From: an uncultured Lentisphaerota bacterium
Lineage (GTDB): Bacteria; Verrucomicrobiota; Kiritimatiellia; RFP12; UBA1067
Reading direction: 5' to 3'
Assembly (NCBI GenBank): GCA_946413265.1
Contig: CAMKJU010000003.1
Span: 9,087-73,086 of the forward strand
Length of the DNA: 64,000 bases
Shown: positions 1 to 64,000 of the stretch, piece after piece
Layout: each line of letters opens with the position of its first letter
Position numbering within the stretch: position 1 is the stretch's first letter
Made by a program: the position numbers and the translations under genes
The notes under the pieces: model-generated
What the model was told of the DNA's origin: nothing
Databases searched by the model: none
What the model saw: the letters and a program-made list of their open reading frames with translations, nothing else

Positions 1-1497
1 GCCGAGGTGAAGAGCATCCCCGGTTCGCACCGGCTCGTCGCCACTGCCACGCCACACCACGGCATCACCGGCGGTTCGCTCTACATCCTCGACCCGCGCA
101 AGGGCGAGGACGGTCTTGCGCCGATCACGCGCCTCACGCCCGAGGTCCCCTTCCCCGAAAGCGAGGGATGGAAACAGCCCGGCACGTACGCAGCTCCCAT
201 GCCCGTCAACGACACGCTGTTTTTCGCGAGCTACTGCGACGATCCAGGGTGGTATCCGCATGGACATCCCCAACATGTCGGCGGCATGGCCGCGTGGCCG
301 GAGCCGCGTTCCAGCGCGATTTGGCTTGTCGATACGCTTGGCGGACGCGAGTTGATCTACAAGGACCCCGCCTACGGCACGTACAACCCAATTCCGGTTG
401 TGAAGCGGAAGAAGCCGCCCGTGCTCGCGTCGTCCCTGCCGCCGAACGCCGGCGACACGGGCGTCTGCTATGTGGAGGACTGCTACGACAGCCGCCACAA
501 CATTCCCAAAAGTTCGATCGCCGCCCTGCGCGTGAACCTCCTACACGGACAGCCAGCAGCCCGCCGCCGGACGACGAACAAGAACAGCGACATCGAACTC
601 TACAAGGAGCCGCTCGGCACGGTGCCGGTGAACCCCGACGGATCCGCGGCGTTCCGCATTCCCGCCGGCGTGCCGCTCCAGCTCCAGGCCATCGACACGA
701 ACGGCATGGCCGTCTTGACCATGCGCAGTTTCATCTACTCGCAGAAGGGCGAAGTGCAGGGCTGCACCGGATGCCACGAGGATAAGCGCTCCAGCCGTTC
801 CGTGACGCGCCACCTGGACGAAATGAAGGTTCACGACATCGCGCCTGAGGTGGATCTGGGCTACAAGGGGTGCATCCGCTACGTGCCGTCGATCCAGCCC
901 ATCTTCGACCGCAAGTGCATCTCCTGCCACGGACTTGGCAAGGCACCCAGCTTCATCGGCGCGGAGGGACACGACCGCCTCGTGCGCGACAAGCAGGTGG
1001 CGTTCATCCCCCGCAACGGCGGGACGACGGTTTCGAGTCCGCGCGAATACTTCGCCGCCGCAAGCCCGCTCACGAAACGGTTGATGTCGGGACATGGTGC
1101 GAAACTCACGCCGGACGAATGGCGCACGCTCGTCCTGTGGATGGACCTCGCCGTGCCGGAGTTCGCGCTCGGCGGCTATGGCTGGAATTTTCCCGAAACG
1201 CGTGAAATCAATCCGGACGGCGAGAAGGCGCTGCGTGCGGCCATCGCGAAGAGGGTCGGCGCGGACGTCGCGGCGCAGCCGTTCGACGCGCTCGTGAACC
1301 GCGCTGACGAAACGAAGAGCCGCGTGCTCTGGCTGTGCAACGCGAAAGACCGCGACGAACTGCTCGCTCTCTGCCGAAAGTCGCTCAAACCGCATCCTGC
1401 CCAGGACATCCAGGGTACGTGCGGACGCGACGGCGCATGCGAATGCAATAGCTGCTGGGTGCGGCGCGGCGGATACAACGTTCCGAAAAGGAGGTAA
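1..1497 (+). CDS. 5'-partial exported protein with two CxxCH haem-c motifs (planctomycete-type cytochrome-c-like C-terminal region)
   Basis: ORF is open to the window edge (track 7..1497). Motifs CTGCH and CISCH are present. IQPIFDRKCISCHG resembles PSCyt1-type domains. Function is inferred from motifs only. Confidence 0.55.
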   Translation, partial: AEVKSIPGSHRLVATATPHHGITGGSLYILDPRKGEDGLAPITRLTPEVPFPESEGWKQPGTYAAPMPVNDTLFFASYCDDPGWYPHGHPQHVGGMAAWPEPRSSAIWLVDTLGGRELIYKDPAYGTYNPIPVVKRKKPPVLASSLPPNAGDTGVCYVEDCYDSRHNIPKSSIAALRVNLLHGQPAARRRTTNKNSDIELYKEPLGTVPVNPDGSAAFRIPAGVPLQLQAIDTNGMAVLTMRSFIYSQKGEVQGCTGCHEDKRSSRSVTRHLDEMKVHDIAPEVDLGYKGCIRYVPSIQPIFDRKCISCHGLGKAPSFIGAEGHDRLVRDKQVAFIPRNGGTTVSSPREYFAAASPLTKRLMSGHGAKLTPDEWRTLVLWMDLAVPEFALGGYGWNFPETREINPDGEKALRAAIAKRVGADVAAQPFDALVNRADETKSRVLWLCNAKDRDELLALCRKSLKPHPAQDIQGTCGRDGACECNSCWVRRGGYNVPKRR

Positions 1498-1503
1498 AGA
1501 CAG

Positions 1504-4500
1504 TTGAAGCGTGGAACAAAATTGTTTTCGATGTTTGCGACGACGATGGGCGTCGCGCTGTCCGCGTTCGGCGCGGGCGTAACCGGCGACGACGCGAAGG
1601 GCGCCGTCACGGGATGGGTGCGGCTGCGTGAGGCGCTGGGCGACGAGATCGACGCCGAGCTGGAGTCGGTCGCGACGTATCCGGGTGCGGACGGCAGGGG
1701 CGAGTTCCACGTGGTGAGCCTGAAGGGCGGCGGCTACGTCATTACTTCGGGCGACACGGAGATCACGCCGATTCTCGGCTACTCGAAGACCGGCACATTC
1801 GACGCAGACGAGAACAGTCCGATGTGGGCGCTCCTGACGGCAGACGTGGCGGCACGGGCCGCGGCGGTGGAGGCAAGCGGTGGGACGACAGCAAGCGTAC
1901 AACAGCAAGGGGTACGGCTTGCGGCGGCGAGCGGGGGGACGACAGCAAGCGTACAACAGCAAGATGGGGGGACAGCAAGCGTACAACAGCAAGAGGGCAA
2001 TGCCGACCAGTGGTCGAGGCTCATGGCGGCGGGCAAGAGCGGCGGGAAGCGGCTTCAGGCGAAGATGTCGTCGCCGCCTGCCGACCTGCGCGTGGCGTCG
2101 TTCGTACGGTCGAAGTGGGGCCAGTCGACGGCGACGTCCGGGAATGGCTACACCCACAACTACTACAACAACTACACGCCGAACAAGTACCCGTGCGGAT
2201 GCGTGGCGACGGCATTTGCGCAGACGATGCGCTATTTCGAGTTTCCGAATACGTCCGTGACCCCGAAGACCTTCACCTGCAAGGTAAGCGGCACTGCCAC
2301 CGACTTGACGATGCAGGGCGGCACGTACGACTGGGCACACATGCCCTACGTTCCGCGCGAGGTGACGTATGACTGGAACAACGTGATCGGCATCGCGAAA
2401 CTGACTTCGGACGCCGGCATTTCCGTCTGCATGAGCTACAAGTCGGGCGGCAGCTCGTCGAGTTCCAGCCGCGTGGGCGACAGCTTCGTGAGCACGTTCG
2501 GCTATTCCAACGCCATCATGGACTACGAGAGCGGTGGCGTCAGGGGCAATACGTTCAAGAAGAACGTCATCCCCAGCCTCGACGCCAAGCTCCCGGTCAT
2601 CCTGGGCATACAGGGCAGGCCGACCGGCAGCGCGACGGCGGATGCCGGACATTCCATCCTGACGGACGGCTACGGCTACTACAACAACCAGCTCTACATC
2701 CATCTGAACATGGGCTGGAGCGGATCGGACGACGCCTGGTACACGCCTGCCGACTCCGACACGGGCGCCATAATCAATTCGAGCGGCTACGACTTCACGA
2801 ACATCACCTGCACGGTGTTCAACATCTTCACGAACGCGACACAGTATTCCGTCATCGCGAGCGGGCGTGTCCTCGACCAGAGCGGCGAGCCGATCTCCGG
2901 CGCGACCGTCACCGCGAAGTACAACAGCACCACATACGCCACCGCGACGAGCGATGCGTACGGCGTGTATGCGCTGATCCTGCCTCCGACCTCGTCGACC
3001 CGCACCTACACGGTGAATGCGACGTGTTTCGGCTACACGAGCACCGGGGCGCGGTCGGTCTCTGCCTCCCGGACGGTAGGCGACGATGTGATCAAGGATG
3101 GAAACAACTATACGGGCTCTTTCTACAACAGGGCGTCCAACAGCAATTCCTACGACAACGATATCACGATGGAGTCGGCCAACCTGCCGCAGGCCGCGAC
3201 GCCGACGAGCGCCACGGCGGCGGAGTTCGGGACGTCCGCAAGCGTGACGCTTACATGTTCGACGGCAGGGGCGTCCATCTACTACACACTCGACGGATCG
3301 ACGCCCACTGTCTCCTCCACGCTCTACACCGGGCCGATCACGCTCACGAAGACGACGACCGTGAAGGCGCTGGCGGCCAAGAGCGGCTACGCTCGCAGCG
3401 ACGTGTTCACGCGCACGTTCGTGAGCGCCGCCGCGATCGACGAGTTCTATTTCCGCCACGACTTCTCAAACGGCACGAGGGTGTTTACGGCGGGCGAGGG
3501 ATCCGGCCTGACGCGAGACCAGACCTCGAGTACCGATTCCAACGCCAAGGCGGTCGAAGGGCCGGACGGCCCCGGAACGGCGCATCACCCCGGAAACGTG
3601 TGGGGACAGTTCGAGGATCCGACCGTCCTGCACGGCGCGTGGTCCGCCGCCATGTCGCTCTGCATGGACGCCACTGAGACCGGCATACTCGTCAGCTTCG
3701 GACGCCTCAACAAGGCTGACCAGAAGGAAGTCGCGCTCCTCTCGTCCTCCACGAAGTCGAACTTCTACTTCAAGGTGATGACGACCGATTCCAACAAGGC
3801 GAAGAGCGTGGAGAACACGTTCACGGTCGTGACCACAAACGACTTGACAGTGGGCTTCCACTCGTTCGTCGTCGCCTACAAGCCCGCGTCGGACGTGCTT
3901 AACGGCATCGGTACGTTCGACATCTACTGCGACGGCGTCCTTGTCCGCACCGTCTCGACCGACACGCCGAAGCTGCTGGGCGCGGACGTGGGCGGAATGC
4001 AGTACTGCATGTTCATGAGCGGCGGGAGCGACCTCACCGCGCTTGGGGCCGTCTCTTCGCAGGCGAACGACGCGGTGGCATTCTACGACTTCCGCTTCTA
4101 CGACCGCGCGTTCACGGCGTCCGAGGCGGCGAAATACGCGGCCGCCTATTATCCGTACGATCCGAACACGCCAGCGCAGTGGACGAACAACGACGGCACG
4201 GGCTCGTTCGACAACGCGGCGAACTGGGCGAACGGCAGAGTCCCGCATTCCGGCGACTTCATCGTCAACATTTCCGGCGATACGGCGATCGCCGTGGCCA
4301 ACACCTACAATCTGGGCGCGATGACCGTGCAGGGGACGGGCAACGTGACGTTCACGGGCGCTGGAAGCATCGGCGCGACGACGCTCGACGTCGCTTCCGG
4401 CCTGACGGTCGATACGTGCGGGAAGCTGACAGTGACCGGTTTCACTGGCGCGGGGAATGTTGTTCTCACGCCTGCCTCCGGCACGCTCGCGATTTCGTCC

Positions 4501-7020
4501 GCCTCGACGCTGACCGGCGATTTGACGATCAAGACCGATAGTTCGGTGGCGTTCAACGTGAACGCGGCAACGAGCGTGAGCAACTTCTTTGTGCGCGCCG
4601 CGACGAACGCGGTCGTCACCATGACAGTCTCCGGTGGATCTTTTGTTTCCACAGAGGCGATCGTCAAGAGCGGCGTCCTGAAGCAGGGCAGTGCAAACGC
4701 GCTCGGCGCGACACCGAAGGTGACGGTCGAGGACGGTGGCACGTTCGACTTCGACGGCAAGGTGATTGGCGACGGCGAGGCTGTTTCCGGGAAGGTTGTG
4801 ACCGAGTTCCACATCGCGGGCGCGGGCGCGGGCGACTGGCCGTGGGCGCTCACGTCTTCCGAGAGCATGACAAGTGGCAAGAATATCTGTATGCTCCACT
4901 TGGATGCCAATGCGACGATTGGCGGCGCAAAAGAGCTGTGGATGGGGGTGCGCAACGGCGCCGGCTGGAGCGCTGCCAACAAAAACCTGAACCTCAACGG
5001 CTTTACGCTCACGAAGACGGGCACGGGGGCGCTGCAGATACGCAGGCCATACTCGAGAGACGAAGGTGCGATAGATGTCCAGGCCGGAACGTTGAGAGTG
5101 AGCGGCTGGAGCAATGCGAATGCGGCGTATGGAGCGAGCTGCGTCAGCAACGTCGCGCTTGTCGTGCATGAAGGTGTAACGGCGGAGAATAGCGTAGGCT
5201 ATCCTCTCTATTTCAAGGCGCTTGACTGTCGCGGGGGAACGCTGACGACCTCCGCAAACGCGTTCGGCATTTGGGAGACGCTGTCCGGGCATGGCACGAC
5301 GGCGAAGCTTTCGTTCGGCGCCGGCGCGACGGCGACGCTTGACGGCAACCTCACGGTGTCCAGCGCAATGACGGCTGCCGGGGCGCTCTCGCTGACGCGG
5401 GCGGCGGGCGTGGAGACGAACGTCACCGTCGCGGCGACGGGGACGCTGACGGCATCTGGCGCGATCACCGTCGGCGCGGGCGTGATATTCAACATTGGCG
5501 CCAATCGTCCGACGGCGACGCTAACGGTCGCGGACGGTGCGACGATAGTCCTACGCAAGAATGATGACCTTGAAGTGAACATCGTTCTCAATGGCACGGC
5601 TAGGCCGCAGAACGTCGTCGTTTACGACACGGACGGCATGACGGTAATTTCAGACCCGACCATCACATACAATTCCGGCGAAGGCACGTTGACCATACGC
5701 GTCGTCTCGCCACATTGGAGGAACAACGACGGCACGGGGTCGCTCGACAGCGCGGCGAACTGGAATGTGATGCCGGAGAGCGGCGACAAAGTCATTCTGG
5801 AACTTTCAGACGACACGTTGATCACTGTAACCAACACGTACAATCTGGGCGTCATGACCGTGACGGGCACGGGCAACGTGACGTTCACGGGCGATGGAAG
5901 CATTGGCGCGACGACGCTCGACGTCGCTTCCGGCCAGACGGTCGATACAAGCGGGAAGCTGACCGTGTCCGGTTTCACAGGCGCGGGAAATGTCGTTCTC
6001 ACGCCCGCCTCCGACACGCTCGCGATTTCGTCCGCCTCGACGCTGACCGGCGACATGACGATCAAGACTGACACCAACACGGCGTTCAGCGTGAACGCCG
6101 CGACGAGCGTCCGCAAGTTCTACGTACACGCCGCGACAAACGCGGTCGTCACCATGACGGTCGGCTCCGGCGGTTCGTTCAAGGCGACCTCTGAGGCGAT
6201 TGTGCAGCACGGCGTTCTGCAGCAGGGTAGTGCAACTGCGCTCGGGACGACGCCCAAGATCAGCGTCGAGGACGGCGGCACGTTTGACATCAATGCAAAG
6301 ACCATCCGGCAGGAGACGCCGATCTACATCGCGGGCGCGGGCGCGGGCGACTGGCCGTGGGCACTCGCCACGTCCTCTGGTGCGATGGCAAGCGGCAACT
6401 ACCTCTATGACCTTTACCTGACGGCGGACGCGACCATCGGAGCCGGGCAGTTCAAGTTGGGGCGCAGCAACAAGAATTCCTTCATCTATCTGAACGGGCA
6501 TACGCTCACCGCGAAATCATGGGTGACGCTCAGGTGCATCAACACAATGGCAGGCACACTCGACCTCCAGGCCGGCGCGACGTTCAACGCCTACAACAAC
6601 CTCAATAAGCAGACCGCATACAGGGGGACGACGATGATTGTCCATCAGGGATTCAACTACAACAACCAGACGGACAGGGAAGTGTACATCTCCTACCTGA
6701 AGATGTACGGTGGTACGATAGGTTACGGCTCCACCGCGAGAGATTTCGGCGTGTGGAACGAGCTTCACGGATACGGCACTGTCAAGAGGCTCGTGATGGG
6801 GTCTGGCGCCAAATACTACCCAGACGGCGCGCACTACCTCGAAGCGTCAGAAAAGCTTTCGGGCACGATGATCATCGACCTGGGCGACATTGACCTGGCC
6901 ACGGTAAAGCGCATCCCGCTCTTCAAGGTCGGAACGGCCGACATGCTGCCTGCGCCGGAGGCGTTGCAGTTCGTCGGTGATTACTATAGAAAGAAATGGC
7001 GGAGGGTTGATGGGGGTTGA
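1504..7020 (+). CDS. giant secreted C10 (streptopain/SpeB-like) cysteine peptidase-adhesin with signal peptide, I69-like propeptide, C10 domain, chitobiase-C-like and LamG-like domains and two PATR-like beta-strand repeat blocks; native 3' end displaced by prophage
   Basis: TTG start with hydrophobic N-terminus. Catalytic Cys context YPCGCVATAFAQTMRYF and His context DAGHSILTDGYG. ASIYYTLDGSTP, FYDFRFYDRAFTASEA and GTGNVTFTG.GSIGATTLDV repeats. The last ~13 codons (DYYRKKWRRVDGG) are prophage-end sequence. Confidence 0.85.
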   Translation: MKRGTKLFSMFATTMGVALSAFGAGVTGDDAKGAVTGWVRLREALGDEIDAELESVATYPGADGRGEFHVVSLKGGGYVITSGDTEITPILGYSKTGTFDADENSPMWALLTADVAARAAAVEASGGTTASVQQQGVRLAAASGGTTASVQQQDGGTASVQQQEGNADQWSRLMAAGKSGGKRLQAKMSSPPADLRVASFVRSKWGQSTATSGNGYTHNYYNNYTPNKYPCGCVATAFAQTMRYFEFPNTSVTPKTFTCKVSGTATDLTMQGGTYDWAHMPYVPREVTYDWNNVIGIAKLTSDAGISVCMSYKSGGSSSSSSRVGDSFVSTFGYSNAIMDYESGGVRGNTFKKNVIPSLDAKLPVILGIQGRPTGSATADAGHSILTDGYGYYNNQLYIHLNMGWSGSDDAWYTPADSDTGAIINSSGYDFTNITCTVFNIFTNATQYSVIASGRVLDQSGEPISGATVTAKYNSTTYATATSDAYGVYALILPPTSSTRTYTVNATCFGYTSTGARSVSASRTVGDDVIKDGNNYTGSFYNRASNSNSYDNDITMESANLPQAATPTSATAAEFGTSASVTLTCSTAGASIYYTLDGSTPTVSSTLYTGPITLTKTTTVKALAAKSGYARSDVFTRTFVSAAAIDEFYFRHDFSNGTRVFTAGEGSGLTRDQTSSTDSNAKAVEGPDGPGTAHHPGNVWGQFEDPTVLHGAWSAAMSLCMDATETGILVSFGRLNKADQKEVALLSSSTKSNFYFKVMTTDSNKAKSVENTFTVVTTNDLTVGFHSFVVAYKPASDVLNGIGTFDIYCDGVLVRTVSTDTPKLLGADVGGMQYCMFMSGGSDLTALGAVSSQANDAVAFYDFRFYDRAFTASEAAKYAAAYYPYDPNTPAQWTNNDGTGSFDNAANWANGRVPHSGDFIVNISGDTAIAVANTYNLGAMTVQGTGNVTFTGAGSIGATTLDVASGLTVDTCGKLTVTGFTGAGNVVLTPASGTLAISSASTLTGDLTIKTDSSVAFNVNAATSVSNFFVRAATNAVVTMTVSGGSFVSTEAIVKSGVLKQGSANALGATPKVTVEDGGTFDFDGKVIGDGEAVSGKVVTEFHIAGAGAGDWPWALTSSESMTSGKNICMLHLDANATIGGAKELWMGVRNGAGWSAANKNLNLNGFTLTKTGTGALQIRRPYSRDEGAIDVQAGTLRVSGWSNANAAYGASCVSNVALVVHEGVTAENSVGYPLYFKALDCRGGTLTTSANAFGIWETLSGHGTTAKLSFGAGATATLDGNLTVSSAMTAAGALSLTRAAGVETNVTVAATGTLTASGAITVGAGVIFNIGANRPTATLTVADGATIVLRKNDDLEVNIVLNGTARPQNVVVYDTDGMTVISDPTITYNSGEGTLTIRVVSPHWRNNDGTGSLDSAANWNVMPESGDKVILELSDDTLITVTNTYNLGVMTVTGTGNVTFTGDGSIGATTLDVASGQTVDTSGKLTVSGFTGAGNVVLTPASDTLAISSASTLTGDMTIKTDTNTAFSVNAATSVRKFYVHAATNAVVTMTVGSGGSFKATSEAIVQHGVLQQGSATALGTTPKISVEDGGTFDINAKTIRQETPIYIAGAGAGDWPWALATSSGAMASGNYLYDLYLTADATIGAGQFKLGRSNKNSFIYLNGHTLTAKSWVTLRCINTMAGTLDLQAGATFNAYNNLNKQTAYRGTTMIVHQGFNYNNQTDREVYISYLKMYGGTIGYGSTARDFGVWNELHGYGTVKRLVMGSGAKYYPDGAHYLEASEKLSGTMIIDLGDIDLATVKRIPLFKVGTADMLPAPEALQFVGDYYRKKWRRVDGG
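1887..1993 (+). repeat. three tandem in-frame copies of the 24-nt motif GACAGCAAGCGTACAACAGCAAGG (starts 1887, 1941, 1971)
   Basis: Exact copies read directly from the sequence. Spacings of 54 and 30 nt are multiples of 3. Each copy is translated as TTASVQQQ in the propeptide-to-catalytic-domain linker. Confidence 0.95.
4170..4850 (+). repeat. intragenic duplication, copy 1 (PATR-like block)
   Basis: Protein segment QWTNNDGTGSFDNAANW...GAGAGDWPWAL recurs at 5707..6365, with long near-identical nucleotide runs (acgggcaacgtgacgttcacgggcg...). Confidence 0.85.
5707..6365 (+). repeat. intragenic duplication, copy 2 (PATR-like block)
   Basis: HWRNNDGTGSLDSAANW...GAGAGDWPWAL is colinear with 4170..4850. 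Confidence 0.85.
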
Positions 7021-7050
7021 AGAGGCTTGATGAGGATTGAAAAGAGTTGA
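7001..7050 (+). repeat. five tandem 10-bp phased repeats nnnGnTTGA at the prophage left end
   Basis: ggagGGTTGA tgggGGTTGA agagGCTTGA tgagGATTGA aaagAGTTGA, with exact 10-nt period, starting ~24 nt inside the junction. Confidence 0.9.
7026..7044 (+). repeat. left-end transposase-site-like inverted repeat (CTTGATGAGGATTGAAAAG)
   Basis: Matches the reverse complement of 40700..40717 (TTTGATTCACGATTGAAG) as TTGAT-n3/4-GATTGAA. Confidence 0.55.
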
Positions 7051-7327
7051 TTTTACTGGGGAAAATGGCGGATGTGGCGGGGAGAGGACTGGATTAGCGC
7101 GGGGAAAGCGCATTAGGGTTGCGCGGAAAGTTTTGGTTTGGGTTGGGGCGTGCTGGGTGTCGCGGTGGTGTGTAGGGCTATTTTGTTTGTCTCGCAGAAC
7201 CTGGTCAAGGCGTTCCAGATGCGATCGTGTGCGGCGCGTTCCATTGGCGCGGCTTCCATCGGTGGATCGCGCCACAGCGTTGCGAAAAGGGTTGTGTTGC
7301 GCTGCTCAAACGCAATCTCGATGCGCA

Positions 7328-7735
7328 TCATTTTGAAGGTGCCTCCAGGCTTTCTGGATCGGTAAGTTCGACGCGGCCGCCGAGTTCGATGAAGAAATGG
7401 GACTCGTCAGGCTCGCCCCATTCTGGGTGCCGACGCTTTGTGGCCGTGGCGTCGACATAGGCATACGGCATTAGACCGCTGGTGGTCTCAATTCCCATGC
7501 ACCAAAAAGCCATGCGCGGAGCATCTTTCGCGTAGCCACGGCGGAACTCTACGATCGGCGTTGTGCTTTCGGTGAACTTGCGGTCCCAGTTGTGAAGCCG
7601 CTTCCGCCAGTAGAGCGTGGGGAGCCGGTATTCCTCGCGCTTCTCGCCGGAGGCGATCATATCGAACCACTTGCCCTTCAGGACGAGCGGAAGGATGGAA
7701 CACTGGCTTCGCGGTAGTTTCAACAATTCAGCCAC
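7328..7735 (-). CDS. ASCH-domain-like protein
   Basis: LPLVLKGKWFDMIASGEKREEYR resembles the ASCH core. Lies in the minus-strand phage operon. Confidence 0.55.
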   Translation of the reverse strand: MAELLKLPRSQCSILPLVLKGKWFDMIASGEKREEYRLPTLYWRKRLHNWDRKFTESTTPIVEFRRGYAKDAPRMAFWCMGIETTSGLMPYAYVDATATKRRHPEWGEPDESHFFIELGGRVELTDPESLEAPSK

Positions 7736-7739
7736 TCTA

Positions 7740-8018
7740 TCATTCTCCGGTTGTATGCTCCAATCCTGTCTCGCGAGCAGAACGCTCTGCCGTCACGCCT
7801 CTTTTTCTTTCTTCGCACACTCTCTGAAAGATGTCCGACAACGCGCTCCATTCGTGGTCCATTCGCCCAGAAGCGTCACAACAGTTCCAGACCCGCGCGA
7901 AATACATCCGCGTCAGACCAGACAGCAGCCCGTAGAACTCGTTTTCGCTTAGTGCTTTGATGCACAGTTCACCGGCGACCATCTTGTTAATCATTGCTTG
8001 TTTCTCTTGGTCTGTCAT
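7740..8018 (-). CDS. hypothetical phage protein
   Basis: ORF sits tightly between the ASCH and portal genes on the same strand. Confidence 0.5.
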   Translation of the reverse strand: MTDQEKQAMINKMVAGELCIKALSENEFYGLLSGLTRMYFARVWNCCDASGRMDHEWSALSDIFQRVCEERKRGVTAERSARETGLEHTTGE

Positions 8019-8081
8019 TACCTATCTGCCTTTCTTGCGAGTTGGAGCTGTTTTTGGGGAAAGGCCGAGCGAGCTCGGCCA

Positions 8082-9665
8082 TCAATGCTTTTTATTGGTT
8101 GCCGATGGGCGGGCGGAGCGGGCGCCGGCCATGGAATAGACATAGAGCGCCTTTTCGATCACGTCGGCGGCGTTGGAGGGGTTGTGCTGGGATATCCATG
8201 CTTCGACGCGGCGGATACAATCCTCCGGCGAGGTGGACGCGGCGATGACGGACTGGAGCGGCGCAAGGTCGGCGGCGAAGGCCCGTGCAAGGTCGTCGGC
8301 GCGGGTGGCGGCCGGGCGGTCTTCAACGGAATCGGCTGCGGAGAGGGGGACGGGCTGGGTGACAGCAAGCGTACGACAGCAAGAGGGAACGGGCTCGGTG
8401 GCCCGTCCATCAGCTGCGGCCACGGAGGGCCGCCACCCCGATAAGGGAGCCGAAAAGGGAAGCATCGGGGATTGGGGGATGGCCGCGCGGCGGATGCCGA
8501 AGCCGATGCGCTCGGAAAGGGTATTGAGGGCGTCATCATCCGGCTCGAGGCCGGCTTCATGGAGCTTGCCGATCACGGTGAGGGTGGCGGTCTGCTCGCG
8601 GGCGGATTCTGAGCCGAAGAGTATCTTCGGCGCGCGGCCCGTGTGGCCGTTGATCGTCAGGAGCTGCTCGAAGAGCTGGCTGCGGAGCGTCGCGGCGAGG
8701 GACTTAGCATCGGCTTTTCTGATGTCATCCCGCACTTCTCCCTGGAGGTTCGCGGTGCCTCCGCCGAGCTCTCCCGTGGGTGAAGCGTTGGAGGACAGGG
8801 TTTGTCCGACAATGAGCTTCGATATCTCCTGGTTGCAGATGGTGATGAAGCGCTCGTGGCTGTTGGATGAGTCGCCGTTCGCGGCCTGGACGATCTCGAC
8901 CTCGGTGTTTTTCGCGACGACGATCGCGCCGAGGCGCACGGCAAGCCGGAACGCGCGCTCGAGCGTGGCCTTGCCCTTATCATCGGAGTACTTGCCCTTC
9001 AGGAACGGGACGCCGAAGCGCTCGAGGAGATCGGCCCACCACTGGCGCGACATCGTGCGCAGCAGCCACCAGAAAAGGATGGAGCGCATCGCGCCGCCCC
9101 AGTTGTCGGGTACGGGCATGAGGTCGCAGCGGTGGACGATGTAGCGTTCCGGCGTGACCTCGTGGGAGGTGTGGAGCGGCGTGCCGGTGTTGTCCACGTC
9201 GAAGATGTGCATCGCGCCCTGCGAGTAATCGAGGAGCTGGTAGTGGACCGGCACGAGCGCCTTGAGCGCGAAACCGCCGCCGGGAAGCGGCGCGAACACC
9301 TTCTCCACGACGGCGACGGGGAAGAGCGTGGCGTTCATCAGCCACGACTGCGCATCCGCGAAGGTGGCGTTGTCGATCACGTCGTCGCAGAGGTCGCTCG
9401 CGGCGACGTCGGCGGGGTCGTTTTTCTTGAACGGGATGACCGTGACCGGATCGCCGAGGACGGCGATCTTGCGCTTCATGAACTCGGAGCGCACCTGGTT
9501 GTCGTTGGAGATGACGTCGCGGTAGAGCGCGAAGAGCTCGCGGGTGTCGCCGTTCTGCGCCTGATCGACGATGCCCATGAGACGGTCTGCGGTGAGGTAG
9601 CGCACGAGGCTCGGCAGCTCGCGGCGGGGATCGAGGACGGTGATCTGGTCGGTGTATTCCTTCAT
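8082..9665 (-). CDS. Mu gp29-like portal protein (DUF935 family)
   Basis: The N-terminal LVRYLTADRLMGIVDQAQNGDTRELFALYRDVISNDNQVRSEFMKRK pattern is typical of DUF935 portals. Lies directly downstream of terminase. Confidence 0.85.
   Translation of the reverse strand: MKEYTDQITVLDPRRELPSLVRYLTADRLMGIVDQAQNGDTRELFALYRDVISNDNQVRSEFMKRKIAVLGDPVTVIPFKKNDPADVAASDLCDDVIDNATFADAQSWLMNATLFPVAVVEKVFAPLPGGGFALKALVPVHYQLLDYSQGAMHIFDVDNTGTPLHTSHEVTPERYIVHRCDLMPVPDNWGGAMRSILFWWLLRTMSRQWWADLLERFGVPFLKGKYSDDKGKATLERAFRLAVRLGAIVVAKNTEVEIVQAANGDSSNSHERFITICNQEISKLIVGQTLSSNASPTGELGGGTANLQGEVRDDIRKADAKSLAATLRSQLFEQLLTINGHTGRAPKILFGSESAREQTATLTVIGKLHEAGLEPDDDALNTLSERIGFGIRRAAIPQSPMLPFSAPLSGWRPSVAAADGRATEPVPSCCRTLAVTQPVPLSAADSVEDRPAATRADDLARAFAADLAPLQSVIAASTSPEDCIRRVEAWISQHNPSNAADVIEKALYVYSMAGARSARPSATNKKH
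8361..8383 (+). repeat. 24-nt motif copy (GACAGCAAGCGTACGACAGCAAG) inside the portal gene, antisense to it
   Basis: Read directly from the sequence. Translated on the minus strand as SCCRTLAVT. Flanked by a 14/16 direct duplication (8346..8361 vs 8385..8400). Confidence 0.95.
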
Positions 9666-9681
9666 GGGGGCCTTTCTTTCT

Positions 9682-9711
9682 GGCCGATCACAGATCGGCC
9701 ATCAAATCTAT
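9682..9711 (-). repeat. hairpin boundary element, copy A (GGCCGATCACAGATCGGCC + ATCAAATCTAT)
   Basis: 8-bp stem GGCCGATC/GATCGGCC with a 3-nt loop. Lies between the TerL stop (9708) and the portal start (9665). Confidence 0.85.
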
Positions 9712-11360
9712 GAGTTGAGGATTGGGGTGGTGGGGCCGTCGTCGGGGGGCGGGAGCATGGTGAGGCGGGAGGTGGCGGCTGAAGCCGCCCGCTCCGATAT
9801 TGACGCAACGCGGGCGCCGATCTGCACCGCGTCGGCCTTGGCCTCCTCGGTGCCTTCGATGATGGCGTGGAGGGAAAGCTTGGTGCCGTCGAAGAGGTCG
9901 CCGTGGCGGCCGGTGGCGGCGTCGAGCGAGTTGTCGAAGCCGCCTTTCATCTTCTTGACGAGCCGGAAGTCGTCTTTTACGTTGAAGTCGTTCGGGACGT
10001 CGATCTGGCTTTCGTCGATCGCGTTGACGAGCAGCTGGCCGAGGTAGGTCTTGTAGAGGACTCGCTCGCCCATGAAGTCGAGCTTTTCGGAGTTCTTGAC
10101 GAGGATGACGTCGCAGACGCCCTCGAGCTCCTCGCGCACCTCGGTGGCCCAGTACACCTCGCTCGTGGCGTCGATGGCGACGGCCTTTGCCTTGAGGCGC
10201 GTCGCCAGCTCGCGGAGGATGGCCTTCGGCTTCTTGGGGTCCTTTGACTTGAAGGAGAGTATCAACTTCGTCGCATAGCGCCCGTCGATGCGCTGGGTTA
10301 CGGCGATGCCAAAGGGGTTGGACTTCTCGCCCTCCGTTGTGGCGGGGTCCGCGCCGATGCCGACGGGGCCTTTCGAGAGGTCGAAGAGGTGCTCCCAGCC
10401 GGGCGGCAGATCATCCTCGGCATAGACGCACCCGGCGCGCTCGCCGCGCTCCATCGCCTCCATGAGCTTGATGAGGCCGACGGCAGCAGATCCGCCGGTG
10501 ATGAAGAGGCAGCCGTAGTTGCGGTCCCAGGCGTCCTTGTCGAACGCGCGGCGGCGCGACTCCTCGGGCGTGACCGGCTGGGCGGTCTTGGTGTCGTAGA
10601 GCGCGACGCCGTCGGCGTAGGCGTCCCAGGCATCGACGCGCAGACAGGTGACGCCCTTGACGGATTCATAGACGTTGCCGGACGGCGAGACGGGGAACTG
10701 CATTCCCGGCGGGGGCGCAAGCTGCTCGAAGGAGTAGTGGGCGTCGTCGGGCGGCGGCGTGGTGAGGAGTAGAATGCGGAACTGCGGGTTCGAGGCGACG
10801 ATCGGCTCGACCGCCTCCCAGACGTCCTTCCAGTTGCCGATGCGGCCCACCTCGTCGCACATGAGGTCGCCGGTCTCGCCGACGGTGTCCGGACGGAGCG
10901 CGACCACCTTGGTGCGGGAGTAGGAGGAACGTGTGTGGTAGTAGCGGAACTCCAGGCGCGAATGCTCGAAGAGGTCGGCGAAGTCGTCGTGCGTGAGGCC
11001 GCTCACGCTGCGGCCGGTCTTGTCGTCGGCGAGCTGCACCTTGCCTTCCTCGAGGCGCGCCATCGCCGCCGAGATCGCCTTCTCGAAGACGGCGGCCTCC
11101 TTGCGCACGATCTCGCGCGAGAGATTGAGCTTGGCGGAGCCGAAGATGACGGTGTGGTCGCGGAGCTTCATCATCTTCTTGAGCGCGACGTTCGCGCAGG
11201 TGGTGGTCTTGCCGTACTGGCGGCGCGCGATGAAGCCGAGGAGGCGGTACTGCTCGACGAGCTGGAACAGGCGGCGCTGGCCCGAGCGCATCTGGATGAC
11301 GGGGGACTGGCCGATCACAGATCGGCCATCAAATCTATTGGCGGTGGCTGGGGATGGCAT
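9708..11360 (-). CDS. terminase large subunit
   Basis: Walker A context FIARRQYGKTT. Positioned between the DUF3486 small subunit and the portal. Start chosen at MPSPATANRF (GAAAGG RBS), with an alternative start at 11291. The 165-aa upstream extension in the ORF track was rejected. Confidence 0.75.
   Translation of the reverse strand: MPSPATANRFDGRSVIGQSPVIQMRSGQRRLFQLVEQYRLLGFIARRQYGKTTTCANVALKKMMKLRDHTVIFGSAKLNLSREIVRKEAAVFEKAISAAMARLEEGKVQLADDKTGRSVSGLTHDDFADLFEHSRLEFRYYHTRSSYSRTKVVALRPDTVGETGDLMCDEVGRIGNWKDVWEAVEPIVASNPQFRILLLTTPPPDDAHYSFEQLAPPPGMQFPVSPSGNVYESVKGVTCLRVDAWDAYADGVALYDTKTAQPVTPEESRRRAFDKDAWDRNYGCLFITGGSAAVGLIKLMEAMERGERAGCVYAEDDLPPGWEHLFDLSKGPVGIGADPATTEGEKSNPFGIAVTQRIDGRYATKLILSFKSKDPKKPKAILRELATRLKAKAVAIDATSEVYWATEVREELEGVCDVILVKNSEKLDFMGERVLYKTYLGQLLVNAIDESQIDVPNDFNVKDDFRLVKKMKGGFDNSLDAATGRHGDLFDGTKLSLHAIIEGTEEAKADAVQIGARVASISERAASAATSRLTMLPPPDDGPTTPILNS
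11309..11338 (-). repeat. hairpin boundary element, copy B
   Basis: Identical 30-mer to copy A. Lies 17 nt upstream of the alternative TerL start (11291), which places it inside the first 17 codons of the longer TerL model. Confidence 0.85.
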
Positions 11361-11373
11361 GGCGGGCGGCCTT

Positions 11374-12015
11374 TCACTTGTCGCTTTCCCAGAGGTCGCC
11401 GAACATGAGACGCCCGAGGCGCTCGGTCTTCTCGTCGGAGCCGAGGCGCTTGTCGGTGGCGATGGAGAGCGCGTCGCGGTTCTGCGCCCACTTGACGAAG
11501 AGGCGCGCGGTGTCGCGCTCGAACTTCGCGCGGGAAAGCTCGAGCTGCTCCTTCTGGATGGCGTTCTTCTCCTCGGCGAGCGCGACCTTCTGCGCGGCGT
11601 TCTCGCCGGAGCGCAGGGCGGCGAGCGCCCGTGTGAGGTCGGCGATCTTGTCCTCGTCGGCGCCTTCGAGCGCGTCCATGATCTTGGCCGTGGCGATGTT
11701 GCAGGCGACGCCCGCCGCGCTGCCGCCGGCGGCGGAGGCGAGGGTGTGCGAGACTTCGGCGAGGCGGCGGAAGCGGTCGGCGTCCGCCTGGTCGTCGAGC
11801 CAGTCCTTGTAGCCGGTCGAGCGCCAGTCGGTGAGGTTCTGGGCGTTGACGGCATCAGATTCCATTTCGCGGAGGATCTTCTTTGTTTCCTTCAGGCCGT
11901 TGAGCCAGTCGAGCAGCTCCGCGCCCTGCGCGCCGTCGCGGATGCGCTCGTTGAGCTCGTTGCGGACCGCGAACGGGAGGCGGCCTATCTTCGAGCGGTA
12001 GCAGCGCGTGTTCAT
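11374..12015 (-). CDS. Mu gp27-like terminase small subunit (DUF3486-like)
   Basis: RSKIGRLPFAVRNELNERI N-terminus and coiled-coil remainder. Immediately upstream of TerL. Confidence 0.65.
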   Translation of the reverse strand: MNTRCYRSKIGRLPFAVRNELNERIRDGAQGAELLDWLNGLKETKKILREMESDAVNAQNLTDWRSTGYKDWLDDQADADRFRRLAEVSHTLASAAGGSAAGVACNIATAKIMDALEGADEDKIADLTRALAALRSGENAAQKVALAEEKNAIQKEQLELSRAKFERDTARLFVKWAQNRDALSIATDKRLGSDEKTERLGRLMFGDLWESDK

Positions 12016-12278
12016 ACGACCGTCACCCTTCCTTCAAGCACCCATTTCTTGATGCCCTCCTCCGTGGCCTGCCAGACGGCGGAGTTGTCCATGGGGTCGA
12101 TCTGGAGATCGACCATCTTCATCTTGTGGAGGGCGCGCAGGGCGTCGGAGACCTCGTCGACGGTGCAGCGCTTGTCGAGCATCTGCGAGGCGTTGAGGCG
12201 CTGCGCGATCGCCGCCTCGGTGTAGGCCGCGGGATAGCGCGGGGAGAGGAACGCGATTATCAGCTGCTTGAGGTTCAT
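12012..12278 (-). CDS. hypothetical phage protein (possible winged-helix)
   Basis: Has 4-nt overlaps with both neighbours, suggesting translational coupling. Confidence 0.5.
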   Translation of the reverse strand: MNLKQLIIAFLSPRYPAAYTEAAIAQRLNASQMLDKRCTVDEVSDALRALHKMKMVDLQIDPMDNSAVWQATEEGIKKWVLEGRVTVV

Positions 12279-12634
12279 TTCTTGTCTACCTTTCCTTCGA
12301 TTCTTCCGATCATGCGCTCGACGCCGCGCTGCCAGTCTCCGATGGAGGAGATGAGGGTGTTGAACCTTTCGGTGTTCTCCGCCGTGAGCGAGCGTATCAG
12401 GTCGAACTGCTTGGCTAGTATCTTGTCGATGCGTTCGCGCTCGGCCTTGACCTCGGCCTTCAGCTCGGAGATCTCGCGCTTCGTGGCGTAGTCCTTCGCC
12501 AGCTCCTCAGGGAGGGGAGGGTCGCGCCGGAGGCCGCGTACGATCGAGACGACGTTGTTGACGATCGCGGCGAGCGCCGCCAGCGCGACGACCGCCGCGC
12601 CGATTATCAGGAGGTATGTGGTGCTTTCGTGCAT
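12275..12634 (-). CDS. single-pass membrane protein with coiled-coil C-terminus
   Basis: N-terminal TM segment YLLIIGAAVVALAALAAIV followed by a charged heptad-like region. First gene of the minus-strand operon. Confidence 0.55.
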   Translation of the reverse strand: MHESTTYLLIIGAAVVALAALAAIVNNVVSIVRGLRRDPPLPEELAKDYATKREISELKAEVKAERERIDKILAKQFDLIRSLTAENTERFNTLISSIGDWQRGVERMIGRIEGKVDKK

Positions 12635-12722
12635 GAGGTAGGATCCTTTTCTGTCCTTGCGGGGGGAATGATACCACGGGAGGGGGCGGGAGCGCCCCGC
12701 GCCGTGCGGATGATGCGGTACT

Positions 12723-12750
12723 GGCCGAACGCAGTTCGGCCATCAAATCT
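12723..12750 (-). repeat. hairpin boundary element, copy C (GGCCGAACGCAGTTCGGCC + ATCAAATCT)
   Basis: Same element as copies A and B, with a compensatory stem change (T:A to A:T). Lies in the divergent intergenic region 12635..12820. Confidence 0.8.
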
Positions 12751-12801
12751 GGCGGACAGGCCGCACAATCCGCACGGCGCGGGGCAGAACGGGCGCGGAT
12801 G

Positions 12802-12810
12802 TGGGATAAT
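12802..12810 (+). promoter_or_regulatory. extended -10-like element TGGGATAAT, 10 nt before the ATG at 12821
   Basis: Read directly from the sequence. There is no room for an SD between the predicted TSS and the ATG. Confidence 0.45.
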
Positions 12811-12820
12811 CCCGCCCGCA

Positions 12821-13306
12821 ATGAGCAAGGCAGTTTTTCCAGAGAAGCCGATCGTGAGGCCGCTTGCGGGCACGGACTACGTGCTCGCGGAGGATTTCTA
12901 CTTTCCGGCCACGGTGGGCGGGTGGGACGTGGTCGTGCACGTGGCGCCCGGCTTCAGGACGGACGGCGCGTCGATACCGCGCCTCCTGTGGCGCGTGCTG
13001 GGCTCGCCGTACGACCCGGACGTGATCGCAGCCGCCATCGCTCACGACGCGCTGTACCGCGGCGAGATCGTGCCGCGCAAGGACGCCGACGCCGCCTTCC
13101 TCGCGCTGATGGAGGCGTGCGGCGTCGCGGAGCGCAAGCGCCGGTGGCTGCTGCGCGGCGTAAGGTGGTTCGGATGGATCACGTGGGCACGGCACACGCC
13201 GGAATCGGTGGCCGAGGCCAGAAGGCACATTTCCCTCGCTTTCGCGGGGGGAGGAAAGACAACGAAACGGGGCTTCGCCCCGAACCCCAAAAGGAAACAT
13301 CAATGA
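12821..13306 (+). CDS. DUF1353-like phage protein
   Basis: The FRTDGASIPRLLWRVLG...AAIAHDALY pattern is typical of DUF1353. Confidence 0.65.
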   Translation: MSKAVFPEKPIVRPLAGTDYVLAEDFYFPATVGGWDVVVHVAPGFRTDGASIPRLLWRVLGSPYDPDVIAAAIAHDALYRGEIVPRKDADAAFLALMEACGVAERKRRWLLRGVRWFGWITWARHTPESVAEARRHISLAFAGGGKTTKRGFAPNPKRKHQ

Positions 13307-13839
13307 AAACACAGACGCTGAAAATCAGCCCGCCGTGGATCGTGTGGCAGAAGCAGGCGAAAGCCCTCTTCGAGAACGACCCGGACATCAGGATCGACGC
13401 CGCGACGGCCGCGGCGGACCCGGAAATCACGCTCTACGTGGCGAAGCCCGCCAAGGCCGCCGCGCTCGCGCGGATGCTGCCTGAGTGCAAGGAGTTCGGC
13501 AACGTGAAGTGCCGCATCAACATCGTGCCGCCGAACGGCGCCCTCGCCATGCCCAAGGCGCCGGAGGGCGGGGCGGAGCTGGCCATGGCCGCGTTCGGCG
13601 AGAACGGGGCCGTCGCCTGCATCCGCCCGGTGTCGAAGGGCCTCTTCCGGGACCTCGCCTACGTGGCCTTCGACCGCGAGGTGGTGCAGTTCCCGGCGGA
13701 CAACATCGCCGACATCAACGGCAACTGGAGCGGCCTCATGGAGGACATCGCCCGCGAGGTGTGCGAGAGGGCCGAGGGGATCTTCTTCTGCACGGCGGGC
13801 GCGGGCGAGCTCACAGCCGGGCTCGGCGTGTGGCCGTGA
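13303..13839 (+). CDS. hypothetical phage protein
   Basis: ATGA overlap with the upstream gene and an AAAGGAAA RBS. Confidence 0.55.
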   Translation: MKTQTLKISPPWIVWQKQAKALFENDPDIRIDAATAAADPEITLYVAKPAKAAALARMLPECKEFGNVKCRINIVPPNGALAMPKAPEGGAELAMAAFGENGAVACIRPVSKGLFRDLAYVAFDREVVQFPADNIADINGNWSGLMEDIAREVCERAEGIFFCTAGAGELTAGLGVWP

Positions 13840-13871
13840 AAGGTTGAAAGGTTGAAAAGTTGAAAGGAAAG
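13836..13871 (+). repeat. tandem octamer array (GTTGAAAG)n in the intergenic gap
   Basis: gtgaaaggttgaaaggttgaaaagttgaaaggaaag spans the stop of 13303..13839 and runs up to the RBS of 13877. Confidence 0.9.
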
Positions 13872-13876
13872 AAAAC

Positions 13877-14404
13877 ATGAAAAAACTGATGATGACTGCG
13901 CTCGCCGCGATCGCGGCGGCGATGACGGGATGCACCTCCACCTCCGCTGAATGGGGCGGGGAGCGCGTGATCACGGGCGCGGACGGGAAGCCGCTCGTCG
14001 CCAATGACGGGACCGTGCAGAAGGCGAAGGAGCCGGTCAGGCTCTCCAGCTGGCGGCACTGGATCGACACCCACGTCGACACGGCGAAGCTGGACGTGGA
14101 GAAGGACAGGATCGAGTTCACGATGAACGGCTACAAGGCGGAGCCGAGCGAGGAGCTGAACAAGCTGGTCGAAACCTCGCTCAAGGGCGCCGCCGAACTC
14201 GCCGCCAAGGTGGGCGCGGCCATCGCGACGAGCGGCGGCAGCGTGGCGGGGGACGCCGCCTACACGGCGCTCCGCAACGCGATCTCGAAGTACATCTCCA
14301 AGGGCGGCGACGCCTCGAAGGCGAAGATCACCTGCGAGAACGGCAACTGCACCATCTCCGACGGCACCGTGACGGAAACGTGCACGGACTGCATCGCAAA
14401 ATGA
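13877..14404 (+). CDS. lipoprotein
   Basis: Signal peptide with lipobox AAMTGC. Confidence 0.65.
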   Translation: MKKLMMTALAAIAAAMTGCTSTSAEWGGERVITGADGKPLVANDGTVQKAKEPVRLSSWRHWIDTHVDTAKLDVEKDRIEFTMNGYKAEPSEELNKLVETSLKGAAELAAKVGAAIATSGGSVAGDAAYTALRNAISKYISKGGDASKAKITCENGNCTISDGTVTETCTDCIAK

Positions 14405-14414
14405 GGAGGCGACC

Positions 14415-14546
14415 ATGCCCCAAGAAGAATACGACAAGCGCCTCGCAGAACTCGAGGCCGAGGCCGACCGGCTCGGATGCTGCGTGATTCCGGCGCATCC
14501 GATCCCGCCTCCGGACGAACCCCGCAAAACAGACGCGGGCAACTGA
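14415..14546 (+). CDS. small hypothetical protein (43 aa)
   Basis: AGGAGG lies 5 nt upstream of the ATG. Not in the ORF track because it is under 60 aa. Confidence 0.4.
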   Translation: MPQEEYDKRLAELEAEADRLGCCVIPAHPIPPPDEPRKTDAGN

Positions 14547-14712
14547 CCTTGGCGCGGCACGGGATCATGCATACGGCGGGCGAACCATCATCCGGCATGT
14601 GGCCGCCTCGCCGGTGCCCGGCGGGCGTGCCGCGGTTCTAACTACACCGCCGGGCTAGACTCCTCGGCTCGCCCGCCGCCCCGGGCCCAATGTCGGACGG
14701 GCGGCAGTTCTA

Positions 14713-14748
14713 GTGAATAGCGAAGAGTGAATAGTGAATAGGTGAAAG
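14713..14748 (+). repeat. tandem heptamer array (GTGAATA/GTGAAAG)
   Basis: gtgaatagcgaagagtgaatagtgaataggtgaaag lies immediately upstream of the ATG at 14750. Confidence 0.85.
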
Positions 14749-14749
14749 A

Positions 14750-14899
14750 ATGAGATCAAATCACTGCTGCTACACGCCGATCACGGTGTCGATGTCCACA
14801 TTCAGCATCCAACTACCGCCATATCCGCGCAGGGTCTCGCAGAAGGAACGCCGCAAGAAGGCACGCTACAGGCGGAGCCAGGGAATCAGGGTGAGGTAG
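14750..14899 (+). CDS. small basic hypothetical protein (49 aa)
   Basis: GGTGAAAG RBS-like sequence upstream. Arg/Lys-rich C-terminus. Confidence 0.3.
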   Translation: MRSNHCCYTPITVSMSTFSIQLPPYPRRVSQKERRKKARYRRSQGIRVR

Positions 14900-14917
14900 G
14901 GAGCAGTTACAACCAGC

Positions 14918-15559
14918 TCACACGTCGAGCTTCTTTTTCAAATCGCACATTGACGGCGGATCGTCGGGCTTCTTACACCGTTTCTTGATTCTGTTCAATT
15001 CTTTTTCTACACTCTTCCGCATCTGCCAGACGCGAAATCTGGCCCACCGTCCACGTATGATTTGCCAGAGGCAAAACAGCGGATAAGGCAGCAACACTGC
15101 CAGCGTGACGTTGTAGTACCACTGAAAAACAATTATCAAGACGCTCGCCAGCGCTGCGCACATCATGACGCGCTTCATGAACATGCCGGAATCCTTGGTG
15201 TCGCCCAGAAACTCGGCGTCCTTATTTTCTATGTATTTCTGGAGCTCGTGAAGCCGCGATCTGAATTCCTTATGTCCTTCTTTGTCCGTCAGACTTTCAG
15301 CATCCTCTATCCACTGAGCGTCCTTGATGCCCTTTTTACAAGCGACAAAGATTGCATGTACGCCTTCGTATACTGACACGCGTGCCTTTTGAATCGTTGC
15401 CGCCCAGGTGTTGATCGTGAATGCGATTGCCCACGCCGCCGAATCGTCTCGGCTCGTCATCAGCCAGGCCCAGAAAGCTTGCAGACAGGAAACGACACAT
15501 CCACATATAGAAATGGCGTCGGGATCCGCTCCCGACGCCACCGCATCCGCCAGAATCAT
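14918..15559 (-). CDS. multi-pass membrane protein (moron gene 2)
   Basis: Hydrophobic segments ISICGCVVSCLQAFWAWLM, AAWAIAFTINTWAATI and VMMCAALASVLIIVFQWYYNVTLAVLLPYPLFCLWQII. AT-richer than its neighbours by eye. 4-nt overlap with the upstream gene. Confidence 0.6.
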   Translation of the reverse strand: MILADAVASGADPDAISICGCVVSCLQAFWAWLMTSRDDSAAWAIAFTINTWAATIQKARVSVYEGVHAIFVACKKGIKDAQWIEDAESLTDKEGHKEFRSRLHELQKYIENKDAEFLGDTKDSGMFMKRVMMCAALASVLIIVFQWYYNVTLAVLLPYPLFCLWQIIRGRWARFRVWQMRKSVEKELNRIKKRCKKPDDPPSMCDLKKKLDV

Positions 15560-16065
15560 ATCGCCGTTCCTGCCTTGTAAAGTGCGTCAAACTTGGCCTG
15601 GGCGAGGCTCGCGAGTTCCGCCTCGTTGACGCAGAACGTGGCTCTGTCGTTTGCCACGTCATACTCAAGACGCACAGCCTTGTCGTCCATGACCGCGAGG
15701 TTGATGCCGATGTTTTCCGGATGCGCCGCCCTGCGGATGTGGCTTCTCAGTTCAGGGTCAATGCCCTCAAGATGGGTAAGCGCTTCGGGGGTGACGACGA
15801 GCAAGGAGACCGCAACGCTCCCTCCCTTAACAGCTTTTGTGAGGGCATCTATGACACACGGACTCCACACCTCCGGATTCATGCGCTGCGCGACAGCGCA
15901 GAACGAATGTTTTGCGTGACCAATCATCTCTTCGATGATGATCGCGGCATGCTTCGGACTCGAGTTCTCGATTCGTCTGAACCCATCGGCTTCAAGCATG
16001 GCACACACTGCCTGACGGTAATCGTCAAGCAAGCGTTCATTTCGTACCCTGTCCTGCTCGTTCAT
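15556..16065 (-). CDS. cytoplasmic protein with degenerate PLD-like fold pattern (moron gene 1)
   Basis: The pattern IIEEMIGHAKHSFCAV...VIDALTKAVKGGSVAVSLLVV...INLAVMDDKAVRL resembles a PLD/Nuc-like domain, but INL replaces the HxK catalytic motif. This is a weak by-eye call. Confidence 0.35.
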   Translation of the reverse strand: MNEQDRVRNERLLDDYRQAVCAMLEADGFRRIENSSPKHAAIIIEEMIGHAKHSFCAVAQRMNPEVWSPCVIDALTKAVKGGSVAVSLLVVTPEALTHLEGIDPELRSHIRRAAHPENIGINLAVMDDKAVRLEYDVANDRATFCVNEAELASLAQAKFDALYKAGTAI

Positions 16066-16172
16066 CTCTGCGTTCTCCTGTTATCCCAAAAAGGGACGCG
16101 GACATTTTACCACAGCGCGGGTGGATTGCAAGCCGGAAATGTTGCGTTTGTTGCGCGCAACTTTCCGCCCCC

Positions 16173-16556
16173 TCACCCCTCACCAATCATCTTGCGCATC
16201 TTGTCCGCGAGCTTGCGGTGCGGGCAGCGGGCGCACTGCGGCAGCTCGCCGGGCACCTGCGGGGATCGGCTCTGACGTGAATCCCTGCAACCGGACGCCG
16301 GCATGACCGCCCCAGATCCCCGCGACTCAGCCCCCACCCTCTCCCTCTCATCAACCGACGACGACGAAACGCCGAGCAGATCGTTGGGGGTGGTGCCAAG
16401 AACTTGTGCGATATGTACAAGTTGGTCTAATGATGGCTCTCGCCGCCCTTTTTCATAATGACAATACACGGCTTGCTTGAGACCCAGACGGGCCGCAAAC
16501 ACACCTTGCGCTTCATTTCCTCGAAGCGCGACCAGTCGCTCAGAAAGGCAGCTCAT
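16173..16556 (-). CDS. XRE-family HTH repressor (Mu c / CI analogue)
   Basis: HTH QGVFAARLGLKQAVYCHYEKGRREPSLDQLVHIAQVLGTTPNDLL. Divergent from the early operon. Confidence 0.8.
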   Translation of the reverse strand: MSCLSERLVALRGNEAQGVFAARLGLKQAVYCHYEKGRREPSLDQLVHIAQVLGTTPNDLLGVSSSSVDERERVGAESRGSGAVMPASGCRDSRQSRSPQVPGELPQCARCPHRKLADKMRKMIGEG

Positions 16557-16676
16557 AAAAAAATAATACGAATTGTAAAAACACCCTTGCGCTCCGCTTA
16601 TACGTTTTGTATAATATCCCGCGTTGCCGCAAGGAGGGCAACGAGAAGTTTATCAAAAACGGTCAGAGGATAGAAG
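16557..16676. promoter_or_regulatory. divergent immunity/early promoter-operator region
   Basis: Minus-strand TATTAT (16568..16563) lies 6 nt before the repressor ATG. Plus-strand TTGCGC-17nt-TGTATAAT lies at 16587..16615. Direct repeats ATACGnnTTGTAWAA (16566..16580 and 16598..16613) overlap both -10 elements. Hairpin CGTTGCC/GGCAACG at 16622..16643. Confidence 0.6.
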
Positions 16677-16853
16677 ATGAAAAAGTTCGATACGATTCTG
16701 AGGCCATGGCGCGAGGCGCCGGTCTCGCAGGTGGCGGCGCGGATCGGGCGCTCGAAGAGCCACATCTGGCGCGTGCTCAAGGGCCAGCGCAAGCCGGGCC
16801 GCGAACTCGCGGCCGTGCTGCGCGACATGGGCTTCAAGGTGGAGGTGGCGTGA
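16677..16853 (+). CDS. Ner/Cro-like small HTH regulator (58 aa)
   Basis: VSQVAARIGRSKSHIWRVLKGQRKPGRELAAVL. First gene of the early operon. Under 60 aa, so absent from the track. Confidence 0.65.
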   Translation: MKKFDTILRPWREAPVSQVAARIGRSKSHIWRVLKGQRKPGRELAAVLRDMGFKVEVA

Positions 16854-16996
16854 TGTGGTGTTCAATGTGCCCGTTCTTCGCGGACTGCGAGGATCCCGCC
16901 AAGCTCGGCGGTGGATGCGATTGCGACGGCACCGACGACTTCGGCGTCGATCCGATCGACGATTTCGATGACGACGAAAAAGTGGAGGTGGAGTGA
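16853..16996 (+). CDS. small acidic Cys-rich protein (47 aa)
   Basis: ATG overlaps the upstream TGA. MWCSMCPFFADCED...DDFDDDEK. Confidence 0.35.
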   Translation: MWCSMCPFFADCEDPAKLGGGCDCDGTDDFGVDPIDDFDDDEKVEVE

Positions 16997-16997
16997 C

Positions 16998-17273
16998 ATG
17001 GAGAAGAAAAGGACGAAGGTGATACCAGGCGAGATCGAGCAGAGGATAGATAATCTGACTTTCTATGTTGAAAGCTATCTCAGGTCTGCAAAGCAAACTC
17101 TCTCATACGCCATTCCGCCGTTTGTCAACGAGATCAATGGATCGGCCACGGCCCTTGGTGGGGCCATTAGGTACATTGAGCGCGTAGAGCGCCTAGCCGA
17201 ACGCCGGATTGACGAGTTGAGATTCATCGCCGCGAAAAAGGCCGAAATCGCCAAGGCAAAGGAGGGAAAGTGA
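16998..17273 (+). CDS. hypothetical early protein (coiled coil)
   Basis: In-frame ATG 2 nt after the upstream stop, and a 4-nt overlap with the next gene. Confidence 0.5.
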   Translation: MEKKRTKVIPGEIEQRIDNLTFYVESYLRSAKQTLSYAIPPFVNEINGSATALGGAIRYIERVERLAERRIDELRFIAAKKAEIAKAKEGK

Positions 17274-17524
17274 TGAAACTGCGCAAGATTGACGTTCTGC
17301 TCGCAGAGCACAAGCCTCTGTCCGTAGAAGAAGGCAATGTCAAGAAGCTTGGCAGATATTACTACGAGGTCGAATGCCCGTTCTGCGGGAAAAAGAACCT
17401 TGTCTTCTTCAGGAACTTCTGGAAAGGCACGAGGTGCAAGAACAAGGACTGCCGCGCCATGTTCGACCGTTGCAACAGTGTGGCCTGGAGAGACATGGTG
17501 CCAGTGAGTGAGGCTAGAGCCTAA
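17270..17524 (+). CDS. zinc-ribbon protein
   Basis: CPFCGKKN...CKNKDC. Confidence 0.5.
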   Translation: MMKLRKIDVLLAEHKPLSVEEGNVKKLGRYYYEVECPFCGKKNLVFFRNFWKGTRCKNKDCRAMFDRCNSVAWRDMVPVSEARA

Positions 17525-17547
17525 ACAACAAGCGGACAACAGCAAGG
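17524..17547 (+). repeat. 24-nt motif copy (variant aACAaCAAGCGGACAACAGCAAGG) starting at the stop codon of 17270..17524
   Basis: Read directly from the sequence. Followed by AAAAGGAACCGAAG and the ATG at 17562. Confidence 0.85.
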
Positions 17548-17561
17548 AAAAGGAACCGAAG

Positions 17562-19058
17562 ATGAAACAGGAAAAGCCGCACAAGTTCTACGTCGGCGAG
17601 GGGTACGGCATCTGGGAGATGGACGGCGAAACCCACCGCCGCTTCCCCGACGTGTTCTACCGCGCGAAGCCCGGCGACTCGGCCGGCAAGTACACGATCG
17701 GCGACATGGCCGTCATGAACCAGCCGACAACCAAGAAGCGGTTCGGCATGTTCGTGATCGCGAACGTGGAGAGCGGCGACTTCGGCGGCACGGGGCTGAA
17801 GTACAAGCTCACGGTGCATCCCTACGGGACTCCGGAGGAGATCAGCGGACCGAAGCCCGCCGCCCCGATACAGCAAGCGGACAACAGCAAGGAAAAGGAA
17901 CCGAAGATGAACACTGCCAGTGGCGGACGGTGCAGATTCACAGATGAAAATGGATTCTGCACGAACGAAAACATGCAGGGCGGCGGATTCCGGTGCTTCG
18001 GCGCAGGGTGCGAATGCAGGGAGCCGATTCGCGGACCGAAGCCCGCCGCCCCGATACAGCAAGCGGACAACAGCAAGAAAGAACCGAAGATGAAAAGACC
18101 TACCTACAAGATGCAGCGCATCAAGCTCGCGGACTGCAAACCACACGCCGACGCGGAGGCCTACTCGGCCTCCACCGAGGACCGCGCCGCACTCGGCAAC
18201 TCAATCGAGGAGACCGGGGTGCTTTCGCCGATCGCCGTGGTGCCGGACGAGGACAGCAAGCGTACAACAGCAAGCAACGACGCCGAACCCCAGAAGTGGT
18301 TCGTGATCGACGGCATCGGGCGCATGAACGCCCTCATCGCCGCCGGCGAGACCGAGACCGACGCCCAGGTTTTCGACCTCGGCGATCTGAGCGTGGCCGA
18401 GTTCGTGGTGTGCAAGAACGCCATGATGCGCAAGGTCACAACCGGCACGCGCGTGATGGCATACCTGAAATGCCATGAACGCGAAGTACTGGCCGCTGCG
18501 GACCCGGAGAAGTACCAGGGCCGTAAAGAAAGCAAGTGGCGCAACAAGGTGGCTGCGGTTTCACGTGAAACCGCAGCCGACGAAAAGGGTTGGGGCGCGA
18601 AGGAGATAGCGGAGCGCATCGGGGTGTCGAAGAACGACGTGCTGGCGGGGATTGAGCTGCTGAAGGAGGTGAGCGGGGAGACAGAAAGCGTACAACAGCA
18701 AGGGAAGTACGTGCAGCTGGACCTCTTCGAGACGATGGACTCGGTGATGCACGGCGAGACGCCGATCAGGCGGTGGAAGGCGGCGGCGAGCGGCAAGGTG
18801 AGCAAGGTGGGCGGCAAGGCGGCCGCCGACTACGTGGGCATCGGCGCGCGCACGATGGTGAGCCTCATCGGGCTGTTCGAGAACTGGCAGACGGTCCCGA
18901 TGGAGAGCCGCGGGCCCATCGTCGAGCGGTTCAAGCTGGCGTTGGAGGCCGCGCCGGAGGATTTCAGGGCGGTGCTGGAGGATGTGGTTGGATCTCACGC
19001 AGAGGCGCAGAGAGGCAGAGAGCGCAGAGGGAAGTTCCGCAAAGGGACGCGGTGGTAG
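17562..19058 (+). CDS. ParB-like nuclease-domain protein with two stop-less N-terminal modules (candidate internal starts at 17907 and 18090)
   Basis: C-terminal part IKLADCKPHADAEAY...LGNSIEETGVLSPIAVVP...WFVIDGIGRMNALIAAG follows a ParB/Srx-like pattern. The modules are joined by the repeated GPKPAAPIQQADNSK(E)KEPKM linker. Confidence 0.65.
   Translation: MKQEKPHKFYVGEGYGIWEMDGETHRRFPDVFYRAKPGDSAGKYTIGDMAVMNQPTTKKRFGMFVIANVESGDFGGTGLKYKLTVHPYGTPEEISGPKPAAPIQQADNSKEKEPKMNTASGGRCRFTDENGFCTNENMQGGGFRCFGAGCECREPIRGPKPAAPIQQADNSKKEPKMKRPTYKMQRIKLADCKPHADAEAYSASTEDRAALGNSIEETGVLSPIAVVPDEDSKRTTASNDAEPQKWFVIDGIGRMNALIAAGETETDAQVFDLGDLSVAEFVVCKNAMMRKVTTGTRVMAYLKCHEREVLAAADPEKYQGRKESKWRNKVAAVSRETAADEKGWGAKEIAERIGVSKNDVLAGIELLKEVSGETESVQQQGKYVQLDLFETMDSVMHGETPIRRWKAAASGKVSKVGGKAAADYVGIGARTMVSLIGLFENWQTVPMESRGPIVERFKLALEAAPEDFRAVLEDVVGSHAEAQRGRERRGKFRKGTRW
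17847..17909 (+). repeat. extended ~60-nt unit (GGACCGAAGCCCGCCGCCCCGATACAGCAAGCGGACAACAGCAAGGAAAAGGAACCGAAGATG), copy 1
   Basis: Contains the 24-nt motif core at 17869..17892 plus an SD-like AAGGAAAAGGAA and an in-frame ATG. Confidence 0.9.
18033..18092 (+). repeat. extended ~60-nt unit, copy 2 (3-nt shorter)
   Basis: Motif core at 18055..18077. Ends in an ATG that starts the ParB-like module. Confidence 0.9.
18252..18274 (+). repeat. 24-nt motif copy, in CDS frame 1 (DSKRTTAS)
   Basis: Exact GACAGCAAGCGTACAACAGCAAG. Confidence 0.95.
18680..18703 (+). repeat. 24-nt motif copy (GACAGaAAGCGTACAACAGCAAGG), in CDS frame 2 (TESVQQQG)
   Basis: One mismatch to the consensus. Confidence 0.9.
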
Positions 19059-19082
19059 GACAGCAAGCGTACAACAGCAAGG
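19059..19082 (+). repeat. 24-nt motif copy forming the entire intergenic gap between the ParB-like stop and the transposase ATG
   Basis: TAG(19056-58)|GACAGCAAGCGTACAACAGCAAGG|ATG(19083). Confidence 0.95.
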
Positions 19083-20816
19083 ATGACCATGGAAAAGGCT
19101 GCGGAGAGATCGGCGAAGGTCGGCGAGGTGCGGCGGCTCGTGGCGGAGGGCGCGACGCTGGACGCCGCGCTGCTGGCGGCGGGGGTGAGCGAGACCACCT
19201 ACCGCCGCTGGGCGGCGAAATTCGACGCGGGCGGCGTTGCGGCGCTCTCGGACGCGCCGAAGAGCGGGCGGCCGCCGGTGGTGAAGCTCGACGAGGACGA
19301 GAAGAAGTGCCTGCGGCGCATCTACCTCCAGTCGAACCGGGCGGAGCGCAGCGGCTCGATGACGATGGCGGCGCGGATCGCGGCGCACGACCCGGCGACG
19401 TGCCTCCGGCCCGAGACGCGGGCGGCGATCCTCGCGGAGCGCTCCTCGAAGCACCACCTTCCGGTGGAGGTGCGCCGGGCGATGCGCGAGGTGTCGCCGG
19501 TGGCGGTGGCGCGTTACCGCGACCCGCGCGAGGGGCAGAACAACGGCATCTACGTGCCGGGGTGGCTGCGGCGCGACGAGGAGACGGGGCGGTTGCTGCT
19601 GCCGGGCGAGCGGCAGGTGTGGGACGACGCGAGCGTGAACGTGGCGGTGGCGGTGCCGTGGGCGGGGCGCGGGGACAAGGCGGGCGACCGCTGGGGATGG
19701 CGCGCGGCGCGCTACCAGCTGCTCGCCGGGATCGACTGCGCGACGGACTTCTTCTGCGGGTTCGGCTACGTGATGCGCACGAGCGACGGGTACCGGGCGT
19801 GCGACGTCGCGAACGTGATGCACGAGGTGTGGCGTCAGCAGGGGTACATGCCGAAGAAGGTGGTGCTGGAGGGCGGCAGCTGGCAGGCGAAGCCGACGAT
19901 GGACTTCCTGCGCACGGCGGGCGTGGGGGTGGTGGACGCCAAGGGCCGGCCGAACCAGAAGCTGGTGGAGAACTACTTCAACCGCCTCTGGACGGCGCTC
20001 TCGATCTTCCTTCCGGGCTACGGGCAGATCGGGCGGTACCGTGGCGAGATGCGCAAGGAGAACCTGAACTGGATGAAGGTGCTGAGCGGGAGCGCGGATC
20101 CGAGGAAATACTTCCCGACGCTGAAGACGTTTCTGGAGGCGCTGAACAAGGCCGTCGCCTACCTCAGGTGGGAGAAGGTGGAGAGCCGGATCTACGGGAC
20201 GTGGAGTCCGGAGGAGCTGTACCAGGGCGCGGCGGCGAACGGTCTGCCGCTCGTGGAGGGTCTGGAGCGGTACGCGATGCCGGTGGCGGCGCGCCGGACG
20301 CTGCGTCGCGGCGGGATGGTGTTCGTGACGGCGGAGACGCAGCTGGAGGGACTCAGGCACGAGTACGCCTTCGCGACGCGGGACGGCTGGAAGTACGACG
20401 GCGCGCCGGTGGTGGTGCGCTTCGACCCGGTGACGGCGGCGGCGCGGGGGGCGTCGATCGAGCTTGCCCAGGCGTGGCGCGACTTCCGCGCGGGGACGGT
20501 GATCGACGGCGCGGCGCCGTGCGTGAGCGCGCCTCCGGACTTCGTGAACGACGCGGGGCTTTGGGACCTGCGCGGCGCGGGCCGCCACGAGCAGCGGGCG
20601 AACCGCGCGGCGGTGCGCACGGTGGTGACGGCCTACGACACGCGCGGGCCGGTGCGGACGAGGTTCGAGGACGGCGAGGAGAAGGGCTGGGGGCTGCGCG
20701 GCGGCGTGCCCGCGGCGGCGGAGGCGCCGGAAGCGGCGGAGGAATGCGACAGCAAGCGTACGACAGCAAGGCTTGCGGCCCTGGAGGCGGAGGAGCGGAT
20801 GCTGGCCTACGCGTGA
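19083..20816 (+). CDS. Mu-like DDE transposase (MuA analogue)
   Basis: N-terminal HTH (GVSETTYRRWAAKFDAGGVAALSD). Candidate DDE residues in VWDDASVNV, LAGIDCATDFF and VVLEGGSWQ. Positioned upstream of the MuB-like ATPase. Confidence 0.8.
   Translation: MTMEKAAERSAKVGEVRRLVAEGATLDAALLAAGVSETTYRRWAAKFDAGGVAALSDAPKSGRPPVVKLDEDEKKCLRRIYLQSNRAERSGSMTMAARIAAHDPATCLRPETRAAILAERSSKHHLPVEVRRAMREVSPVAVARYRDPREGQNNGIYVPGWLRRDEETGRLLLPGERQVWDDASVNVAVAVPWAGRGDKAGDRWGWRAARYQLLAGIDCATDFFCGFGYVMRTSDGYRACDVANVMHEVWRQQGYMPKKVVLEGGSWQAKPTMDFLRTAGVGVVDAKGRPNQKLVENYFNRLWTALSIFLPGYGQIGRYRGEMRKENLNWMKVLSGSADPRKYFPTLKTFLEALNKAVAYLRWEKVESRIYGTWSPEELYQGAAANGLPLVEGLERYAMPVAARRTLRRGGMVFVTAETQLEGLRHEYAFATRDGWKYDGAPVVVRFDPVTAAARGASIELAQAWRDFRAGTVIDGAAPCVSAPPDFVNDAGLWDLRGAGRHEQRANRAAVRTVVTAYDTRGPVRTRFEDGEEKGWGLRGGVPAAAEAPEAAEECDSKRTTARLAALEAEERMLAYA
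20748..20771 (+). repeat. 24-nt motif copy in the transposase 3' region (CDSKRTTAR)
   Basis: GACAGCAAGCGTACGACAGCAAGG. Confidence 0.95.
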
Positions 20817-20890
20817 CCATTTCCCCGCGCGGAGAGGCTAGGACGCTCCGCGCGGGGGATTCAACAACCAACAAACCAAAGGAGCACAAG

Positions 20891-21070
20891 ATGCACACAG
20901 CAAGCAGAGAATGGGCGGACCGGGTGGCCGCCCGGAACGCGGTGGAGACCGCGAAGGCGCGCGCCGACGAGGCGCGAAAAAACGAGGCGCTTGCCGCGCA
21001 GGGCTTTCTGCCCCTCACCTACGGGGAGCAGCTGATCCCGCTGAGCGCAGCCGGGAAGGAGGCGGAGTGA
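20891..21070 (+). CDS. small hypothetical protein (59 aa)
   Basis: AAAGGAG RBS with an A/C-rich leader. Stop overlaps the next start. Confidence 0.45.
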   Translation: MHTASREWADRVAARNAVETAKARADEARKNEALAAQGFLPLTYGEQLIPLSAAGKEAE

Positions 21071-21408
21071 TGAAGAGAACGAAAGATGACGGTAACCGCC
21101 TTTCACAGTTGCTCGGTTCAATCAAGCGAGCCAGGACAACCGTGTTGGGCAGTACGGCCCAAATAGTCAAACTAGGTGAATGCGAGGATTCCCAGGCCAT
21201 TACTGCATTGAACAGAGCCGCCGTAAAATGCCTGCATCAGTCATGCTACTGGCTTGATCAGGCCGTGGATACACTTGAGCATTCGATCAAGAGAGTCAGA
21301 GAGACGGAAGATGCGGACAGCAAGCGTACTACAGCAAGGGTGCAGCCGCTTTCGCCGGAGGCGGAGCTTGCGGCCACGGTGGCGCGGCAGAAGGGAGAGA
21401 ATGCATGA
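21070..21408 (+). CDS. hypothetical early protein
   Basis: ATG overlaps the upstream TGA. Contains a motif copy read as DSKRTTAR. Confidence 0.5.
   Translation: MKRTKDDGNRLSQLLGSIKRARTTVLGSTAQIVKLGECEDSQAITALNRAAVKCLHQSCYWLDQAVDTLEHSIKRVRETEDADSKRTTARVQPLSPEAELAATVARQKGENA
21316..21339 (+). repeat. 24-nt motif copy (GACAGCAAGCGTACTACAGCAAGG)
   Basis: Read directly from the sequence. Confidence 0.9.
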
Positions 21409-21491
21409 GCGGGGACGAGATCATATTCTTCGTGTGGCTGGCCACGTGGCTGCCGTTCGCGATCGCCTACTTCATCAGCGAGGCGAAGTGA
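21405..21491 (+). CDS. tiny membrane peptide (28 aa)
   Basis: IIFFVWLATWLPFAIAYFI. Overlaps the upstream stop. Confidence 0.3.
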   Translation: MSGDEIIFFVWLATWLPFAIAYFISEAK

Positions 21492-21512
21492 CAGCAAGAA
21501 GAAGGAGCAAGC
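21490..21512 (+). repeat. decayed motif copy (GACAGCAAGaagaaggAGCAAGc) filling the gap before the MuB-like ATG
   Basis: Both outer ACAGCAAG/AGCAAG halves are retained. The upstream stop TGA overlaps the first bases, as at 27789. Confidence 0.6.
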
Positions 21513-22463
21513 ATGAAGAACCAAGTGGAAAACGAACTGGTGGAGACAGCCGCGAAGATCGCGGCGTGGGGCGAGTCGCACGGCATGAGCCGCGCGCAGC
21601 TCGTGCGCAACTTCACCGACCTCGGCAGCGAGAAGAGCTTCCGCGACATCTCGGCCGGGAACCTGGAGGGCTACAACGCGGAGAACCAGCTCACGAAGTA
21701 CCGGGCGGTGTACGCCACGATGGAGGAGCTGGCGAACCAGGGCGGCGAGGAGCGCATCTACGACGACCTCGGCACCGTGGTGAAGATCCGCAGGGCGTTC
21801 CTGGGCGTGGTGAAGGCCACGGGCACGAATCGCGTGCTGATCGTGCAGGGCGAAAGCGGCGTGGGGAAGACCACCGCCGTGGGCCTCCTGCGCGGCAAGT
21901 ACGGCACGGGGCGCATCAGCTACGTGGAGGCGAGCGACGTGTGGGCGGACTCGCCCAACGCCTTCCTCGGCGCGATCCTGCGCGCGCTCGGCGTCACGGA
22001 GCTGCCGGCTGGGCGCGTGCAGCGTCTGGAGGAGGTGCAGGCGCGGCTTGCGATCTCGCGGCGGTGTCTCGTGATCGACGAGGCGCACCACCTCGGCCCG
22101 CACTGCCTCAACACGGTGAAGACGCTGGTGAACACGACGCCGGGGGAGTTCATCCTGGTGGCGATCCCGACCTTGTGGAACAAGCTGCAGGCGCACGCCT
22201 ACCAGGAGGCGAAGCAGATCGCGACGAACCGTCTCTCGGAGCGCGTGAAGCTCACGCTCGACGAGGCGGACATCCGCACGTACCTCTCGAAGCGGTTCAA
22301 GGACGCCCAGCCGGCGGAGCTTAAGGTTGCGGCGAAGATCATCCGCCCCAACGCGCTCCTCGCGGGCAACTACGCCTTCGTGCGCGACGTGGCGCGCGAG
22401 CTCGCCTCGCTCGAGGCCGACGCGGTGAGCCGCGCGGTGACGGCGGTGACGGGGAGAAGGTAG
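21513..22463 (+). CDS. MuB-like AAA+ DNA transposition ATPase
   Basis: Walker A GESGVGKTT and Walker B LVIDEAHHL. Downstream of the transposase. Confidence 0.8.
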   Translation: MKNQVENELVETAAKIAAWGESHGMSRAQLVRNFTDLGSEKSFRDISAGNLEGYNAENQLTKYRAVYATMEELANQGGEERIYDDLGTVVKIRRAFLGVVKATGTNRVLIVQGESGVGKTTAVGLLRGKYGTGRISYVEASDVWADSPNAFLGAILRALGVTELPAGRVQRLEEVQARLAISRRCLVIDEAHHLGPHCLNTVKTLVNTTPGEFILVAIPTLWNKLQAHAYQEAKQIATNRLSERVKLTLDEADIRTYLSKRFKDAQPAELKVAAKIIRPNALLAGNYAFVRDVARELASLEADAVSRAVTAVTGRR

Positions 22464-22503
22464 TGGAGTGTAAAATGTAAAGTGTAAAGTGTAAAGTGAA
22501 AGG
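22463..22503 (+). repeat. tandem heptamer array (GTGTAAA)n
   Basis: gtggagtgtaaaatgtaaagtgtaaagtgtaaagtgaaagg lies between the MuB-like stop and the DUF3164 RBS. Confidence 0.9.
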
Positions 22504-22512
22504 ACAAACACA

Positions 22513-23199
22513 ATGGCAAAGCAAGTGACGACGATGCGCGACTCGAACGGGAACGACGTCCCGCTCAAGTACGTGAGCAAGTACGACAAGGCGAAGGACA
22601 AGGCCGTGCGCAAGGTGCTGGCCCGGTTCCTCCGCGCGCGGGAGCTGCTGGAGGGCGTGGTCGCCGAGACCATCGCCGAGCTGGAAGCGCTCGCGGACAC
22701 GAAGGAGAAGCTTGGCGCGAAGGGAAACTTCTCGGCGCGCAGCTTCGACGGCCTCATCCAGGTGAGCATCCGGCAGCAGTACAACATCTTCCTCGACGAG
22801 CGCGTGGTGAAGGCGCGCGAGCTGATGCTCGGCTACGTGGAGAAGGTGCTGGCGAAGGTGGGCGGCAACGACGCGCAGGCGCTGCGGCTCATCGTGGCGG
22901 AGGCGTTCAAGGCGAACGCGCAGGGCTTCCTCTCGACGGGGAAGATCATGTCGCTGCTCCGGATGGAGATCGACAACGCCGACTGGCGCGAGGCGAAGAG
23001 GATCCTCCAGGATTCGATCAAGCCGCAGAAGGGAAAGCGGTATCTCGTGTGCGAGCGGCGCGCGAGCACGCAGGCGGAGTTCCGCCCGGTGCGGCTGGAC
23101 ATCGCGGATTGCTGGCCGGAGGAGGATGAGAGTGTAAAGTGTAAAATGGAAAGTGTAAAATGCGAAGAGCAGAAAGGAGGTGATCAAGATGCCGGTTAA
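22513..23199 (+). CDS. DUF3164-like Mu-family protein
   Basis: MRDSNGNDVP...GAKGNFSARSFDGLIQVSIRQQYNIFLDERV is colinear with the DUF3164 pattern. Confidence 0.65.
   Translation: MAKQVTTMRDSNGNDVPLKYVSKYDKAKDKAVRKVLARFLRARELLEGVVAETIAELEALADTKEKLGAKGNFSARSFDGLIQVSIRQQYNIFLDERVVKARELMLGYVEKVLAKVGGNDAQALRLIVAEAFKANAQGFLSTGKIMSLLRMEIDNADWREAKRILQDSIKPQKGKRYLVCERRASTQAEFRPVRLDIADCWPEEDESVKCKMESVKCEEQKGGDQDAG
23132..23162 (+). repeat. second (GTGTAAA)n array, inside the 3' end of the DUF3164-like CDS
   Basis: gtgtaaagtgtaaaatggaaagtgtaaaatg is translated as SVKCKMESVKC. Confidence 0.85.
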
Positions 23200-23386
23200 G
23201 TGGACAAGGCCGAAGAAGGCCGAAGACAGCAAGCGCACGACAGCAAGTGCGCCGAAGCCCGAGAAGCCGAAGGGCGACAAGCCCCAGGCCGAAGAGCTGA
23301 AGCCCGAGAAGCCGAAGGGCGGCAAGCCGAAAGGCGGCAAGCCGAAAGGCGACGATAAGCCCAATGGCAAGAAGGAGGCCAAGTGA
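23189..23386 (+). CDS. small lysine-rich protein with KPKG repeats
   Basis: AAAGGAGG lies 8 nt upstream. PEKPKGDKP...PEKPKGGKPKGGKPKGDDKP. Confidence 0.5.
   Translation: MPVKWTRPKKAEDSKRTTASAPKPEKPKGDKPQAEELKPEKPKGGKPKGGKPKGDDKPNGKKEAK
23225..23247 (+). repeat. 24-nt motif copy (GACAGCAAGCGCACGACAGCAAG)
   Basis: Two mismatches to the consensus. Read as DSKRTTAS. Confidence 0.85.
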
Positions 23387-23985
23387 TGGCGAACGCCGTT
23401 GACAGGGCCGTGCGCGCGCAGGGCGGGGCCGTGGTCAAGCCGCACCAGGTGAAGGCCATGGTCCTCGCCGCGCGCCGCGCGTACAAGGTGCAGTCGGACG
23501 CCGGCCTCGTCGATGACGGGGTCGACTTCGACAGCTGGCGGCGGGCGACGCTCCACGACGTGGTGGGTGCCGCCGCGCCGGATTCCTTCCGGGCCGTGAC
23601 GCAGCGCGACTACGCCGCCGTGCTCGGCTACTTCAGCGAGCTCGCCGGAAATTCCGGAAAATCCGGAGATTCCGGAAAATCCGGGATCGCCGACGAACAG
23701 CGGCGGGCGCAGTGGTCGCTGGGACTTGTGGAGAGAGAAACGGCGGATGCCTTCGGCGGGCGCGAGGGGGCGCGGCGGTACGCCGACGCGCTCTTCGCGC
23801 GGATCCACAAGACCGACCGATACGCCGCCACGGCGAAGCAGACATGGGCGGTCATTTTCACCCTGCGGAACCGTGCCGCGAAAATCCGCTCAAAAACGGC
23901 CCTAGAAGCGCGGGGCGAGGCGGGGGTACACTCGCCGCTCCCCGCCGCTTCCAAGCGTTTTCCCGCGTTTTCCCGCGGCTTCTAG
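23383..23985 (+). CDS. GemA (Mu gp16)-like protein
   Basis: Called from position in the Mu order and the pattern ...DFDSWRRATLHDVVG...SFRAVTQRDYAAVLGYF. Contains an in-frame 9-nt x4 repeat (GNSGKSGDSGKSG). Confidence 0.4.
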   Translation: MMANAVDRAVRAQGGAVVKPHQVKAMVLAARRAYKVQSDAGLVDDGVDFDSWRRATLHDVVGAAAPDSFRAVTQRDYAAVLGYFSELAGNSGKSGDSGKSGIADEQRRAQWSLGLVERETADAFGGREGARRYADALFARIHKTDRYAATAKQTWAVIFTLRNRAAKIRSKTALEARGEAGVHSPLPAASKRFPAFSRGF

Positions 23986-24013
23986 GCGATTCCACGGTTG
24001 GAGGCGTGCGGCT

Positions 24014-24556
24014 ATGGTCGAAAACATGGTGCAGATGGACCTTTTCGGGGGTGAAAGGCCGGGCAAGCCCGGCCATCCGGACAACCTGGCGGGGTCGCAG
24101 ATTCCGCCGCCGCTTGCCGTGGAGCCGGAGCCGAACATGGTGCGCGTGGCGCCGGGGCGGCACGCCTGGGTGCCGAAGGACGCGGCGACGCCGCCGGACG
24201 CCTACGTGATGTGCCGGTGGTCGAAGCAGGAGGACGGCACCTACGCGCCGGTGCCGGTGGCGGGGCGGTACGTGCGGCTTGATTCCAGGACGGCCGCCCT
24301 TCTCGGCTTCCCGGCGCGCGCCGGCGAGGACGGCAACGAGCGCTGCCGCTACGACACGATCCTCCGCCTCGGGCGAGCGGGGTTCGTGGACGTGGTGCGC
24401 GTGGCGCCGAACACGATCCTCCTCGACCTCGACAGCTGGTACCGCCACCTCGCCGACTGCATGGACAACCCCGACCGCTGGAACGAGGGCGGAGAGGACC
24501 GCGAGACGTACCTTCAGGCAAACGGCCTCGGCGGGTGGAGGCGGTATGTCGAATGA
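24014..24556 (+). CDS. hypothetical phage protein
   Basis: Long ORF with normal composition in the operon. Confidence 0.5.
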   Translation: MVENMVQMDLFGGERPGKPGHPDNLAGSQIPPPLAVEPEPNMVRVAPGRHAWVPKDAATPPDAYVMCRWSKQEDGTYAPVPVAGRYVRLDSRTAALLGFPARAGEDGNERCRYDTILRLGRAGFVDVVRVAPNTILLDLDSWYRHLADCMDNPDRWNEGGEDRETYLQANGLGGWRRYVE

Positions 24557-24723
24557 ATTGCAATTGGCGGCCTGGGCCATGGAAAATCAGGAAATGGGGA
24601 AGCCGAGGGCGTGCGCACGCCGCAGGCCGTGAATCCGTGGCGCAAGCGGGGACGCGCTCGAATACTACCAGCAAACCGTGGCGCTCCGGAAAGACGGAGA
24701 ATTTGCTATACTAGGAGACACCG

Positions 24724-25980
24724 ATGACAGCGAACCTGACAATAGAGACATTCCCGAACGAGGCGGCCGCGGACTACATCCACGGCAAGGCCGTCGCGGA
24801 TCCAACGCACTTCGGCAACCTTCCGCCGCAGCTGAAGCAGCGCGCGTTCACGGTGGCGGGCATCGAGCAGCTGGACGCGCTGCAGCGCATCCGCGACGCG
24901 GTGGCGAAGCTTCCGGAGGGCGCGAGCTGGGACGAGGCGAAGAAGGAGATCGCCGCCGAGATCTCGCCGTTCGTGGGCGGCGACGACAAGGCGGCGAAGG
25001 CCCGGGCGAACTTCATGCTTCGCACGCACGGCTTCCAGGCGTATGCGGTTGCGCGGCACCAGCAGCAGATGGAGGACATCGAGATTTTTCCGTACTGGAA
25101 GTACGAGACGGTGGGCGATTCGCGGGTGCGTCCCGGACACGCCGCGCTCGACGGGAAGATACTAAGGGCCGACGATGACTGGTGGAAGACCCACTACCCG
25201 CCATGGGACTGGGGATGCCGGTGCATCGTGATCGAACTGACCGAACTGGACGCGAAGAAGCAGGGCATTACGCCTCCAGAGGAAATGCCCACGCCGGGAC
25301 GGAGCGAGAGCTTTGCGTTCGATCCAACGAACGCGGCGATCGACCTCGACAGATACCGCAAGGACCCAAGGTTTGAGGACGACGCAGACTGGCGGCTCAA
25401 ATTCGTGACGCCCGCGAAGAACGTGACCGTGCAGACCGACGACGGCGGCACCATGTCGATGTGGGATCTCTGCCTGAAGACGCAGACGGCCCGCGTTTCC
25501 AGTAACATCGCAGGAATGAGCCGGACGGACTCGGTCGAATACTTCTCGGTAATATCCCGCAAGACCGGCGTGACAGAGGCGACGATCCAGGGCACGGCGG
25601 AGGAGGTGAATTTCAACGTTGACAAGCTCAAGTACGGTGACTACATCACAATACACACGCACCTTAAGGGCGGCAATATCCCTTCAGCTGCCGACATGGC
25701 GACATATCGGACGCGGTTCGACGGCGAAGACGCGAACACGCCCTCATGGGACTACGTCGTGGCCGTTCCAAAGGCAGCAGGTATTGTGCCGCGCGCCAGG
25801 CTCATCGTGACGAAGGGGCGCATCCCAGACACAGACATGAAGGTACTCGAGCAGATCAACCGGCGTCTTGCGGCGGCCAGGGAGAGCGATCGGATGGCGA
25901 TACTCAAAGAATACACCGACAAGCTCGACGAGCTTGAAAGCAAGGGGCTCATCGAATACAAGGAAACGAAAGGAGTGTGA
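24724..25980 (+). CDS. MuF-like minor head protein fused to a C-terminal JAB/JAMM metalloprotease-like domain
   Basis: MuF/SPP1-gp7 core at aa 95-175 (YETVGDSRVRPGHAALDGKIL...WDWGCRC). C-terminal IHTHLKGGNIPSAAD matches HxHx7Sx2D exactly (nt 25654..25695), with an upstream Glu in SVEYF. Confidence 0.75.
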   Translation: MTANLTIETFPNEAAADYIHGKAVADPTHFGNLPPQLKQRAFTVAGIEQLDALQRIRDAVAKLPEGASWDEAKKEIAAEISPFVGGDDKAAKARANFMLRTHGFQAYAVARHQQQMEDIEIFPYWKYETVGDSRVRPGHAALDGKILRADDDWWKTHYPPWDWGCRCIVIELTELDAKKQGITPPEEMPTPGRSESFAFDPTNAAIDLDRYRKDPRFEDDADWRLKFVTPAKNVTVQTDDGGTMSMWDLCLKTQTARVSSNIAGMSRTDSVEYFSVISRKTGVTEATIQGTAEEVNFNVDKLKYGDYITIHTHLKGGNIPSAADMATYRTRFDGEDANTPSWDYVVAVPKAAGIVPRARLIVTKGRIPDTDMKVLEQINRRLAAARESDRMAILKEYTDKLDELESKGLIEYKETKGV

Positions 25981-25982
25981 CC

Positions 25983-26183
25983 ATGACAAGGGAAGAGGCC
26001 AAAGAACAGCTGGTGGGGCTTATGGCGTACAACTACGACATGACTGGCTCCGAGCCCGACTATGCGACGGTGTGGAACCGCATACAGGATCTGACGGACT
26101 TCATCTGGTACCATCAGCCGGATCCCGGCGAATGGGAGTTGCCGGAAGGGTACAAGGCGTTTTTGGAGAGGGCCAGGGCATGA
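25983..26183 (+). CDS. hypothetical head-module protein
   Basis: AAAGGAG RBS. Tightly packed between the MuF and gpG-like genes. Confidence 0.5.
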   Translation: MTREEAKEQLVGLMAYNYDMTGSEPDYATVWNRIQDLTDFIWYHQPDPGEWELPEGYKAFLERARA

Positions 26184-26632
26184 TCACGGTCACGATAGAC
26201 ACCTCGAACCTTACGTGGAAGCTCGCGGACTTCCCGGAAGCGCTTGCACGGGCGCAGCGGAACGCGCTGAAGGTCATCGGCAACGTCGTAAAGAACCACA
26301 CGACGGAGGCATTCAGGGATCCCAACTACAGGCCGTCGCCGTGGGCTCCGCGCAAGGACAAAAAGGCGACGCATCAGCTGCTGATCAAGAGCGGAGACCT
26401 TCGGCGAAACTTCCGATCCGTGGTGACGGGGCCGGACACCGTGGTGGTGGGCACGAAGGTGAAGTATGCAGGCTACCACCAGTTCGGCACGAAGCACATG
26501 CCGGCGCGGCCTTTCTTCCCGATCGATGAACACGGGCAGCTCACGCCGACGGTGATGCGCGACATAAAAGACAATGTCGAGGCAATCTACAAAAAGGAGA
26601 TCGACAAGGTATTCGGGAACGGGGGCGGCTGA
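26180..26632 (+). CDS. Mu gpG-like virion morphogenesis protein
   Basis: LLIKSGDLRRNF...VVGTKVKYAGYHQFGTKHMPARPFF is typical of this family. Confidence 0.75.
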   Translation: MITVTIDTSNLTWKLADFPEALARAQRNALKVIGNVVKNHTTEAFRDPNYRPSPWAPRKDKKATHQLLIKSGDLRRNFRSVVTGPDTVVVGTKVKYAGYHQFGTKHMPARPFFPIDEHGQLTPTVMRDIKDNVEAIYKKEIDKVFGNGGG

Positions 26633-26634
26633 GA

Positions 26635-26658
26635 GACAGCAAGCGTACGACAGCAAGG
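26635..26658 (+). repeat. 24-nt motif copy 2 nt after the gpG-like stop
   Basis: GACAGCAAGCGTACGACAGCAAGG. Confidence 0.95.
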
Positions 26659-26701
26659 CTAACTGATGATATAAACACTTCCTTTTTCAGTGCCGCACAG
26701 T

Positions 26702-26733
26702 CCGCACGGGCGCAAGCCCGCGCGGCGTTTTTT
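26702..26733 (+). terminator. rho-independent terminator
   Basis: CCGCACGGGC-GCAA-GCCCGCGCGG (10-bp stem, 1 mismatch) followed by CGTTTTTTAT. Confidence 0.7.
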
Positions 26734-26752
26734 ATATAAACTGTGCGCCGTT

Positions 26753-27790
26753 ATGGGCAAGCCAGACAAAGTGATACTTCTTCGCACAACCGGCGTCGCC
26801 GTGAGCCTTTCGGCTGACGCGGCGAAGCTGCCGCGCCGGATCAAGGTGCTGAACTGGGGCGACAACCCGAACTGCCACGGGAAGCGCGTGAACGTGGGCG
26901 CGCTCTTCGTGAAGTGCCTGAACGCCGACACCTATCCCTACCGCAAGGTGGCGCTCGACTTCGAGCACAACACCTTCCCCGGCACGGCGGCGTACAAGGA
27001 GTCGAAGGAGCCGCGTCCCGTCGCGGGCTTCGGCACGATCGAGGCCGTCGAGGGCGACGGCGTGTACATCACGATGTCGAGCTGGACTCCGGACGGCGAG
27101 AAGATGGCGGCGAACTACGCCGACGTCTCGGCCGGGGCCGTGACCGACAAGGAAGGCAACCTCGTGGCCGTGGCGAGCGTGGCGCTGTGCCGCGCCGGCG
27201 CGGTGGACGGCATGGATTTCGTGGAGGCGCCGCTGAGTGGCGGTATCTCTTCCGCGCTGAGCGGAATCATCAACAACCAGGAAGGCGGGCTGAAGCCCGC
27301 CGCTCCGATACAGAAAGGAAATGCAATGGACTACAAGGCATTGCTATTGAAGCTGCTGGGGCTTGGCGAGGACGCCACGGACGAGGCCATTCAGGCCGCG
27401 CTCGATGCGGCCGGCAAGAAGCCCACGCAGGAGGAACAGGACGCGGCACTATCGGCTGCGGTGAAGACTGCTGTCGCGGAGGCCGTGAAGCCGATCGAGG
27501 AGAAGGTGGCCGCGCTTTCGGCGGCAGCCGTCGCCCACGAGAAGGCCGACCTCATCGCCGAGGCCGCCCGCGAGGGCAAGGTGATCGCGCTCGGCGCGGA
27601 CGCCATCGGGAAGATCACGGTCGAAGACCTGAAAGCCACGATCGCGAAGACGCCCGTGACGGTGCCGCTCAACGCGAAGACGCCGACGAACATGAAGGAG
27701 AATGCCGCCGAGGGCGATGTGCCCGAGGAGCTGCGCCAGATCGCGCTCAACTGCGGGGTGAGCCCGGATATCTTCAAAGCGGGGAAGTGA
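26753..27790 (+). CDS. Mu gpI-like head protease with nested scaffold (internal start at 27326)
   Basis: The RIKVLNWGDNPN...VALDFEHN pattern matches the Mu-like prophage I protein. The C-terminal Ala/Glu-rich helical part begins at MDYKALLLKLLGL, after an SD-like AAAGGAAA. Confidence 0.8.
   Translation: MGKPDKVILLRTTGVAVSLSADAAKLPRRIKVLNWGDNPNCHGKRVNVGALFVKCLNADTYPYRKVALDFEHNTFPGTAAYKESKEPRPVAGFGTIEAVEGDGVYITMSSWTPDGEKMAANYADVSAGAVTDKEGNLVAVASVALCRAGAVDGMDFVEAPLSGGISSALSGIINNQEGGLKPAAPIQKGNAMDYKALLLKLLGLGEDATDEAIQAALDAAGKKPTQEEQDAALSAAVKTAVAEAVKPIEEKVAALSAAAVAHEKADLIAEAAREGKVIALGADAIGKITVEDLKATIAKTPVTVPLNAKTPTNMKENAAEGDVPEELRQIALNCGVSPDIFKAGK
27292..27313 (+). repeat. copy of the 5' half of the extended unit (GAAGCCCGCCGCTCCGATACAG) before the nested scaffold start
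   Basis: Matches 17852..17873 and 18038..18059. Translated as KPAAPIQ. Confidence 0.8.
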
Positions 27791-27812
27791 CAGCAAGCGT
27801 ACAACAGCAAGG
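27789..27812 (+). repeat. 24-nt motif copy overlapping the protease stop, followed by AAAGGCAAAACATG
   Basis: tGACAGCAAGCGTACAACAGCAAGGaaaggcaaaacATG(27824). Confidence 0.95.
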
Positions 27813-27823
27813 AAAGGCAAAAC

Positions 27824-28264
27824 ATGAAAAAACTGATTGCAATGGCCGCGATGGCGGCAATGGCGCTCGCGGCATTCGCGGGCGAGCACGACACGCCGCA
27901 GGTGAGCGGCGACTACGCCCAGCTCGCGGCGGGCGAGGCGGTCTACGCCGGCAACATCGCAGCCGTGGGCACGAACGGCTGCGCCTACGCGGTGAACACC
28001 TCCGCCGTTGGCGGCACGCTCACCGTGTGCGGGGTGTTCCTGCACAACGCGGCGAAAGGCGAGAACGTGACGGTGAAGCGCGGGGGATTCATCCTCGAGA
28101 ACGCGACCGGCGCCGGCGCGATCGCGAAGAAGGACATCGGCGCGACGGCCTACTCCGTGGCGACGAACCCCTGGACCGTGACCAAGACGAGCGGCACGAA
28201 GACCGTCGGCAAGGTGGCCGACGTGCGCGACGACGGCAAGGTCGTGGTGGTGGTTGGCCGGTAG
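27824..28264 (+). CDS. DUF2190-like head protein (decoration or auxiliary) with signal-peptide-like N-terminus
   Basis: Lies between the scaffold and the major capsid. Gly/Ala/Val-rich beta pattern. N-terminus MKKLIAMAAMAAMALAAFAG. Confidence 0.5.
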   Translation: MKKLIAMAAMAAMALAAFAGEHDTPQVSGDYAQLAAGEAVYAGNIAAVGTNGCAYAVNTSAVGGTLTVCGVFLHNAAKGENVTVKRGGFILENATGAGAIAKKDIGATAYSVATNPWTVTKTSGTKTVGKVADVRDDGKVVVVVGR

Positions 28265-28273
28265 CGGCGAGGA

Positions 28274-28297
28274 AACAGCAAGCGTACAACAGCAAGG
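28274..28297 (+). repeat. 24-nt motif copy in the major-capsid leader
   Basis: aACAGCAAGCGTACAACAGCAAGGaaaggcaaagacATG(28310). Confidence 0.95.
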
Positions 28298-28309
28298 AAA
28301 GGCAAAGAC

Positions 28310-29248
28310 ATGAACATCACTGCAGCAACCCTGGACGCGCTCTTCAAGACGTTCCAGACCAAATTCACCGAGGCGCAGAAGGCCGCGCAGACGCGCGTGA
28401 CGCCGAACGACCTCCTTCCCGAGGACATCGCCCTCGCCTTCACCGGCGCGGGCTCCGCCACGCAGCACAGCTGGCTCGAGCAGCTGCACGGCATCCACGA
28501 GTGGGTGGGCGAGCGCGTCTTGAACAACGCGAAGCTCGGCAAGCTCACGGTCGTGAACCGCGACTTCGAGAACACGATCAAGGTCTCGCGCAACGAGATC
28601 GAGGACGACCAGTACGGCGTCTACGCGCCGCTGGTGGGCATGATGGGCGCGGACGCCGAGAACCTGTGGAAGAAGCTCGCGATCGAAGCGCTCCTCGGGA
28701 ACGGCGAGTGGGCGGACGGCAACCCGTTCTTCTGCTCGGGCCGCGTGCTCGGGGAGAGCACGTTCACGAACGCGGTGACGACCTCCTTCAGCAAGGCCGC
28801 CGTCGAGGCCGCCATCGCGGCGATGCGCGGCTGGAAGCTCTACGGCGGCGAGCCGGGCGAGATCCGCCCGGACGTGCTCCTCGTGGGCCCGTCGCTCGAG
28901 GCGGCGGCCAAACTGATCTGCGAAGCCGACCTCGTGGCGGACAGCGGCACGACGGTGAGCAACGTGAGCCCGGCGAAGGCGCTGAAGGTGCGCGTGTCGC
29001 AGTCGCTCGTGGGAGACCACGCGAACGAGTGGTACGTGCTCGGCGACAAGAACGGCGTGAAGGCCGTGGGCATCCAGAAGCGCAAGCTGCCGGTGCTGAC
29101 GCGCAAGGACCGCGACGAGGACACGAACGTGTTCATGACGAACGACTTCCTCTACGGCGTCCACGCGCGCGGCGAGGGCTTCCTGACTCTTCCGTTCCTC
29201 GCCTACAAGGGCGGCGCGGCGGCCGTGGCAGCCTGGGAGGAGAAGTAA
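28310..29248 (+). CDS. Mu gpT-like major capsid protein
   Basis: HSWLEQLHGIHEWVGERV...VVNRDFENTIKVSRNEIEDDQYGVY is characteristic of the gpT family. Confidence 0.9.
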   Translation: MNITAATLDALFKTFQTKFTEAQKAAQTRVTPNDLLPEDIALAFTGAGSATQHSWLEQLHGIHEWVGERVLNNAKLGKLTVVNRDFENTIKVSRNEIEDDQYGVYAPLVGMMGADAENLWKKLAIEALLGNGEWADGNPFFCSGRVLGESTFTNAVTTSFSKAAVEAAIAAMRGWKLYGGEPGEIRPDVLLVGPSLEAAAKLICEADLVADSGTTVSNVSPAKALKVRVSQSLVGDHANEWYVLGDKNGVKAVGIQKRKLPVLTRKDRDEDTNVFMTNDFLYGVHARGEGFLTLPFLAYKGGAAAVAAWEEK

Positions 29249-29254
29249 GGCTCC

Positions 29255-29650
29255 ATGACGAGGCTGACGATAGACGACCTGACCGGCGACATGCCGGAGC
29301 AGAAGCTTATCGAGGCACTCGACGACGACCAGGACGGCTTCGCCGACGAGAAGGCCTTCGCCGCGGCGCTCGCATCCGCGAACGCCCGCGCCGAGGCCAT
29401 CTTCGGCGGGGCCGTGCCGGTCCAGTACTCATCGTCGGCGGACTACGCCGTGAGGGTGTTCCTGCTGGACATCCTCTACCGACGTCGCGGCGTGGCCGAC
29501 GACTCAAACCCGTGGGCGAAGCTGGCGGATGAGCAGGAGGCGCGCCTTCGGGCGCTCGCCTCCGGCACCGAGGCCATCGACGCCACCACGGACGGCGTGA
29601 TCATCTCGAAGCCCGCGAAGATCTACAACTCGCTGGGGGTGCTGTCGTGA
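29255..29650 (+). CDS. Mu gp36-like head-tail connector protein (DUF1320-like)
   Basis: Called from position after the capsid gene and the N-terminal pattern LTIDDL...LIEALDDD. Confidence 0.55.
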   Translation: MTRLTIDDLTGDMPEQKLIEALDDDQDGFADEKAFAAALASANARAEAIFGGAVPVQYSSSADYAVRVFLLDILYRRRGVADDSNPWAKLADEQEARLRALASGTEAIDATTDGVIISKPAKIYNSLGVLS

Positions 29651-30120
29651 TCGCGGCCGAGCTGGAGAAAAAAATCTGCGCGGCGCTGGTGGATGCGCTC
29701 GGCGCGGTGGGGGCGGCGCGGCGGCCGGTGATCCGCGGACGCTGGCGCGACGCCTCCGAAGGGAGGTCCGGCCCCGAGCTGCAGCCGGTTGGGACGCTCG
29801 TCGAGGTCTCCGTGGGCCTGCCGGCTTACGAACGGTTCATGCTCAACAAGGCGACGCTGGCCGTGCGCGTGACGACGTGGTTCAGGAGCGCGTCGGCAGG
29901 AGCGGCGGCGACGACGGTGATTCCGATGACCGAGGCGCTCTGCGGCCTTGTGGGCGAGTGGCAGATGGACGCCGAACGCCTTGAAGCCGATCTCGGCTTC
30001 GGGAAATTCCGGCCCTTCGCGCTGCGCGCCGCCGGCGGCAATGCGCCGACGGAGACGGCAGATGGCATGAGCATCACGCACGATTTCACCGTCACGGGCC
30101 TTACGGGCCGTGGCGAATAA
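29647..30120 (+). CDS. head-tail joining protein (hypothetical)
   Basis: 4-nt overlap with the upstream gene. Called from operon context. Confidence 0.5.
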   Translation: MIAAELEKKICAALVDALGAVGAARRPVIRGRWRDASEGRSGPELQPVGTLVEVSVGLPAYERFMLNKATLAVRVTTWFRSASAGAAATTVIPMTEALCGLVGEWQMDAERLEADLGFGKFRPFALRAAGGNAPTETADGMSITHDFTVTGLTGRGE

Positions 30121-30148
30121 ACAGGCAAGCAAGAAAGGAAACTGTAAA

Positions 30149-30523
30149 ATGTCAGCAATGGAACACAAACTGGGGACGCAGCTCGCGACCGGCGCGACCG
30201 CTAGCCCCGTGCCCAAGACCCACTCGCAGACGGCGCGGCGAGCTGCTGGCGGCGAGCTGCGGATCATCCACGACGAGACGGGCGCGGACCTCGCGGTGTA
30301 CGTGACGGATCCGCACAGCGAACAGTCGTTCGAGGCGGTGATGGAGGCGGACGCGGAAGACAAGGAGATCGGAGACCCTGTTACCGTAAACAATACGAAG
30401 TACGTCGTCACGCAGTGGGAAGTGAATGAAGTGAACGATGACGTCAAGCGCGTGAGCATCGGCCTGCGGACCGTTGACGCCACGCTCACCGTCCCGGGGG
30501 CCAGCACCAATACGAACACCTAA
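30149..30523 (+). CDS. putative major tail subunit
   Basis: Called from position before the chaperone-like gene and the tape measure. AAGAAAGGAAA RBS. Confidence 0.45.
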   Translation: MSAMEHKLGTQLATGATASPVPKTHSQTARRAAGGELRIIHDETGADLAVYVTDPHSEQSFEAVMEADAEDKEIGDPVTVNNTKYVVTQWEVNEVNDDVKRVSIGLRTVDATLTVPGASTNTNT

Positions 30524-30529
30524 GGCGCC

Positions 30530-31090
30530 GTGGAGATCCCGCACGAGAACTACCTTGCCGCGTTCCCGCAGCCGAGGGCTGCTGGGAACGTGACGCTGAA
30601 GCCGCTGACGCTGGCCGGGGCCATCCGGCTCGGCGAGCGCGGCGTGTCGCTCGTGCGGCGCGTCCCGCGCGGCCAGCTGGTGGAGGCGGCGTTCGTGCTT
30701 TCCGGCGAATCCGACCTCGAGCAGTTCTGCCGACGCGCGAAGTTCGGTCTTTCGGCGCTCTCGCGGGCGGTGGAGGCCGTCTTGAACGACGCCTTCGCCA
30801 CTTACGTGCGCCCTGCCGCGCCGAAGAACGCACGCCGCCACCTCACGCCTCACGGGCTCGGCTGGCCGCTGGAACTGGCGGAATGGCTGTGCGCGGAGTA
30901 CGGCTGGAGCTGGCGCGAGGCGCTGGAGACGCCCGTGGTGACCGTCCACGCGCTTGCGGCGGCGAGCCGTCAGCGGCGCGGCGTGCGCAACGCCGGGATG
31001 GACTACCTCGAGCGGCGGTACGTGGCCGACGCGAAGGCCGGGCGCGTGAAATGGTTCACCCTTGACAGCGGAAAGGAGGAGGCGGTATAA
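30530..31090 (+). CDS. putative tail assembly chaperone
   Basis: GTG start. Called from position between the tube and the tape measure. Confidence 0.4.
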   Translation: MEIPHENYLAAFPQPRAAGNVTLKPLTLAGAIRLGERGVSLVRRVPRGQLVEAAFVLSGESDLEQFCRRAKFGLSALSRAVEAVLNDAFATYVRPAAPKNARRHLTPHGLGWPLELAEWLCAEYGWSWREALETPVVTVHALAAASRQRRGVRNAGMDYLERRYVADAKAGRVKWFTLDSGKEEAV

Positions 31091-31212
31091 TGGCAGGCGT
31101 GAAAGACGACAAAGACTTTTTCGACGAGCTGTTCGACGTTGACGGAAAATGCATCTGCATTGTCCTCGCGGTCGTCGCCGTCGTTTTCGTCGTCTGCCTT
31201 GCGCTCGCCTAG
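31090..31212 (+). CDS. tiny membrane peptide (40 aa)
   Basis: CICIVLAVVAVVFVVCLALA. ATG overlaps the upstream TAA. Confidence 0.3.
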   Translation: MAGVKDDKDFFDELFDVDGKCICIVLAVVAVVFVVCLALA

Positions 31213-31227
31213 CGTGCCGCCGCCGAC

Positions 31228-32652
31228 ATGGCGGACGGGGACGGATCAGATGTGAAGATCAGGGTCTCGGCCGACACAAGACAGGCCGAAGGCGCAGTGA
31301 AGCGCCTGCAGGGCGTGTTCGCCACGGCTGCGCGCGGCATCGGCGCGTTCACGAAGGCGATGGGCGTGGTGGGCTTCGCGATCAGCGGGATACAGGCCGT
31401 CGTGGGCGCGTTCAAGTCGCTCCACGAATGGGTCACGAAGGGAGGCGAGGCCGCGAAGCAAATGCGCCGCGAGCTGGAGCAGACGCGGTACGAGCGAGGC
31501 GTGGAGAACGCCGCGAAGGCCTACAAGGAACTCAACGCCGAGATTGAGCGCACGATCCGCCTTGAGAAGGAGCGCGCCGCGATAAAGGCCCGGCAGACCT
31601 CGAACCGGCGCGACGCGGAGGACGCAAGGCTGGAGCTGGCGAAGCAGAAGGAGATCGCCGCGCTGGACCCGGCGTCCGAGGACTACGGCAGGCGCAAGCG
31701 CGAGATCGAGGACAAATACGCGGCCAAGGCCGCGAACACTGCGGCTGCGCGGACGAAGGAGGACCGTGGCGCGGAGGCGGAGGGACTGCGGAAGGAGCTC
31801 GCCGAGAAGGAGCGCCAGATTGCCGGGCAGAAGGCGAGCCGCGACGCCGACATCAAGGAGGCCGACGCCGCGAAGCGCGAAATCGAGCAGCGGAAGAAGG
31901 GCCGCGCATGGCTCGACGCCATGGGACCGCTTGGAGGCGACAAGCGCGAGGAGAACGAGGAGCGGATAAAGACGCTCGAAAAGCGGGAGAAGGCGGCGCG
32001 GAACCGCGCGGAAAGCAAGGCGGAGGCGATCCAGGCGGCGGAGGACGCCGCCGCGATCCTGCGCGAGAAGATCGAAGTCGTCTTCGGCGATGTCGAGGGC
32101 GCGAAGACGCGCGCCGAGGCGACAAGGCAGTCCATCGCCCAGGGCGCGCGGGAGCGTGCGGCGGAAGAAGCGCGGAGCAAGAAGGCGAAGGAGGAAGCCG
32201 ACGCGAAGAAGGCCGCGTCCGAGGCGAAAGAGGCGGAGTCCAATCGGCTGGAGCTGGCGAAGCAGGAGAAAATCAGGGCGTTGGACATTTACGACCCCGA
32301 CTACGAGAAGAAACGGAAGCAAATCGAGCGCGACCATGCTTATGAGGCTGCGGGCCTTGCGGACACCGAAGAGGAGAGGGAGTCCCAACGGCTGGCGGTC
32401 GTGAACGAGATCGCCGCCGAGGAGTCCGCCAAACACCGGCAGAACCGCGAGTCCTTCGCCGAACGGATGGCGGCGACGGAGGGAGTGAGCCAGAACAGGC
32501 TCACCGCGCTGGGGCTCGGCAGCGGCGTGGAGGGCCGTTCCGGAATAGCGGGCGACGTGAAGAAGATCGTGGACCTTCTGAAGGAGGAGATCGCCGCCGT
32601 GAAGGACAACAAGCCGGAACGCACGGACGGCGTGGCGATAGTTGGCGAGTGA
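31228..32652 (+). CDS. tail tape measure protein
   Basis: N-terminal membrane-like GIGAFTKAMGVVGFAISGIQAVVGAF, then a long Ala/Glu/Lys/Arg coiled coil. Confidence 0.75.
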   Translation: MADGDGSDVKIRVSADTRQAEGAVKRLQGVFATAARGIGAFTKAMGVVGFAISGIQAVVGAFKSLHEWVTKGGEAAKQMRRELEQTRYERGVENAAKAYKELNAEIERTIRLEKERAAIKARQTSNRRDAEDARLELAKQKEIAALDPASEDYGRRKREIEDKYAAKAANTAAARTKEDRGAEAEGLRKELAEKERQIAGQKASRDADIKEADAAKREIEQRKKGRAWLDAMGPLGGDKREENEERIKTLEKREKAARNRAESKAEAIQAAEDAAAILREKIEVVFGDVEGAKTRAEATRQSIAQGARERAAEEARSKKAKEEADAKKAASEAKEAESNRLELAKQEKIRALDIYDPDYEKKRKQIERDHAYEAAGLADTEEERESQRLAVVNEIAAEESAKHRQNRESFAERMAATEGVSQNRLTALGLGSGVEGRSGIAGDVKKIVDLLKEEIAAVKDNKPERTDGVAIVGE

Positions 32653-32664
32653 GGAGTATAGACC

Positions 32665-33498
32665 ATGGCAGCACCAGTGAAAAAACTTGGAACAGGCGGC
32701 GGCGTCAAGACAGGCGTTACCACGGAGATCGCCGACAAGAACGGCAAGACCTTCACGTTTGAGGGCACCATCGCCGAACTTGAGCAGATGTCCCTAGCCG
32801 GCAAGATTCCAGATGACTTCGTGCCCGTGCGGTCCGTGCTGGCCCCGACTGGCGGCGGGATGGGCATTCTGACGGTGAGCTGCGTCAAGTACGAGGCGGG
32901 CACCCTAGATGACTGGGATGCGGAGCGGACGGTCATCGAGATAGAGATGGAGGAGGTCACTTACGACCTCGTCGACCATCCCCATCTGGCTACCGTCCGC
33001 GAAACGTGCAGGAAGTGGCTGGCGACCGACGAGGCGAAGCGGACCGCCGTCGTCGGGCAGGACACGAAGTACTACTACACCGACGAGACGGGGACGGAGG
33101 TGGAGGTCGAAAACGCCACGGCGCTCAAGTTCTGCAAGGCGTACATGGCCGGGATAAAGAGTTTCGTGCGCTACTTCCCCGTAATCTTGAGGAACTCCAT
33201 CTACAAGAACCCGCCGGGGCTCACGCGCAACGAGCGCAGCTTCACAGGCGGCTCCCCAAAGTTCTCCACCGATTGCGGGCGATTCTCCACCCCGCCGGTC
33301 TCGCTCAGCGGCTACGCGTCCACCAACTGGTTCAAGGGCGGCGACCGCTGGAGGGAGCGCGGCGACACCACTTGGGAGCTGCAGGAGAAGTGGACGTACA
33401 CCCCGGACGGCTCCACCGGCCCCCATGCGTGGATATACACGGCGCCGACAAGCCAAAACGGCAACCAACAGGCCAACCAGCAGGGAGACGGATCCTGA
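32665..33498 (+). CDS. tail protein (hypothetical)
   Basis: Directly downstream of the tape measure. Confidence 0.5.
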   Translation: MAAPVKKLGTGGGVKTGVTTEIADKNGKTFTFEGTIAELEQMSLAGKIPDDFVPVRSVLAPTGGGMGILTVSCVKYEAGTLDDWDAERTVIEIEMEEVTYDLVDHPHLATVRETCRKWLATDEAKRTAVVGQDTKYYYTDETGTEVEVENATALKFCKAYMAGIKSFVRYFPVILRNSIYKNPPGLTRNERSFTGGSPKFSTDCGRFSTPPVSLSGYASTNWFKGGDRWRERGDTTWELQEKWTYTPDGSTGPHAWIYTAPTSQNGNQQANQQGDGS

Positions 33499-33578
33499 AC
33501 GAGCTGCCACATCCCCTCGGCCCCGGCGACAAGCTCACAGGCACGTGGATCAGCAATCTTCTGCGTGCGGTCCGCCGC

Positions 33579-34598
33579 ATGAAGCCGCTACAAGGCCCCG
33601 GCATCTCGACGCGTGTCACGCCGGACGGCACGGTGATCTCGGCAGCGGTCGCGGCACCACGTGCGGCCGCACCCCTCGCCCCCTTCGCCGTCCGCCTCCA
33701 CAAGACCGAGAACGACTCCGTCGGGCTGTGGGAAATATACCTTCCGACCGGCTGCTGCAACGTCGGCGGCGCCTGCGAGCCGCTCAACCCGCCCGCAAGC
33801 GAAACATCCGGCCACGAGGACGACGACCCCGCATGGCGCTCCCTCGGCAGAATCAACCTCGGCGCGTTTGCTTCGGGCGGAGCCTCATCCGACTCGAACG
33901 AGATCCATGCAATCGTGGAGGTCCACGTCAAGCCGTCGGTCAAGGTGTTCGGCGTGGACAGCCTCGAAAACACCGCCGTGCGGCGCGTCATTTGGGCAAG
34001 CGTGCGCGACCAGATATTGGACGACTACGATAGGGAACGTCCGAACTACTGGCTGGTCGAAAGGCACCACCGCGACAAGGCGGGGGACGTGTTCGAGGCC
34101 GACGTGGCGGACATAACCGCCACGAGCAGACTTGAAGACGGAGAATGGAGCGAATGGAGTATATCCATATCGCCCCGCCGCACAACGCCGATCGACGCGG
34201 CAGTCCCGCAGGGAACGGGCGTTTCCGGGTTCGACCTCATGTGGGTGCTCGCGACGGAACAGAGGACCGGCTCCCTCCCGTCCGGACTGGCGCTTGTCGT
34301 GAAGAAACTGCTCTGCATCCGCCAACTTGCGGCCGCAGCCGGAATCAGCATCACCGGCGACACCATGACCGACGTGGCTAGCGACGTCAGATACCGCACC
34401 GTGAAGATATACGCCCGCATCAACGTCACCGACCTCACGGGCGGCAACGGTATCGTCGAGGTGCTGAAGGATCCCGAAGGGGTCGGCATCTCGTCGCCCT
34501 ACGTCGTCTGGCTCCCGCTGTACGAGACGATGTTCAACGCGGTGGTCTCCGACTACCGCCCCCAGTCCCTCACCAACCTCCAGCTCTTCCACGCATGA
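33579..34598 (+). CDS. tail protein (hypothetical); true start may lie upstream at a non-ATG codon near 33494
   Basis: The frame is open from 33499. The first ATG is at 33579. Confidence 0.5.
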   Translation: MKPLQGPGISTRVTPDGTVISAAVAAPRAAAPLAPFAVRLHKTENDSVGLWEIYLPTGCCNVGGACEPLNPPASETSGHEDDDPAWRSLGRINLGAFASGGASSDSNEIHAIVEVHVKPSVKVFGVDSLENTAVRRVIWASVRDQILDDYDRERPNYWLVERHHRDKAGDVFEADVADITATSRLEDGEWSEWSISISPRRTTPIDAAVPQGTGVSGFDLMWVLATEQRTGSLPSGLALVVKKLLCIRQLAAAAGISITGDTMTDVASDVRYRTVKIYARINVTDLTGGNGIVEVLKDPEGVGISSPYVVWLPLYETMFNAVVSDYRPQSLTNLQLFHA

Positions 34599-36172
34599 TG
34601 AAACGGAATCTCATACTTCCCGTCGTAAGCCTACTTTCCGCCACGTTCCCCGTCGGCGCCGCATCCGTCTTCCCCGCCGCCGCAACAAACTACATCTTCA
34701 CCACTCCGTACCGTCCCGCCCACATACGCGGCACGGTAATGGGCAGCCCGCCAGCCTACTACATTCCGCGCAGCGAGGACTTGGACTGGCTCAACGAGGC
34801 CGTCTGGGAACGGCTCGCCCTAAGTGGGAGCGAATTCGCAGCCCCGTACAACTTCTTCACTAATACCGTCCTCCGCCCCGAGTTCGGCAGGTGGGACCTG
34901 TCGGAGACAAATCGCTTCTACAGATGGGTCACGGCAACAGACGCGGCCGGTGTCACCAACGTCGTGATTGGCTACAACCTCGTCACCAACACCCCGACTT
35001 CCACAGGCTCGCCATGGCAGTACTATGTACCCGGTCAGGGAACGGATCCGCCTAGCATAGTCCCTGGTAAAGGCCGTTCGGGTATCTGGCCTGAAGCAGC
35101 TGGTTATTTCTATAATCCCGCCGCCAGCCACGACTACCATTGGGGTTACTTGGACCCCGGAGCGACGCTCATCACCGCCGCCCGCGCATTCGAGACACCG
35201 ACTCCCGCGTACACCAACATCTACAAGGTCGCCTACTACACGGCACAGGACCCGGATACGGTGACAAACGGATTCTCCACAATCGAGATGCCGATGACGA
35301 ACGGCACCGTGAGCGTCCACACCAACAAATGGTCGGCGTACAAGAACGAGCTGCGCTATCACACGGTGACGGCAGTGGTAGAGCTCGCGGCCCTTGACTA
35401 CTGCCACTTGGGCGGCGGCGCGTTTCCCGGATTCACCAACGCGCCCCCGCTGCCATCATCATCCTATTCGTTTCCGGTCGCGCTGTCCAATTCCTATGTC
35501 GCGCTGCGCGGCGCGACGCGCCTTGCCGACTGGGGTAATCACATATATCCGACCAACAGCTCCGCCTTCGTCGAAGAAGGTTACTACATGGGCGCGCTCT
35601 ATTTTTCCCACACAAGCAGCAACTCCTACTACAGAGGCCGATACGAGATCGGCGGAAGTAACGAAAAGGAACTCTCGGACTACGACGAAAACCATAATCC
35701 CGTATACGAGTGGGTATACAGAACCAGCGAGACTCGCAGCATACCGAGATATCAGGAAGTCGCGGCGCCAACGCGCTTCCATTCCGATCTCGTCACGACC
35801 GGCGGCGTGCGGCGCGTCACCGTGGAGGCGGCGTTCGCCATAGTTGATTTTTCGTATACCCGCGATGCAATTAGCGACGACGGGACAACCCGCGTCGCGG
35901 ACATTAGCAAAGACGTCGTGGTGCCGGTGTTCTCACCACGCAACCTCGTGACAAAAGTCGGGAAACCCGCGTACTGGGAAAGTTTTGTCGAGCCCCGCGA
36001 ACTACTGGACAAAGCAGCAGCAGCAGCAGGCGCACCCGCCCCCCCACAGAACGCGGCGTCCTTTGTTCCAGCCCAAGGGTCTAGGGCATACTGGCAAGCC
36101 GAATGGTCAAATTTCATCCTCATCTACCGCACCCACCCGACCTCTAAATTCGCCGACTGGGAATCTCAATAG
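34595..36172 (+). CDS. tail-module protein with signal-peptide-like N-terminus
   Basis: MMKRNLILPVVSLLSATFPVGAAS. ATGA overlap with the upstream gene. Confidence 0.55.
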   Translation: MMKRNLILPVVSLLSATFPVGAASVFPAAATNYIFTTPYRPAHIRGTVMGSPPAYYIPRSEDLDWLNEAVWERLALSGSEFAAPYNFFTNTVLRPEFGRWDLSETNRFYRWVTATDAAGVTNVVIGYNLVTNTPTSTGSPWQYYVPGQGTDPPSIVPGKGRSGIWPEAAGYFYNPAASHDYHWGYLDPGATLITAARAFETPTPAYTNIYKVAYYTAQDPDTVTNGFSTIEMPMTNGTVSVHTNKWSAYKNELRYHTVTAVVELAALDYCHLGGGAFPGFTNAPPLPSSSYSFPVALSNSYVALRGATRLADWGNHIYPTNSSAFVEEGYYMGALYFSHTSSNSYYRGRYEIGGSNEKELSDYDENHNPVYEWVYRTSETRSIPRYQEVAAPTRFHSDLVTTGGVRRVTVEAAFAIVDFSYTRDAISDDGTTRVADISKDVVVPVFSPRNLVTKVGKPAYWESFVEPRELLDKAAAAAGAPAPPQNAASFVPAQGSRAYWQAEWSNFILIYRTHPTSKFADWESQ

Positions 36173-36183
36173 AAAGGCCCATC

Positions 36184-38307
36184 ATGAAACCACATCTCAA
36201 ACTCCCTTGCACGATCCTTGCAACCTCCCTTGCAGCCGCCCTGCAACTCGCCGCCATCGCCGCCGTCCCCGCCGCGTGGACCAACTCGCCGGGAATGCCG
36301 CCGTACCCGATCAAGCCCGTGCCGCACGGTTCGACGGTCGATCTCGCCGTCACGCTCAAGGGCTACACCACGCCGCCGATCGCGGACGGCGCGGACGTGC
36401 GCCTCTGGTACCAGACGAACGGCATGGGCTCCGCGTGGTGGAGCGCGCCGGCGACGTTCGACGGCAGCACCATCACGGCCACGTTCGGCCCTGCGCAGGA
36501 TTGCGGCGCGGACCGCGTGAGCCTGTTCTTCGGCGCACCGAGCAACGTCTTCGCATCGGCAGTCCTCCGCCTTACCCACGCGCCCGGCTTCTCGCCCTCT
36601 TCCCTACCGCTTCCCGTGCCCGCCCTCGACTTCGCGGCCGTTGAGCTGCGCAACCTCTCCGCGCTGACCAACGGCTGGAGCTTCGGCAGCACAATTGGCA
36701 ACTACGAGGTTGTGAGCAACGCGGCCACGAGCGCCGCGCCAGCTGTCGTGATTAAAAACTACGACTACTGGGAGTATCTCGACCCCAACGTTGGCGAGAA
36801 GGCTAGACTACTGCTAATGCCGGTGGGGGGATGGGGTAATGAGAGGTTCCATCTGCACTACGTTAAGATGGCAGCGGAGGAATCGTATTATATTTACTTT
36901 CTGACGCTTCCTGCTGGTGCCGAAATTGACTCCGTAACTACAAACACGAGGCCACAGTCCATCACCATCGGCGGCATGACGTTCACACATTACGAGGGAA
37001 CGGAAACAAATAAGGTACTGTATTCAGACGCTACAAACGGCATCCCGAGCGCTGTATCAAATATCGTAACGAAGTCCTACGTCGAAGACCTCGGCATATC
37101 CTCCGAAGTAGAGGAAAACGACCCCGTGTGGTCTGAGGAGAAGTCAAAATACGCCAAGCACGAAGACGTGCCGGAGTGGCCCGTGCAGCTAATTACGACA
37201 AACACGCCGCTCATCTTCGCGGACGGGCAGGACACGAACGTGACCTCGATCGCGCTTCAGGCACAGCCTACAAATTACACGTCGCTTTCGTTCCTCCACC
37301 CGGTAAGCTACTATCTGCCAAACCGTTTTTCGCTGTTAGAGCTGGGAAACGACTACCAGATAGTAGGATCGCAGTGGTTCCAGGTCGGGCGGTATCTCTA
37401 CGCGCAGAACCCGGAAAACATCGTTTTCGTCGGTAGCGGACGCCATCGAAGCCTTCAGGACTACCTCGACGCCTGCGCGCCGGAGACGCTGGCCGACCTG
37501 CTCTCGTGCTACGTCCCGACGAACGGAGGCGGCCGCATCCACGGAGACCTTGAGATCGACGGGCGCCTCACGGCGGGCGAGCTGATCACGATCACCAATA
37601 GCGACATCCATGCCAAGGGATTTCAGGTCGTGAACAAGGTACTGACCGCCGATGGGCTTACAGCGTCTAACGGCATGGTACGCCTCAACTGCGCGAGGTT
37701 CGTTCTTGGATTCGGCACCCCGCGCATCCATTTGGAAACGAATACGCTTTCGGCAATTACCTATGGTGGGACGTGGGAGCATCCAGTGGGGACGATGCAG
37801 GGAATGCTGCAGTCGGCATGCCAAGATTTACTTGATGGCAACATAAGTTATCAGAGCATTGAGGATCGTGACCCGTATGTCAGGTACAACGATGTCAAAA
37901 AAAGTTTTTTTGACTGGGATTTGAAAAGCCTCCCGGTCAACGCCGGGCCGCTAAAGCACTTCGACCTTCAAACGGGCAAGACGCATTACTTCACGGACGC
38001 AGACGTTGGCAGAGAGGGGATCGAGCTTAGGATTTACACTAATACGCACGTACGGGTTGTGTACGACTTCGAGACGGCGCCGCCGTCGAGCGTATACGTG
38101 CGCTGTAATGATTCTGCCGACGGAAGAGCGACGATTCTCTCAAACGGTTCGGAGCTCCTCTACCCAACCGCAGGACAGAGGACGTTATTCGAGATCGAGC
38201 CTCTGTCTAACGGAACGTTCATGGTGAAGGAGACGGCGCTTACTTTTATGGATAACGTCGGGAGCTGGGAAGAAGCGAATCATGGTGCACAAGAGGAGGA
38301 GCCGTGA
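36184..38307 (+). CDS. putative tail fibre / receptor-binding protein with signal-peptide-like N-terminus
   Basis: Called from size and position. The distal two-thirds is AT-richer by eye, suggesting an exchanged module. Confidence 0.5.
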   Translation: MKPHLKLPCTILATSLAAALQLAAIAAVPAAWTNSPGMPPYPIKPVPHGSTVDLAVTLKGYTTPPIADGADVRLWYQTNGMGSAWWSAPATFDGSTITATFGPAQDCGADRVSLFFGAPSNVFASAVLRLTHAPGFSPSSLPLPVPALDFAAVELRNLSALTNGWSFGSTIGNYEVVSNAATSAAPAVVIKNYDYWEYLDPNVGEKARLLLMPVGGWGNERFHLHYVKMAAEESYYIYFLTLPAGAEIDSVTTNTRPQSITIGGMTFTHYEGTETNKVLYSDATNGIPSAVSNIVTKSYVEDLGISSEVEENDPVWSEEKSKYAKHEDVPEWPVQLITTNTPLIFADGQDTNVTSIALQAQPTNYTSLSFLHPVSYYLPNRFSLLELGNDYQIVGSQWFQVGRYLYAQNPENIVFVGSGRHRSLQDYLDACAPETLADLLSCYVPTNGGGRIHGDLEIDGRLTAGELITITNSDIHAKGFQVVNKVLTADGLTASNGMVRLNCARFVLGFGTPRIHLETNTLSAITYGGTWEHPVGTMQGMLQSACQDLLDGNISYQSIEDRDPYVRYNDVKKSFFDWDLKSLPVNAGPLKHFDLQTGKTHYFTDADVGREGIELRIYTNTHVRVVYDFETAPPSSVYVRCNDSADGRATILSNGSELLYPTAGQRTLFEIEPLSNGTFMVKETALTFMDNVGSWEEANHGAQEEEP

Positions 38308-39374
38308 AGAAACCAACTGTTACGCTTCTCGCAGTCATGGCGTGGACGTCGTGTGTAATGGCGCTGCCAGCGCCCCACGACCAGATATCGGCATACATCT
38401 GGGGGCTGGGAGCCGGCAGGCCGGGACACGTCGGGGTCGGCTTTGGCTACAAGCAGCGCGATCACGGCATAGTACTGGACGAGTTTCCGACGGAGCAAGA
38501 CAGGTACTTCTCGTACAACAAGGAAGTGTTGCAGTTCAGGTTGAACGTTGAGAACAGAGGTGCGTCAAACGAAAGGCCTGTCTACGCAAATCCGCAGAAT
38601 GTACAAGATACCGGAAAAGGCGAGAGGCAGGACATCACCGTCGAGCGGATCCTTGAGAGGTGCTACGGCGAAAAGTACGAGGAACAGATGATCCGCGCTC
38701 TGTCCGCCCGCGCGCTCCAGTTCGGCGGGGCGATGAACGAAATCGCGATGCTGGCGAAGGTGAACCCGGTGAACATACCCGTGCTCCGACCGGGAACGCC
38801 GCGCATACCGTACAAGGTGTTCGCGGCGCGATACAAGATAATCAAGGATCTCTTTCCGGTGCGGGGTGACATGCTGTACATTTCCGGGAGACAGCAATAC
38901 TGCGAGACAAATGCTTTCGACGACCTCGTGATCCGCTACAAGACTGCATACGGAGTAACGCCGACGTTCCAGTCATGGGTGGAGGGGGCGTGCAGGTCGA
39001 ACGACATGAACCGGGTTTCGTACGCGCTCATGCCGCTGGGAATCGTCGTACACAGGGCGGAGGACTACACGGAGGAGTTCGCGCACTTCGTCAACGTGGG
39101 CGACCCGTACGGGGGCCGCGACTTCGAGGAGTTCAAGGCCGCCTACCACGGCGCGAAGGTTGACGCGTGGAAGATGGGAATCGATCTTGGGGTGTCTGGC
39201 GGGTGGGCGCAATATATATCCGCGCTCACTGCTGACGAGGACTGGGCCGCCGCCTCGGCCCTGCGCCTGCCCGCCAACACCCTTCTATTTCTCCAGCTCT
39301 ACGTGTCGGGAGGGGGCAGCGCGGAGTTCCGTTCTTGGTGCGAGTCGGACGCGATGGGGAGGATGATACTATGA
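38304..39374 (+). CDS. hypothetical protein with signal peptide
   Basis: MKKPTVTLLAVMAWTSCVMALPAP. 4-nt overlap with the upstream gene. Confidence 0.5.
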   Translation: MKKPTVTLLAVMAWTSCVMALPAPHDQISAYIWGLGAGRPGHVGVGFGYKQRDHGIVLDEFPTEQDRYFSYNKEVLQFRLNVENRGASNERPVYANPQNVQDTGKGERQDITVERILERCYGEKYEEQMIRALSARALQFGGAMNEIAMLAKVNPVNIPVLRPGTPRIPYKVFAARYKIIKDLFPVRGDMLYISGRQQYCETNAFDDLVIRYKTAYGVTPTFQSWVEGACRSNDMNRVSYALMPLGIVVHRAEDYTEEFAHFVNVGDPYGGRDFEEFKAAYHGAKVDAWKMGIDLGVSGGWAQYISALTADEDWAAASALRLPANTLLFLQLYVSGGGSAEFRSWCESDAMGRMIL

Positions 39375-40444
39375 GCGAGACGGTTGAATGCAGGAATGCG
39401 AGCCCCAGCAAATATCGCGCAAGGAGGTCACGGGCCTGGGGCGCGGCATTCGCGACGGCTACACCAGAAAGGCAGCCGTCAAATGTCATGAGTTCAGTGT
39501 TGAAAGGAATTATGAAGAAATATCCGTTGCTTACGGCGGAAGAAGAATCAGAAATGATTGCGAGGGAGCCGGTGACGTGGCGTGAGTTCCTAGTGCTTCA
39601 CAACGCAAGCCTGGTGTTGGAAAAGGCAAAGAAATGGTCTGGCTTATACAGATATCAGGACGTAGACGACATGATCCAATGCGGCCTTATGGGTTTGTGG
39701 AAGGCTGCGAAAAAATTTGAGCCGACGCGCGGTCTAAGGTTCAGTACGTACGCTGGGTATTGGGCAGAACATGAGATGAAAGAGCGAGCTTGCCGAGTAT
39801 CGATTGAAGTAGACGCAAAAAGTGATTCGCTGAACAGAAAGACAGAAATGGACGACGAAGAAGGCGGGGAAATGCTCGACTACATCCAGCCGGTGATAGA
39901 AGCGGGATCAAAAGAGAAAAGCCTCGAGGAGTGGCTGGAGTTACGTGACGAAGTGGAGGTGGTGCGAGAAATCATCTCCAGGTTGCAGTTCCGCAACGAG
40001 AGGCATAGGGCTTGCTACATTAGACTTCGGCAGTTTGGACAAGAACCGGAAGCGCAAAAGGTTGTCGCAAGGGATTGCGGCTTGAGCCGTCAGCGAGTTA
40101 ATTTTATAGTGGGTCGAATAGACGGCATTGTCAGAAGCGAGGTGAGACGGCTGGACCGAATGCCAAAAATACAGACGACGAACTGGGACAGGATGACCAG
40201 TGTGAAGAGAAGTAGTGCAAGAATGCAGACGACATACGACCGCAACCTAGCCATGTTGATTGCGTACGAGCGCTACAAGCTGGGCATAAGAAAATTGGCT
40301 CCACTGATGGTACGGGAGGAGCGGGGACCAGAAGTGAAAAGCGAGGGCTTTAAGGTGAAAAGGCTCGTCGTGAAAGGAGAAAAGTTTGTCTTCAAGGGCG
40401 GAAAATGGGTTCCTGCGCCCAAAGAGGAGGATTACGGATACTAG
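39371..40444 (+). CDS. phage-encoded sigma-70-family factor with ~110-aa basic C-terminal extension
   Basis: Region 2: LLTAEEESEMI...DDMIQCGLMGLWKAAKKFEPTRGLRFSTYAGYWAEHEM. Region 4: QKVVARDCGLSRQRVNFIVGRI. Alternative starts at 39491 and 39518. Confidence 0.75.
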   Translation: MSETVECRNASPSKYRARRSRAWGAAFATATPERQPSNVMSSVLKGIMKKYPLLTAEEESEMIAREPVTWREFLVLHNASLVLEKAKKWSGLYRYQDVDDMIQCGLMGLWKAAKKFEPTRGLRFSTYAGYWAEHEMKERACRVSIEVDAKSDSLNRKTEMDDEEGGEMLDYIQPVIEAGSKEKSLEEWLELRDEVEVVREIISRLQFRNERHRACYIRLRQFGQEPEAQKVVARDCGLSRQRVNFIVGRIDGIVRSEVRRLDRMPKIQTTNWDRMTSVKRSSARMQTTYDRNLAMLIAYERYKLGIRKLAPLMVREERGPEVKSEGFKVKRLVVKGEKFVFKGGKWVPAPKEEDYGY

Positions 40445-40454
40445 GAGGTTGTAA

Positions 40455-40547
40455 ATGTGTGAATGGATTCTAGGCCTCAATAACATCAACGATTGCGCCA
40501 TTACAACAGCACTTCGGCCGATTTCGGCTGAGTGGCTGCGGTTGTGA
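40455..40547 (+). CDS. small ORF (30 aa) at the prophage right end
   Basis: Strong AGGAGG 6 nt upstream of the ATG. No recognisable similarity. Confidence 0.3.
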   Translation: MCEWILGLNNINDCAITTALRPISAEWLRL

Positions 40548-40699
40548 TATTTTTCACTCTTCCCGCCAGGACCTCCACGTACCCCCCCAAGGTTCTCTTG
40601 AAAGGCGAACCGTGACAGGCACAGTGGGAATCTTTTTCTTGCGGGATTCCCTCGTGAATCCCTTGCGAATCCCAAGCGATTCATCCCTTATCACATATT

Positions 40700-40717
40700 C
40701 TTCAATCGTGAATCAAA
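40700..40717 (-). repeat. right-end transposase-site-like inverted repeat (rc TTTGATTCACGATTGAAG)
   Basis: Inverted relative to 7026..7044. TTGATTCAC...TTGAAG also resembles the Mu attL L1 site as I recall it. Confidence 0.5.
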
Positions 40718-40741
40718 CCCCAACCATTACATTTGCGCCGT

Positions 40742-40840
40742 TACATCGGCGGCATACCTAAGGGCTGGGAGCTTAGGACGTTGAAGGAAGGCTACGGCTA
40801 CGCCCTTGTGCGCCGGCAATTCATGGTTATCGTCAAGTAG
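40742..40840 (+). pseudogene. displaced 3' remnant of the C10 peptidase-adhesin gene (…GGIPKGWELRTLKEGYGYALVRRQFMVIVK*)
   Basis: In the same codon phase as 1504..6977 across either candidate junction. The tail aligns with the C-terminus of 44563..49368 (…GLYLDRRGFILIVR*). Confidence 0.8.
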
Positions 40841-40863
40841 CGAGTCATGGTGGCTGTGAAGTG

Positions 40864-42906
40864 ATGGAAATGAACAGGCGCAGATTTATTCAAGGCGCGG
40901 GGGCGCTGTTCGGATGGGGCGCGCTCCGTAGCGGCGGACGCGCGTTCGCCGCGCCGTCGGGTCTGTTCTCGCAGGGAACGCCCAACCTGACGTTCGGCAT
41001 CCTCACCGACATCCACCTGAAACAGAGTGGCGAGTCGTTCAACGGACAGGCGATGTTCCGCAAGGCGCTCGAATGGTTCCGCGACCAGGGGGTGGACGCG
41101 GTGGCGGTGTGCGGCGACATGGCAGACGGCGGAATGCTCGCGGAGCTGCAGGCCGTGGCGCAGACGTGGTCCGCCGTGTTCCCGAACGACGCGGCGCCCG
41201 ACGGCCGCCACGTGGAGCGGCTTTTCATCTACGGCAACCACGACTATGGCGGCACCAGCGCCGGTTCCATCCGGGGGTTGGGGCTTGCCGAGGCGTGGCA
41301 GCAGACGTTCGGCGAGACGTACACGCCCGTCTGGCGCAAGGAGGTGTGCGGCTACACGTTCGTCGGGGCGCACTGGACGACGGGCGGCTGCAAGGGCTAC
41401 GACGAGGTCGGCATTCCGGAGGGCGCGACGTGGATCACGCAGAACGGCGCGACCATCGATCCCGCCAAGCCGTTCTTCTACCTGCAGCACGCGCCGCCGA
41501 AGAACACGTGCCTCGGGCCGTGGCACTGGGGACGCGACGACGGACGCATCACGACGGCGCTTTCGTCCTTCCCCAACGCCATCGCGATCACGGGACACTC
41601 CCATGCGTCGATCAGCGACGACCGTTCCATCTGGCAGGGCGCGTTCACCGCGATCAACGCGGGGTCGCTCAAGTACACTGGCCTCGAATACGGCGACCTC
41701 CTTCCGGCCGTGCGCGAGAACGACGGGACCATCGCGAACAACTCCGGACGCATCATGTCGAAGATTGCGCGGGACGACGGACACCAGGGCCTGATCGCCC
41801 GCGTGTATGACGACCGCATCGTGTTCGAGCGGCGCGACTTCGAGGATCTCGGCCTGCTCGGGCCCGACTGGGTGATGCCGCTTCCGATGACGGAGCCCGT
41901 CCCGCTTGCCTTCGCCCCGCGCGCGGAGGCGAGCGTCCCGCCGGAGTTCCCGTCGGGCGCGGCGCTTTCGGCGCGCGTGGGGGACGTCCTTGAAGTCGAG
42001 ATTCCCGCCGCGAACCGAGAGGGCTGTCCGCGCGTATTTGACTACAAGCTGGAGATCGAGGGATCGGAAGGCGGTAGCGACGAGCGGTTCGTCTTCGCCG
42101 AGGGATTCCACCGCTCGTCTGGAAGCGTGCGCGCGAATGCGTCCATGACATGCCAGGTTTCGGCGGCGACTCTCACGGCGACGGGCGGGCTGAACGTCAA
42201 GGTGTTTCCGCGCAACAGCTTCGGCAAGGCGGGCGCGGCAATTTCGACGACCGCGGTCCCGTCCGCCACGGTGCAGGCCGGCCTGCCCGACGCGTTCGTC
42301 GAGTGGGTGGAATCGAATGGCACGCAGTACATCGACACCGGCATCAAGGGCCGCTGCAACACGAGCGCGGACATGAAGATACGGTGGATGCTCCTCAATG
42401 CCGACGCCTCTTTCCTCAGCTCGCGCATCGACGGCGGCAATACGCGCTTCATCCTCTGTTCCAACAGCCGGAAGAACAAGTACTACGTGTGCCACAAGAC
42501 GTGGAACGAAAGCGTCAACGCGGGCACGTCGTCGTACAATACGACTGGTCCCGACCACGTGGAGAGCAGCATCACGCACGACGGCACGGACGTGACCTTC
42601 ACGTTGCGCGTGAACGGAAATCTGGAGGTGAACCGGACGGAGACGACATCCGCGATCGACACGAACCTCAACATGTACCTCTTCGCCCAAAATAAAGGAG
42701 GCGCGGCAGATCTCAAATCCTCCGTCCGCTGCTATGGCGTGAAGATCTGGCAGGACGGAGAGCTCGTGCGCGACTTCAGGCCGTGCGTGAAGGATGGCAA
42801 CGTGATGTTCTACGACGCTGTGTCGAAGACGATGTTCAAGCCGTTTCCTGCGATTCCCGCCGAAGGAAATGTCAACAAGGACGGCTTGACCATTGTGGTG
42901 AGGTGA
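40864..42906 (+). CDS. TAT-exported metallophosphoesterase with C-terminal ~190-aa jelly-roll-like module and IVVR tail
   Basis: NRRRFIQGAGAL twin-arginine signal. GILTDIHL, VCGDMADGG and GNHD motifs. C-terminal FVEWVESNGTQYIDTG module shared with 44563..49368. Confidence 0.8.
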   Translation: MEMNRRRFIQGAGALFGWGALRSGGRAFAAPSGLFSQGTPNLTFGILTDIHLKQSGESFNGQAMFRKALEWFRDQGVDAVAVCGDMADGGMLAELQAVAQTWSAVFPNDAAPDGRHVERLFIYGNHDYGGTSAGSIRGLGLAEAWQQTFGETYTPVWRKEVCGYTFVGAHWTTGGCKGYDEVGIPEGATWITQNGATIDPAKPFFYLQHAPPKNTCLGPWHWGRDDGRITTALSSFPNAIAITGHSHASISDDRSIWQGAFTAINAGSLKYTGLEYGDLLPAVRENDGTIANNSGRIMSKIARDDGHQGLIARVYDDRIVFERRDFEDLGLLGPDWVMPLPMTEPVPLAFAPRAEASVPPEFPSGAALSARVGDVLEVEIPAANREGCPRVFDYKLEIEGSEGGSDERFVFAEGFHRSSGSVRANASMTCQVSAATLTATGGLNVKVFPRNSFGKAGAAISTTAVPSATVQAGLPDAFVEWVESNGTQYIDTGIKGRCNTSADMKIRWMLLNADASFLSSRIDGGNTRFILCSNSRKNKYYVCHKTWNESVNAGTSSYNTTGPDHVESSITHDGTDVTFTLRVNGNLEVNRTETTSAIDTNLNMYLFAQNKGGAADLKSSVRCYGVKIWQDGELVRDFRPCVKDGNVMFYDAVSKTMFKPFPAIPAEGNVNKDGLTIVVR

Positions 42907-42945
42907 ATTCGCGTTTCTCTTTTCTCCGCACGCCAATGAGAATTT

Positions 42946-42954
42946 TGGTATAAT
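42946..42954 (+). promoter_or_regulatory. extended -10 TGGTATAAT, 7 nt before the ATG (leaderless)
   Basis: Read directly from the sequence. The upstream ACGCCAATGAGAATTTTGGTATAAT is conserved at 52313..52337. Confidence 0.65.
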
Positions 42955-42961
42955 TTCGACC

Positions 42962-44530
42962 ATGGAAAAGTTTTTCAACATCGCAGGGCCGTGCAATCCG
43001 GCGAAACACTACATGCTTCCGGCAACGGCGAGGCTTCCCGAAGTCATGCGTCTCGTGGCGCGTGAGCAGTATTTTGCCATACACGCCGCGAGGCAATCCG
43101 GCAAGACGACGCTGTTGAAGGGGCTCGTGCGTGACATCAACGCATCAGGGGAGCGCATCGCGCTCTACTTCACCGTGGAGAGCGTACAGGCGTATCCCGA
43201 CCCGCACGATGGGATATTCAAGATCGTGGAGTGCATGAGGTCTGATTTGCTTTCTCACCCCCTTTTCGGGGAACTTGTCCGTGATCCGTCATCGCCTGTC
43301 CCTAAACTACTGCCACAGCCTCCTGACCTCGGCGTAAAACTTTTCCTGACAATGCTTGCCCAAAAGGCCGACAAGCCGCTCGTCATCTTCTTTGACGAAG
43401 TGGACGGCCTCACCGAGGGGACTGCGGTTACGTTCCTGCGCGAGCTTCGCAATGGCTACGTCACGCGCGATGACATACCGTTTCCTTCGTCCGTGGCCAT
43501 TGTCGGCATGATGGACATCCGCGACATGAAGGCGAAGGTTCGCCCGCATTCCGAGACGCTTGGCAGCAAGAGTCCGTTCAACGTCATAACGGAGGACTTC
43601 ACGCTCCGTAACTTCAACGAGGATGAAGTGCGGGAACTCTATGCCCAACACACCGCGGCGACGGGACAGGTGTTCGAGCCGGACGTGTTCGATTCCGTTA
43701 TGGAGTGGAGCGGCGGGCAGCCGTGGCTCGTGAATGCGCTGGCGCGCGAATGCGTCGAAAAAATACATGATTTCCGCTACGACGAGCCGATCACCGTGGC
43801 GGACATCGAGACGGCTAAGGAGACGATTATCCGCCGCCGCGACACGCACATCGACAGTCTGATGGACCGACTGCGCGATCCGCGCGTCCGCCGCGTGATG
43901 GAGCCGATCATCCTCGGCAACCAGCTTGTGGAACTGTCGGTGAACGACGAAGACTACCGCTATGTCCAGGACCTCGGCCTCCTCAAGGAAGTGAACGGCG
44001 CGCTCGTGCCGTCCAACAGGATGTACGCGGAGATCATCGGGCGCTACCTCTCACGTGACGAGCAGTTTCGCATGATGCAGTCGATTCCCCATCCGCCGTG
44101 GGCGACCGAGGACGGAATCGACATGCCCGGCCTGATGGTGGCGTTCCAGGCGTTCTGGCGCGAGAACAGCGGCGCGGACCGCCGTGCCTACGAGTACGGC
44201 GAGGCGACGCCGCACCTTGTCCTCATGGCGTTCCTCCAGCGCGTCACGAACGGAAACGGACACATCCTCCGCGAGATGGCGCTCGGCAGCGGACGACTCG
44301 ACCTCTGCGTGGAATACAAGAATCATCGCTACGCAGTGGAGGTGAAGACCGCGAAAAACTTTGCCGGCGAGAAATCGTACGAACAGCTTGCCGGCTATCT
44401 CGACAAACTCCGCCTCACAGAAGGCTGGATGCCGATCTTCGACGAAGACAAGTCAAAGTCTTGGGAGGAGAAGCTCTACAACCGCGACGTCGTTTTCAAT
44501 GGCAAGACGATCCACGTCGTGGGACTGTAG
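42962..44530 (+). CDS. AAA-type ATPase with C-terminal PD-(D/E)XK-like nuclease region
   Basis: Walker A ARQSGKTTLL and Walker B VIFFDEVD. C-terminal GRLDLCVEYKNHRYAVEVK. Confidence 0.7.
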   Translation: MEKFFNIAGPCNPAKHYMLPATARLPEVMRLVAREQYFAIHAARQSGKTTLLKGLVRDINASGERIALYFTVESVQAYPDPHDGIFKIVECMRSDLLSHPLFGELVRDPSSPVPKLLPQPPDLGVKLFLTMLAQKADKPLVIFFDEVDGLTEGTAVTFLRELRNGYVTRDDIPFPSSVAIVGMMDIRDMKAKVRPHSETLGSKSPFNVITEDFTLRNFNEDEVRELYAQHTAATGQVFEPDVFDSVMEWSGGQPWLVNALARECVEKIHDFRYDEPITVADIETAKETIIRRRDTHIDSLMDRLRDPRVRRVMEPIILGNQLVELSVNDEDYRYVQDLGLLKEVNGALVPSNRMYAEIIGRYLSRDEQFRMMQSIPHPPWATEDGIDMPGLMVAFQAFWRENSGADRRAYEYGEATPHLVLMAFLQRVTNGNGHILREMALGSGRLDLCVEYKNHRYAVEVKTAKNFAGEKSYEQLAGYLDKLRLTEGWMPIFDEDKSKSWEEKLYNRDVVFNGKTIHVVGL

Positions 44531-44562
44531 GATTTCCAAAACACAAACAAGGGAGAAACATA

Positions 44563-47500
44563 ATGAGCAAAGTAGTGAAGATAAGCGAGAAGGGTGCAAC
44601 GACTTGCTGTCGTACGCTTGCTGTCACGGTTACGCTGTTCTGTTCGGCGGTGTCGGCGTTCGCCGACACATACGCCTACAAGGTGCAGTACCTGCAGTCG
44701 TCCGGCGTGCAGCACATCGACACGGGCGTCGTGCCAGACCGGAACACGATGTTCAGGGGTTCCTACGAATACCTCGGCACCGCCGGCGCCAAGGCGAACT
44801 ACGACATGATCGCAGCCTGCGCTCAGCCAAGGTACTATCCCGTTTCGTTGAATAACGCCTCCGATACGCATGCCCGCCACGAACGGTACGTCTCGAACAG
44901 CGACACGCCCAACCAGACGCATCCCTACCTCACGCGCCACACGATCGTGTTCAACGACGCGCTGCATCGCGTGTTCGTGGACAACAAGTACATCAACACG
45001 TTGACGTCCGCCTTTACTGGTGCCTCACATACATGTTACCTCTTTGCCTCAAATAACAACAACAATAAGGCGGCCTACCATGCCAAGGCCCGCATCTACT
45101 GGTGCGAATTCACCGACACCGCCACCGGCGAGGTCCTGCGCCGCTTCATCCCCGTCGTCGATGAAAACGGCAAGCCCGCGATGTTCGACGAAATCAACGA
45201 GAAGCTCTACTACAACCTTGGTACGGGCGCGGACTTCACCGCCGGACCGCGCAAGGAGGAGCCTTGGTATTTCGTGGAATACCTCGAGTCCACCGGTACG
45301 CAGTGGATCGACACCGAGACGCTCGCTTTCGCGGAAACGCGTACGGACGTGGGCTATATGTACACGCAGACTTCGCAAAGCAGATATGCCATGATCGGCG
45401 GCGTGAACAGTCCCAACCGTTATTATCCGGTTTCGCTGCCAGGTACCGACGGACGCAAAGAACGTTACGACCGCGGCAATACCACAGGATCTGAATTCAC
45501 GTTCACCCACCCGACCCTGGCAGATCACGAGGTCGTCTTCAACGACGACAGGCGCTGCGTGTACGTGGACGGGGTGGAGATCGCCACGTTCACCGCCGCC
45601 TATACCGACAGCGCAAAATCGGCGTATATGTTTGCGGCGCGTAACGTAGGCGAAAACAAGGCCGACTGGTTTGCGAGGGCGCGGATCTACCACTACGACA
45701 TATACCACACGAACGGCACGCTGTGCGCGGCGTTCCGCCCCGCCGTCGATGCCAATGGCAAGGGCGTCATGTACAACGGCTACACCGGCAAGATCCACGA
45801 GAACGGCGGTACGGGCGATTTCACGCTCGGGCGCATCGTCTCGCCGAAGGTTCCGCTCGACCTGTCGTCCCGCAGCGACCTCGCCGTGGGGCTGAAGGTG
45901 ATGGAATTCGCCGAGCGTCCCTCGTGGGGCACGGTGTTCGAGCTGGACGCGGCGACCGCCGCTTCGTACGACGCCGAGGTGCGTTCAGACGGCGTCTATC
46001 TCGCGGCGAAGGGCGCGGCGGCGGCGTCCGTCGTGACGGTGACGGGCGACACGGCGGCGAACTTCGCCGTCGGCGCGATGCCGACGTGCTCCTCGATCGT
46101 CCTCTCCGGCACCGTGCGCCTCACGGCGAACTGCGACTGGCGCGGTCTCGGCAAGATCGTGATTCCCGACGGCGTGACGATCGACCTCAACGGACACGAC
46201 CTCCAGACCGTCGGCTTCACGACGTTGCCCGACACATTGGCCATTATCACCGACACCTCGGCGGCCAGTTCAGGCGGCCGCCTGCGCGTGGAGGTGGCGG
46301 CGAACGAACTCTTCGCGAACGACCGCGTGCCGCTCCTGGGTTCGCTGCGCCTTGTCAAGGAGGGCGCGGGACTCTACCTCGCGGAACTCGGGAAGCAGCA
46401 GTACTCCGGCGGGACGGAGGTCGTCGGCGGAACGCTGCGCATGAAGTACACGGCAGCCGCGTTCGACAACCAGGTTCCGGCGAACTCGGACGTCCTCGTC
46501 GGCGCGGACGGCACATTCGACGTGAACGGCAACAGCTGGGGCTATCACGCCTATACGCTCGACGGCGGCATCCTTACGAGCTCGCGCCGCGCGCGTTCGG
46601 ATTCCGGGACGGTGGAAAGCCCGTTCACGCTCACCTCCGACTCGGTGGTGAGCAACAAGAACTTCGGCCTCATCTGTCGGTCTTGGGGTGAGGTCAAGGT
46701 ACGCCTGAACGGATACACCCTGCGTTACGACGGCCTTCCCGGGAGCGGAAACGCGTTCTTCTTCGCCCATGCGACGTTCGAGGGCGAGGGGAAACTTGAA
46801 ATCGGCTCTTCCTGGATTTGCGCGACGAACAAGAACCATGCGAACATCGGACGAAACCTGACGCTTGAGCAAGCCCGTCGGACAAGCGGCGGACTCTGGC
46901 TCGATGCGCCGTTCACCGTGTCGAACTGCGTGATGCGCGGTTCCGCGTACAAGGGCGGCGAGACGCTGACGGTCCTTGACCGGTTCGCGCCGCTTGAGGA
47001 AAGCACCAACTACTTCCCCAACGTCGCTCTTGCGGACGGTTCCACACTTGACCTTTCCGATTGCACAGGCATTGCGTTCAACGTCCTCGCGAAAAACGGC
47101 AACCGCGTGACGTTCCCCGCCGGTGGCACGGTGACGCTCGACCTCTCTGAAAGGTCCGATCTTGCGGACGGACTTCTTGTCGTCGCGTGGGGCGCGATAC
47201 CCTCGACGACCACCTTCGCGCTCGACGACGTCACGGCGGTGGATTGGCGCGCGGTCGCCGGCGCGGAGGGCGTGACGCTCGTCGCGAAGAGCGTGCGCGA
47301 CATCGAGTTCGCCGAATGGACCGGCGCGGCAGGGAACGGTCTTGCGACCGATCCGGACAACTGGACTTGCTACGACTTCGACGGCGCGGAAGTGGAAGGG
47401 GCTCTGCCCGGCGTCGCTACCACGATCCGCGTGACGGGCACGACCACGCTTCCGTATCCGACGGGCGTCGCGTGGGGACGGCTGATGCTCTCCGGCGACG

Positions 47501-49368
47501 TCACGCTCGGCGCAAACTGCGACTGGCGCGAGTTCGGCACCGTCGACATTCCAACCGGAGTGACGGTGAACCTCAACGGACACGAGCTGAAGGTCTCATC
47601 GTTCTGCGGCGCAGGAACGGTGAACGGCGCAAGCGGCACGCTTCACGTTGACGTGGCGGAAGGGGATACGCTGACGAACAGTTCGTTGCTGCTGTCCGGC
47701 GGCATCTCGCTCGTCAAGGACGGCGCTGGTACGTTCGTGCCGGACAAGGCCGGCCAGCAGTATGCCGGCGGCACGACAGTCTCGGCCGGTTCGCTGAAGA
47801 TGAGCCGGAAGGGCGTGAACCTCACGCTCGGCGCGGAAGGCTCCACATTCACCGTGAACGACGGCGCGACGTTCGACTTCAACGGACAGTACGACTACAA
47901 CTATTACGCGTGCGTCCTCGCCGGCGGAACGCTCGCCAACAGGAGCGGCACGAACATGGGCGGCGGCAACGCGCGCTGGTACGGCTCGCTTTCGAACATC
48001 GTCCTAACTGCGGATTCCAGCATCGACATCACCGGGTCGATGCTTCTGGGCGGCGGTGCGATCGGCTCGGCATTTGCGAGTGTAATCGACCTTGGTGGGC
48101 ATACGCTCACAGCGACGATCAGAAAGGAGGAAGCGCAGCTGTACCTCAACGGCGTGACGGTGACGAACGGCACGCTCGCGGTGTGCAGGATCGATGGAAT
48201 AGGCGTGGCATGGCTTCACATCTTCAACGGTACGCAGGCTCCCGCGGCGACGCTGGACCTGGACACGTGCATCGCGCTCTACAACACCATTACCGTCGAC
48301 GGCCTCGTGAACAGGTATTCGGGCCAAAAGACGACAGGCCCGGGATACGTCAGGGTGAAGGGCACGTTCAAGCCCGTCAGCAACTCACATCCGGAGGTGG
48401 TGATGCTCGACGGCTCCAGAATCGACCTCACGGAGTACGCAGGTACGTTCTCCGCCCGCAGCATGCTTGGAGACGTGGCGCCGCGTTTCCTTGGCGCCGA
48501 AGGCGGCGCCCAGGTGTTGATCGACATCACGGGACGTAACGACCTTCGCAACGGCGACCGCGTGATCGAATGGGAGGCGCCTCCTGAAATCGTACACAGG
48601 TGGAGCTTCAACGGCGACTGGACCGACTCCGTCGGCGGCGCGACGGCGGAGGCGGTAGGCGCGGCCACGCTCGGCTCGACGACCGTGACCACGCCGGGTT
48701 CCGAGGTCGGGCACGTGTCGCTAGGCTCTTGGCTCATTCCCACGAACGCCGGTCCCGTGACGGTGGAGCTTTGGGCGGCGCAGAACGAAAAACGGGGGTA
48801 TGCCAAGATTTTCACGTGCGGGGACGACAGCGGCGACCACGGCTTCTGTCTGATGAATAACCATGATGCGTCGTTGTACCAAGGATGGCTGAGCCTCAAG
48901 TCCGGTTCGTCGATAGACGACAGCTCATGGAGTTCATGCGGGGTGCCGGTGCCTGGCCGGATGGAGCACTTCGCCATTATGATGGACAACGCGCCCGCGC
49001 CGATCGGCAGCACTGGCATGCTGATGAGGCGGCATACGCTCGACGGCGGTTACGTGGGCGGACTGCAGCCCAGCCTTGCTGCCTGGACGCTTCCCAAGCT
49101 TGTCCAGACTGCGACATACGTCGGCGGGTGCGGATGGAAGAACAACACCGACGCCGCGGCCACATTCGACGAGGTTCGCATCTGGAAGGGCGCGCTCACG
49201 GCGGCGGACCTCGAGGCAAACGCGGCGACTTCCTGCGACACGGTGCTGAAGTCATACCGCGAGACGGCGAAGTTCAAGTTCATCCAGAATGGCAATCTCT
49301 GGGGGGCTAAGTCCCTCGCCGACGGCCTCTACCTCGATCGTCGTGGATTCATTCTCATCGTGAGGTAG
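44563..49368 (+). CDS. giant surface protein with two N-terminal jelly-roll-like modules, PATR-like repeat blocks, a LamG-like domain and an ILIVR tail
   Basis: Signal-like N-terminus. YKVQYLQSSGVQHIDTG and YFVEYLESTGTQWIDTE modules. FDEVRIWKGALTAADLEANA (LamG-type). Start at the first ATG with a GGGAGAAA RBS. Confidence 0.8.
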   Translation: MSKVVKISEKGATTCCRTLAVTVTLFCSAVSAFADTYAYKVQYLQSSGVQHIDTGVVPDRNTMFRGSYEYLGTAGAKANYDMIAACAQPRYYPVSLNNASDTHARHERYVSNSDTPNQTHPYLTRHTIVFNDALHRVFVDNKYINTLTSAFTGASHTCYLFASNNNNNKAAYHAKARIYWCEFTDTATGEVLRRFIPVVDENGKPAMFDEINEKLYYNLGTGADFTAGPRKEEPWYFVEYLESTGTQWIDTETLAFAETRTDVGYMYTQTSQSRYAMIGGVNSPNRYYPVSLPGTDGRKERYDRGNTTGSEFTFTHPTLADHEVVFNDDRRCVYVDGVEIATFTAAYTDSAKSAYMFAARNVGENKADWFARARIYHYDIYHTNGTLCAAFRPAVDANGKGVMYNGYTGKIHENGGTGDFTLGRIVSPKVPLDLSSRSDLAVGLKVMEFAERPSWGTVFELDAATAASYDAEVRSDGVYLAAKGAAAASVVTVTGDTAANFAVGAMPTCSSIVLSGTVRLTANCDWRGLGKIVIPDGVTIDLNGHDLQTVGFTTLPDTLAIITDTSAASSGGRLRVEVAANELFANDRVPLLGSLRLVKEGAGLYLAELGKQQYSGGTEVVGGTLRMKYTAAAFDNQVPANSDVLVGADGTFDVNGNSWGYHAYTLDGGILTSSRRARSDSGTVESPFTLTSDSVVSNKNFGLICRSWGEVKVRLNGYTLRYDGLPGSGNAFFFAHATFEGEGKLEIGSSWICATNKNHANIGRNLTLEQARRTSGGLWLDAPFTVSNCVMRGSAYKGGETLTVLDRFAPLEESTNYFPNVALADGSTLDLSDCTGIAFNVLAKNGNRVTFPAGGTVTLDLSERSDLADGLLVVAWGAIPSTTTFALDDVTAVDWRAVAGAEGVTLVAKSVRDIEFAEWTGAAGNGLATDPDNWTCYDFDGAEVEGALPGVATTIRVTGTTTLPYPTGVAWGRLMLSGDVTLGANCDWREFGTVDIPTGVTVNLNGHELKVSSFCGAGTVNGASGTLHVDVAEGDTLTNSSLLLSGGISLVKDGAGTFVPDKAGQQYAGGTTVSAGSLKMSRKGVNLTLGAEGSTFTVNDGATFDFNGQYDYNYYACVLAGGTLANRSGTNMGGGNARWYGSLSNIVLTADSSIDITGSMLLGGGAIGSAFASVIDLGGHTLTATIRKEEAQLYLNGVTVTNGTLAVCRIDGIGVAWLHIFNGTQAPAATLDLDTCIALYNTITVDGLVNRYSGQKTTGPGYVRVKGTFKPVSNSHPEVVMLDGSRIDLTEYAGTFSARSMLGDVAPRFLGAEGGAQVLIDITGRNDLRNGDRVIEWEAPPEIVHRWSFNGDWTDSVGGATAEAVGAATLGSTTVTTPGSEVGHVSLGSWLIPTNAGPVTVELWAAQNEKRGYAKIFTCGDDSGDHGFCLMNNHDASLYQGWLSLKSGSSIDDSSWSSCGVPVPGRMEHFAIMMDNAPAPIGSTGMLMRRHTLDGGYVGGLQPSLAAWTLPKLVQTATYVGGCGWKNNTDAAATFDEVRIWKGALTAADLEANAATSCDTVLKSYRETAKFKFIQNGNLWGAKSLADGLYLDRRGFILIVR
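44603..44625 (-). repeat. 24-nt motif copy in inverted orientation within the N-terminal/signal region
   Basis: cttgctgtcgtacgcttgctgtc is the reverse complement of GACAGCAAGCGTACGACAGCAAG. Translated as CCRTLAV. Confidence 0.95.
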
Positions 49369-49382
49369 GATTATTCGTCGAA

Positions 49383-50453
49383 ATGAATGAGGTGATGAAG
49401 GTGCAGCCGTTGGAGGTCAACAGGAGAGGGTTTGTCTCTGGAATCGCCACGGCGGCGGCTGGCGCGGCGGTTGGCGCGCCTTTGGGCGGAGACGCCGGCG
49501 CGTCCTCCGCGCGTTCGTTCAAGGTCTGCGTGTTCTCGGACATCCACTTCGACGACTTCTGGACAAACAGCGACGACACGTCTTTCCTCGACGGGATCAT
49601 GGCGCGCGCCGAGCGTGAAACGTGCGATATGATGATCCACCTCGGCGACTTCATGCATGGCGTCGAGAAGCCCCGCCAACGGATGTTCGTCGAGAGGTAC
49701 AACGCATCACGCATCCCGGCGTACCATGTCCTCGGCAATCACGACCAGGACCAATGTGACGTACAGGCGACCCTGGATGCCTATCGCATGAAGGGGACCG
49801 GGTATTACTCCTTCGACCGGGGCGGGTTCCGGTTCGTCGTTGCAGACGCCAACTACTTCTGCCTCGAGCCCGGGAAGTTCGTCCATTACGGGAAAGGCGG
49901 CCATGCCTTCATCAAGGGGCGGCACAGCTATTCGGTGCCGCCGGAGCAGCTGGAGTGGCTGCGGTCGGTGATCGTGGGCTCGCCTTATCCGTGCGTTGTC
50001 ATGGCGCACGAAAGCTTCGAACGAGCCAACTACATGCCGGTGCGGAACGCATCCGAGGTGCGCCGGATATTCGCCGAGGCCAACGCAAAGAGGCCGGGAA
50101 CCGTCCGCCTCGTGATGAACGGACACAACCACAACGACAACCTCCGCATACTCGACGGGATTCCGTACTGGGATGTCAACAGCGCGAACTACCAGTGGTT
50201 TGGGAAGCGTCACGACAAGTATCCGCCCGAATACGTGAAGCGCCATCCGGGGTCTGTCCACATCCTCGGTTGGACGAAACCACTTTCGGCGATTCTCTCC
50301 CTCTGGCCCGACGGGCGGGTGCGGATTGAGGGAAACGAGGCGGATTGGCTCTTCGGCGTCACGGCAAAGGCCGCCGGATTCCCGGTATGCGACGCAGACG
50401 GGCGCGAGACCCACCCGAAGATCCTTTCCGCCGACTTTCGTCTTTTTGCGTAA
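49383..50453 (+). CDS. TAT-exported metallophosphoesterase
   Basis: NRRGFVSGIATAAAGAAVG, VFSDIHFDD, HLGDFMHG, GNHD and GHNHND. Confidence 0.8.
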   Translation: MNEVMKVQPLEVNRRGFVSGIATAAAGAAVGAPLGGDAGASSARSFKVCVFSDIHFDDFWTNSDDTSFLDGIMARAERETCDMMIHLGDFMHGVEKPRQRMFVERYNASRIPAYHVLGNHDQDQCDVQATLDAYRMKGTGYYSFDRGGFRFVVADANYFCLEPGKFVHYGKGGHAFIKGRHSYSVPPEQLEWLRSVIVGSPYPCVVMAHESFERANYMPVRNASEVRRIFAEANAKRPGTVRLVMNGHNHNDNLRILDGIPYWDVNSANYQWFGKRHDKYPPEYVKRHPGSVHILGWTKPLSAILSLWPDGRVRIEGNEADWLFGVTAKAAGFPVCDADGRETHPKILSADFRLFA

Positions 50454-50736
50454 GGCACTTCTGGGCGCATCTGCGTAATTTACCGCCGAGCCTTCTGATG
50501 TTTGGAAACAACTATTTGAAACAACTTGCCTTTGGCGCACGGGCTAACTCGCCCGTGCCCATTTGCCGATCCTCAAACTATCACGATTCTGAATGTTCAA
50601 GGTGCGCCCGCAGGATAATGTTGTTCTTGAAAGTTGTCATGGTTGTTTCCAATCTCAAAACGCATGGGTGAAAAACGCAGATGCCCCCGACACCTCTTGG
50701 AAACTTTCAGAGCCCTTGGTGAATGTAGGGTGTTTA

Positions 50737-50745
50737 TGGTATAAT
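50737..50745 (+). promoter_or_regulatory. extended -10 TGGTATAAT followed 8 nt later by an ATG (36-codon ORF MENEEH...)
   Basis: TGGTATAATGTGCGCCGATGGAA is nearly identical to 52329..52349. Lies in an AT-rich spacer upstream of the esterase gene. Confidence 0.5.
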
Positions 50746-50887
50746 GTGCGCCGATGGAAAACGAAGAGCATAGAATCAAGGTCCCCACAACAGGGGGACA
50801 AGACAACATCCGACCACAAACCCGTGTTCGTGTCGGTGACGGTCGCGCCGTCCTCCCAAGGTGAAAATCTTCAGAAAGGAAAATAAA

Positions 50888-52285
50888 ATGAGCTCAAAAA
50901 CAATCATCTTCGCGGTCGCGTCAGTTGTCGCAGCGGCGGCGGGTGCGGCGGCAATTCCGGCGGCGCCGTTCGCCGACAACATGGTGCTGCAGCGCGGAAT
51001 GCGCGTGCCGGTGTGGGGAACGGCCCAGCCGGGCGAGAACGTGACCGTCTCGTTTGCCGGACAGACCAAGTGCGGCACCGCCGGTACGGACGGACGCTGG
51101 CGCGTCGACCTCGACCCGATGGCGGCGAGCAAGGAGCCGCGCACGCTCGTGATCGGCGAGCGGAAGATCGCGAATGTGCTGGTGGGCGAGGTGTGGCTTG
51201 CCTCGGGGCAGAGCAACATGGAGGATCCCATCCTCAGCGGCAACTCGCGCTACCGCGACGGCTGGGGGCAGACCATGACGGCTCTCGCCCGCCGGAGCGA
51301 CATCCGCTTCTACACGGCGCCGCAGTGCAAGATGAAGAAGCCGAACCTGAACCAGAAGATCGTCTGGCGCGACTTCTCCGCCAAGACGTTCAAGGACCCC
51401 GACGCGCGCGTGCCGATCTGCCTCTGGACGAAGGGGCTTGTCTCCGCCGTCGGCTTCTACTACGCCCTTGCCATCCACGACGCCATCGACGTGCCGGTGG
51501 GGCTCGTGGACGTCAGCTGGGGCGGATCGCGTCTCGAGCCGTGGATCGCACCCGGCGGCGAGATGTGGAACGGCATGGTGGCGGCGTTCGCGCCGATGGC
51601 CTGCCGGGGATTCATCTGGTACCAGGGCTGCTCCAACTCGAAGGACGGAGCAGCCTACACCGGGAAGATGCACACGCTCTACAAAAGCTGGGCGAAGGCG
51701 TTCTGCAACCCCGACCTGAAGATGTACTTCGTGCAGCTGGCACCTTTCAACAGGAGCTGGTACGACGTGCAGCTCGCGCAGGCGCGTTTCGCCGCCGAGG
51801 AGAAGAACGCCGGCATGGCCGTCACCTGCGACCTTGGCAACCCCTACGACATCCATCCCAACGCCAAGGAACCCGTCGCCCGCCGTCTCGCCCTCCACGC
51901 GCTGAAGGACATCTACGGCTTCGACGACGTGATCGCCGACTCGCCCACGCTCAAGTCGTCGCATGTCGATGAGCACGGGCGCTTCGTGCTTGAATTCAAC
52001 GACGCGACGTCGTGGTACGGCTACACGCCGAACAACGTCGCGCCGGACGGGTTTGAGATTGCCGGAGAGGATGGCGTGTTCCATCCCGCGCGCGTCGCGA
52101 ACCAACTTGTCGAGAAGGGGCGGAAGGGCAAGATGTACGAGGGACGCGAACTGATTGTGGCGAGCGACAAGGTGAAGGCCCCGAAGCGTCTGCGCTACCT
52201 CTACAGCAAGCCGTGGGTGGGTTCGCTCTATGCCGGCGACTCCGGTCTGCCGCTGGGACCGTTTGAAGTAACCGCCGCGAAGTGA
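50888..52285 (+). CDS. sialate O-acetylesterase (SASA/DUF303 family)
   Basis: FADNMVLQRGMRVPVWGTAQPGENVTV...VLVGEVWLASGQSNME is a classic N-terminal signature. A signal peptide is present. Confidence 0.85.
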   Translation: MSSKTIIFAVASVVAAAAGAAAIPAAPFADNMVLQRGMRVPVWGTAQPGENVTVSFAGQTKCGTAGTDGRWRVDLDPMAASKEPRTLVIGERKIANVLVGEVWLASGQSNMEDPILSGNSRYRDGWGQTMTALARRSDIRFYTAPQCKMKKPNLNQKIVWRDFSAKTFKDPDARVPICLWTKGLVSAVGFYYALAIHDAIDVPVGLVDVSWGGSRLEPWIAPGGEMWNGMVAAFAPMACRGFIWYQGCSNSKDGAAYTGKMHTLYKSWAKAFCNPDLKMYFVQLAPFNRSWYDVQLAQARFAAEEKNAGMAVTCDLGNPYDIHPNAKEPVARRLALHALKDIYGFDDVIADSPTLKSSHVDEHGRFVLEFNDATSWYGYTPNNVAPDGFEIAGEDGVFHPARVANQLVEKGRKGKMYEGRELIVASDKVKAPKRLRYLYSKPWVGSLYAGDSGLPLGPFEVTAAK

Positions 52286-52328
52286 AATTAAGCTGCGTTC
52301 AGTTTTTCCCCTACGCCAACGGGAATTT

Positions 52329-52337
52329 TGGTATAAT
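52329..52337 (+). promoter_or_regulatory. extended -10 TGGTATAAT, 8 nt before the ATG (leaderless)
   Basis: Read directly from the sequence. Confidence 0.65.
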
Positions 52338-52345
52338 GTGCGGCA

Positions 52346-53938
52346 ATGAAACCGATAGCCACAGATACGCACGACTTCCCGTCCATACGAAGGGACGGAA
52401 AGATCTACGTCGATAAGACGGAATTCATCTACCGTCTGATTGCGCACAACGACACGAAGCTGTTCTTCATTTCGCGTCCGCGAAGGTTTGGTAAGTCATT
52501 GACGGTCTCCGCCCTGAAGGCGCTCTTCTCCGGACGGCGCGAACTGTTCAAGGGGCTCTACATTGACGGGACTGACTGGAAGTGGGAGAAATACCCCATC
52601 ATCCACTTCGAGTTCAACGACCTCACCACGACGAGCCTCGAAGAGTTTGAGAAGGATCTCGTGCACCATGTGGAAGACCGATTGACGGAGGCTGGATACA
52701 CATACGACAGTTCTAGGTCCGCGCATGAGAACTTCGGCAAGGCGATAACGGAGCTTGCCGTCCGGAAAGACGAGAACGGAAACGACGTCCACAAGGGCGT
52801 CGTGATCCTTGTGGACGAGTACGACGCGCCGGTGGGGCACGCGCTGGGCGACCTCGACTTCGCGGAGAAGGTACGGGACCGGCTTTCCGCCGTCTATTCG
52901 CAGATGAAGAACCGCACGGGCGACATCAAGTTCCTGTTCATGACGGGCGTCAGCAAGTTCACGCGGCTTTCCGTGTTCTCCGCGTTGAGCAACATCGTCG
53001 ATGTGTCGCAGAGAAAAGAGTACGCGACGATGTTCGGCTACACGGAGGATGAACTTTCGGCGAACTTCGAGGAGCATCTGCGCGAACACGCGCGGATCAT
53101 AGGCAAGTCATACGATGAGTACCGCGCCGAGATGAAGTGGTGGTTCAACGGTTTCCGTTTCGCGCCTGATGTCGAAACGACCGTGTACAACCCGATTTCC
53201 GTTGCGTTGACGCTTGACGAGAAATCGGCGAGCGGATTCAAGGCGACGTGGGCGACGACCGGGCGTCCGTCGATGTTGATGAACTTCCTGAAGCGCGAGG
53301 AACTTCTTGCCATCGACTACGAAGGCGTAGAGGCGACGGAGGCCGAATTCGACGTTGCCGAGCTGCGCAGGCTCCGTCCGACCGCCATGCTCTACCAATC
53401 GGGGTACCTCACGGTGAAGGACTACGATGACGGGCTTTACACCCTCGGCGTTCCCGACGAGGAGGTGCGTCGCGACCTTGCGACGCTCATCGCGGGCGCG
53501 GCGGCGGACGAGGACATGCAGTGGGCGTCTTCGCTCGGCGTGAAGCTCCTCACGGCGCAGTGGCCGATGTTCTTCGTCGGACTCAAGTCGCTCTATGCGC
53601 ACATGCCATACGGCGCGCTGGAGGGCACGATTCACGAACATTCATACGAGCGCATCCTCTGCACGCTTCTCGCCGCGCAGGGCGTGACGAGCCATGCCGA
53701 GGACGAGCAGTCGAACGGGCGCGCCGACGTCGTCGCGAAGCACAAGCGTGGTATCTACATTTTCGAGCTGAAGGTGGACGAGCCCGTTGACAAGGCGTTC
53801 GCGAAGATACGCAAGAAGGGATATGCCGAGCCCTACCTCGCCGACGGACGCCCCATCTGGCTGATCGGGCTCTCGTTCGACTCCAAGACGCGCCGACTCG
53901 TCGATTGCGTGGCGGAACGATTTGACGGAAGCAATTAA
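52346..53938 (+). CDS. predicted AAA-ATPase (PF09820-like) with PD-(D/E)XK C-terminal domain
   Basis: FPSIRRDGKIYVDKTEFIYRLI...FFISRPRRFGKSLTVSAL is a signature N-terminus. C-terminal GRADVVAKHKRGIYIFELK. Confidence 0.8.
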   Translation: MKPIATDTHDFPSIRRDGKIYVDKTEFIYRLIAHNDTKLFFISRPRRFGKSLTVSALKALFSGRRELFKGLYIDGTDWKWEKYPIIHFEFNDLTTTSLEEFEKDLVHHVEDRLTEAGYTYDSSRSAHENFGKAITELAVRKDENGNDVHKGVVILVDEYDAPVGHALGDLDFAEKVRDRLSAVYSQMKNRTGDIKFLFMTGVSKFTRLSVFSALSNIVDVSQRKEYATMFGYTEDELSANFEEHLREHARIIGKSYDEYRAEMKWWFNGFRFAPDVETTVYNPISVALTLDEKSASGFKATWATTGRPSMLMNFLKREELLAIDYEGVEATEAEFDVAELRRLRPTAMLYQSGYLTVKDYDDGLYTLGVPDEEVRRDLATLIAGAAADEDMQWASSLGVKLLTAQWPMFFVGLKSLYAHMPYGALEGTIHEHSYERILCTLLAAQGVTSHAEDEQSNGRADVVAKHKRGIYIFELKVDEPVDKAFAKIRKKGYAEPYLADGRPIWLIGLSFDSKTRRLVDCVAERFDGSN

Positions 53939-53941
53939 ACC

Positions 53942-54115
53942 ATGGAGAACGTGAAGAGATTCAACACGACTGGCCCGTGCTTCCCTGACGAGCACTATAT
54001 GCTGCCGGCGCTGGACCGGTTGCCGGGCATCCGTGAACTCGTCGCGGGCGGCAGCTACTTCGTCGTACACGCGCCGCGCCAGACGGGCAAGACCATCCAT
54101 GTCCTCGGCTTGTGA
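53942..54115 (+). pseudogene. internal-deletion remnant of an AAA-ATPase paralog (57 codons)
   Basis: MENVKRFNTTGPCFPDEHYMLPALDRLPGIRELVAGGSYFVVHAPRQTGKT matches the N-terminus of 42962..44530. It then jumps directly to IHVLGL*, which corresponds to that protein's C-terminal IHVVGL*. Confidence 0.75.
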
Positions 54116-54130
54116 ATTTAAGAAGGAGAG

Positions 54131-55105
54131 ATGCAAATGAGACTTGCCGCACCTCACATTGTGCAATACCAAGGGTCGAAGCGGATTCTCGCTCCGCAGA
54201 TATTGCGCTATATGCCCAAACGGTTCAACCGCATGGTTGAGCCGTTTGCTGGAAGCGCCGCAATGACGATTGCGGCGGCGTCGGAGATGCGGGCAGGTGC
54301 GTATCTTGTGAACGACCTCAACGGGCCGCTTGTGGGGTTAATTGAAGCGGTGGTGGCAAACCCCGACGGATTTTTGCGGGACTATGCCGCTGTGTGGGAA
54401 GGGCAGTTCTCGTTCCCCGACGGACATCTGGCGCATTTCTACAAGATACGCGATGAATTTAACGCAGGTGACACAAGACCGGCAAATATGTACTACCTTC
54501 TCGCTCGGTGCGTGAAGGGATCTGTCAGGTACGGAAGAAACGGAAATTTCAACCAGTCTCCAGATAAGCGCCGACATGGCACGTCGCCTTCAAAGTTGGC
54601 GAAAAACGTGAAATGCGTTTCCGCCTTGCTGAGAGGGATTGCGCAGTTTTCCGCCATTGACTACAGGGAGGTGTTTGATCGAACGGCCCCTGGCGACGTG
54701 GTGTACATGGATCCACCGTACCAGGGTGTGTCGGACGTGCGCGACTGTAGATATTTGTCGGGGGTATCCTTCAACGAATTTGCCGATTCGCTGGAGGTGT
54801 TGAACCGTAAGGGGGTTGATTTCCTGATAAGTTACGATGGCGCGTGCGGCGGACGCGAATACGGGCAAGATCTTCCAGAGGGACTTGGCTGCCGAAAGGT
54901 GATGCTCAAGGCGGGGCTTTCAAGCCAAGCGTTACTCCTCGGTCGGAAGTCAGTCACGTATGAGGCGCTTTACGTGAGCAAGGGACTGATCTCGGGCGAG
55001 GCGGGTGCGCAAACGACAATCAAGCGCATCTTGCATGATAAATTCAAGGATGTCGCTCGACAGACGAAAAGAACAGCCAAGAAAACGGAGGACGAAAATG
55101 AATGA
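54131..55105 (+). CDS. Dam-type (D12 class) N6-adenine DNA methyltransferase
   Basis: YQGSKRILAPQI, EPFAGSAAM (motif I) and YMDPPYQG (motif IV). AAGGAGAG RBS. Confidence 0.85.
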   Translation: MQMRLAAPHIVQYQGSKRILAPQILRYMPKRFNRMVEPFAGSAAMTIAAASEMRAGAYLVNDLNGPLVGLIEAVVANPDGFLRDYAAVWEGQFSFPDGHLAHFYKIRDEFNAGDTRPANMYYLLARCVKGSVRYGRNGNFNQSPDKRRHGTSPSKLAKNVKCVSALLRGIAQFSAIDYREVFDRTAPGDVVYMDPPYQGVSDVRDCRYLSGVSFNEFADSLEVLNRKGVDFLISYDGACGGREYGQDLPEGLGCRKVMLKAGLSSQALLLGRKSVTYEALYVSKGLISGEAGAQTTIKRILHDKFKDVARQTKRTAKKTEDENE

Positions 55106-55226
55106 AGTGCATAAAACAATGCGTGGAGCGGCTTGTCGTTCCGCCGGACGTAACGTCGCGATGCCCATGTCGTCCAACGGTGAAGTCAAGTATGCCCAGA
55201 ATGGAATCGTGATCACCGTGAAATGA
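55098..55226 (+). CDS. small ORF (42 aa) overlapping the methylase stop
   Basis: GGAGGA RBS. No recognisable similarity. Confidence 0.3.
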   Translation: MNEVHKTMRGAACRSAGRNVAMPMSSNGEVKYAQNGIVITVK

Positions 55227-55236
55227 GCGTCAAAGT

Positions 55237-55269
55237 CCCCAAATCTCCGCTTTCTATCGAGATTTGGGG
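55237..55269 (+). promoter_or_regulatory. perfect 11-bp-stem hairpin CCCCAAATCTC-n11-GAGATTTGGGG
   Basis: Read directly from the sequence. No U-tract follows. The CCCCAAATC box recurs at 55299..55307. Confidence 0.6.
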
Positions 55270-55300
55270 CGCTATCGTCGAAAAATCATGGTCAAACTCC

Positions 55301-55326
55301 CCAAATCGGCATGGATTTGGTATAAT
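55301..55326 (+). promoter_or_regulatory. CCAAATC-n6-GATTTGG hairpin overlapping the extended -10 TGGTATAAT (55318..55326)
   Basis: Read directly from the sequence. Lies ~70 nt upstream of the ATG at 55395. Confidence 0.5.
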
Positions 55327-55394
55327 ATCCGCGTCTTGAATGCACGAAATGACTTAAATGGAATCGTTGCCTGAATTTGCCGAGGAGACTCAAA

Positions 55395-57293
55395 ATGATA
55401 ACGTCAAAATTCATGCGTTTCGCATATGCGGCGGTTGCGCTGTGTGCGGCTGTGGGCGTGAAGGTGTGCGCAGGCGCGGAGGTCCAGCAGGTCGCCGGGA
55501 CAACTCCCGTCGGCATGGAACAGCGCTTCTATCCGGTTTCTGATGGTTTTCCAGGCCAGTTATGCGGAGCGGCAGAGGACATCGGCGAAGCCTCAAACGA
55601 TTTCCATGCTTGTTTCAGAACCGTCTTGGGTCTTTTCGACGTTGAATGGCCAAATGGTTCGTTATCCGTGAATGTCAAGGCGTTGGGCGGCGTTCGCGTC
55701 CTCAACACGCCGCAGAACCACGCGAAGATTGAAGCGGCGCTCAATGTGCTGGATGCAAAACCGCATACGGTTGAACTGGACTGCCGTTTCGTTGAGGCGG
55801 GGCGGGAAGCGCTGGCTGCAGCGGGTTACTTCGCCACGAACCGCGTCGATGGCGCGACGTTGCTTTCCCGCCTGATGGCGCACGACGGCGTGAAGGTGCT
55901 CGCCGCGCCGCGCATGATCGGACGCAATGGAGAGGAGATAATTTCAAAGCATGTCAAAAGGATTCGTTATCCGCAAGACTATGACGTGCTTATTGACGAA
56001 GGAACGTCGAACACAGTCCGGAGGACGAGTGCAGTGGCGGTGGAACCTCAGAACTTTGAGGAGAGGGAAGTCGGCGTAACGGTCGTGGCGACGCCTACAA
56101 TACTTGAAGATGGTAACGTGCGTGTCCATCTCGAGGCAAAGCTCGTCGACGAACCGGAATGGAAGGACTTCGGCGTCAAGGCCGCATGGGAAGGCGCCGC
56201 AAGCTACGACCTCGTAATGGAACAGCCGATGTTCCCGGAGCGGTTGTCGTTGGATGCGTACTTGTCCTTGAATTTAGGGGAAACTGTCGTTATCGGCGGA
56301 GTGACGGACTCGCGGGAAAAGAACGAAGGACGGTTCGTGTTCCTTTTCGTGACTGCGCACGTGACGAATGGCGAAGGAACGGACATGACGCCGAAGATGG
56401 GAAAATGGCGTTCATGTGCGAAGGATGGTATGGAGGCGCGCACGTATGTCGTTTTGCCACCGATCTTAGGATGCTCATTGAGGGCCGACGATGAGCATGT
56501 TGAGCAGAAGACGCCTGAGGAGATTGTCGAAGAAGCCGCAATGCGAACCAGAGAGTGGAAGGAGTTCTTGACAGAAGTGGCGCATGTCGAATGGCCGTCG
56601 GGCTCAGATGTTCACTATTTGCGTTCTTTTAACCTACTTTGGGTGAAGACCACCCCCTTGAACTTTGACAAGCTGGAAAACGGGTTTCTTGTTGATGGTG
56701 TTGGCAGTCTCGTCGAGATGGATTTCCGCATTTTGGAAGCGGGGCGCGAAGCGCTTGATGCGACGGGCTACTTCGCCACGAACCGCGTCGACGGCGCGAC
56801 GTTGCTTTCCCGCCTGATGGCGCGCGACGACGTGAAGCTGCTGGAAGCCCCGCGCGTGGCAGTAACCGATAACAGTGAAGTTACGATGAAGGGCTTGATG
56901 CTCTACAGATATCCGCAGGATTTCGACGTGATGATCGGTACGGGCGCCGAGCCACAGAACTTTAAAGAACAAGAGGTCGGCACCATTCTAACGGTGACTC
57001 CAACTCTCATCAGGACTTCGGAAAAGTTTTTTGATCTCGCCGTTAATTTTCGACTCGATGGCACGCCTGAGTGGAAAAACTATGGCGCAGACGCCAAATG
57101 GAAAAAGGCGAAGGCGTATGACCTGAAGATGGAACAGCCTTTTTTCCGCGAGCGCGTGAATATCGACAGTCACGTCACAGTCAAACCCGGCACGACGGTC
57201 CTCCTTGGTGGAGGGGCGGACGCGCCGGACGGCCGCAGTAAGGCCGTGCTCGTGTTCGTAACGCCGAGGCTGGCTGGCAAATTACAGCCTTAG
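55395..57293 (+). CDS. exported protein with two tandem secretin-like (GspD C-terminal-like) domains
   Basis: Signal peptide. Two colinear halves: VELDCRFVEAGREAL...GETVVIGGV...FVFLFVTAHV and VEMDFRILEAGREAL...GTTVLLGGG...VLVFVTPRL. The secretin assignment is by eye only. Confidence 0.45.
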   Translation: MITSKFMRFAYAAVALCAAVGVKVCAGAEVQQVAGTTPVGMEQRFYPVSDGFPGQLCGAAEDIGEASNDFHACFRTVLGLFDVEWPNGSLSVNVKALGGVRVLNTPQNHAKIEAALNVLDAKPHTVELDCRFVEAGREALAAAGYFATNRVDGATLLSRLMAHDGVKVLAAPRMIGRNGEEIISKHVKRIRYPQDYDVLIDEGTSNTVRRTSAVAVEPQNFEEREVGVTVVATPTILEDGNVRVHLEAKLVDEPEWKDFGVKAAWEGAASYDLVMEQPMFPERLSLDAYLSLNLGETVVIGGVTDSREKNEGRFVFLFVTAHVTNGEGTDMTPKMGKWRSCAKDGMEARTYVVLPPILGCSLRADDEHVEQKTPEEIVEEAAMRTREWKEFLTEVAHVEWPSGSDVHYLRSFNLLWVKTTPLNFDKLENGFLVDGVGSLVEMDFRILEAGREALDATGYFATNRVDGATLLSRLMARDDVKLLEAPRVAVTDNSEVTMKGLMLYRYPQDFDVMIGTGAEPQNFKEQEVGTILTVTPTLIRTSEKFFDLAVNFRLDGTPEWKNYGADAKWKKAKAYDLKMEQPFFRERVNIDSHVTVKPGTTVLLGGGADAPDGRSKAVLVFVTPRLAGKLQP

Positions 57294-57353
57294 TTAACGA
57301 GAATCTTGGACCGCAAGAAAGTAAAGCTTCGTCAGAAAGGTTTGGTACTGAAT

Positions 57354-59189
57354 ATGGCCCTTAGAAAACTCCTAGCAACAGTTGGTGCGATGGCGGTTGC
57401 CCTCTGTGGATCGGCGGCTGCCGCCGAGGCGCGCGACCTCTTTGCGGACACCTGGGACGCGATGGACGATCTCGGCCGGTGCGTCGCCTCCGCTGGACTC
57501 CCCGCGCCGCGCGCGAAGAAGGTGGGCATCTTCTACTGGACATGGCACCAGGGGCGCAAAGGCCCGGTACTCGACAACTCGAAGCTCCTCGCGGAGGATC
57601 CCACCCTGCCGCAGCGTCCGCAGGATCCCAAATGGGGCCTTCGCAAGACCCACTACTGGGGCGAACCCGCGTTCGGCTACTATGCCACTACCGACGCCTG
57701 GGTACTGCGCCGGCATGCGCAGCTGCTGAGCGCGGCCGGGGTGGACGTGGTCGTGTTCGACGCGACGAACGGCACGCTCACGTGGATGGACTCCCTCCGC
57801 ACGCTCATGCGCACATGGGGCGACATGCGCGCGAAGGGCGAGAACACGCCGCAGTTCACGTACATGCTGCCGTTCTGGCCGGGAACGAACCAGGCCGTCA
57901 GCATCCTGCAGCTCTACCGCGACGTGTACAAGCCGGGCGTCCACAAGGAGCTCTGGTTCCACTGGGAGGGAAAACCGCTCATCCATGCGACGCCCGATCT
58001 CGTGAGGAAGATGGCGAATGATCCAAAGGTCCCGGAAAATGACCGGCGCGACTATGCGGAGATCGCGAAGTTCTTCACGTTCCGTCCGCTCCAGCCCGCC
58101 TACGCCGAGGGGCCCAAGCGTCCGGACCACTGGTGCTGGCTGGAGGCGTATCCGCAGCACGAATACGGCAAGCGCGCAGACGGCACCGTGGAGATGTGCG
58201 CGGCGGGCGTGGCGCAGAACCACTCGTGGCGCAGGCTGGACGGCGGAAGGGGACTTGCCGCGATGAACGACACGAATGTGTTCGGGCGCGCGTACATGGG
58301 GCCGGACGCGAAGGACCTCCGTCCCGGCGAGACGCTGCGCTTCGCGCCCGACCGCAACCCGCGTCGCGGCGAGCCGAACCGCTTCCTCTGGGGCGACAAC
58401 TTCGCGCAGCAGCTCGAACGCGCGCGCAAGGTCGATCCCGACTATCTTTTCGTCACCGGCTGGAACGAGTTCATCGCCGGGAACTTCGACGTGTGGCAGG
58501 GCAAGCAAGGCGCGTTCCCCGACCAGTACTCGCCCGAGTTCAGCCGCGACATCGAACCGTCGAACGGAATTCTGCAGGATCACTTCTACTGCCAGTTCGT
58601 CGATGGCGTGAGGAGGTTCAAGGGGGTGCGTCCGCAGCGTTCCGCCGCGCAGAGACCCGTGTTCCGCGACGCGGCAGGCGACGTGGACCACCGCGACGCG
58701 CAGGGCTACGGCGACACGCGCTACGTGGACAAGACGGGCCGCAACGACATCGTTGAATGCTTCGTCTCGCACGATGCGCAGTTCATCACGTTCAAGGCTG
58801 TCTGCGCATCGCCGGTCACGCCGTGTACCGATCCCGCGTGGATGCGGCTCTTCATCTCGCTGCGGCTCGCCGCGGACGATCCCGCGCCGCATTGGCACCA
58901 TCTGCATTTCGTCGTCAACCGCGTTGCGCCGCCCAACGACGGCACGGCTGTGCTGGAGCGCAGCCTCGGCGGATGGTCGTGGCAGGAGACCGCGCGCGTG
59001 CCGATGAAGGTCGAGGGGAACTCGCTCTCGATCACCCTCCCGCGTACGGCGATCGGTCAGACGGATCGCGTGGACGTGCGCTTCAAGTGGGCGGACAACA
59101 CGCCCGGCGATTCGGGTGACATTCTCGACTTCTACCGCCATGGCGACGCCGCCCCGGATGGACGTTTCCTTTACCACTATTGGCAATGA
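57354..59189 (+). CDS. secreted putative glycoside hydrolase (TIM-barrel-like; family not assignable)
   Basis: Signal peptide. GIFYWTWH, YWGEPAFGYYATTDAWVLRRHAQLLSAAGVDVVVFDATNG and FVTGWNEFIAG motifs. Confidence 0.45.
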   Translation: MALRKLLATVGAMAVALCGSAAAAEARDLFADTWDAMDDLGRCVASAGLPAPRAKKVGIFYWTWHQGRKGPVLDNSKLLAEDPTLPQRPQDPKWGLRKTHYWGEPAFGYYATTDAWVLRRHAQLLSAAGVDVVVFDATNGTLTWMDSLRTLMRTWGDMRAKGENTPQFTYMLPFWPGTNQAVSILQLYRDVYKPGVHKELWFHWEGKPLIHATPDLVRKMANDPKVPENDRRDYAEIAKFFTFRPLQPAYAEGPKRPDHWCWLEAYPQHEYGKRADGTVEMCAAGVAQNHSWRRLDGGRGLAAMNDTNVFGRAYMGPDAKDLRPGETLRFAPDRNPRRGEPNRFLWGDNFAQQLERARKVDPDYLFVTGWNEFIAGNFDVWQGKQGAFPDQYSPEFSRDIEPSNGILQDHFYCQFVDGVRRFKGVRPQRSAAQRPVFRDAAGDVDHRDAQGYGDTRYVDKTGRNDIVECFVSHDAQFITFKAVCASPVTPCTDPAWMRLFISLRLAADDPAPHWHHLHFVVNRVAPPNDGTAVLERSLGGWSWQETARVPMKVEGNSLSITLPRTAIGQTDRVDVRFKWADNTPGDSGDILDFYRHGDAAPDGRFLYHYWQ

Positions 59190-59210
59190 AAAATATTTTG
59201 ATTTTTTCAT

Positions 59211-59238
59211 TTGCATTCGCGCCGATTCTGTGTATAAT
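59211..59238 (+). promoter_or_regulatory. sigma-70-type promoter TTGCAT-16nt-TATAAT
   Basis: Lies in an AT-rich spacer ~70 nt upstream of the ATG at 59308. Confidence 0.55.
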
Positions 59239-59255
59239 TGCACTTGTTTCTTAGG

Positions 59256-59271
59256 GGAAGTGTACACTTCC
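59256..59271. promoter_or_regulatory. perfect 16-bp palindrome GGAAGTGTACACTTCC in the 5' UTR
   Basis: Read directly from the sequence. Lies between the -10 and the start codon of the C10 peptidase gene. Confidence 0.6.
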
Positions 59272-59307
59272 TCCGTAGGATTATGTCTGAATAGGACGGT
59301 GAGCCTT

Positions 59308-62300
59308 ATGAAAAAGAGCATTTTATTGGCGTTTTTCGCCTGTTTTTCCGCGTGCGTCGCGCGCGCGGAAGTGGTCACGCCCACCATGGCGATGGCCGCT
59401 GCCGACGCTTGGGCTGAGCGCAACGCGCAGTTTGATACCGGTAACAATGCGACGAACGTGATCACGGTTTGCGACACCAATGCCGCGCAAACAGTCCTGT
59501 GGCATCAGGTGTCGATGGCCGGCGGCGGCTGCCTAATCATCGCGCCGGTCACGGAAATCGAGCCTGTCGTCATGGCACTTGAACGCGACCCCGGCGAACT
59601 GCCTGCGGCGCATCCGCTGCACGCCATACTGACTCTCGACATGCGCGGCCGTCTCCGTTTCCTGAACCTCTACCCGGAAAACGCATCGTCCTCCGGCGGC
59701 AGGCTGCGCCTCGCGGCATCGTCATCGAGTGAGCCCGAGGATGAAGAAAAGGCTACACAAAGGGAGGCGGTGCGTCAGGAATGGGCTGCACAGCAGCAGT
59801 CGAAATGGAACAGGCTCCGTGCGCCCCGCAAGAGCGTCAAGTCGCGTCTCGGCGTGGGTATTACGCAACAGGCGGACGATAGCCAGATGAAGTACAAGGT
59901 CGTTTTGCCGGGCTTTGAGTCGGGGGGCAAGCTCACGCACTGGAACCAGGACGGGGACTACGCAACGTACACGCCGGGCCACGTTGTGTGCGGGTGCGTG
60001 GCCACGGCGGCGGCGGCAATCATGCAGTACTTCAGGGCTGGTGAAAAGGATGGACGGGAAATCAAATCCGGGCAGCAGGATGCTGGCACCACCTACAAGG
60101 GTAGCGCATACCCGTCGTCGACAAAAGGCGGCAAGTACGACTGGGCAAATCCAACTGGCGAGCTTTATGGCCGTGTGACGTACGACGCGGGCGTTGCCGT
60201 CGGCATGGGTTGGAACGATGGCGGATCCGGGGCATCGGAGATGGCCACAGCCAGGGCGCTTGTGGAGTATTTTGGTTTCGCGGAAGCCCGCTACGTGGAC
60301 AATCCCAGGCCAGACCAGTACGAAAAACTCATCTACGCCCAATGTCGCTCTGGTGCGCCGGTCGGCATGGGCATTGGTAAAAGCAAGGGTGGCTCAGGGC
60401 ACTCCGTCGTTGCGGTCGGCTATGGCATTGACGACGACGACGTGGAGCGCGTTCGCGTGTTCCTAGGCTGGGGCGGATCGGGCGACGGCTGGTACGCGCT
60501 CCCGTACATCAACACCAAGAGCACGCTCTACGGCGAAGAAGACCTCTACGACATTCTGGACGGCATCATCACGATGATCGGTTACGAGAACGACAACGTC
60601 GTGCCTGTTTTCGGACGGCTTCTGCCCTACATCAACCCGCCCATGACAATCGGCGGCATCGAGTACAGCCATGAAAAAGACGGCGACTACTTCGACAACA
60701 TCTTCATCGACGGCTTCTTCGGCGCGCGCGTTTCCGCAGCCGGAACGGCGAACAAACAGGTTGAACTTATCTGTGCGGGCAAATCGGGCAGCGTGACCAT
60801 CGGCCCGGCCGCAAGCAAGACCGAAAGATCCTACATCAGCGACGGCGACGCCATCTGCAAGTGGGTGCCCGACCCGATCTTCTTCCCGCTCCTCAATTCC
60901 GAGGTGGCGCTGAGCTTCGCGGATGCGCGGGAGAAGTGCATTGCGTCGTTTGAGACGACCACGAACAAGCCTGTCTTCGCCTTCAGCGGAACCTGGGGTG
61001 AACCGGCCACCGACGCCGCATGGAACTACCTGTACTGGCTGGATACGGAAGCAGACGACGCGACGAAGGAGGCCTTCACCAACAAGTACATCGTCCTGTG
61101 CGTTCCGTACAGCCTCGGCCTCTCCTCGGAGTCCGACGGCAAGCCGTCCCTCGGCATATTCGACGGACGCGCCATTTCCGCGGACGAGAACAAGATGTGG
61201 TCCTTCTACAACGGGCGTCTTTCGTACTGGACGATCGGCAGCGCGACGTACACGAACGACGTGGACGAAGCGGGCTTCCCCTACACGAACGTGGTCGAGA
61301 CCGTCGACGGCCAGTTCATCACCTACGCCTACACGAACGTGATTGACGGCGTCAGCGGCGAGGGCATTGACTACGTCACGGGCGAGCTGATCACGAACGC
61401 GTTGATCCGCGTGATGGAGACGGGACTCACGAACTTCCTCGAAAGGGCGTCCGGCATCTCCCTGGCGGTGGAGGCGGCCGGCTTTACGATCTCCGTCGAG
61501 AACCCGCCCGACATCGTATTGACCTCGACATACGGCGGCTCAGACATTCCTGGTCACGCGGAACCCGACTACGGACTTTACGAAAACAAATACACCAACG
61601 GAACGACCATCGCGATATCCGCGCCCGCGTTCGCCACGAACGCCGCCGGGAACGTCGAGCTTGCGTGCCGAGGATACCTACTTTCATCGACCAACACCGT
61701 CGAGGTCCAGACCAACATGAACGTCACGACTGCGGAGTTCCTTCCCGTCCGCAACGGCGCCTACACGATCACGTGGCTGTGGGAAACCAACGCCGTGAAG
61801 ATTGTGCGGGAGGTCGTCTCCGACCGCGGGGTAGGCACCATCACGTCCGACAAGGGCGACGGCGACTGGTACAATGTCGGAGAGATCGTCACCTTCACCG
61901 CAACCGGAGGGAAGTTCACGACGACCAGCTACGATTTCAACGGCTGGGGTCTGGAAGGAAAGATTGACGGCGGAAGAGTCATAGAGAGAGGGTTTACGGC
62001 GGACGACGAGTATTCCGAGTCCGGGAACATGTTTGTGGTCAAGGTGACGCACCCCGCGTTGATAAAGGCCACGTTCTCGAAAAGAACCGGCGGCGGAGGC
62101 ACCTTCAACCTGACGGTGAAGAACTACGGGATCAATGACGGTGACCCCATGCCGAAAACGTTCGTCGGCGGCGCCGAGCTTCCATACGACACGGTCACGA
62201 ACCTCAGCTTTGTATCTACGGACGTCAGGCTTGAAACGAACATCGACGGCACTGGACGGTCGTGCCTTGGATGGCAGCTTGTCGATGACGGCGGCAACGC

Positions 62301-63162
62301 GCTCTGCGCCATGTACAACCTCGGCGTGGTTGTCGTGCCGACCAATTACGTCGGCGATGCCAGCGGGGACAATACGGTCATCCGGCAGGGCAACGGCGGC
62401 GGGCTTGTCGTCAACGGCAACGACGTCGTCGATCCGATGACGGGCAAGGTCGTCGCGGAGGAGGCGGGGTACAGGATCTACTACGTAGGCGACACAAGCC
62501 CCCTGTCGTGGGTCGGCGTGAATCCGAACATCTACGGCATCACGAACGGGGCGTCGGTCACGCTCACGTGGCTGTGGGACATTCCAATGGAGCCGGATGA
62601 CGACACCACTTTTGACATCGTATGGAACGAGACGCTGGACAATCTCCACATCGGCTATGTGACAAACCTTCTTACCCAGGCGGAAATGGAGGAATTGGGT
62701 GTAGAGCTGGACGACCTCATCGTTAACGCGCCGGTAGGTTGGATCGCCACGAAGTCGCTGGACGCCGACGGCAACGCCATTGCCACGCTCTCGCGCGACG
62801 ACGCGGCACTCTCTGCCGCGATGGACACCTGCACGCTCACAATCTTCCTCAACGGCGATGGTTCCGGCACGTACACCGTCAAGGCCGATATTACGGATGC
62901 GCTGCGCGGGTTCTGGTACGTGTTGTATGGAGCCAACGATCTTAACGCCGCCCCGGACTCCGCAGATAGCTGGAAGGTCATCACGTCTGGCCACGAGAGC
63001 GGCACGTCTGCCGCGCAGGGGCAAGGCACGGCGGAGAATCCCTATTCCGAGGTCAACCTTTCAATCATCGTCACGCCCGGCGACACGGCCGCCGGTGCCA
63101 AGCGTTTCTATAAGGTCGTTAACGGAGCAACGCAAGAGCCCCTTACGGAAATAAGCCCATGA
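59308..63162 (+). CDS. second giant secreted C10 (SpeB-like) cysteine peptidase with large C-terminal beta-rich region
   Basis: Signal peptide MKKSILLAFFACFSACVARA. Catalytic Cys context GHVVCGCVATAAAAIMQYF and His context GSGHSVVAVGYG. Confidence 0.8.
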   Translation: MKKSILLAFFACFSACVARAEVVTPTMAMAAADAWAERNAQFDTGNNATNVITVCDTNAAQTVLWHQVSMAGGGCLIIAPVTEIEPVVMALERDPGELPAAHPLHAILTLDMRGRLRFLNLYPENASSSGGRLRLAASSSSEPEDEEKATQREAVRQEWAAQQQSKWNRLRAPRKSVKSRLGVGITQQADDSQMKYKVVLPGFESGGKLTHWNQDGDYATYTPGHVVCGCVATAAAAIMQYFRAGEKDGREIKSGQQDAGTTYKGSAYPSSTKGGKYDWANPTGELYGRVTYDAGVAVGMGWNDGGSGASEMATARALVEYFGFAEARYVDNPRPDQYEKLIYAQCRSGAPVGMGIGKSKGGSGHSVVAVGYGIDDDDVERVRVFLGWGGSGDGWYALPYINTKSTLYGEEDLYDILDGIITMIGYENDNVVPVFGRLLPYINPPMTIGGIEYSHEKDGDYFDNIFIDGFFGARVSAAGTANKQVELICAGKSGSVTIGPAASKTERSYISDGDAICKWVPDPIFFPLLNSEVALSFADAREKCIASFETTTNKPVFAFSGTWGEPATDAAWNYLYWLDTEADDATKEAFTNKYIVLCVPYSLGLSSESDGKPSLGIFDGRAISADENKMWSFYNGRLSYWTIGSATYTNDVDEAGFPYTNVVETVDGQFITYAYTNVIDGVSGEGIDYVTGELITNALIRVMETGLTNFLERASGISLAVEAAGFTISVENPPDIVLTSTYGGSDIPGHAEPDYGLYENKYTNGTTIAISAPAFATNAAGNVELACRGYLLSSTNTVEVQTNMNVTTAEFLPVRNGAYTITWLWETNAVKIVREVVSDRGVGTITSDKGDGDWYNVGEIVTFTATGGKFTTTSYDFNGWGLEGKIDGGRVIERGFTADDEYSESGNMFVVKVTHPALIKATFSKRTGGGGTFNLTVKNYGINDGDPMPKTFVGGAELPYDTVTNLSFVSTDVRLETNIDGTGRSCLGWQLVDDGGNALCAMYNLGVVVVPTNYVGDASGDNTVIRQGNGGGLVVNGNDVVDPMTGKVVAEEAGYRIYYVGDTSPLSWVGVNPNIYGITNGASVTLTWLWDIPMEPDDDTTFDIVWNETLDNLHIGYVTNLLTQAEMEELGVELDDLIVNAPVGWIATKSLDADGNAIATLSRDDAALSAAMDTCTLTIFLNGDGSGTYTVKADITDALRGFWYVLYGANDLNAAPDSADSWKVITSGHESGTSAAQGQGTAENPYSEVNLSIIVTPGDTAAGAKRFYKVVNGATQEPLTEISP

Positions 63163-63170
63163 GGTGAACC

Positions 63171-64000
63171 ATGATGTTTCGTTCCTCAATATTAGCGTTT
63201 ATGGCGGCCGCGATGACCTTCGCGGCCGGAGGGGTGAACATTACGGTCAACGCGACGGTGGATTCAAGGATTGGTTCGGTTGAGCTGAAAGCCGGTAGCC
63301 AAACGCTTGGACCCATCGCCAAGAATGGCTCTGCCAGTTGGACTGCGTGGGGAGTAGGCACGGCCTACACTCCGACTTTCTCGGGTGTCGCTCCGGGATA
63401 TGAAGGGCGCTGGACGGTTACAATGAGCGACCAGGCAACGTTGTCGGGTGGAGAGGAAAATACCATAACCATCCCGTCTTCCTCATATACGGGTTGCACG
63501 TTGAGCTTCATCGGTCAGGCGAAGACGTACACGGTCACGTTGGACCGACAGTCCGGCAGCGGCGGATCGTCAAGCGTGACGGCGACGTTCGACGCGGCGA
63601 TGCCGACGGCGACCATGCCTACGCGCGAGGGCTATTCGTTCGGCGGGTACTACACGGAGGCGGACGGTGGCGGGACGCAGTACTACAATGCGGACGGGAC
63701 CAGCGCGAGGAACTGGGGCGAGACGAGCAACACGACCCTCTACGCGAAGTGGACGGCCGCCACGTACACGGTAGCGCTTGACTGGCAGTCGGGGAGCGGA
63801 GGCACGGATTCCGTTACTGTGGCATACGGCAGCGCGATGCCTACGCCGATTACAATTCCCACGCGCACCGGCTACACGTTTGACGGGTACTACACGCACA
63901 CGTACGGCGACGGCACGCAGTACTACACGGCCTCAGGCGCAAGTGCGAAGAACTGGAACGAGACCTCGGTGACGAAGCTGTATGCGAACTGGAAGGCGAA
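63171..64000 (+). CDS. 3'-partial secreted protein with Listeria-Bacteroides (Flg_new-type) repeats
   Basis: Frame is open to the window end, so it is absent from the track. Signal peptide. Repeats TREGYSFGGYYTEADGGGTQYYNADG...LYAKW and TRTGYTFDGYYTHTYGDGTQYY...LYANW. Confidence 0.75.
   Translation, partial: MMFRSSILAFMAAAMTFAAGGVNITVNATVDSRIGSVELKAGSQTLGPIAKNGSASWTAWGVGTAYTPTFSGVAPGYEGRWTVTMSDQATLSGGEENTITIPSSSYTGCTLSFIGQAKTYTVTLDRQSGSGGSSSVTATFDAAMPTATMPTREGYSFGGYYTEADGGGTQYYNADGTSARNWGETSNTTLYAKWTAATYTVALDWQSGSGGTDSVTVAYGSAMPTPITIPTRTGYTFDGYYTHTYGDGTQYYTASGASAKNWNETSVTKLYANWKA

Follow-up and report, generated by a model that had tools for sequence, protein, structure and literature searches.

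The DNA analysed here (the window, a stretch of 64,000 nt) carries the portal gene of a Mu-like prophage, and within this gene lies a copy of a short motif, ACAGCAAGCGTACRACAGCAAG, bracketed by two almost identical 16-mers. The locus raises the question of whether the motif arrived by insertion, with its target duplicated in the process, and whether such a duplication is general to the motif. The original prediction was that the block is an insertion and not ancestral sequence, and that it hints at an active mechanism which generates target duplications. The features concerned are listed in Table 1.

Table 1. Features of the window that bear on the portal insertion
Feature	Position (nt)	Strand	Sequence or reading	Basis or remark
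Mu-like prophage portal gene	8082..9665	-	527 aa, DUF935/gp29 type	ORF translation and Pfam; host gene of the insertion
Downstream flank copy	8346..8361	-	GGGGACGGGCTGGGTG; coding C ACC CAG CCC GTC CCC (T-QPVP)	Holds the ancestral QPVP target
Portal motif copy	8362..8384	+	ACAGCAAGCGTACGACAGCAAG(A); read as SCCRTLAV	Motif search; antisense to the portal gene
Upstream flank copy	8385..8400	-	GGGAACGGGCTCGGTG; coding C ACC GAG CCC GTT CCC (T-EPVP)	Duplicate of the downstream copy
Lineage-specific 90-nt (30-codon) insert	8358..8447	-	PLSGWRPSVAAADGRATEPVPSCCRTLAVT; residues 407-436	Between conserved PFSA and QPVPLSA
Filler (rest of the insert)	8401..8447	-	PLSGWRPSVAAADGR	Local direct and inverted matches
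Three in-frame chromosomal motif copies	1888..1994	+	TASVQQQ	ORF 1504-7020; linker between I69 propeptide and C10 protease domain
Twelve further prophage motif copies	17525..28297	+	Starts: 17525, 17870, 18056, 18253, 18681, 19060, 20749, 21317, 23226, 26636, 27790, 28275	Motif search
Sole minus-strand motif copy in the window	44602..44624	-		Near the N-terminus of large surface-protein ORF 44098-49368

The portal gene and its linker

Based on a match to the Pfam profile Portal_Mu (PF06074; E=1.9e-60, residues 46-381), the portal ORF belongs to the Mu-type portals. Its neighbours in the prophage are genes for MuF, Mu protease I, gpT, a MuB-like AAA ATPase and a DUF3164 protein, and the same prophage also contains a putative transposase ORF bearing an HTH. 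Portal homologues, named gp29-like or DUF935, numbered 304 in metagenome-assembled genomes (MAGs) of Kiritimatiellae and Lentisphaerae, and PF06074 was present in all 120 of those listed. No relatives of the portal were found among viral contigs.

The linker was studied by alignment of 37 homologues and by extraction of the linker from 120. Across the 120 the stretch from PFSA to (V/I)PLSA is a hotspot of indels. Distant portals, like several of the close ones, have 0 or 1-4 residues at this place (PFSAVPLSA, PFSAQPVPLSA, PFSAMPVPLSA), the empty alleles L013 and L080 reading PFSAMPVPLSA and PFSAQAVPLSA, respectively, from the DNA GCC-ATG/CAG-CCC-GTT/GTC-CCC-CTC-TCC. Linkers of close relatives hold at least six unrelated kinds of insert, and the motif peptide occurs in four distinct contexts (the present allele, P0005, P0007 and P0023). 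Internal duplications were observed in other linkers, namely EGRAPSRP twice in P0010 and SMPPSQ/SMPPYQ in P0024. The AlphaFold2 model obtained from the alignment was weak overall (mean pLDDT 58), with the lowest values (27-32) and coil at roughly residues 390-450, between the core and the C-terminal three-helix unit. On the strength of the alignments and this model, the insertion site is a permissive, hypervariable inter-domain linker that is probably disordered. One homologue, P0003, is divergent from the present portal over the N-terminal 400 residues and identical to it from the linker on; because the switch falls just upstream of the linker, a module boundary adjoins it.

The 39-nt block and the rest of the insert

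As had been predicted, the two 16-mers are identical at 14 of 16 positions; their starts are 39 nt apart and ACAGCAAGCGTACGACAGCAAGA (8362-8384) lies between them. The reading EPVP-SCCRTLAVT-QPVP was likewise found in the ORF translation, where the block appears as ...GRATEPVP-SCCRTLAVT-QPVPLSA. For a control, the 5' flank of one motif copy was compared with the 3' flank of another, using 16-nt windows no more than 4 nt from the motif. None of 27,285 such permuted pairs reached 14 matches, the maximum being 13. The portal flank repeat is not a product of chance. The same filled allele is present in genomes G020, G021 and G022, on contig L015 (P0003) and on two metagenome contigs. In these alleles (L015, L076, L077, L083, L084 and L085) the flank copies, CACCGAGCCCGTCCCC and CACCCAGCCCGTCCCC, are identical at 15 of 16 positions, relative to which the allele of the window has gained one further substitution.

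Compared with the shortest homologues (PFSA-QPVP-LSA), the present allele has 30 extra codons, and in the alignments the motif copy falls within an insertion with respect to homologous portals. The 39-nt block is a genuine insertion, in frame and specific to the lineage. The expectation that it is inserted and not ancestral is borne out to the extent that the segment is absent from minimal homologues and the linker carries an insert relative to them; the indel of exactly 13 residues that was also expected did not appear, all homologues having the whole 30-codon insert, other inserts, or none. A metagenome scan with a unique 21-mer beside the upstream flank copy returned two filled portal alleles and one unrelated match, and no allele free of the motif. 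An allele from before the insertion, with the filler but not the motif, did not come to light, and the 39-nt step is therefore one that we infer.

The block preserves the frame, as claimed (23 + 16 = 39). Either piece alone would shift it, and for this reason the 23-nt motif and the 16-nt flank most likely arose in one event. Because QPVP, MPVP or QAVP stands directly before LSA in the empty alleles, the downstream QPVP flank is the ancestral one and the upstream EPVP flank its copy. The 16-nt repeat would then be a duplicate of the ancestral QPVP-coding target, made in the event by which the motif arrived. Weaker flank repeats occur in two other portal alleles, P0005 (L009), with 11 of 15 matches and likewise a period of 39, and P0023 (L012), with 8 of 9 (TTCTCCGCT/TCATCCGCT); they hint that the genome-wide test described below may underestimate how common duplication is.

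The flank repeat might be unrelated to the arrival of the motif, being the work of a slippage-prone linker, the remnant of a 39-nt tandem duplication whose first motif was replaced, or some other local duplication. Tandem arrays of motif plus spacer are indeed common, with periods of 24-69 nt that are all multiples of three, and they vary in copy number between relatives; the array at C18:31151/31190 has a 39-nt period, and a 51-nt unit was gained in genome G000 relative to G022. The internal duplications of the P0010 and P0024 linkers also favour such an origin, as do the hairpin elements which replace motifs at the same sites elsewhere. It would, however, require at least two extra steps, each of them frame-preserving, no remnant of a first motif is visible upstream of the upstream flank copy, and 1.4 units cannot result from a single tandem duplication. 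A local duplication independent of the motif is accordingly considered unlikely, and duplication of the target together with motif arrival is preferred.

The filler is unique in the genome at up to 4 mismatches. Its piece GCCCGTCC is inverted relative to 8348-8355, within the downstream flank copy, ATCAGCTGCGG is a direct copy of 8331-8341 at a spacing of 78 nt, and GGCCGCCACCC is inverted relative to 8303-8313 (11/11). Local matches of at least 9 nt cover 59 of the 63 nt of 8385-8447, compared to 23.8 +/- 10.5 in shuffled sequences (0/300 reach it); 2 of 400 random genomic 63-mers attain this coverage, which puts the region in about the top 0.5% of controls, a statistic of moderate strength that was noticed post hoc, when the region had already been inspected. 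Outside the motif, the portal insert has the look of a patchwork pieced together from portal sequence close by. No local template was found for the fillers of two insertions at other sites (C111 and C45), and folding of 8336-8460 as single-stranded DNA gave no significant structure (z = -0.91).

The motif family and the flanks of its other copies

The family can be described by the formula G-ACAGCAAGCGTACRACAGCAAG-RTG, with the consensus 22-mer ACA[G/A]CAAGCGTAC[A/G]ACA[G/A]CAAG. Sixteen matches were identified in the window, where none was expected, 15 of them on the plus strand, while the 4.7-Mb genome has about 140 copies; the density is thus approximately 1 copy per 4 kb in the window versus 1 per 33 kb genome-wide. 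A reversed pattern, used as a control, gave no matches at up to 3 mismatches and 5 at 4 mismatches. Among the genomes compared, all of which are fragmented MAGs, G000 has 133 copies, G022 102, G020 79 and G021 14, twenty other genomes of the genus have 0-9, and other genera have none. Carriers in public records include rumen MAGs (among them RUG10619, RUG14821 and RUG12514), Kiritimatiellae RGIG bins from goat, sheep, yak and buffalo, and six IMG/VR contigs. Only one clade of rumen Kiritimatiellae, together with its Mu-like prophages, carries the family. Literature searches did not return any account of this repeat for Kiritimatiellae.

The motif is not palindromic and has an internal direct repeat, GACAGCAAG...GACAGCAAG, with a 14-nt period. 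Terminal inverted repeats, as expected of a MITE, were absent, and the flank logo showed only G at -1 and TG at +2/+3. When the proximal flanks of different copies were examined for shared sequence, control windows scored as high. The consensus contains no stop codon in any of the six frames. Based on a crude classification by longest ORF and codon score, about 120 of the 140 copies lie inside ORFs, in all frames, approximately 89 sense and 31 antisense. The commonest reading of the intragenic copies is TASVQQQ, and some copies are antisense in N-terminal signal peptides (MKIAKTCCCTLAVT...). When copy orientation was compared with gene strand and with GC skew, the discordant classes were 14 and 11, and the two are not separable. 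Head-to-head inverted doublets with a 13-nt loop, which could form hairpins in the manner of REP/REPIN elements, were found on contigs C24 (four times), C39, C164 and C200, with several more in G020.

Identification of the motif as a DNA uptake sequence (DUS/USS), which would call for about 1 copy per kb spread evenly over the core genome and free of prophage enrichment, or as a Chi-like site was rejected on the basis of copy density, motif length and in-frame intragenic location. A protein-binding array, likewise considered, is kept among the rivals.

The portal copy shares its DNA strand with the 12 other prophage copies, several of which lie just 5' of a ribosome-binding site and ATG, and others in frame within genes. 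The copy at 21317 and a half-motif at 21491-21498 coincide with the breakpoints at which homology with the G020 prophage (contig C98) ends. In orthologous pairs the motif is identical at 498 of 506 positions versus 89% for its flanks, an estimate partly biased by the choice of loci, each of which had to have a perfect motif in one genome. These properties, together with the module boundary next to the linker of P0003, could mean that the motif is a selected cis-element, either a binding site or a short homology joint for recombination between phage modules and between the domains of surface proteins, and that it reached the portal by exchange of a module comprising linker and C-terminus and not by insertion. 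Against this, the portal sequence is homologous on both sides of the motif in all alleles, the breakpoint in P0003 is upstream of the whole insert and not at the motif, module exchange does not account for the 16-nt duplication, no binding protein is known, and the conservation estimate carries the bias just mentioned. As an alternative to insertion this origin is doubtful; given the mosaic breakpoints and the switch in P0003, a role as recombination joint or binding site stands as a rival or as an additional layer.

Insertion being the preferred reading of the portal block, the flanks of the other copies bear on whether target duplication is general. Flank similarity at 92 solitary copies was indistinguishable from that of the permuted controls, and only the portal copy stood out. 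The pair at 18680, which had been put forward as a second case, matches at 9 of 16 positions, a value reached by some 18% of permuted pairs and so no better than chance. Five comparisons of filled and empty sites, a small number, were clean or nearly so. No duplication accompanies the 30-nt insert (AAG-motif-GAGCC) that G020 has in a Tat signal peptide and that G000 and G022 lack, nor the 36-nt insert at C111:6193 (13-nt filler, motif and A) that is absent from G021. The 30-nt insert at 23226 of the window, absent from the 95%-identical prophage of G020, is of low complexity with no clear duplication; the 51-nt net insert at C45:1304 has a flank repeat of only 6 nt (GCCGTG). The remaining case is a net +15-nt replacement in the MuF gene of a related sheep-rumen prophage. 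Duplications in the filled/empty pairs were therefore 0, 0, 0 and about 6 nt, in place of the fixed length expected of a MITE. With frame-preserving inserts of 30, 30, 36, 39 and 51 nt, and with the portal site in a hypervariable linker, the copies do resemble in-frame intragenic repeats of the kind known from Rickettsia. At several orthologous sites the motif alternates, within the same boundaries, with GC-rich hairpins or a (CTCACAA)n heptamer array. A general target-duplicating mechanism, as originally proposed, is not borne out by these data.

The near-perfect 16-nt repeat adjoining the portal motif on both sides could still be the footprint of a discrete mobile element, inserted by a dedicated staggered-cut enzyme which duplicates the target each time, older copies having lost their duplications by mutation. 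The weaker repeats of the L009 (11/15, 39-nt period) and L012 alleles and the 6-nt repeat at the C45 copy fit this proposal, as does the expansion of the family in a single clade (133, 102 and 79 copies versus 0-14 elsewhere in the genus). Young, clean insertions whose flanks are 85-97% identical to the empty site nevertheless lack a duplication, the 92 solitary copies match the control, and neither the length of the duplication (0, 6, 9 or 16 nt) nor that of the insert is constant. The motif lacks terminal inverted repeats, and the one enzyme family surveyed yielded no cognate transposase: Y1/RAYT-like genes (PF01797) occur across the genus irrespective of motif count, and the RAYT-like ORF of G000 (C41:28099-28875) is flanked by a 42-nt repeat coding for AAKMAAFPV and not by the motif. 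Since the other copies lack flank duplications, the portal copy does not look like a classical transposase footprint, and a mobile element of this type is quite improbable.

Proposed template switching, known repeats and significance

The copying-in of the motif was probably irregular, by template switching or repair, and we favour this over a staggered-cut transposase, which is made less attractive by the inconsistent duplication length, the lack of terminal inverted repeats and the lack of a detected enzyme in the family surveyed. During replication or break repair, a 3' end would be extended on an ectopic motif copy before going back to its own template, a few bases behind the exit point, whereby 16 nt would be duplicated. 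Additional brief excursions to templates close by, direct as well as inverted, would supply the rest of the 90-nt insert. Survival would be limited to products that add a multiple of three nucleotides to a linker able to accommodate the additional residues. Serial template switching would leave a patchwork in which local templates, both direct and inverted, are combined with one ectopic piece, as in the portal insert. Together with selection for frame, such a process would account for inserts that differ in length (30, 36, 39 and 51 nt) but never disrupt the frame, for flank duplications of anything between 0 and 16 nt, and for the presence of distinct mini-repeats at one and the same site in different lineages. 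The complete explanation, in which an in-frame insertion and the duplication of its target took place in the same event by irregular template-switch copy-in and not by a staggered-cut transposase, is held with about even confidence for and against.

Local templating was seen only in the portal insert, which counts against template switching. Frequent copying of this particular 22-mer is not explained by template switching alone, and neither is the better conservation of the motif relative to its flanks explained by it.

A broader proposal is that the motif, the GC hairpins and the heptamer arrays are interchangeable mini-cassettes, open in six frames, written into the same permissive sites by a strand-specific and possibly phage-linked process of copy-in or recombination. 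They would subsequently act as homology joints for module swaps between Mu-like phages and for in-frame shuffling of signal peptides and surface-protein domains in the host. This proposal is speculative and has a low probability.

The motif and its proposed insertion by template switching invite comparison with several known systems. Rickettsia palindromic elements (RPEs) are intragenic, MITE-like palindromic repeats of approximately 100-150 bp (review PMC10969869; PMC1779305). Like them, the motif is a short dispersed repeat found in frame within unrelated protein genes, to which it adds a tolerated peptide segment. Unlike them, it is 22 nt long, is built as a direct repeat of ACAGCAAG with a 14-nt period, has variable filler, and occurs also in intergenic DNA and in tandem arrays. 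REP/REPIN elements, mobilised by RAYT (Y1 HUH) transposases, are palindromic and extragenic and flank the RAYT gene (PMC3116915). The motif shares with these its small size, high copy number, restriction to a lineage, inverted short-loop doublets (C24, C39, C164, C200) and insertion without a fixed target duplication; it differs in being non-palindromic and, by the crude classification, mostly intragenic, and the RAYT-like gene of G000 is flanked by a different repeat. Identity with the REP/REPIN-RAYT system was therefore rejected, the motif having no palindromic unit, no predominantly extragenic location and no place beside the RAYT-like gene.

The motif is of the same size class as the small dispersed repeats of heterocyst-forming cyanobacteria, reportedly described by Elhai et al. 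in 2008 as being some 21-27 nt long and mainly intergenic. One account mentions them as repeats of about 20 bp that 'might be mobile' (PMC2884548). Other points in common are insertion relative to orthologues, location beside or inside other small repeats, and the lack of a known enzyme, whereas the phylum is another, the sequence is unrelated, and the present motif is mostly coding, in frame and enriched in prophage. Templated insertions produced by FoSTeS/MMBIR or by synthesis-dependent MMEJ are established mainly in eukaryotes and are normally one-off events with arbitrary templates. Fillers made of nearby direct and inverted copies plus an ectopic piece, and variable flank duplications, are common to those insertions and the portal insert. 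The difference is that the same 22-mer recurs about 140 times, which requires either a favoured template or selection.

There are few documented cases of very short dispersed repeats inserted in frame into proteins. The many alleles of this one portal site, whether empty, with the motif in four contexts or with other inserts, may constitute a natural record of mini-repeat arrival. For annotation, the odd cysteine-rich or Gln-rich peptides of these genomes (SCCRTLAV, TASVQQQ) should be regarded as translated repeats and not as functional motifs. If the motif arrives by template switching and not by transposition, its copies mark a repair pathway, one which, if this is true, creates linker peptides and mosaic joints in the phage and surface-protein genes of uncultured rumen bacteria.

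Prophage homology and other mini-repeats at motif sites

The prophage of the source genome (G000, window positions 20957-21500) was compared with that on contig C98 of the related, motif-rich genome G020 (locus L086). The two prophages are 95% identical, and copies of the 22-nt motif were found to be the exact points at which their homology stops and restarts. Upstream of window position 21317 the genes of the two prophages are unrelated. At 21491 only a half-motif, ACAGCAAG, is present in G000, and the site in G020 carries an extra ORF of approximately 140 nt and a full motif.

Other mini-repeats were observed in the place of the motif. Where G000 (C148:2131) and G022, another motif-rich relative, carry a copy, an array of CTCACAA heptamers, similar in length, is found in G020 (L094, C49:10620-10960). 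At other loci the place of the motif is occupied by GC hairpins with the pattern GTAGGGCGG...CCGCC.

Signal peptides and additional repeats

At least ten secreted-protein genes of G000 begin with a near-identical signal peptide, MK(I/F)AKTCCCTLAVTLC..., the core of which is the motif in antisense reading. This core is conserved at the DNA level among the G000 paralogues, and also in G020 and G022.

Locations of the features discussed
Feature	Location	Remark
RAYT-like ORF	G000 C41:28099-28875	Y1 HUH, HVHVLL
33-nt mini-element TTACGCCRGGCRGAGCCGGCGAATCAGGACAA	G000 C15:12912-12944	site 1
33-nt mini-element TTACGCCRGGCRGAGCCGGCGAATCAGGACAA	G000 C15:17694-17727	site 2
15-nt direct repeat	window 8263-8301	portal C-terminal domain; 14/15, spacing 24 nt
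Signal peptide genes	G000 C26, C7, C12, C4, C78, C180, C55	six copies on C26

A second mini-element, of 33 nt, directly adjoins the motif on its 5' side at two separate G000 sites. It is absent from both sites in an IMG/VR viral contig (L203) which is 91-98% identical.

The RAYT-like ORF is bordered on either side by a 42-nt repeat coding for AAKMAAFPV/NLTGNAAILAA, noted together with the start of G000 contig C55; the assembly is also broken by this repeat here. It is a repeat family other than the 22-nt motif.

The portal gene and its distribution

The direct repeat in the portal gene codes for ADDLA...AADLA. It is kept in all close homologues and is therefore an old internal duplication, not connected with the motif.

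Among the 41 genomes examined (G000, 24 others of the genus and 16 from other genera), this portal at 97-98% identity was found only in G000, G020, G021 and G022, the same four that are rich in the motif. This coincidence may simply reflect close kinship, or the expansion of the repeat may be tied to the phage.

Follow-up and report, generated by a model that had tools for sequence, protein, structure and literature searches.

A 30-nt hairpin motif that recurs in the minus-strand packaging operon of a Mu-like prophage is a small selfish repeat of a rumen Kiritimatiellae genus and not, as originally predicted, a boundary signal for phage genes. With a probability of about 80%, it is a REP-type palindromic repeat of the host genus that was inserted into the prophage and for which a RAYT-like Y1 (HUH) enzyme is the likely mobiliser. 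Direct support exists for the repeat family, the covariation of its stem, its in-frame copies in housekeeping genes, the swapping of cassettes at four prophage sites, the link to a RAYT-like gene and the start of the large terminase. That hairpins recur at the borders of phage genes does not by itself make them phage signals, and a tempting misreading is removed.

Motif copies in the packaging operon and the start of TerL

In the window, i.e. the whole 64-kb stretch of DNA analysed, a pattern search for the 30-nt motif hit just three sites, each on the minus strand, at 9680-9709 (copy A), 11307-11336 (copy B) and 12721-12750 (copy C, AGATTTGATGGCCGAACTGCGTTCGGCCAG), while none of 100 shuffled sequences matched. 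All three had been recognised in the original prediction, albeit with coordinates 2 nt too high for A, B and the start of C, and the gaps of 17 nt from copy B to the ATG at 11291 and of 16 nt from copy A to the ATG at 9665 are in fact 15 and 14 nt. Copies A and B share the same sequence. The compensatory swap described for copy C (GATC/GATC to GAAC/GTTC) was confirmed and is accompanied by one loop change (TGT to TGC), and folding of the motif, which had been suggested as a check, yields a 9-bp stem with a 3-nt loop. A terminator scan detected no terminator-like site at copies A-C (no T-tail), and the motif has no match among the Rfam families.

The copies are spaced by 1.4-1.6 kb around the terminase genes. 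On the minus strand, the operon comprises a first gene for a 119-aa protein (12275..12634), which has no family match and is conserved in homologous loci, a small-terminase-like gene (TerS, 11374..12015; phrog_426, E 1.3e-4), the large terminase gene (TerL, 9708..11360; phrog_2, E 5.5e-15) and a Mu-type portal gene (8082..9665; Pfam Portal_Mu, E 1.9e-60). Copy C precedes the first gene and lies in a 186-nt divergent intergenic region, in the apex of a long conserved inverted repeat (CCCCGCGCCGTGCGGA ... TCCGCACGGCGCGGGG, 12695..12784, unstranded). Copy A lies between TerL and portal: the TerL stop codon TAG (9710-9708) overlaps its first two bases, and its hairpin is followed by AGAAAGAAAGG and then by the portal start codon (ATG at 9665). 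The end of the portal gene holds a fourth copy, which has diverged (GCATTGATGGCCGAGCTCGCTCGGCC, 8063..8088, minus strand) and supplies the portal stop codon TGA (8084-8082); it is the only copy with TTT directly 3'. The hairpin begins 7-8 nt past the TerL stop in copy A and directly past the portal stop in the fourth copy, the overall range being 1-8 nt.

Copy B is situated in frame in an N-terminal extension of TerL, where it is read as NRFDGRSVIGQ. It falls within about 63 nt that are extra compared with homologs whose TerS stop overlaps the TerL ATG. The homologs display six length variants of the TerS/TerL junction, in each of which an ATG at the TerS stop or adjoining it begins an open frame. 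Of the two starts that had been considered, this comparison decides for 11360 over 11291; copy B is coding sequence, and its translation entails the start at 11360. The predicted TerL peptide from this ATG is MPSPATANRFDGR. Among RNA runs (short Logan contigs from related strains, which may include DNA), contig X27 (11277-11458) covers copy B unbroken, so that removal of the motif from RNA is not indicated.

A dispersed repeat of the host genus

The claim of three copies confined to the operon holds for the full 30-nt form, which occurs in the 4.7-Mb genome only there, but has to be amended for the fourth copy and for the 24-nt core (TGATGGCCGNNCTGNGNNCGGCCA). At least four further core copies are present on other contigs of the same genome, all inside chromosomal genes, as is one more with a G.T in the stem. 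The core was found in 12 of 33 genomes of the genus, with 1-8 exact copies each and zero matches for reversed-pattern controls, and in none of 295 sampled genomes from other genera of the class; among the genomes sampled, the family is known only from this rumen Kiritimatiellae genus. A relaxed scan of the genus with two mismatches mostly returned GC-rich background and was left out of the counts. Matches in Pseudomonadota (L009, L017, L020) were rejected as chance coding matches with unpaired stems, and viral contigs scanned with the motif and with TerL gave no matches.

The family has a common layout: an unpaired 5' tag (YAG-ATT-TGAT, about 9 nt) that is conserved precedes a GC-rich stem of 8-9 bp and a 3-nt loop, and the tag accompanies the hairpin to unrelated sites. 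As had been anticipated, the stem is constrained to pair: in 30 distinct copies, five of the eight pairs change on both sides, and 98.8% of the pairing cells are paired versus 88.6% in shuffles, none of 500 of which reached the observed value. Single non-Watson-Crick pairs on the motif strand comprise six G.T and one C.A, an excess of G.T that is not significant (one-sided p ~0.06). Motif orientation was also compared with GC skew, for which 4 versus 6 copies are too few to interpret.

Core copies reside in frame within UvrA (read as SDDGRTEFGQF), a GltB-like gene (STDGRTVSGQ) and C10-type protease paralogs (MMAELxSAN), in sense and antisense orientation, and the motif is also present in polysaccharide-synthesis genes. 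Compared with empty alleles of close relatives, the UvrA alleles with the motif contain an insertion that amounts to 24 nt net and matches the core exactly in length. The unit measures 24-30 nt, its length is divisible by three, and only one of its six frames is closed. In total, 31 of 57 sites are intragenic with the same frame on both sides (9 sense DGRT, 12 sense MAEL and 10 antisense), and the sole frame with a stop (TGA) occurs across these 57 sites only at gene 3' ends. A boundary element of the phage does not fit these placements.

Nor does it fit the comparison of 36 homologous prophage loci, in which all four sites are polymorphic and harbor either the motif, another hairpin or nothing, even among prophages with TerL proteins that are 83-99% identical. 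Each site is hairpin-free in some close relatives (e.g. L075, L077-L081), and the cassettes at one site vary between flanks that are 90-100% identical. The copy-C site, for instance, contains the motif in L068 and L069, other hairpins in L065, L073, L070, L082 and L075, the mini-repeat ACAGCAAG in L076 and no insert in L071 and L077-L081. At the portal 3' end, the canonical core TGATGGCCGAGCTG(T/C)GCTCGGCC is found in L066, L070 and L090. The mini-ORF ATG GCC GAT CTG TGA noticed in copies A and B is indeed present there but not conserved, as homologs with the loop CTGCG (L004, L019, L069, L070) have lost it, and a role for it was rejected. The further proposal that the two phage arms use different boundary signals, with ACAGCAAG serving the plus-strand arm, fails because a ACAGCAAG copy (8362..8374, plus strand) lies within the portal gene, which is on the minus strand, and runs antisense to it; the ACAGCAAG insert of L076 likewise contradicts it.

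That the motif instead acts as a regulatory RNA hairpin at the gene boundaries of the packaging operon, kept by phage selection for processing, termination or translational coupling, is improbable. All four copies are indeed on the transcribed strand, each of them at a gene border or close to one, the stem covaries, the single mispairs lean toward G.T, and the homologs with a long TerL/portal spacer all possess a hairpin directly before AGAAAGG-ATG. Yet, the same motif occurs in housekeeping genes in both orientations and in a transposase-like gene, each site lacks a hairpin in some close relatives, copy B is coding, and neither a T-tail, an Rfam match nor a significant G.T excess accompanies it.

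Under the favoured explanation, the four prophage copies would be insertions of the host repeat at places where 24-30 extra bases are tolerated. Copy C may have entered the apex of a pre-existing hairpin in the divergent intergenic region and copy A the gap between TerL and portal, whereas copy B may have inserted into the TerS/TerL junction and then become translated as the TerL N-terminus. The fourth copy probably inserted into the portal 3' end, so that its TGA became the stop codon.

The RAYT-like gene and mobility of the repeat

In relatives, the motif belongs to a gene encoding a RAYT-like protein, which was located by tblastn at 10 motif-bearing loci in at least nine related genomes (65-100% identity). 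Each of these loci combines an internal inverted motif doublet with copies at the gene ends, and the doublet lies in frame within the gene (about 400 aa), between the HUH (MPDHVHF) and Tyr (WQQGYHDY) motifs assigned by sequence. This arrangement resembles, judged from sequence, a REPtron. The protein matches NCBIfam REP_Tyr_transpos (NF047646) with E 1.7e-10 and 41 bits (cut-off 80) and Pfam Y1_Tnp with 15 bits (cut-off 23); a paralog aligning at 34-40% identity attains 30 bits with Y1_Tnp and hence exceeds this cut-off. The scores below the curated cut-offs are partly explained by the repeat doublet, which splits the domain. Locus L113, which holds four motif copies and is a polysaccharide-synthesis locus, had first been considered transposase-free based on Pfam at E 1e-3, but this assignment was overturned by tblastn and NCBIfam, the only two methods by which its 410-aa ORF is recognised as RAYT-like.

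The genome that harbors the prophage lacks an intact RAYT of this matching type, but retains a truncated RAYT paralog remnant at C12:46099-46695 (43% identity). The matching type is also absent from the motif-rich genomes G319, G315 and G246. Another RAYT of the own genome, at C41, was rejected as partner of the 30-nt motif since its cognate REP differs. Other RAYT genes in the genus have flanking REP arrays of their own, and the REP of the L105 RAYT matches the copy-C-site hairpin of phages L065 and L073. The repeat may move as single-stranded DNA with the RAYT-like enzyme acting in trans, as suggested by the lack of an intact enzyme gene in the own genome. In addition, the in-frame doublet between the catalytic motifs could couple repeat activity to enzyme expression. 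Several observations count against an assignment to the REP elements: the tag is non-canonical, the stems are perfect palindromes, the copy number is low for a REP family, the matching RAYT is missing from the own and several motif-rich genomes, the RAYT-like protein scores below the cut-offs, and comparisons of filled with empty sites reveal no readable target-site signature.

Alternatively, the hairpins might have spread without any transposase, through template switching (quasi-palindrome correction) and gene conversion, with the RAYT-like gene as just one more permissive site. The stems are perfect, double changes could arise from one templated event, the cassettes differ at one site between nearly identical flanks, and many motif-bearing genomes are devoid of a matching RAYT. 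This route is nonetheless very improbable, given that the unpaired 5' tag travels with the hairpin to unrelated sites, that the net UvrA insertion equals the core unit, that doublet and end copies recur consistently at the 10 RAYT-like genes of at least nine genomes, and that other RAYT genes of the genus show classical flanking REP arrays. It is hardly credible that the copies are duplex binding sites of a phage protein, e.g. small-terminase pac sites or an operator: three to four palindromic copies in and around the terminase genes might suggest this, but a stem whose sequence is free to change provided that it still pairs does not fit sequence-specific duplex recognition, and the sites are 1.4-1.6 kb apart, absent or replaced in close relatives and shared with the host chromosome.

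Relation to known elements and possible effects in the phage

An insertion of host REP-type repeats agrees in many respects with the REP/BIME/REPIN elements and their RAYT enzymes (TnpA_REP; REPtrons; PMC3333891, PMC3733652). Shared features are the palindromic form, the length of about 30 nt, a conserved 5' tag that stays unpaired, dispersal within one lineage, several families in one genome, association with a gene for a putative HUH/Tyr transposase that carries the repeat itself, inverted doublets, and copies close 3' of the stop codons of co-directional genes. In contrast to these systems, the tag is YAG-ATT-TGAT instead of GTAG/CGTC, with GTAG occurring in a single copy (L011), and the stems are perfect, whereas the E. 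coli RAYT requires GTAG and a stem mismatch (PMC3333891). Moreover, each genome carries merely 1-8 copies, more than half of which are intragenic rather than mainly extragenic, the doublet is in frame between the catalytic motifs of the transposase gene, and the own genome is without the matching enzyme.

Intragenic REPs have already been described, including uvrA copies in the verrucomicrobium Opitutus terrae (Di Nocera et al. 2013, PMC3733652). Like these and the Rickettsia palindromic elements (RPEs), the repeat forms in-frame palindromic insertions in housekeeping genes, recurrently in uvrA, that are translated as short loops and commonly occupy N- and C-terminal positions. The insertions described here are a further example of this known element type, and the RAYT-like gene, whose reading frame contains the repeat, enlarges by one the as yet short list of intragenic REP systems. 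They differ from RPE-1, with units of about 100-150 bp (PMC3733652; review PMC10969869), by their short units, and from both groups by their presence in prophage terminase and portal genes, on which the REP and RPE literature examined contains no report.

Host REP-type repeats may colonise a Mu-like prophage, including the coding sequence of terminase and portal, and even donate stop codons. For the annotation of rumen Kiritimatiellae and their phages, units of 24-30 nt would explain many in-frame indels, variable termini and assembly breaks.

Any effect in the phage would probably be secondary. REP hairpins are stabilisers of mRNA 3' ends, for example the E. coli malE-malF REP, and the hairpins shortly past the TerL stop and directly past the portal stop within the operon recall these elements, a resemblance that is positional only. 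Liang, Rudd and Deutscher reportedly found in 2015 that REP hairpins modulate translation termination if they are no further than about 15 nt from a stop codon. By analogy, a post-stop hairpin in the prophage could weaken termination or shield the mRNA upstream of it. In the clade with a long TerL/portal spacer, every member retains some hairpin at this junction, which leaves room for structural selection there. Conceivably, though on balance doubtful, the phage lineage has co-opted interchangeable host REP cassettes as intercistronic modules that set the TerL:portal ratio. A post-stop hairpin of any REP family, placed directly before the next ribosome-binding site, might then act through termination stalling or mRNA 3'-end protection, and REP turnover would offer prophages a route to retuned late-gene stoichiometry.

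In the window, a different hairpin mini-repeat (ATATCGGAGCGGGCGGCTTCAGCCGCC, 9774..9800, minus strand) lies in frame towards the C-terminus of TerL, and a near-identical copy of it is found in the small-terminase-like gene of L066 and L093. The related GCGGGC-type hairpin (ATATCGGAGCGGCGGGCTTCAGCCCGC) occupies the TerL/portal junction in L069, L071 and L083; in L070 and L082, it is found at the copy-C site. GGCCGGGCTCGCCCGGCC represents an alternative hairpin for the TerL/portal junction.

Structure and distribution of the hairpin motif

The 30-nt hairpin motif of the minus-strand packaging operon, originally predicted to be a phage boundary signal, is instead a genuine structured repeat and an ordinary REP-type element (REP, short palindromic repeat) of the host. 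A pattern search of the window with the degenerate 30-mer AGATTTGATGGCCGAWCTGYGWTCGGCCAG gave three matches, all on the minus strand (copy A, 9680-9709; copy B, 11307-11336; copy C, 12721-12750), while 0 of 100 shuffled sequences matched. All three copies had been recognized before, albeit with coordinates 2 nt too high for A, B and the start of C. A and B are indeed identical, and C carries the described compensated stem pair plus one loop change. The fold of every copy consists of a 9-bp stem capped by a 3-nt loop. Neither an Rfam family match nor a terminator-like tail was found for the motif, and the mini-ORF ascribed to it is lost where the loop reads CTGCG. The genes at these sites are a small-terminase-like gene (TerS; 11374-12015), the large terminase gene (TerL) and a Mu-type portal gene (8082-9665). 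A fourth, diverged copy (8063-8088) closes the portal gene, whose stop codon is the TGA of this copy.

Among 30 distinct copies, 98.8% of cells are paired, compared with 88.6% in shuffles, and five of eight stem pairs show changes on both sides. The observed pairing values were reached by 0 of 500 shuffles, and slid controls collapsed. Since the search patterns fix part of the stem, the cleanest pairing test is provided by the two free pairs of the genus-wide core scan, both of which are intact in about 43 of 46 core hits. Single non-Watson-Crick pairs on the motif strand comprise six G.T and one C.A, an imbalance that hints at folding of this strand but is not significant.

The motif extends beyond the phage. 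Within the 4.7-Mb genome of origin, its full form is confined to the three window sites, and the 24-nt core TGATGGCCGNNCTGNGNNCGGCCA is found on four other contigs, with a stem G.T variant at C14:4187 (contig 14). All of these further copies are intragenic and in frame; the UvrA copy is translated as SDDGRTEFGQF and that of a GltB-like gene as STDGRTVSGQ. In C10/I69-type paralogs, the motif is read as MMAELxSAN and adjoins another mini-repeat (TASVQQQ), and one paralog holds two inverted motif copies. A scan of public genomes recovered the motif from many unrelated surroundings in about a dozen assemblies of rumen Kiritimatiellae. Within the genus, 12 of 33 genomes carry the core (1-8 copies per genome; controls 0), as do 0 of 295 genomes from other genera of the class.

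Insertion into cellular and phage genes

Compared with empty alleles from close relatives (G315, G318 and G303), the UvrA alleles that carry the motif (genomes G000, G319, G305 and G312) are longer by a net 24 nt, an insertion of core length within a hypervariable loop. Codon-position GC and open frames served to classify 57 motif sites: 31 are intragenic and keep one frame across the copy, in three readings (nine sense DGRT, 12 sense MAEL, 10 antisense AEHSSAI). The sole stop-bearing frame (TGA) occurs only at gene 3' ends, TerL and portal included, as would be expected if purifying selection had acted after insertion. Intragenic REPs have been described before; uvrA recurs among the genes that hold them, and Opitutus terrae is the richest case (PMC3733652). 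Their classic in-frame counterpart is the family of Rickettsia palindromic elements (PMC10969869).

UvrA of the window's genome (C124:8558) contains a second in-frame repeat, GATGATGGTCGCGACAAGCGCGACC, read as DDGRDKRDP, which shares with the motif a plan of TGATGG plus hairpin and occurs on many contigs of G313, G325 and G319. It also makes up most extra BLAST matches of a 424-nt UvrA query in some genomes of the genus (totals: 59 in G313, 27 in G325). The UvrA loops of loci L060 and L061 (G301 and G317) hold other repeat inserts, namely SEELRGKREE units in tandem and one TLHSSLSTINSQ unit. Throughout the genus, this loop therefore acts as a general sink for mini-repeats.

The phage sites were compared across 36 homologous loci. 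In the empty state of the TerS/TerL junction, the TerL ATG is overlapped by the TerS stop (ATGGAAAGTGA) and TerL starts with MESDAVIKMRSGQ; with the motif, the junction is about 63 nt longer, gains a new ATG and reads MPSPATANRFDGRSVIGQSPVIQMRSGQ. The L069 version lacks one codon and overlaps as TAATG, and other in-frame inserts are carried by L065, L091 and L093 and by L081. In all six length variants (24, 27, 66, 66/69, 69 and 96 nt), the frame is open from an ATG at the TerS stop, which places the TerL start at 11360 and makes copy B coding sequence.

At the TerL/portal junction, the motif is present in L063, L065, L068, L070 and L098, the hairpin TCCTGATGGCCGGGCTCGCCCGGCCAG in seven loci, a chimera in L088, and two further hairpin types across L069, L071, L083 and L073; L075, L077-L081, L086 and L087 have no hairpin (TGAGGTGAAGCATG). 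Homologs also differ at the portal end: some have the canonical core, some decayed versions with partial compensation, and some nothing. Another hairpin mini-repeat, ATATCGGAGCGGGCGGCTTCAGCCGCC (9774-9800, minus strand), is translated within the C-terminal part of TerL, and near-identical or related (GCGGGC-type) versions lie at the TerL/portal junction, the copy-C site and the small-terminase-like gene site of various homologs. Two homologous prophages, L064 and L088, have an extra gene between TerL and portal, directly behind the hairpin and a shared AGAAAGAAAGG-ATG leader; it starts MKSPYFQNASVTLYHGDCFEVM...DPPYG and resembles a DNA methyltransferase.

A RAYT-like partner

The motif copies are REP-type insertions from a repeat family of the host whose partner resembles RAYT, the REP-associated Y1 (HUH) transposase. 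Of the 33 genus genomes, 25 have Y1_Tnp matches, and classical REP arrays, some of them GTAG-tagged, flank several of the genes concerned. A tblastn search of all motif-bearing loci with ORFs from RAYT loci revealed a protein of about 400 aa at ten of them (L006, L007, L008, L010, L013, L015, L018, L021, L113 and L123), with 65-100% identity to the L113 copy, an HUH motif (MPDHVHF) and a Tyr motif (WQQGYHDY). At all nine loci spanning the whole gene, an inverted motif doublet lies in frame between these two motifs, and nearly all have one or two further copies at the gene's 3' end or upstream. The protein matches NCBIfam REP_Tyr_transpos with an E value of 1.7e-10, under the cut-off, and is sub-threshold for Pfam Y1_Tnp; a paralog (34-40% identity) lies above that threshold.

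Within the genus, this matching type occurs in G312, G318, G307 and G095, partially in G309 and G314, and is absent from the motif-rich G319, G315 and G246. No intact matching gene was found in the window's genome, only a truncated paralog remnant (C12:46099-47400, minus strand) comprising the Tyr-motif half and C-terminal domain; by eye, its N-terminal half is replaced by an apparent ORF6N/antirepressor-like gene. The same genome encodes an intact RAYT (C41:28096-28872, minus strand; HVH and YYDR motifs), flanked by its own REP ACTGGGAACGCCGCCATCTTGGCGGCG, which differs from the motif. About 11 full ACTGGGAACGCCGCCATCTTGGCGGCG hairpins are present (22 matches over two strands), with 27 matches of the tag half GGGAACGCCGCC. 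Part of this REP is translated at either end of the C41 ORF.

During the integrated state of the phage, the motif probably moves in trans, in the form of single-stranded DNA. The E. coli RAYT requires GTAG and a stem mismatch and cuts at CT dinucleotides, TGCC|TGAT being one such site (PMC3333891). By comparison, the CT of the motif subfamily AGTCC|TGATGG coincides with the left edge of the core, a lead for a possible RAYT-type cleavage point. Hairpins right behind stop codons and right before AGAAAGG or AGGAGG ribosome-binding sites may also exert a secondary effect.

The copy-C site and the second mini-repeat

The proposal of arm-specific signals, with ACAGCAAG marking plus-strand boundaries, does not hold, as one copy of this repeat (8362-8374, plus strand) lies within the minus-strand portal gene. 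Fifteen of its 16 window copies are on the plus strand, and orientation tracks the DNA strand, not gene direction. A long conserved inverted repeat holds copy C at its apex, where homologs have the motif, three other hairpins, ACAGCAAG or nothing; one of these hairpins matches the REP adjoining a RAYT gene of G317 (L105). The inverted repeat (12695-12784; 16-bp arms CCCCGCGCCGTGCGGA / TCCGCACGGCGCGGGG), located in the divergent region between a 119-aa gene and a phrog_1158-like gene (12821-13306, plus strand), tolerates apex inserts of 0 to about 55 nt in homologs. It is followed by an extended -10-like TGGTATCAT (12668-12676, minus strand) and might serve the packaging operon as an operator or regulatory hairpin.

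Follow-up and report, generated by a model that had tools for sequence, protein, structure and literature searches.

What do two small overlapping genes, lying beside the repressor of a Mu-like prophage in an uncultured Lentisphaerota bacterium, do, and do they belong to this phage or to something that travels more widely? The window analyzed is a stretch of 64,000 nucleotides from contig CAMKJU010000003.1. A preliminary description of the locus had interpreted the two genes as a moron of low GC content that encodes a phospholipase D (PLD)-like protein lacking the HxK motif and a multi-pass membrane protein, and had compared the arrangement to prophage-encoded superinfection-exclusion or abortive-infection modules. 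Here, the two proteins, their regulatory surroundings, and the other genomic contexts in which they occur were examined by computational analysis.

Results

Organization of the locus

The genes that define the locus are the following.

14918-15559, minus strand: gene 2, 213 amino acids, an all-helical membrane protein, translationally coupled to gene 1
15556-16065, minus strand: gene 1, 169 amino acids, a cytoplasmic PLD/Nuc-fold protein with a long N-terminal helix followed by a PLD-like domain
16173-16556, minus strand: XRE-family (HTH_3) prophage repressor (HTH_3, E=2e-7), upstream of the pair and on the same strand
16677-16853, plus strand: Ner/Cro-like HTH gene, divergent, the first of the early operon

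Both open reading frames were found where the preliminary description had placed them, directly downstream of the repressor and on its strand. They overlap by 4 nt (ATGA), and an AGGA-type ribosome-binding site precedes each of them. The early operon of this Mu-like prophage continues after the Ner/Cro-like gene with ParB-like, MuA-like, MuB-like, DUF3164, and Mu_F genes, and the neighbors of the pair that had been called lysis-like code for a lipoprotein and a protein with DUF1353. Both members of the pair are real genes; they have close homologues at 55-100% identity (25 for gene 1 and 28 for gene 2), with many invariant columns.

The GC content of gene 1 is 0.56 and that of gene 2 is 0.52, compared with 0.62 for the window, and their GC3 values (0.66 and 0.63, respectively) are lower than those of the flanking phage genes (0.80-0.93). 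The reported lower GC of the pair therefore holds against the flanking phage genes, but it is not a property of the pair alone. The repressor (0.63) and two early ORFs (0.65 and 0.72) also have low GC3, which indicates that the anomaly spans the immunity region. When the prophage was compared with its relative L005, the repressors were 84% identical, gene 1 and gene 2 were 79% and 61% identical, and MuA and MuB were 96% and 97% identical. Judging from this comparison, the pair is diverging faster than the phage core. A different repressor is found in L001, where the pair is kept.

A PLD fold without the catalytic residues

The AF2 model of gene 1 (pLDDT 90) has the PLD/Nuc alpha-beta fold. A Foldseek search of the PDB produced 81 matches at E<=1e-3 and, among the matches listed, all are PLD-fold proteins. 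They include TrmBL2/TrmB, NucT, Nuc, FAM83, F13, Zucchini, and PLD3 (E 1e-8 to 1e-4), with the TrmB/TrmBL2 effector domains as the closest structures, followed by Nuc. The search of BFVD returned poxvirus F13-like and PLD proteins. At the profile level, the broad gene 1 family aligned with Nuc over the whole domain (E=1.1e-4), and the close-family profile had a weak match to the PLD 1f0i (E=0.18). Pfam gave no PLDc, HTH, or iHKD match to the window protein, and none to DUF7931 at E<=1.

In the profile alignment to Nuc and PLD3, Asp127 of gene 1 falls on the motif Asp, while Gly120 and Asn122 occupy the His and Lys positions and Glu134 that of the Gly of GSxN. The catalytic motif HxK(x)4D(x)6GSxN is absent from gene 1, and no conserved His or Lys is present there in 61 distant relatives. 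The fold model, the structural matches, and the alignment agree with the earlier view that gene 1 is a PLD-like protein devoid of HxK. Single-HKD nucleases (Nuc, NucT, Zucchini, as well as the defense proteins DrmC and MkoC) have the same fold and size, and gene 1 keeps their motif Asp, but its His, Lys, and GSxN are replaced (Gly120, Asn122, Arg132-x-Glu134). These replacements exclude canonical phosphodiesterase chemistry. Gene 1 was also considered as a canonical nuclease or phospholipase, and this was rejected since the catalytic His and Lys are missing. What is conserved is a different set of residues: N34, D127, R132, and E134 are invariant in the 61 distant relatives, which share 23-56% identity, and Y16, H39, and A40 are nearly so. 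This conserved polar constellation suggests a functional pocket, and the HKD pocket is remodeled to Asn122/Asp127/Arg132/Glu134 together with Asn34/His39.

The top Foldseek matches, the C-terminal effector-binding domains of TrmB and TrmBL2 (5bpi, 5bpd, 3qph, 2f5t; E 9e-9 to 1e-6, TM about 0.6), have a long helix ahead of a non-catalytic PLD-like fold and function in ligand binding or regulation. Gene 1 has this fold, but at an identity of 16-18% and without the winged-helix DNA-binding domain and the second sugar-binding subdomain of those proteins; its N-terminal region is a single helix, in which no winged-helix domain and no HTH Pfam match were found. Another protein among the Foldseek matches, FAM83, has a pseudo-PLD domain (DUF1669) that has also lost catalysis and is a protein-interaction scaffold. 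This eukaryotic protein lacks a membrane partner and is taken as an analogy only.

The family of gene 1 is a large, stand-alone one, comprising 579 clusters at 50% identity, and it overlaps the Pfam families DUF7931 and PLDc_2. DUF7931 (PF25559) is matched by 37 of the 61 distant relatives (best E=9.6e-12), PLDc_2 likewise by 37 of them (best 2e-5), and iHKD (PF24402) by five. On these profile comparisons, the window gene 1 is placed as a divergent branch that is tied to DUF7931 only transitively. DUF7931 has no described function and is not mentioned in the literature searched. The relatives have weak profile matches to DrmC, MkoB, and MkoC, which are at the level of the PLD domain only, and NCBIfam gave weak generic PLD matches only for the same 61 proteins. 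The partner genes of DISARM and Mokosh are absent, as there is no helicase or methylase in the cassette, and PADLOC was negative for both window proteins, as expected from the earlier statement that the pair does not correspond to a named defense system. Literature searches on DUF7931, iHKD, PLD-like plus membrane anti-phage pairs, and TrmB/PLD did not turn up a description of this pair.

The close-family profile of gene 1 (A1) was run against 185,579 GTDB species genomes and against IMG/VR and found no relatives in either. A degenerate DNA motif and the DUF1353 neighbor were used as further queries of IMG/VR, and neither had a match. No match was obtained when gene 1 and a typical DUF7931-like relative were compared by tblastn with the INPHARED phages and the PLSDB plasmids. 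A further protein search with the broad gene 1 alignment added only six usable relatives.

A membrane partner with a transmembrane hairpin

Gene 2 had been described as a protein with three or four transmembrane (TM) segments and a basic tail. Its membrane nature and the basic C-terminal tail were recovered, but only two TM helices are strong (about 127-147 and 150-170). They form a hairpin with an invariant Pro158. The N-terminus has one or two weaker helices, hydrophobic or amphipathic, and a near-invariant Asn50, and a helical cytoplasmic linker leads to the hairpin. The structure model is of low confidence (pLDDT 63), and the generic helical bundles that Foldseek returned for it at E>0.7 were disregarded for this reason. 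No match to gene 2 was found in Pfam, PADLOC, or the PDB or by Foldseek, and a profile of the partner family has none in Pfam, PADLOC, or the PDB. Iterative HMM searches connect gene 2 with the partner proteins at every distant locus, and shuffled decoys never score. Neither of the two proteins falls within ordinary phage lysis or structural families, and for both of them Pfam, PHROGs, and PADLOC were without significant matches.

Promoter, hairpin, and 3' element

The pair is framed by the following elements.

16104-16131, minus strand: sigma-70-type promoter of the pair (TTGCAA, 16 nt, TAAAAT, extended -10 TG)
14706-14917, minus strand: spacer particular to the window, separating the hairpin from the stop codon of gene 2
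14671-14705, minus strand: GC-rich hairpin of 35 nt, GCCGCCCGTCCGACATTGGGCCCGGGGCGGCGGGC
14547-14670, minus strand: conserved, structured non-coding element that follows the hairpin and is closed by a long stem, GCGCGGCAC...GTGCCGCGC

The region 14300-16950 holds no other promoter-like site. The sequence TGnTAnAAT with TTGC or TTGA upstream is kept in six related loci with diverged flanks, one of which, L035, is not in a prophage. Position, strand, and promoter are the grounds on which we infer that the pair is probably transcribed in the lysogen.

The hairpin occurs once in the window. Allowing one degenerate position, it is matched in 10 related loci, the non-prophage loci L035-L037 among them, and it is always located just 3' of gene 2. 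In L001 and L040, it begins about 15 nt past the stop codon of gene 2; in the window, this interval is longer by about 210 bases, which include a 7-nt tandem repeat (TATTCAC, four copies, the third of them degenerate) at 14713-14740. The hairpin, which has no U-tract, is the probable terminator of the cassette. The element that follows it is better conserved than the neighboring genes, and RNAalifold gave a fold of 42 pairs, three of them with compensatory changes. Rfam had no match over 14350-16700. A small ORF (MPDDG...) inside the 3' element was rejected, because its frame is broken by indels between loci.

Phage morons, as known from HK97 and HK022, are units composed of their own promoter, an ORF, and a terminator. 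The pair resembles them in its own promoter, kept in six loci, in the hairpin that follows it, kept in 10 loci and acting as a putative terminator, in its deviant base composition, and in a predicted transcription apart from the neighboring operons. It differs from morons in being non-polymorphic among the related prophages seen, in sharing its composition with the repressor, and in occurring also outside phages. Every contig recovered from a related Mu-like prophage (L001-L006, L039, and L040, including that of a heteroimmune one) carries the pair; these contigs were sampled by seeding with the pair itself, and no relative without it was found. The moron interpretation is thus supported by the conserved promoter and the hairpin, but it does not agree with the presence of the pair in every related Mu-like prophage seen or with the low GC3 common to the repressor.

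Occurrence of the pair outside this prophage

A gene 2 homologue directly follows the gene 1 homologue in 21 of 22 assessable distant loci, so the pair is not confined to this phage. At L019, the membrane partner has decayed to 47 amino acids and gene 1 is intact. At L032, the distant homologous pair is the passenger of an IS1595 transposon and lies inside the terminal inverted repeats. This element has the 24-bp inverted repeat GAGGATTATGCACTTGACAAATGT at both ends, an 8-bp target duplication (TTTTACAC), and a transposase of the DDE_Tnp_IS1595 type (E=2e-36). Passenger status applies to the distant pair at L032 only and not to the window copy. Terminal inverted repeats, clear in L032, were also looked for in L022 and L033, where no clear ones were found.

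Other copies have as neighbors an integrase, D12 and Eco57I-type methylases, Mrr_cat, a PDDEXK_9 ATPase, a patatin with a DUF6036 nucleotidyltransferase, and another XRE prophage repressor. At L035-L037, the pair is located outside an intact prophage and beside host genes, apparently in the remnant of a prophage. Roughly one in three of the distant contexts looks like an ordinary chromosomal neighborhood, with an ABC transporter and SpoU, ADH, an AMP-binding enzyme, or TetR.

Together with the promoter, the hairpin, and the 3' element, the pseudo-PLD gene and the inner-membrane protein gene make up a self-contained cassette that is horizontally mobile. The mobile contexts (IS1595, integrase, restriction-modification methylases, Mrr, patatin, and repressor) are consistent with a conflict or addiction module. 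With a length of about 1.5 kb, the cassette is compact; it has its own promoter and is available in natural variants at 25-88% identity.

Discussion

Judging from the sequences and their contexts, the pair is most likely an uncharacterized phage-exclusion or addiction module. The closest parallel in arrangement is that of lambda RexA/RexB and of the RexAB-type system of P. putida (PP_5643/5644, PMC12894663), in which two co-oriented genes are located on the repressor side, the soluble one first and the one for a small multi-helix membrane protein second. The window pair has this repressor-adjacent, co-oriented arrangement of a soluble and a membrane protein. In the P. putida system, the triggered membrane partner damages the membrane (PMC12894663). 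The likeness does not extend to sequence or fold: no homology to RexA or RexB was found, gene 1 has the PLD fold and not the RexA fold, and RexB has four TM helices whereas gene 2 has one clear TM hairpin and a large cytoplasmic helical domain. A second parallel is the mycobacteriophage pair Butters gp30/gp31, whose prophage-expressed cytoplasmic and membrane proteins interact and exclude heterotypic phages (bioRxiv 10.1101/2020.04.27.053744). The sequences are unrelated and the host belongs to another phylum, so this is an analogy only.

Gene 1 is proposed to be a sensor and gene 2 an effector. A RexAB-like mode of action, in which a soluble PLD-fold sensor and a membrane effector would bring about exclusion or abortive infection, is a serious candidate that we put forward tentatively. 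By binding to the cytoplasmic N-domain of its membrane partner, the soluble protein would hold that partner inactive. A cue from an incoming phage, which might be a nucleic-acid end, a nucleotide, or another phosphate-bearing ligand occupying the dead HKD pocket, or alternatively the loss of the gene 1 protein, would free the membrane protein. Once freed, this would oligomerize and depolarize or permeabilize the membrane, and the superinfecting phage would be aborted or excluded. By the same gating logic, the cassette could act as an addiction module for its carrier element. Pore formation by gene 2 and its physical interaction with gene 1 are purely conjectural. It is also possible, and we suggest it with some reserve, that the pair is an unnamed and widespread two-gene immunity system, mainly of Verrucomicrobiota/PVC, spread by Mu-like prophages, IS1595 transposons, and islands; its dead HKD pocket would sense a ligand of phage origin and control TM-hairpin effectors of a new family, to which the 3' RNA element could add regulation.

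Some observations speak against a conflict role. Every related Mu-like prophage seen carries the pair, and such fixation could instead mean a role in the life cycle of the phage itself. In addition, about a third of the distant contexts look chromosomal, and there is no match in PADLOC, sequenced phages, or plasmids.

Pure addiction, in the manner of a toxin-antitoxin system, is a rather unlikely explanation. Gene 2 would be a membrane toxin and gene 1 a more labile antitoxin, and the pair would stabilize prophages, transposons, and islands with no specific anti-phage role. Two small overlapping genes, the soluble one first, are found on many kinds of mobile element, including the IS1595 transposon, as is typical of type II-like modules; they are kept in the apparent prophage remnant at L035-L037, and the reduction of the membrane partner at L019 next to an intact gene 1 is the order of loss expected for a toxin. 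However, the deeply conserved polar pocket of gene 1 suggests recognition of a ligand or substrate over simple sequestration, and, to our knowledge, membrane proteins of 170-290 amino acids are seldom the toxins of protein-antitoxin systems. Addiction is, moreover, compatible with abortive infection, as many toxin-antitoxin modules also defend.

A non-conflict accessory membrane function, such as lysogenic conversion or housekeeping by envelope or lipid remodeling or by small-molecule sensing, is unlikely. The PLD-fold protein would then be a TrmB-like ligand-binding regulator, or an atypical enzyme, anchored by its partner. The TrmB/TrmBL2 effector domains are indeed its best structural matches, a non-canonical active or binding site could be built from the invariant Asn, His, Asp, Arg, and Glu, and several distant loci lie among ordinary metabolic genes. 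Such a function does not fit well with the repeated association with transposases, an integrase, restriction-modification genes, and prophage repressors, with a distribution so patchy that the close family (A1) had no match in the GTDB species genomes or IMG/VR, or with a divergence faster than that of the phage core genes.

It is very improbable that gene 1 is an anti-defense decoy, a dead single-HKD protein that would heterodimerize with and poison the single-HKD defense nucleases of the host (Nuc, DrmC, or MkoC-like), proteins that build one active site only as dimers. The loss of the catalytic residues from a PLD fold and the weak matches of its relatives to DrmC, MkoB, and MkoC are what a decoy would show, but the strictly conserved membrane partner would be left unexplained, the cassette is also found on chromosomal transposons and beside host genes, and its promoter and position suggest lysogenic and not early lytic expression. 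Finally, a part in phage lysis, in which gene 2 would act like a holin or antiholin under the control of gene 1, could be imagined for a small TM-hairpin protein whose gene has a lipoprotein gene and one resembling Mu gp25 in its vicinity. It has next to no probability and was rejected, because the same pair is also present outside phages, at non-phage loci and in an IS1595 transposon. The pair also lies on the repressor strand, facing away from the late genes, and has no PHROG lysis match.

The preferred reading, a phage-exclusion or addiction module, has consequences for the bacteria and for the protein family involved. The pair comes from poorly sampled rumen and environmental PVC bacteria, whose defense systems are almost untested. 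If it is an exclusion or abortive-infection system, it would represent a new type of sensor, a pseudo-PLD protein related to DUF7931, together with a new family of membrane effectors. The pair provides one example of such a cassette as the passenger of an IS1595 transposon, and for the stand-alone DUF7931-like proteins, which form several hundred clusters, it offers a first clue to function.

Organization of the gene pair and its prophage

The pair, comprising gene 1 (a PLD-like protein) and gene 2 (a membrane protein), is carried by a Mu-like prophage. Both genes are preceded by an AGGA-type ribosome-binding site. Their coordinates, their 4-nt overlap (ATGA) and their location on the repressor strand were borne out exactly as given in the preliminary description.

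Features of the cassette region (window positions)
14547-14705 (-): hairpin plus structured element
14671-14705 (-): GC-rich hairpin, 35 nt, downstream of gene 2
14918-15559 (-): gene 2, 213 aa
15556-16065 (-): gene 1, 169 aa
16131-16104 (-): predicted sigma-70-like promoter (TTGCAA, 16 nt, TAAAAT, extended TG) between repressor and gene 1
16173-16556 (-): XRE/HTH_3 repressor, with the pair downstream on the same strand
16677-16853 (+): Ner/Cro-like gene, divergent and facing the repressor

One prophage arm includes genes for ParB-like, MuA-like (HTH_28/29/32), MuB-like (AAA_22), DUF3164 and Mu_F proteins, and the other includes genes for DUF1353, a lipoprotein, a Mu gp25-like protein, terminase and Portal_Mu. 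The host flank (1-7020) codes for an HZS_alpha/cytochrome c protein and a giant Peptidase_C10 protein. The layout is unusual for a Mu-like element, in the window (about 7100-40000) as well as in the related prophages L001 and L005: the terminase and Portal_Mu genes, read in the outward direction, are found at the far left end on the side of the repressor, Mu_F and the rest of the head and tail genes run on from the early operon in the other arm, and the repressor is located about 8 kb inside the prophage end instead of adjoining it. The lipoprotein gene beside the pair (13877-14404, +) is hypervariable, with 32-34% identity to its L001 and L005 counterparts while its neighbors share 74-92%.

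The lower GC content attributed to the pair was confirmed (GC 0.52-0.56; GC3 0.63-0.66, compared to 0.80-0.93 in adjoining phage genes), but low GC3 is also a feature of the repressor (0.63) and of two early ORFs (0.65 and 0.72). The anomaly is therefore one of the entire immunity region. The early ORF with GC3 0.72 (17270-17524, +; 84 aa) matched the Lar restriction-alleviation zinc ribbon below threshold (PF14354, E=3e-4) and is a possible anti-restriction gene.

Gene 1 codes for a PLD-fold protein

The gene 1 protein had no matches in Pfam, PHROGs or PADLOC. Its AlphaFold2 model, built from an alignment of 25 homologues, reached a pLDDT of 90 and a pTM of 0.86, and a Foldseek comparison with the PDB produced 81 matches at E<=1e-3; all those listed have the PLD fold. 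The top matches were the TrmBL2 and TrmB effector domains (E 9e-9 to 1e-6), followed by NucT, Nuc, FAM83, vaccinia F13, Zucchini and PLD3, and the BFVD matches were poxvirus F13-like and PLD proteins. Searching 1.84 billion cluster representatives with the close-family profile identified 579 proteins at E<=1e-3 (117 at E<=1e-10), the best 150 of which are stand-alone and mostly 150-240 aa long. Among 61 aligned relatives (23-56% identity), N34, D127, R132 and E134 do not vary, while Y16, H39 and A40 are almost invariant; DUF7931 (best 1e-11) and PLDc_2 were each matched by 37 of the 61, and iHKD by five.

The broad profile aligns along the entire domain with Nuc (E=1.1e-4) and PLD3 (3.6e-4). 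In these alignments Asp127 is the Asp of HxK(x)4D, Gly120 and Asn122 occupy the His and Lys positions, and Arg132-x-Glu134 takes the place of GSxN, in agreement with the earlier proposal of a PLD-like protein lacking HxK. A strongly conserved polar pocket is kept. Canonical HKD chemistry was excluded since both the His and the Lys are replaced.

Gene 2 and its association with gene 1

The gene 2 protein matched no family, PADLOC model, PDB entry or predicted structure, and its AlphaFold2 model is all-helical with low confidence (pLDDT 63). Hydropathy analysis detected two strong adjacent transmembrane helices (about 127-147 and 150-170) with basic residues on either side. The N-terminus is hydrophobic to a weaker degree (16-34, 41-57), the middle is helical and hydrophilic, and the tail is basic. 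Thus, the membrane assignment and the basic tail stood, while the three to four transmembrane segments counted initially were reduced to two certain ones.

Distant gene 1 homologues were located by look-up and by scanning GTDB genomes and JGI metagenomes for a degenerate DNA motif (NFAVMDxxAxRxE); the four GTDB matches to the motif were all Verrucomicrobiota MAGs. The pair co-occurs well beyond this phage: a gene 2-type protein of 163-287 aa follows gene 1 by 0-50 nt in 21 of 22 assessable distant loci, the sole exception (L019) having a truncated partner of only 47 aa. The partners share the gene 2 layout: an 'F-x-E-I-x-F-G-x-N' helix at the N-terminus is followed by a helical linker, a transmembrane hairpin containing an invariant Pro, and a basic tail. 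An iterative HMM from the close gene 2 family reached all of them (E 3e-6 to 1e-48, Z = 1e6), and none of 460 composition-matched shuffled sequences scored better than E about 10.

Boundaries, divergence and mobility of the cassette

The predicted promoter is the only sigma-70-like site of the region, and its TGnTAnAAT and -35 core are kept in six loci with diverging flanks. The 35-nt hairpin was matched in 10 related loci, including L035-L037 (one degenerate position allowed). Next comes a structured non-coding stretch of about 120 nt, likewise conserved, that had no match in Rfam. Hairpin and non-coding element together, also found at L001 11180-11340, L005 11282-11440 and L035 8651-8790, are always 3' of gene 2 and are more conserved than the flanking genes; they could form a simple terminator, one that works in both directions, or a small RNA. 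Only in the window does an extra spacer of about 210 nt separate the gene 2 stop codon from the hairpin, and this insertion contains the tandem repeat TATTCAC in four copies, the third degenerate (14713-14740, -).

Within the close family, every related Mu-like prophage contig (L001-L006, L039, L040) has the pair at the same place, even L001, where the repressor has been replaced. The designation moron agrees with the promoter, the hairpin and the odd composition, but no presence/absence polymorphism was seen among these relatives, whose sampling was seeded with the pair. Between the window and L005, gene 1 and gene 2 share 79% and 61% identity, versus 96% for MuA, 97% for MuB and 88% for the portal; by these identities the pair diverges more rapidly than the phage core.

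In L035-L037 the pair lies beside host genes without this prophage. There (e.g., L035 6947-8790), pair, promoter, hairpin and a degenerate repressor C-terminus adjoin a host AraC-type regulator, and no further genes of this prophage were detected in the available sequence; the locus may represent the remnant of a prophage that has been domesticated. In L001, an AraC-type gene sharing these Pfam domains likewise borders the full prophage.

In L032, the pair and an IS1595-family transposase (E=2e-36) are enclosed by perfect 24-bp terminal inverted repeats (GAGGATTATGCACTTGACAAATGT) bordered by an 8-bp direct duplication, TTTTACAC. Therefore, the pair is a transposon passenger in this locus. About one third of the contexts resemble ordinary chromosome.

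Genes adjoining the pair in other loci
L018/L022/L023, L033: IS1595 or IS1-like transposases
L024: tyrosine integrase
L021, L029: D12 and Eco57I-type methylases
L010: Mrr_cat
L009: PDDEXK_9 ATPase
L015: patatin gene, with a DUF6036 nucleotidyltransferase on the opposite side
L016: XRE repressor, in another prophage-like locus

Repeats of the early region and beyond

A 22-nt motif, ACAGCAAGCG(T/G)AC(A/G/T)ACAGCAAG, occurs in 17 copies where none is expected.

Copies of the 22-nt motif
1888-1993, 8362, 17525-23247 (9 copies), 26636, 27790, 28275 (+)
44603 (-)

Several prophage copies lie 1-35 nt ahead of start codons (e.g., one ends at 19081 and MuA starts at 19083), and the host flank holds three. 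No copy precedes the repressor, gene 1 or gene 2, where an AGGA ribosome-binding site and a sigma-70-like promoter are found instead; the motif may serve as a leader or translation signal of host type. The 'ParB-like' ORF (17508-19058, +; 516 aa) runs without a stop codon through three copies of a leader module (GPKPAAPIQQADNSKEKEPKM), all of which include the motif, and aligns to the L001 and L005 ParB-like genes only over residues about 121-516; its N-terminal part may represent separate small genes, or the product may be internally initiated. Short tandem repeats are located in the early region at 22448-22496, 23119-23167 and 23251-23355 (+); they comprise GTGTAAA-type repeats, which follow the MuB-like gene and the DUF3164 gene, as well as a coding repeat of 15 nt that specifies a Lys/Pro/Glu-rich peptide.

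Possible function of the cassette

The two coupled genes form a genuine cassette, self-contained and horizontally mobile, composed of a pseudo-PLD and a membrane protein. PADLOC v2 assigned it to none of its systems, consistent with the initial failure to match it to a named defense system. We infer that the lysogen expresses the cassette and that it serves as a conflict module. Its nearest functional analogues are lambda RexAB and RexAB-type systems (PMC12894663) and Butters gp30/gp31 (bioRxiv 10.1101/2020.04.27.053744). The superinfection-exclusion or abortive-infection role proposed in the preliminary description is partly supported, and the comparative data strengthen it. We tentatively favor a mechanism, with slightly less than an even chance of being correct, in which the gene 1 protein would gate the gene 2 membrane protein, leading to exclusion or abortive infection. 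That the cassette is purely an addiction module is unlikely, and a membrane or sensing function unrelated to conflict somewhat more so; roles as an anti-defense decoy or in lysis are given little weight. The cassette is of a known kind, that of modules composed of a soluble and a membrane protein and borne by prophages or mobile elements.
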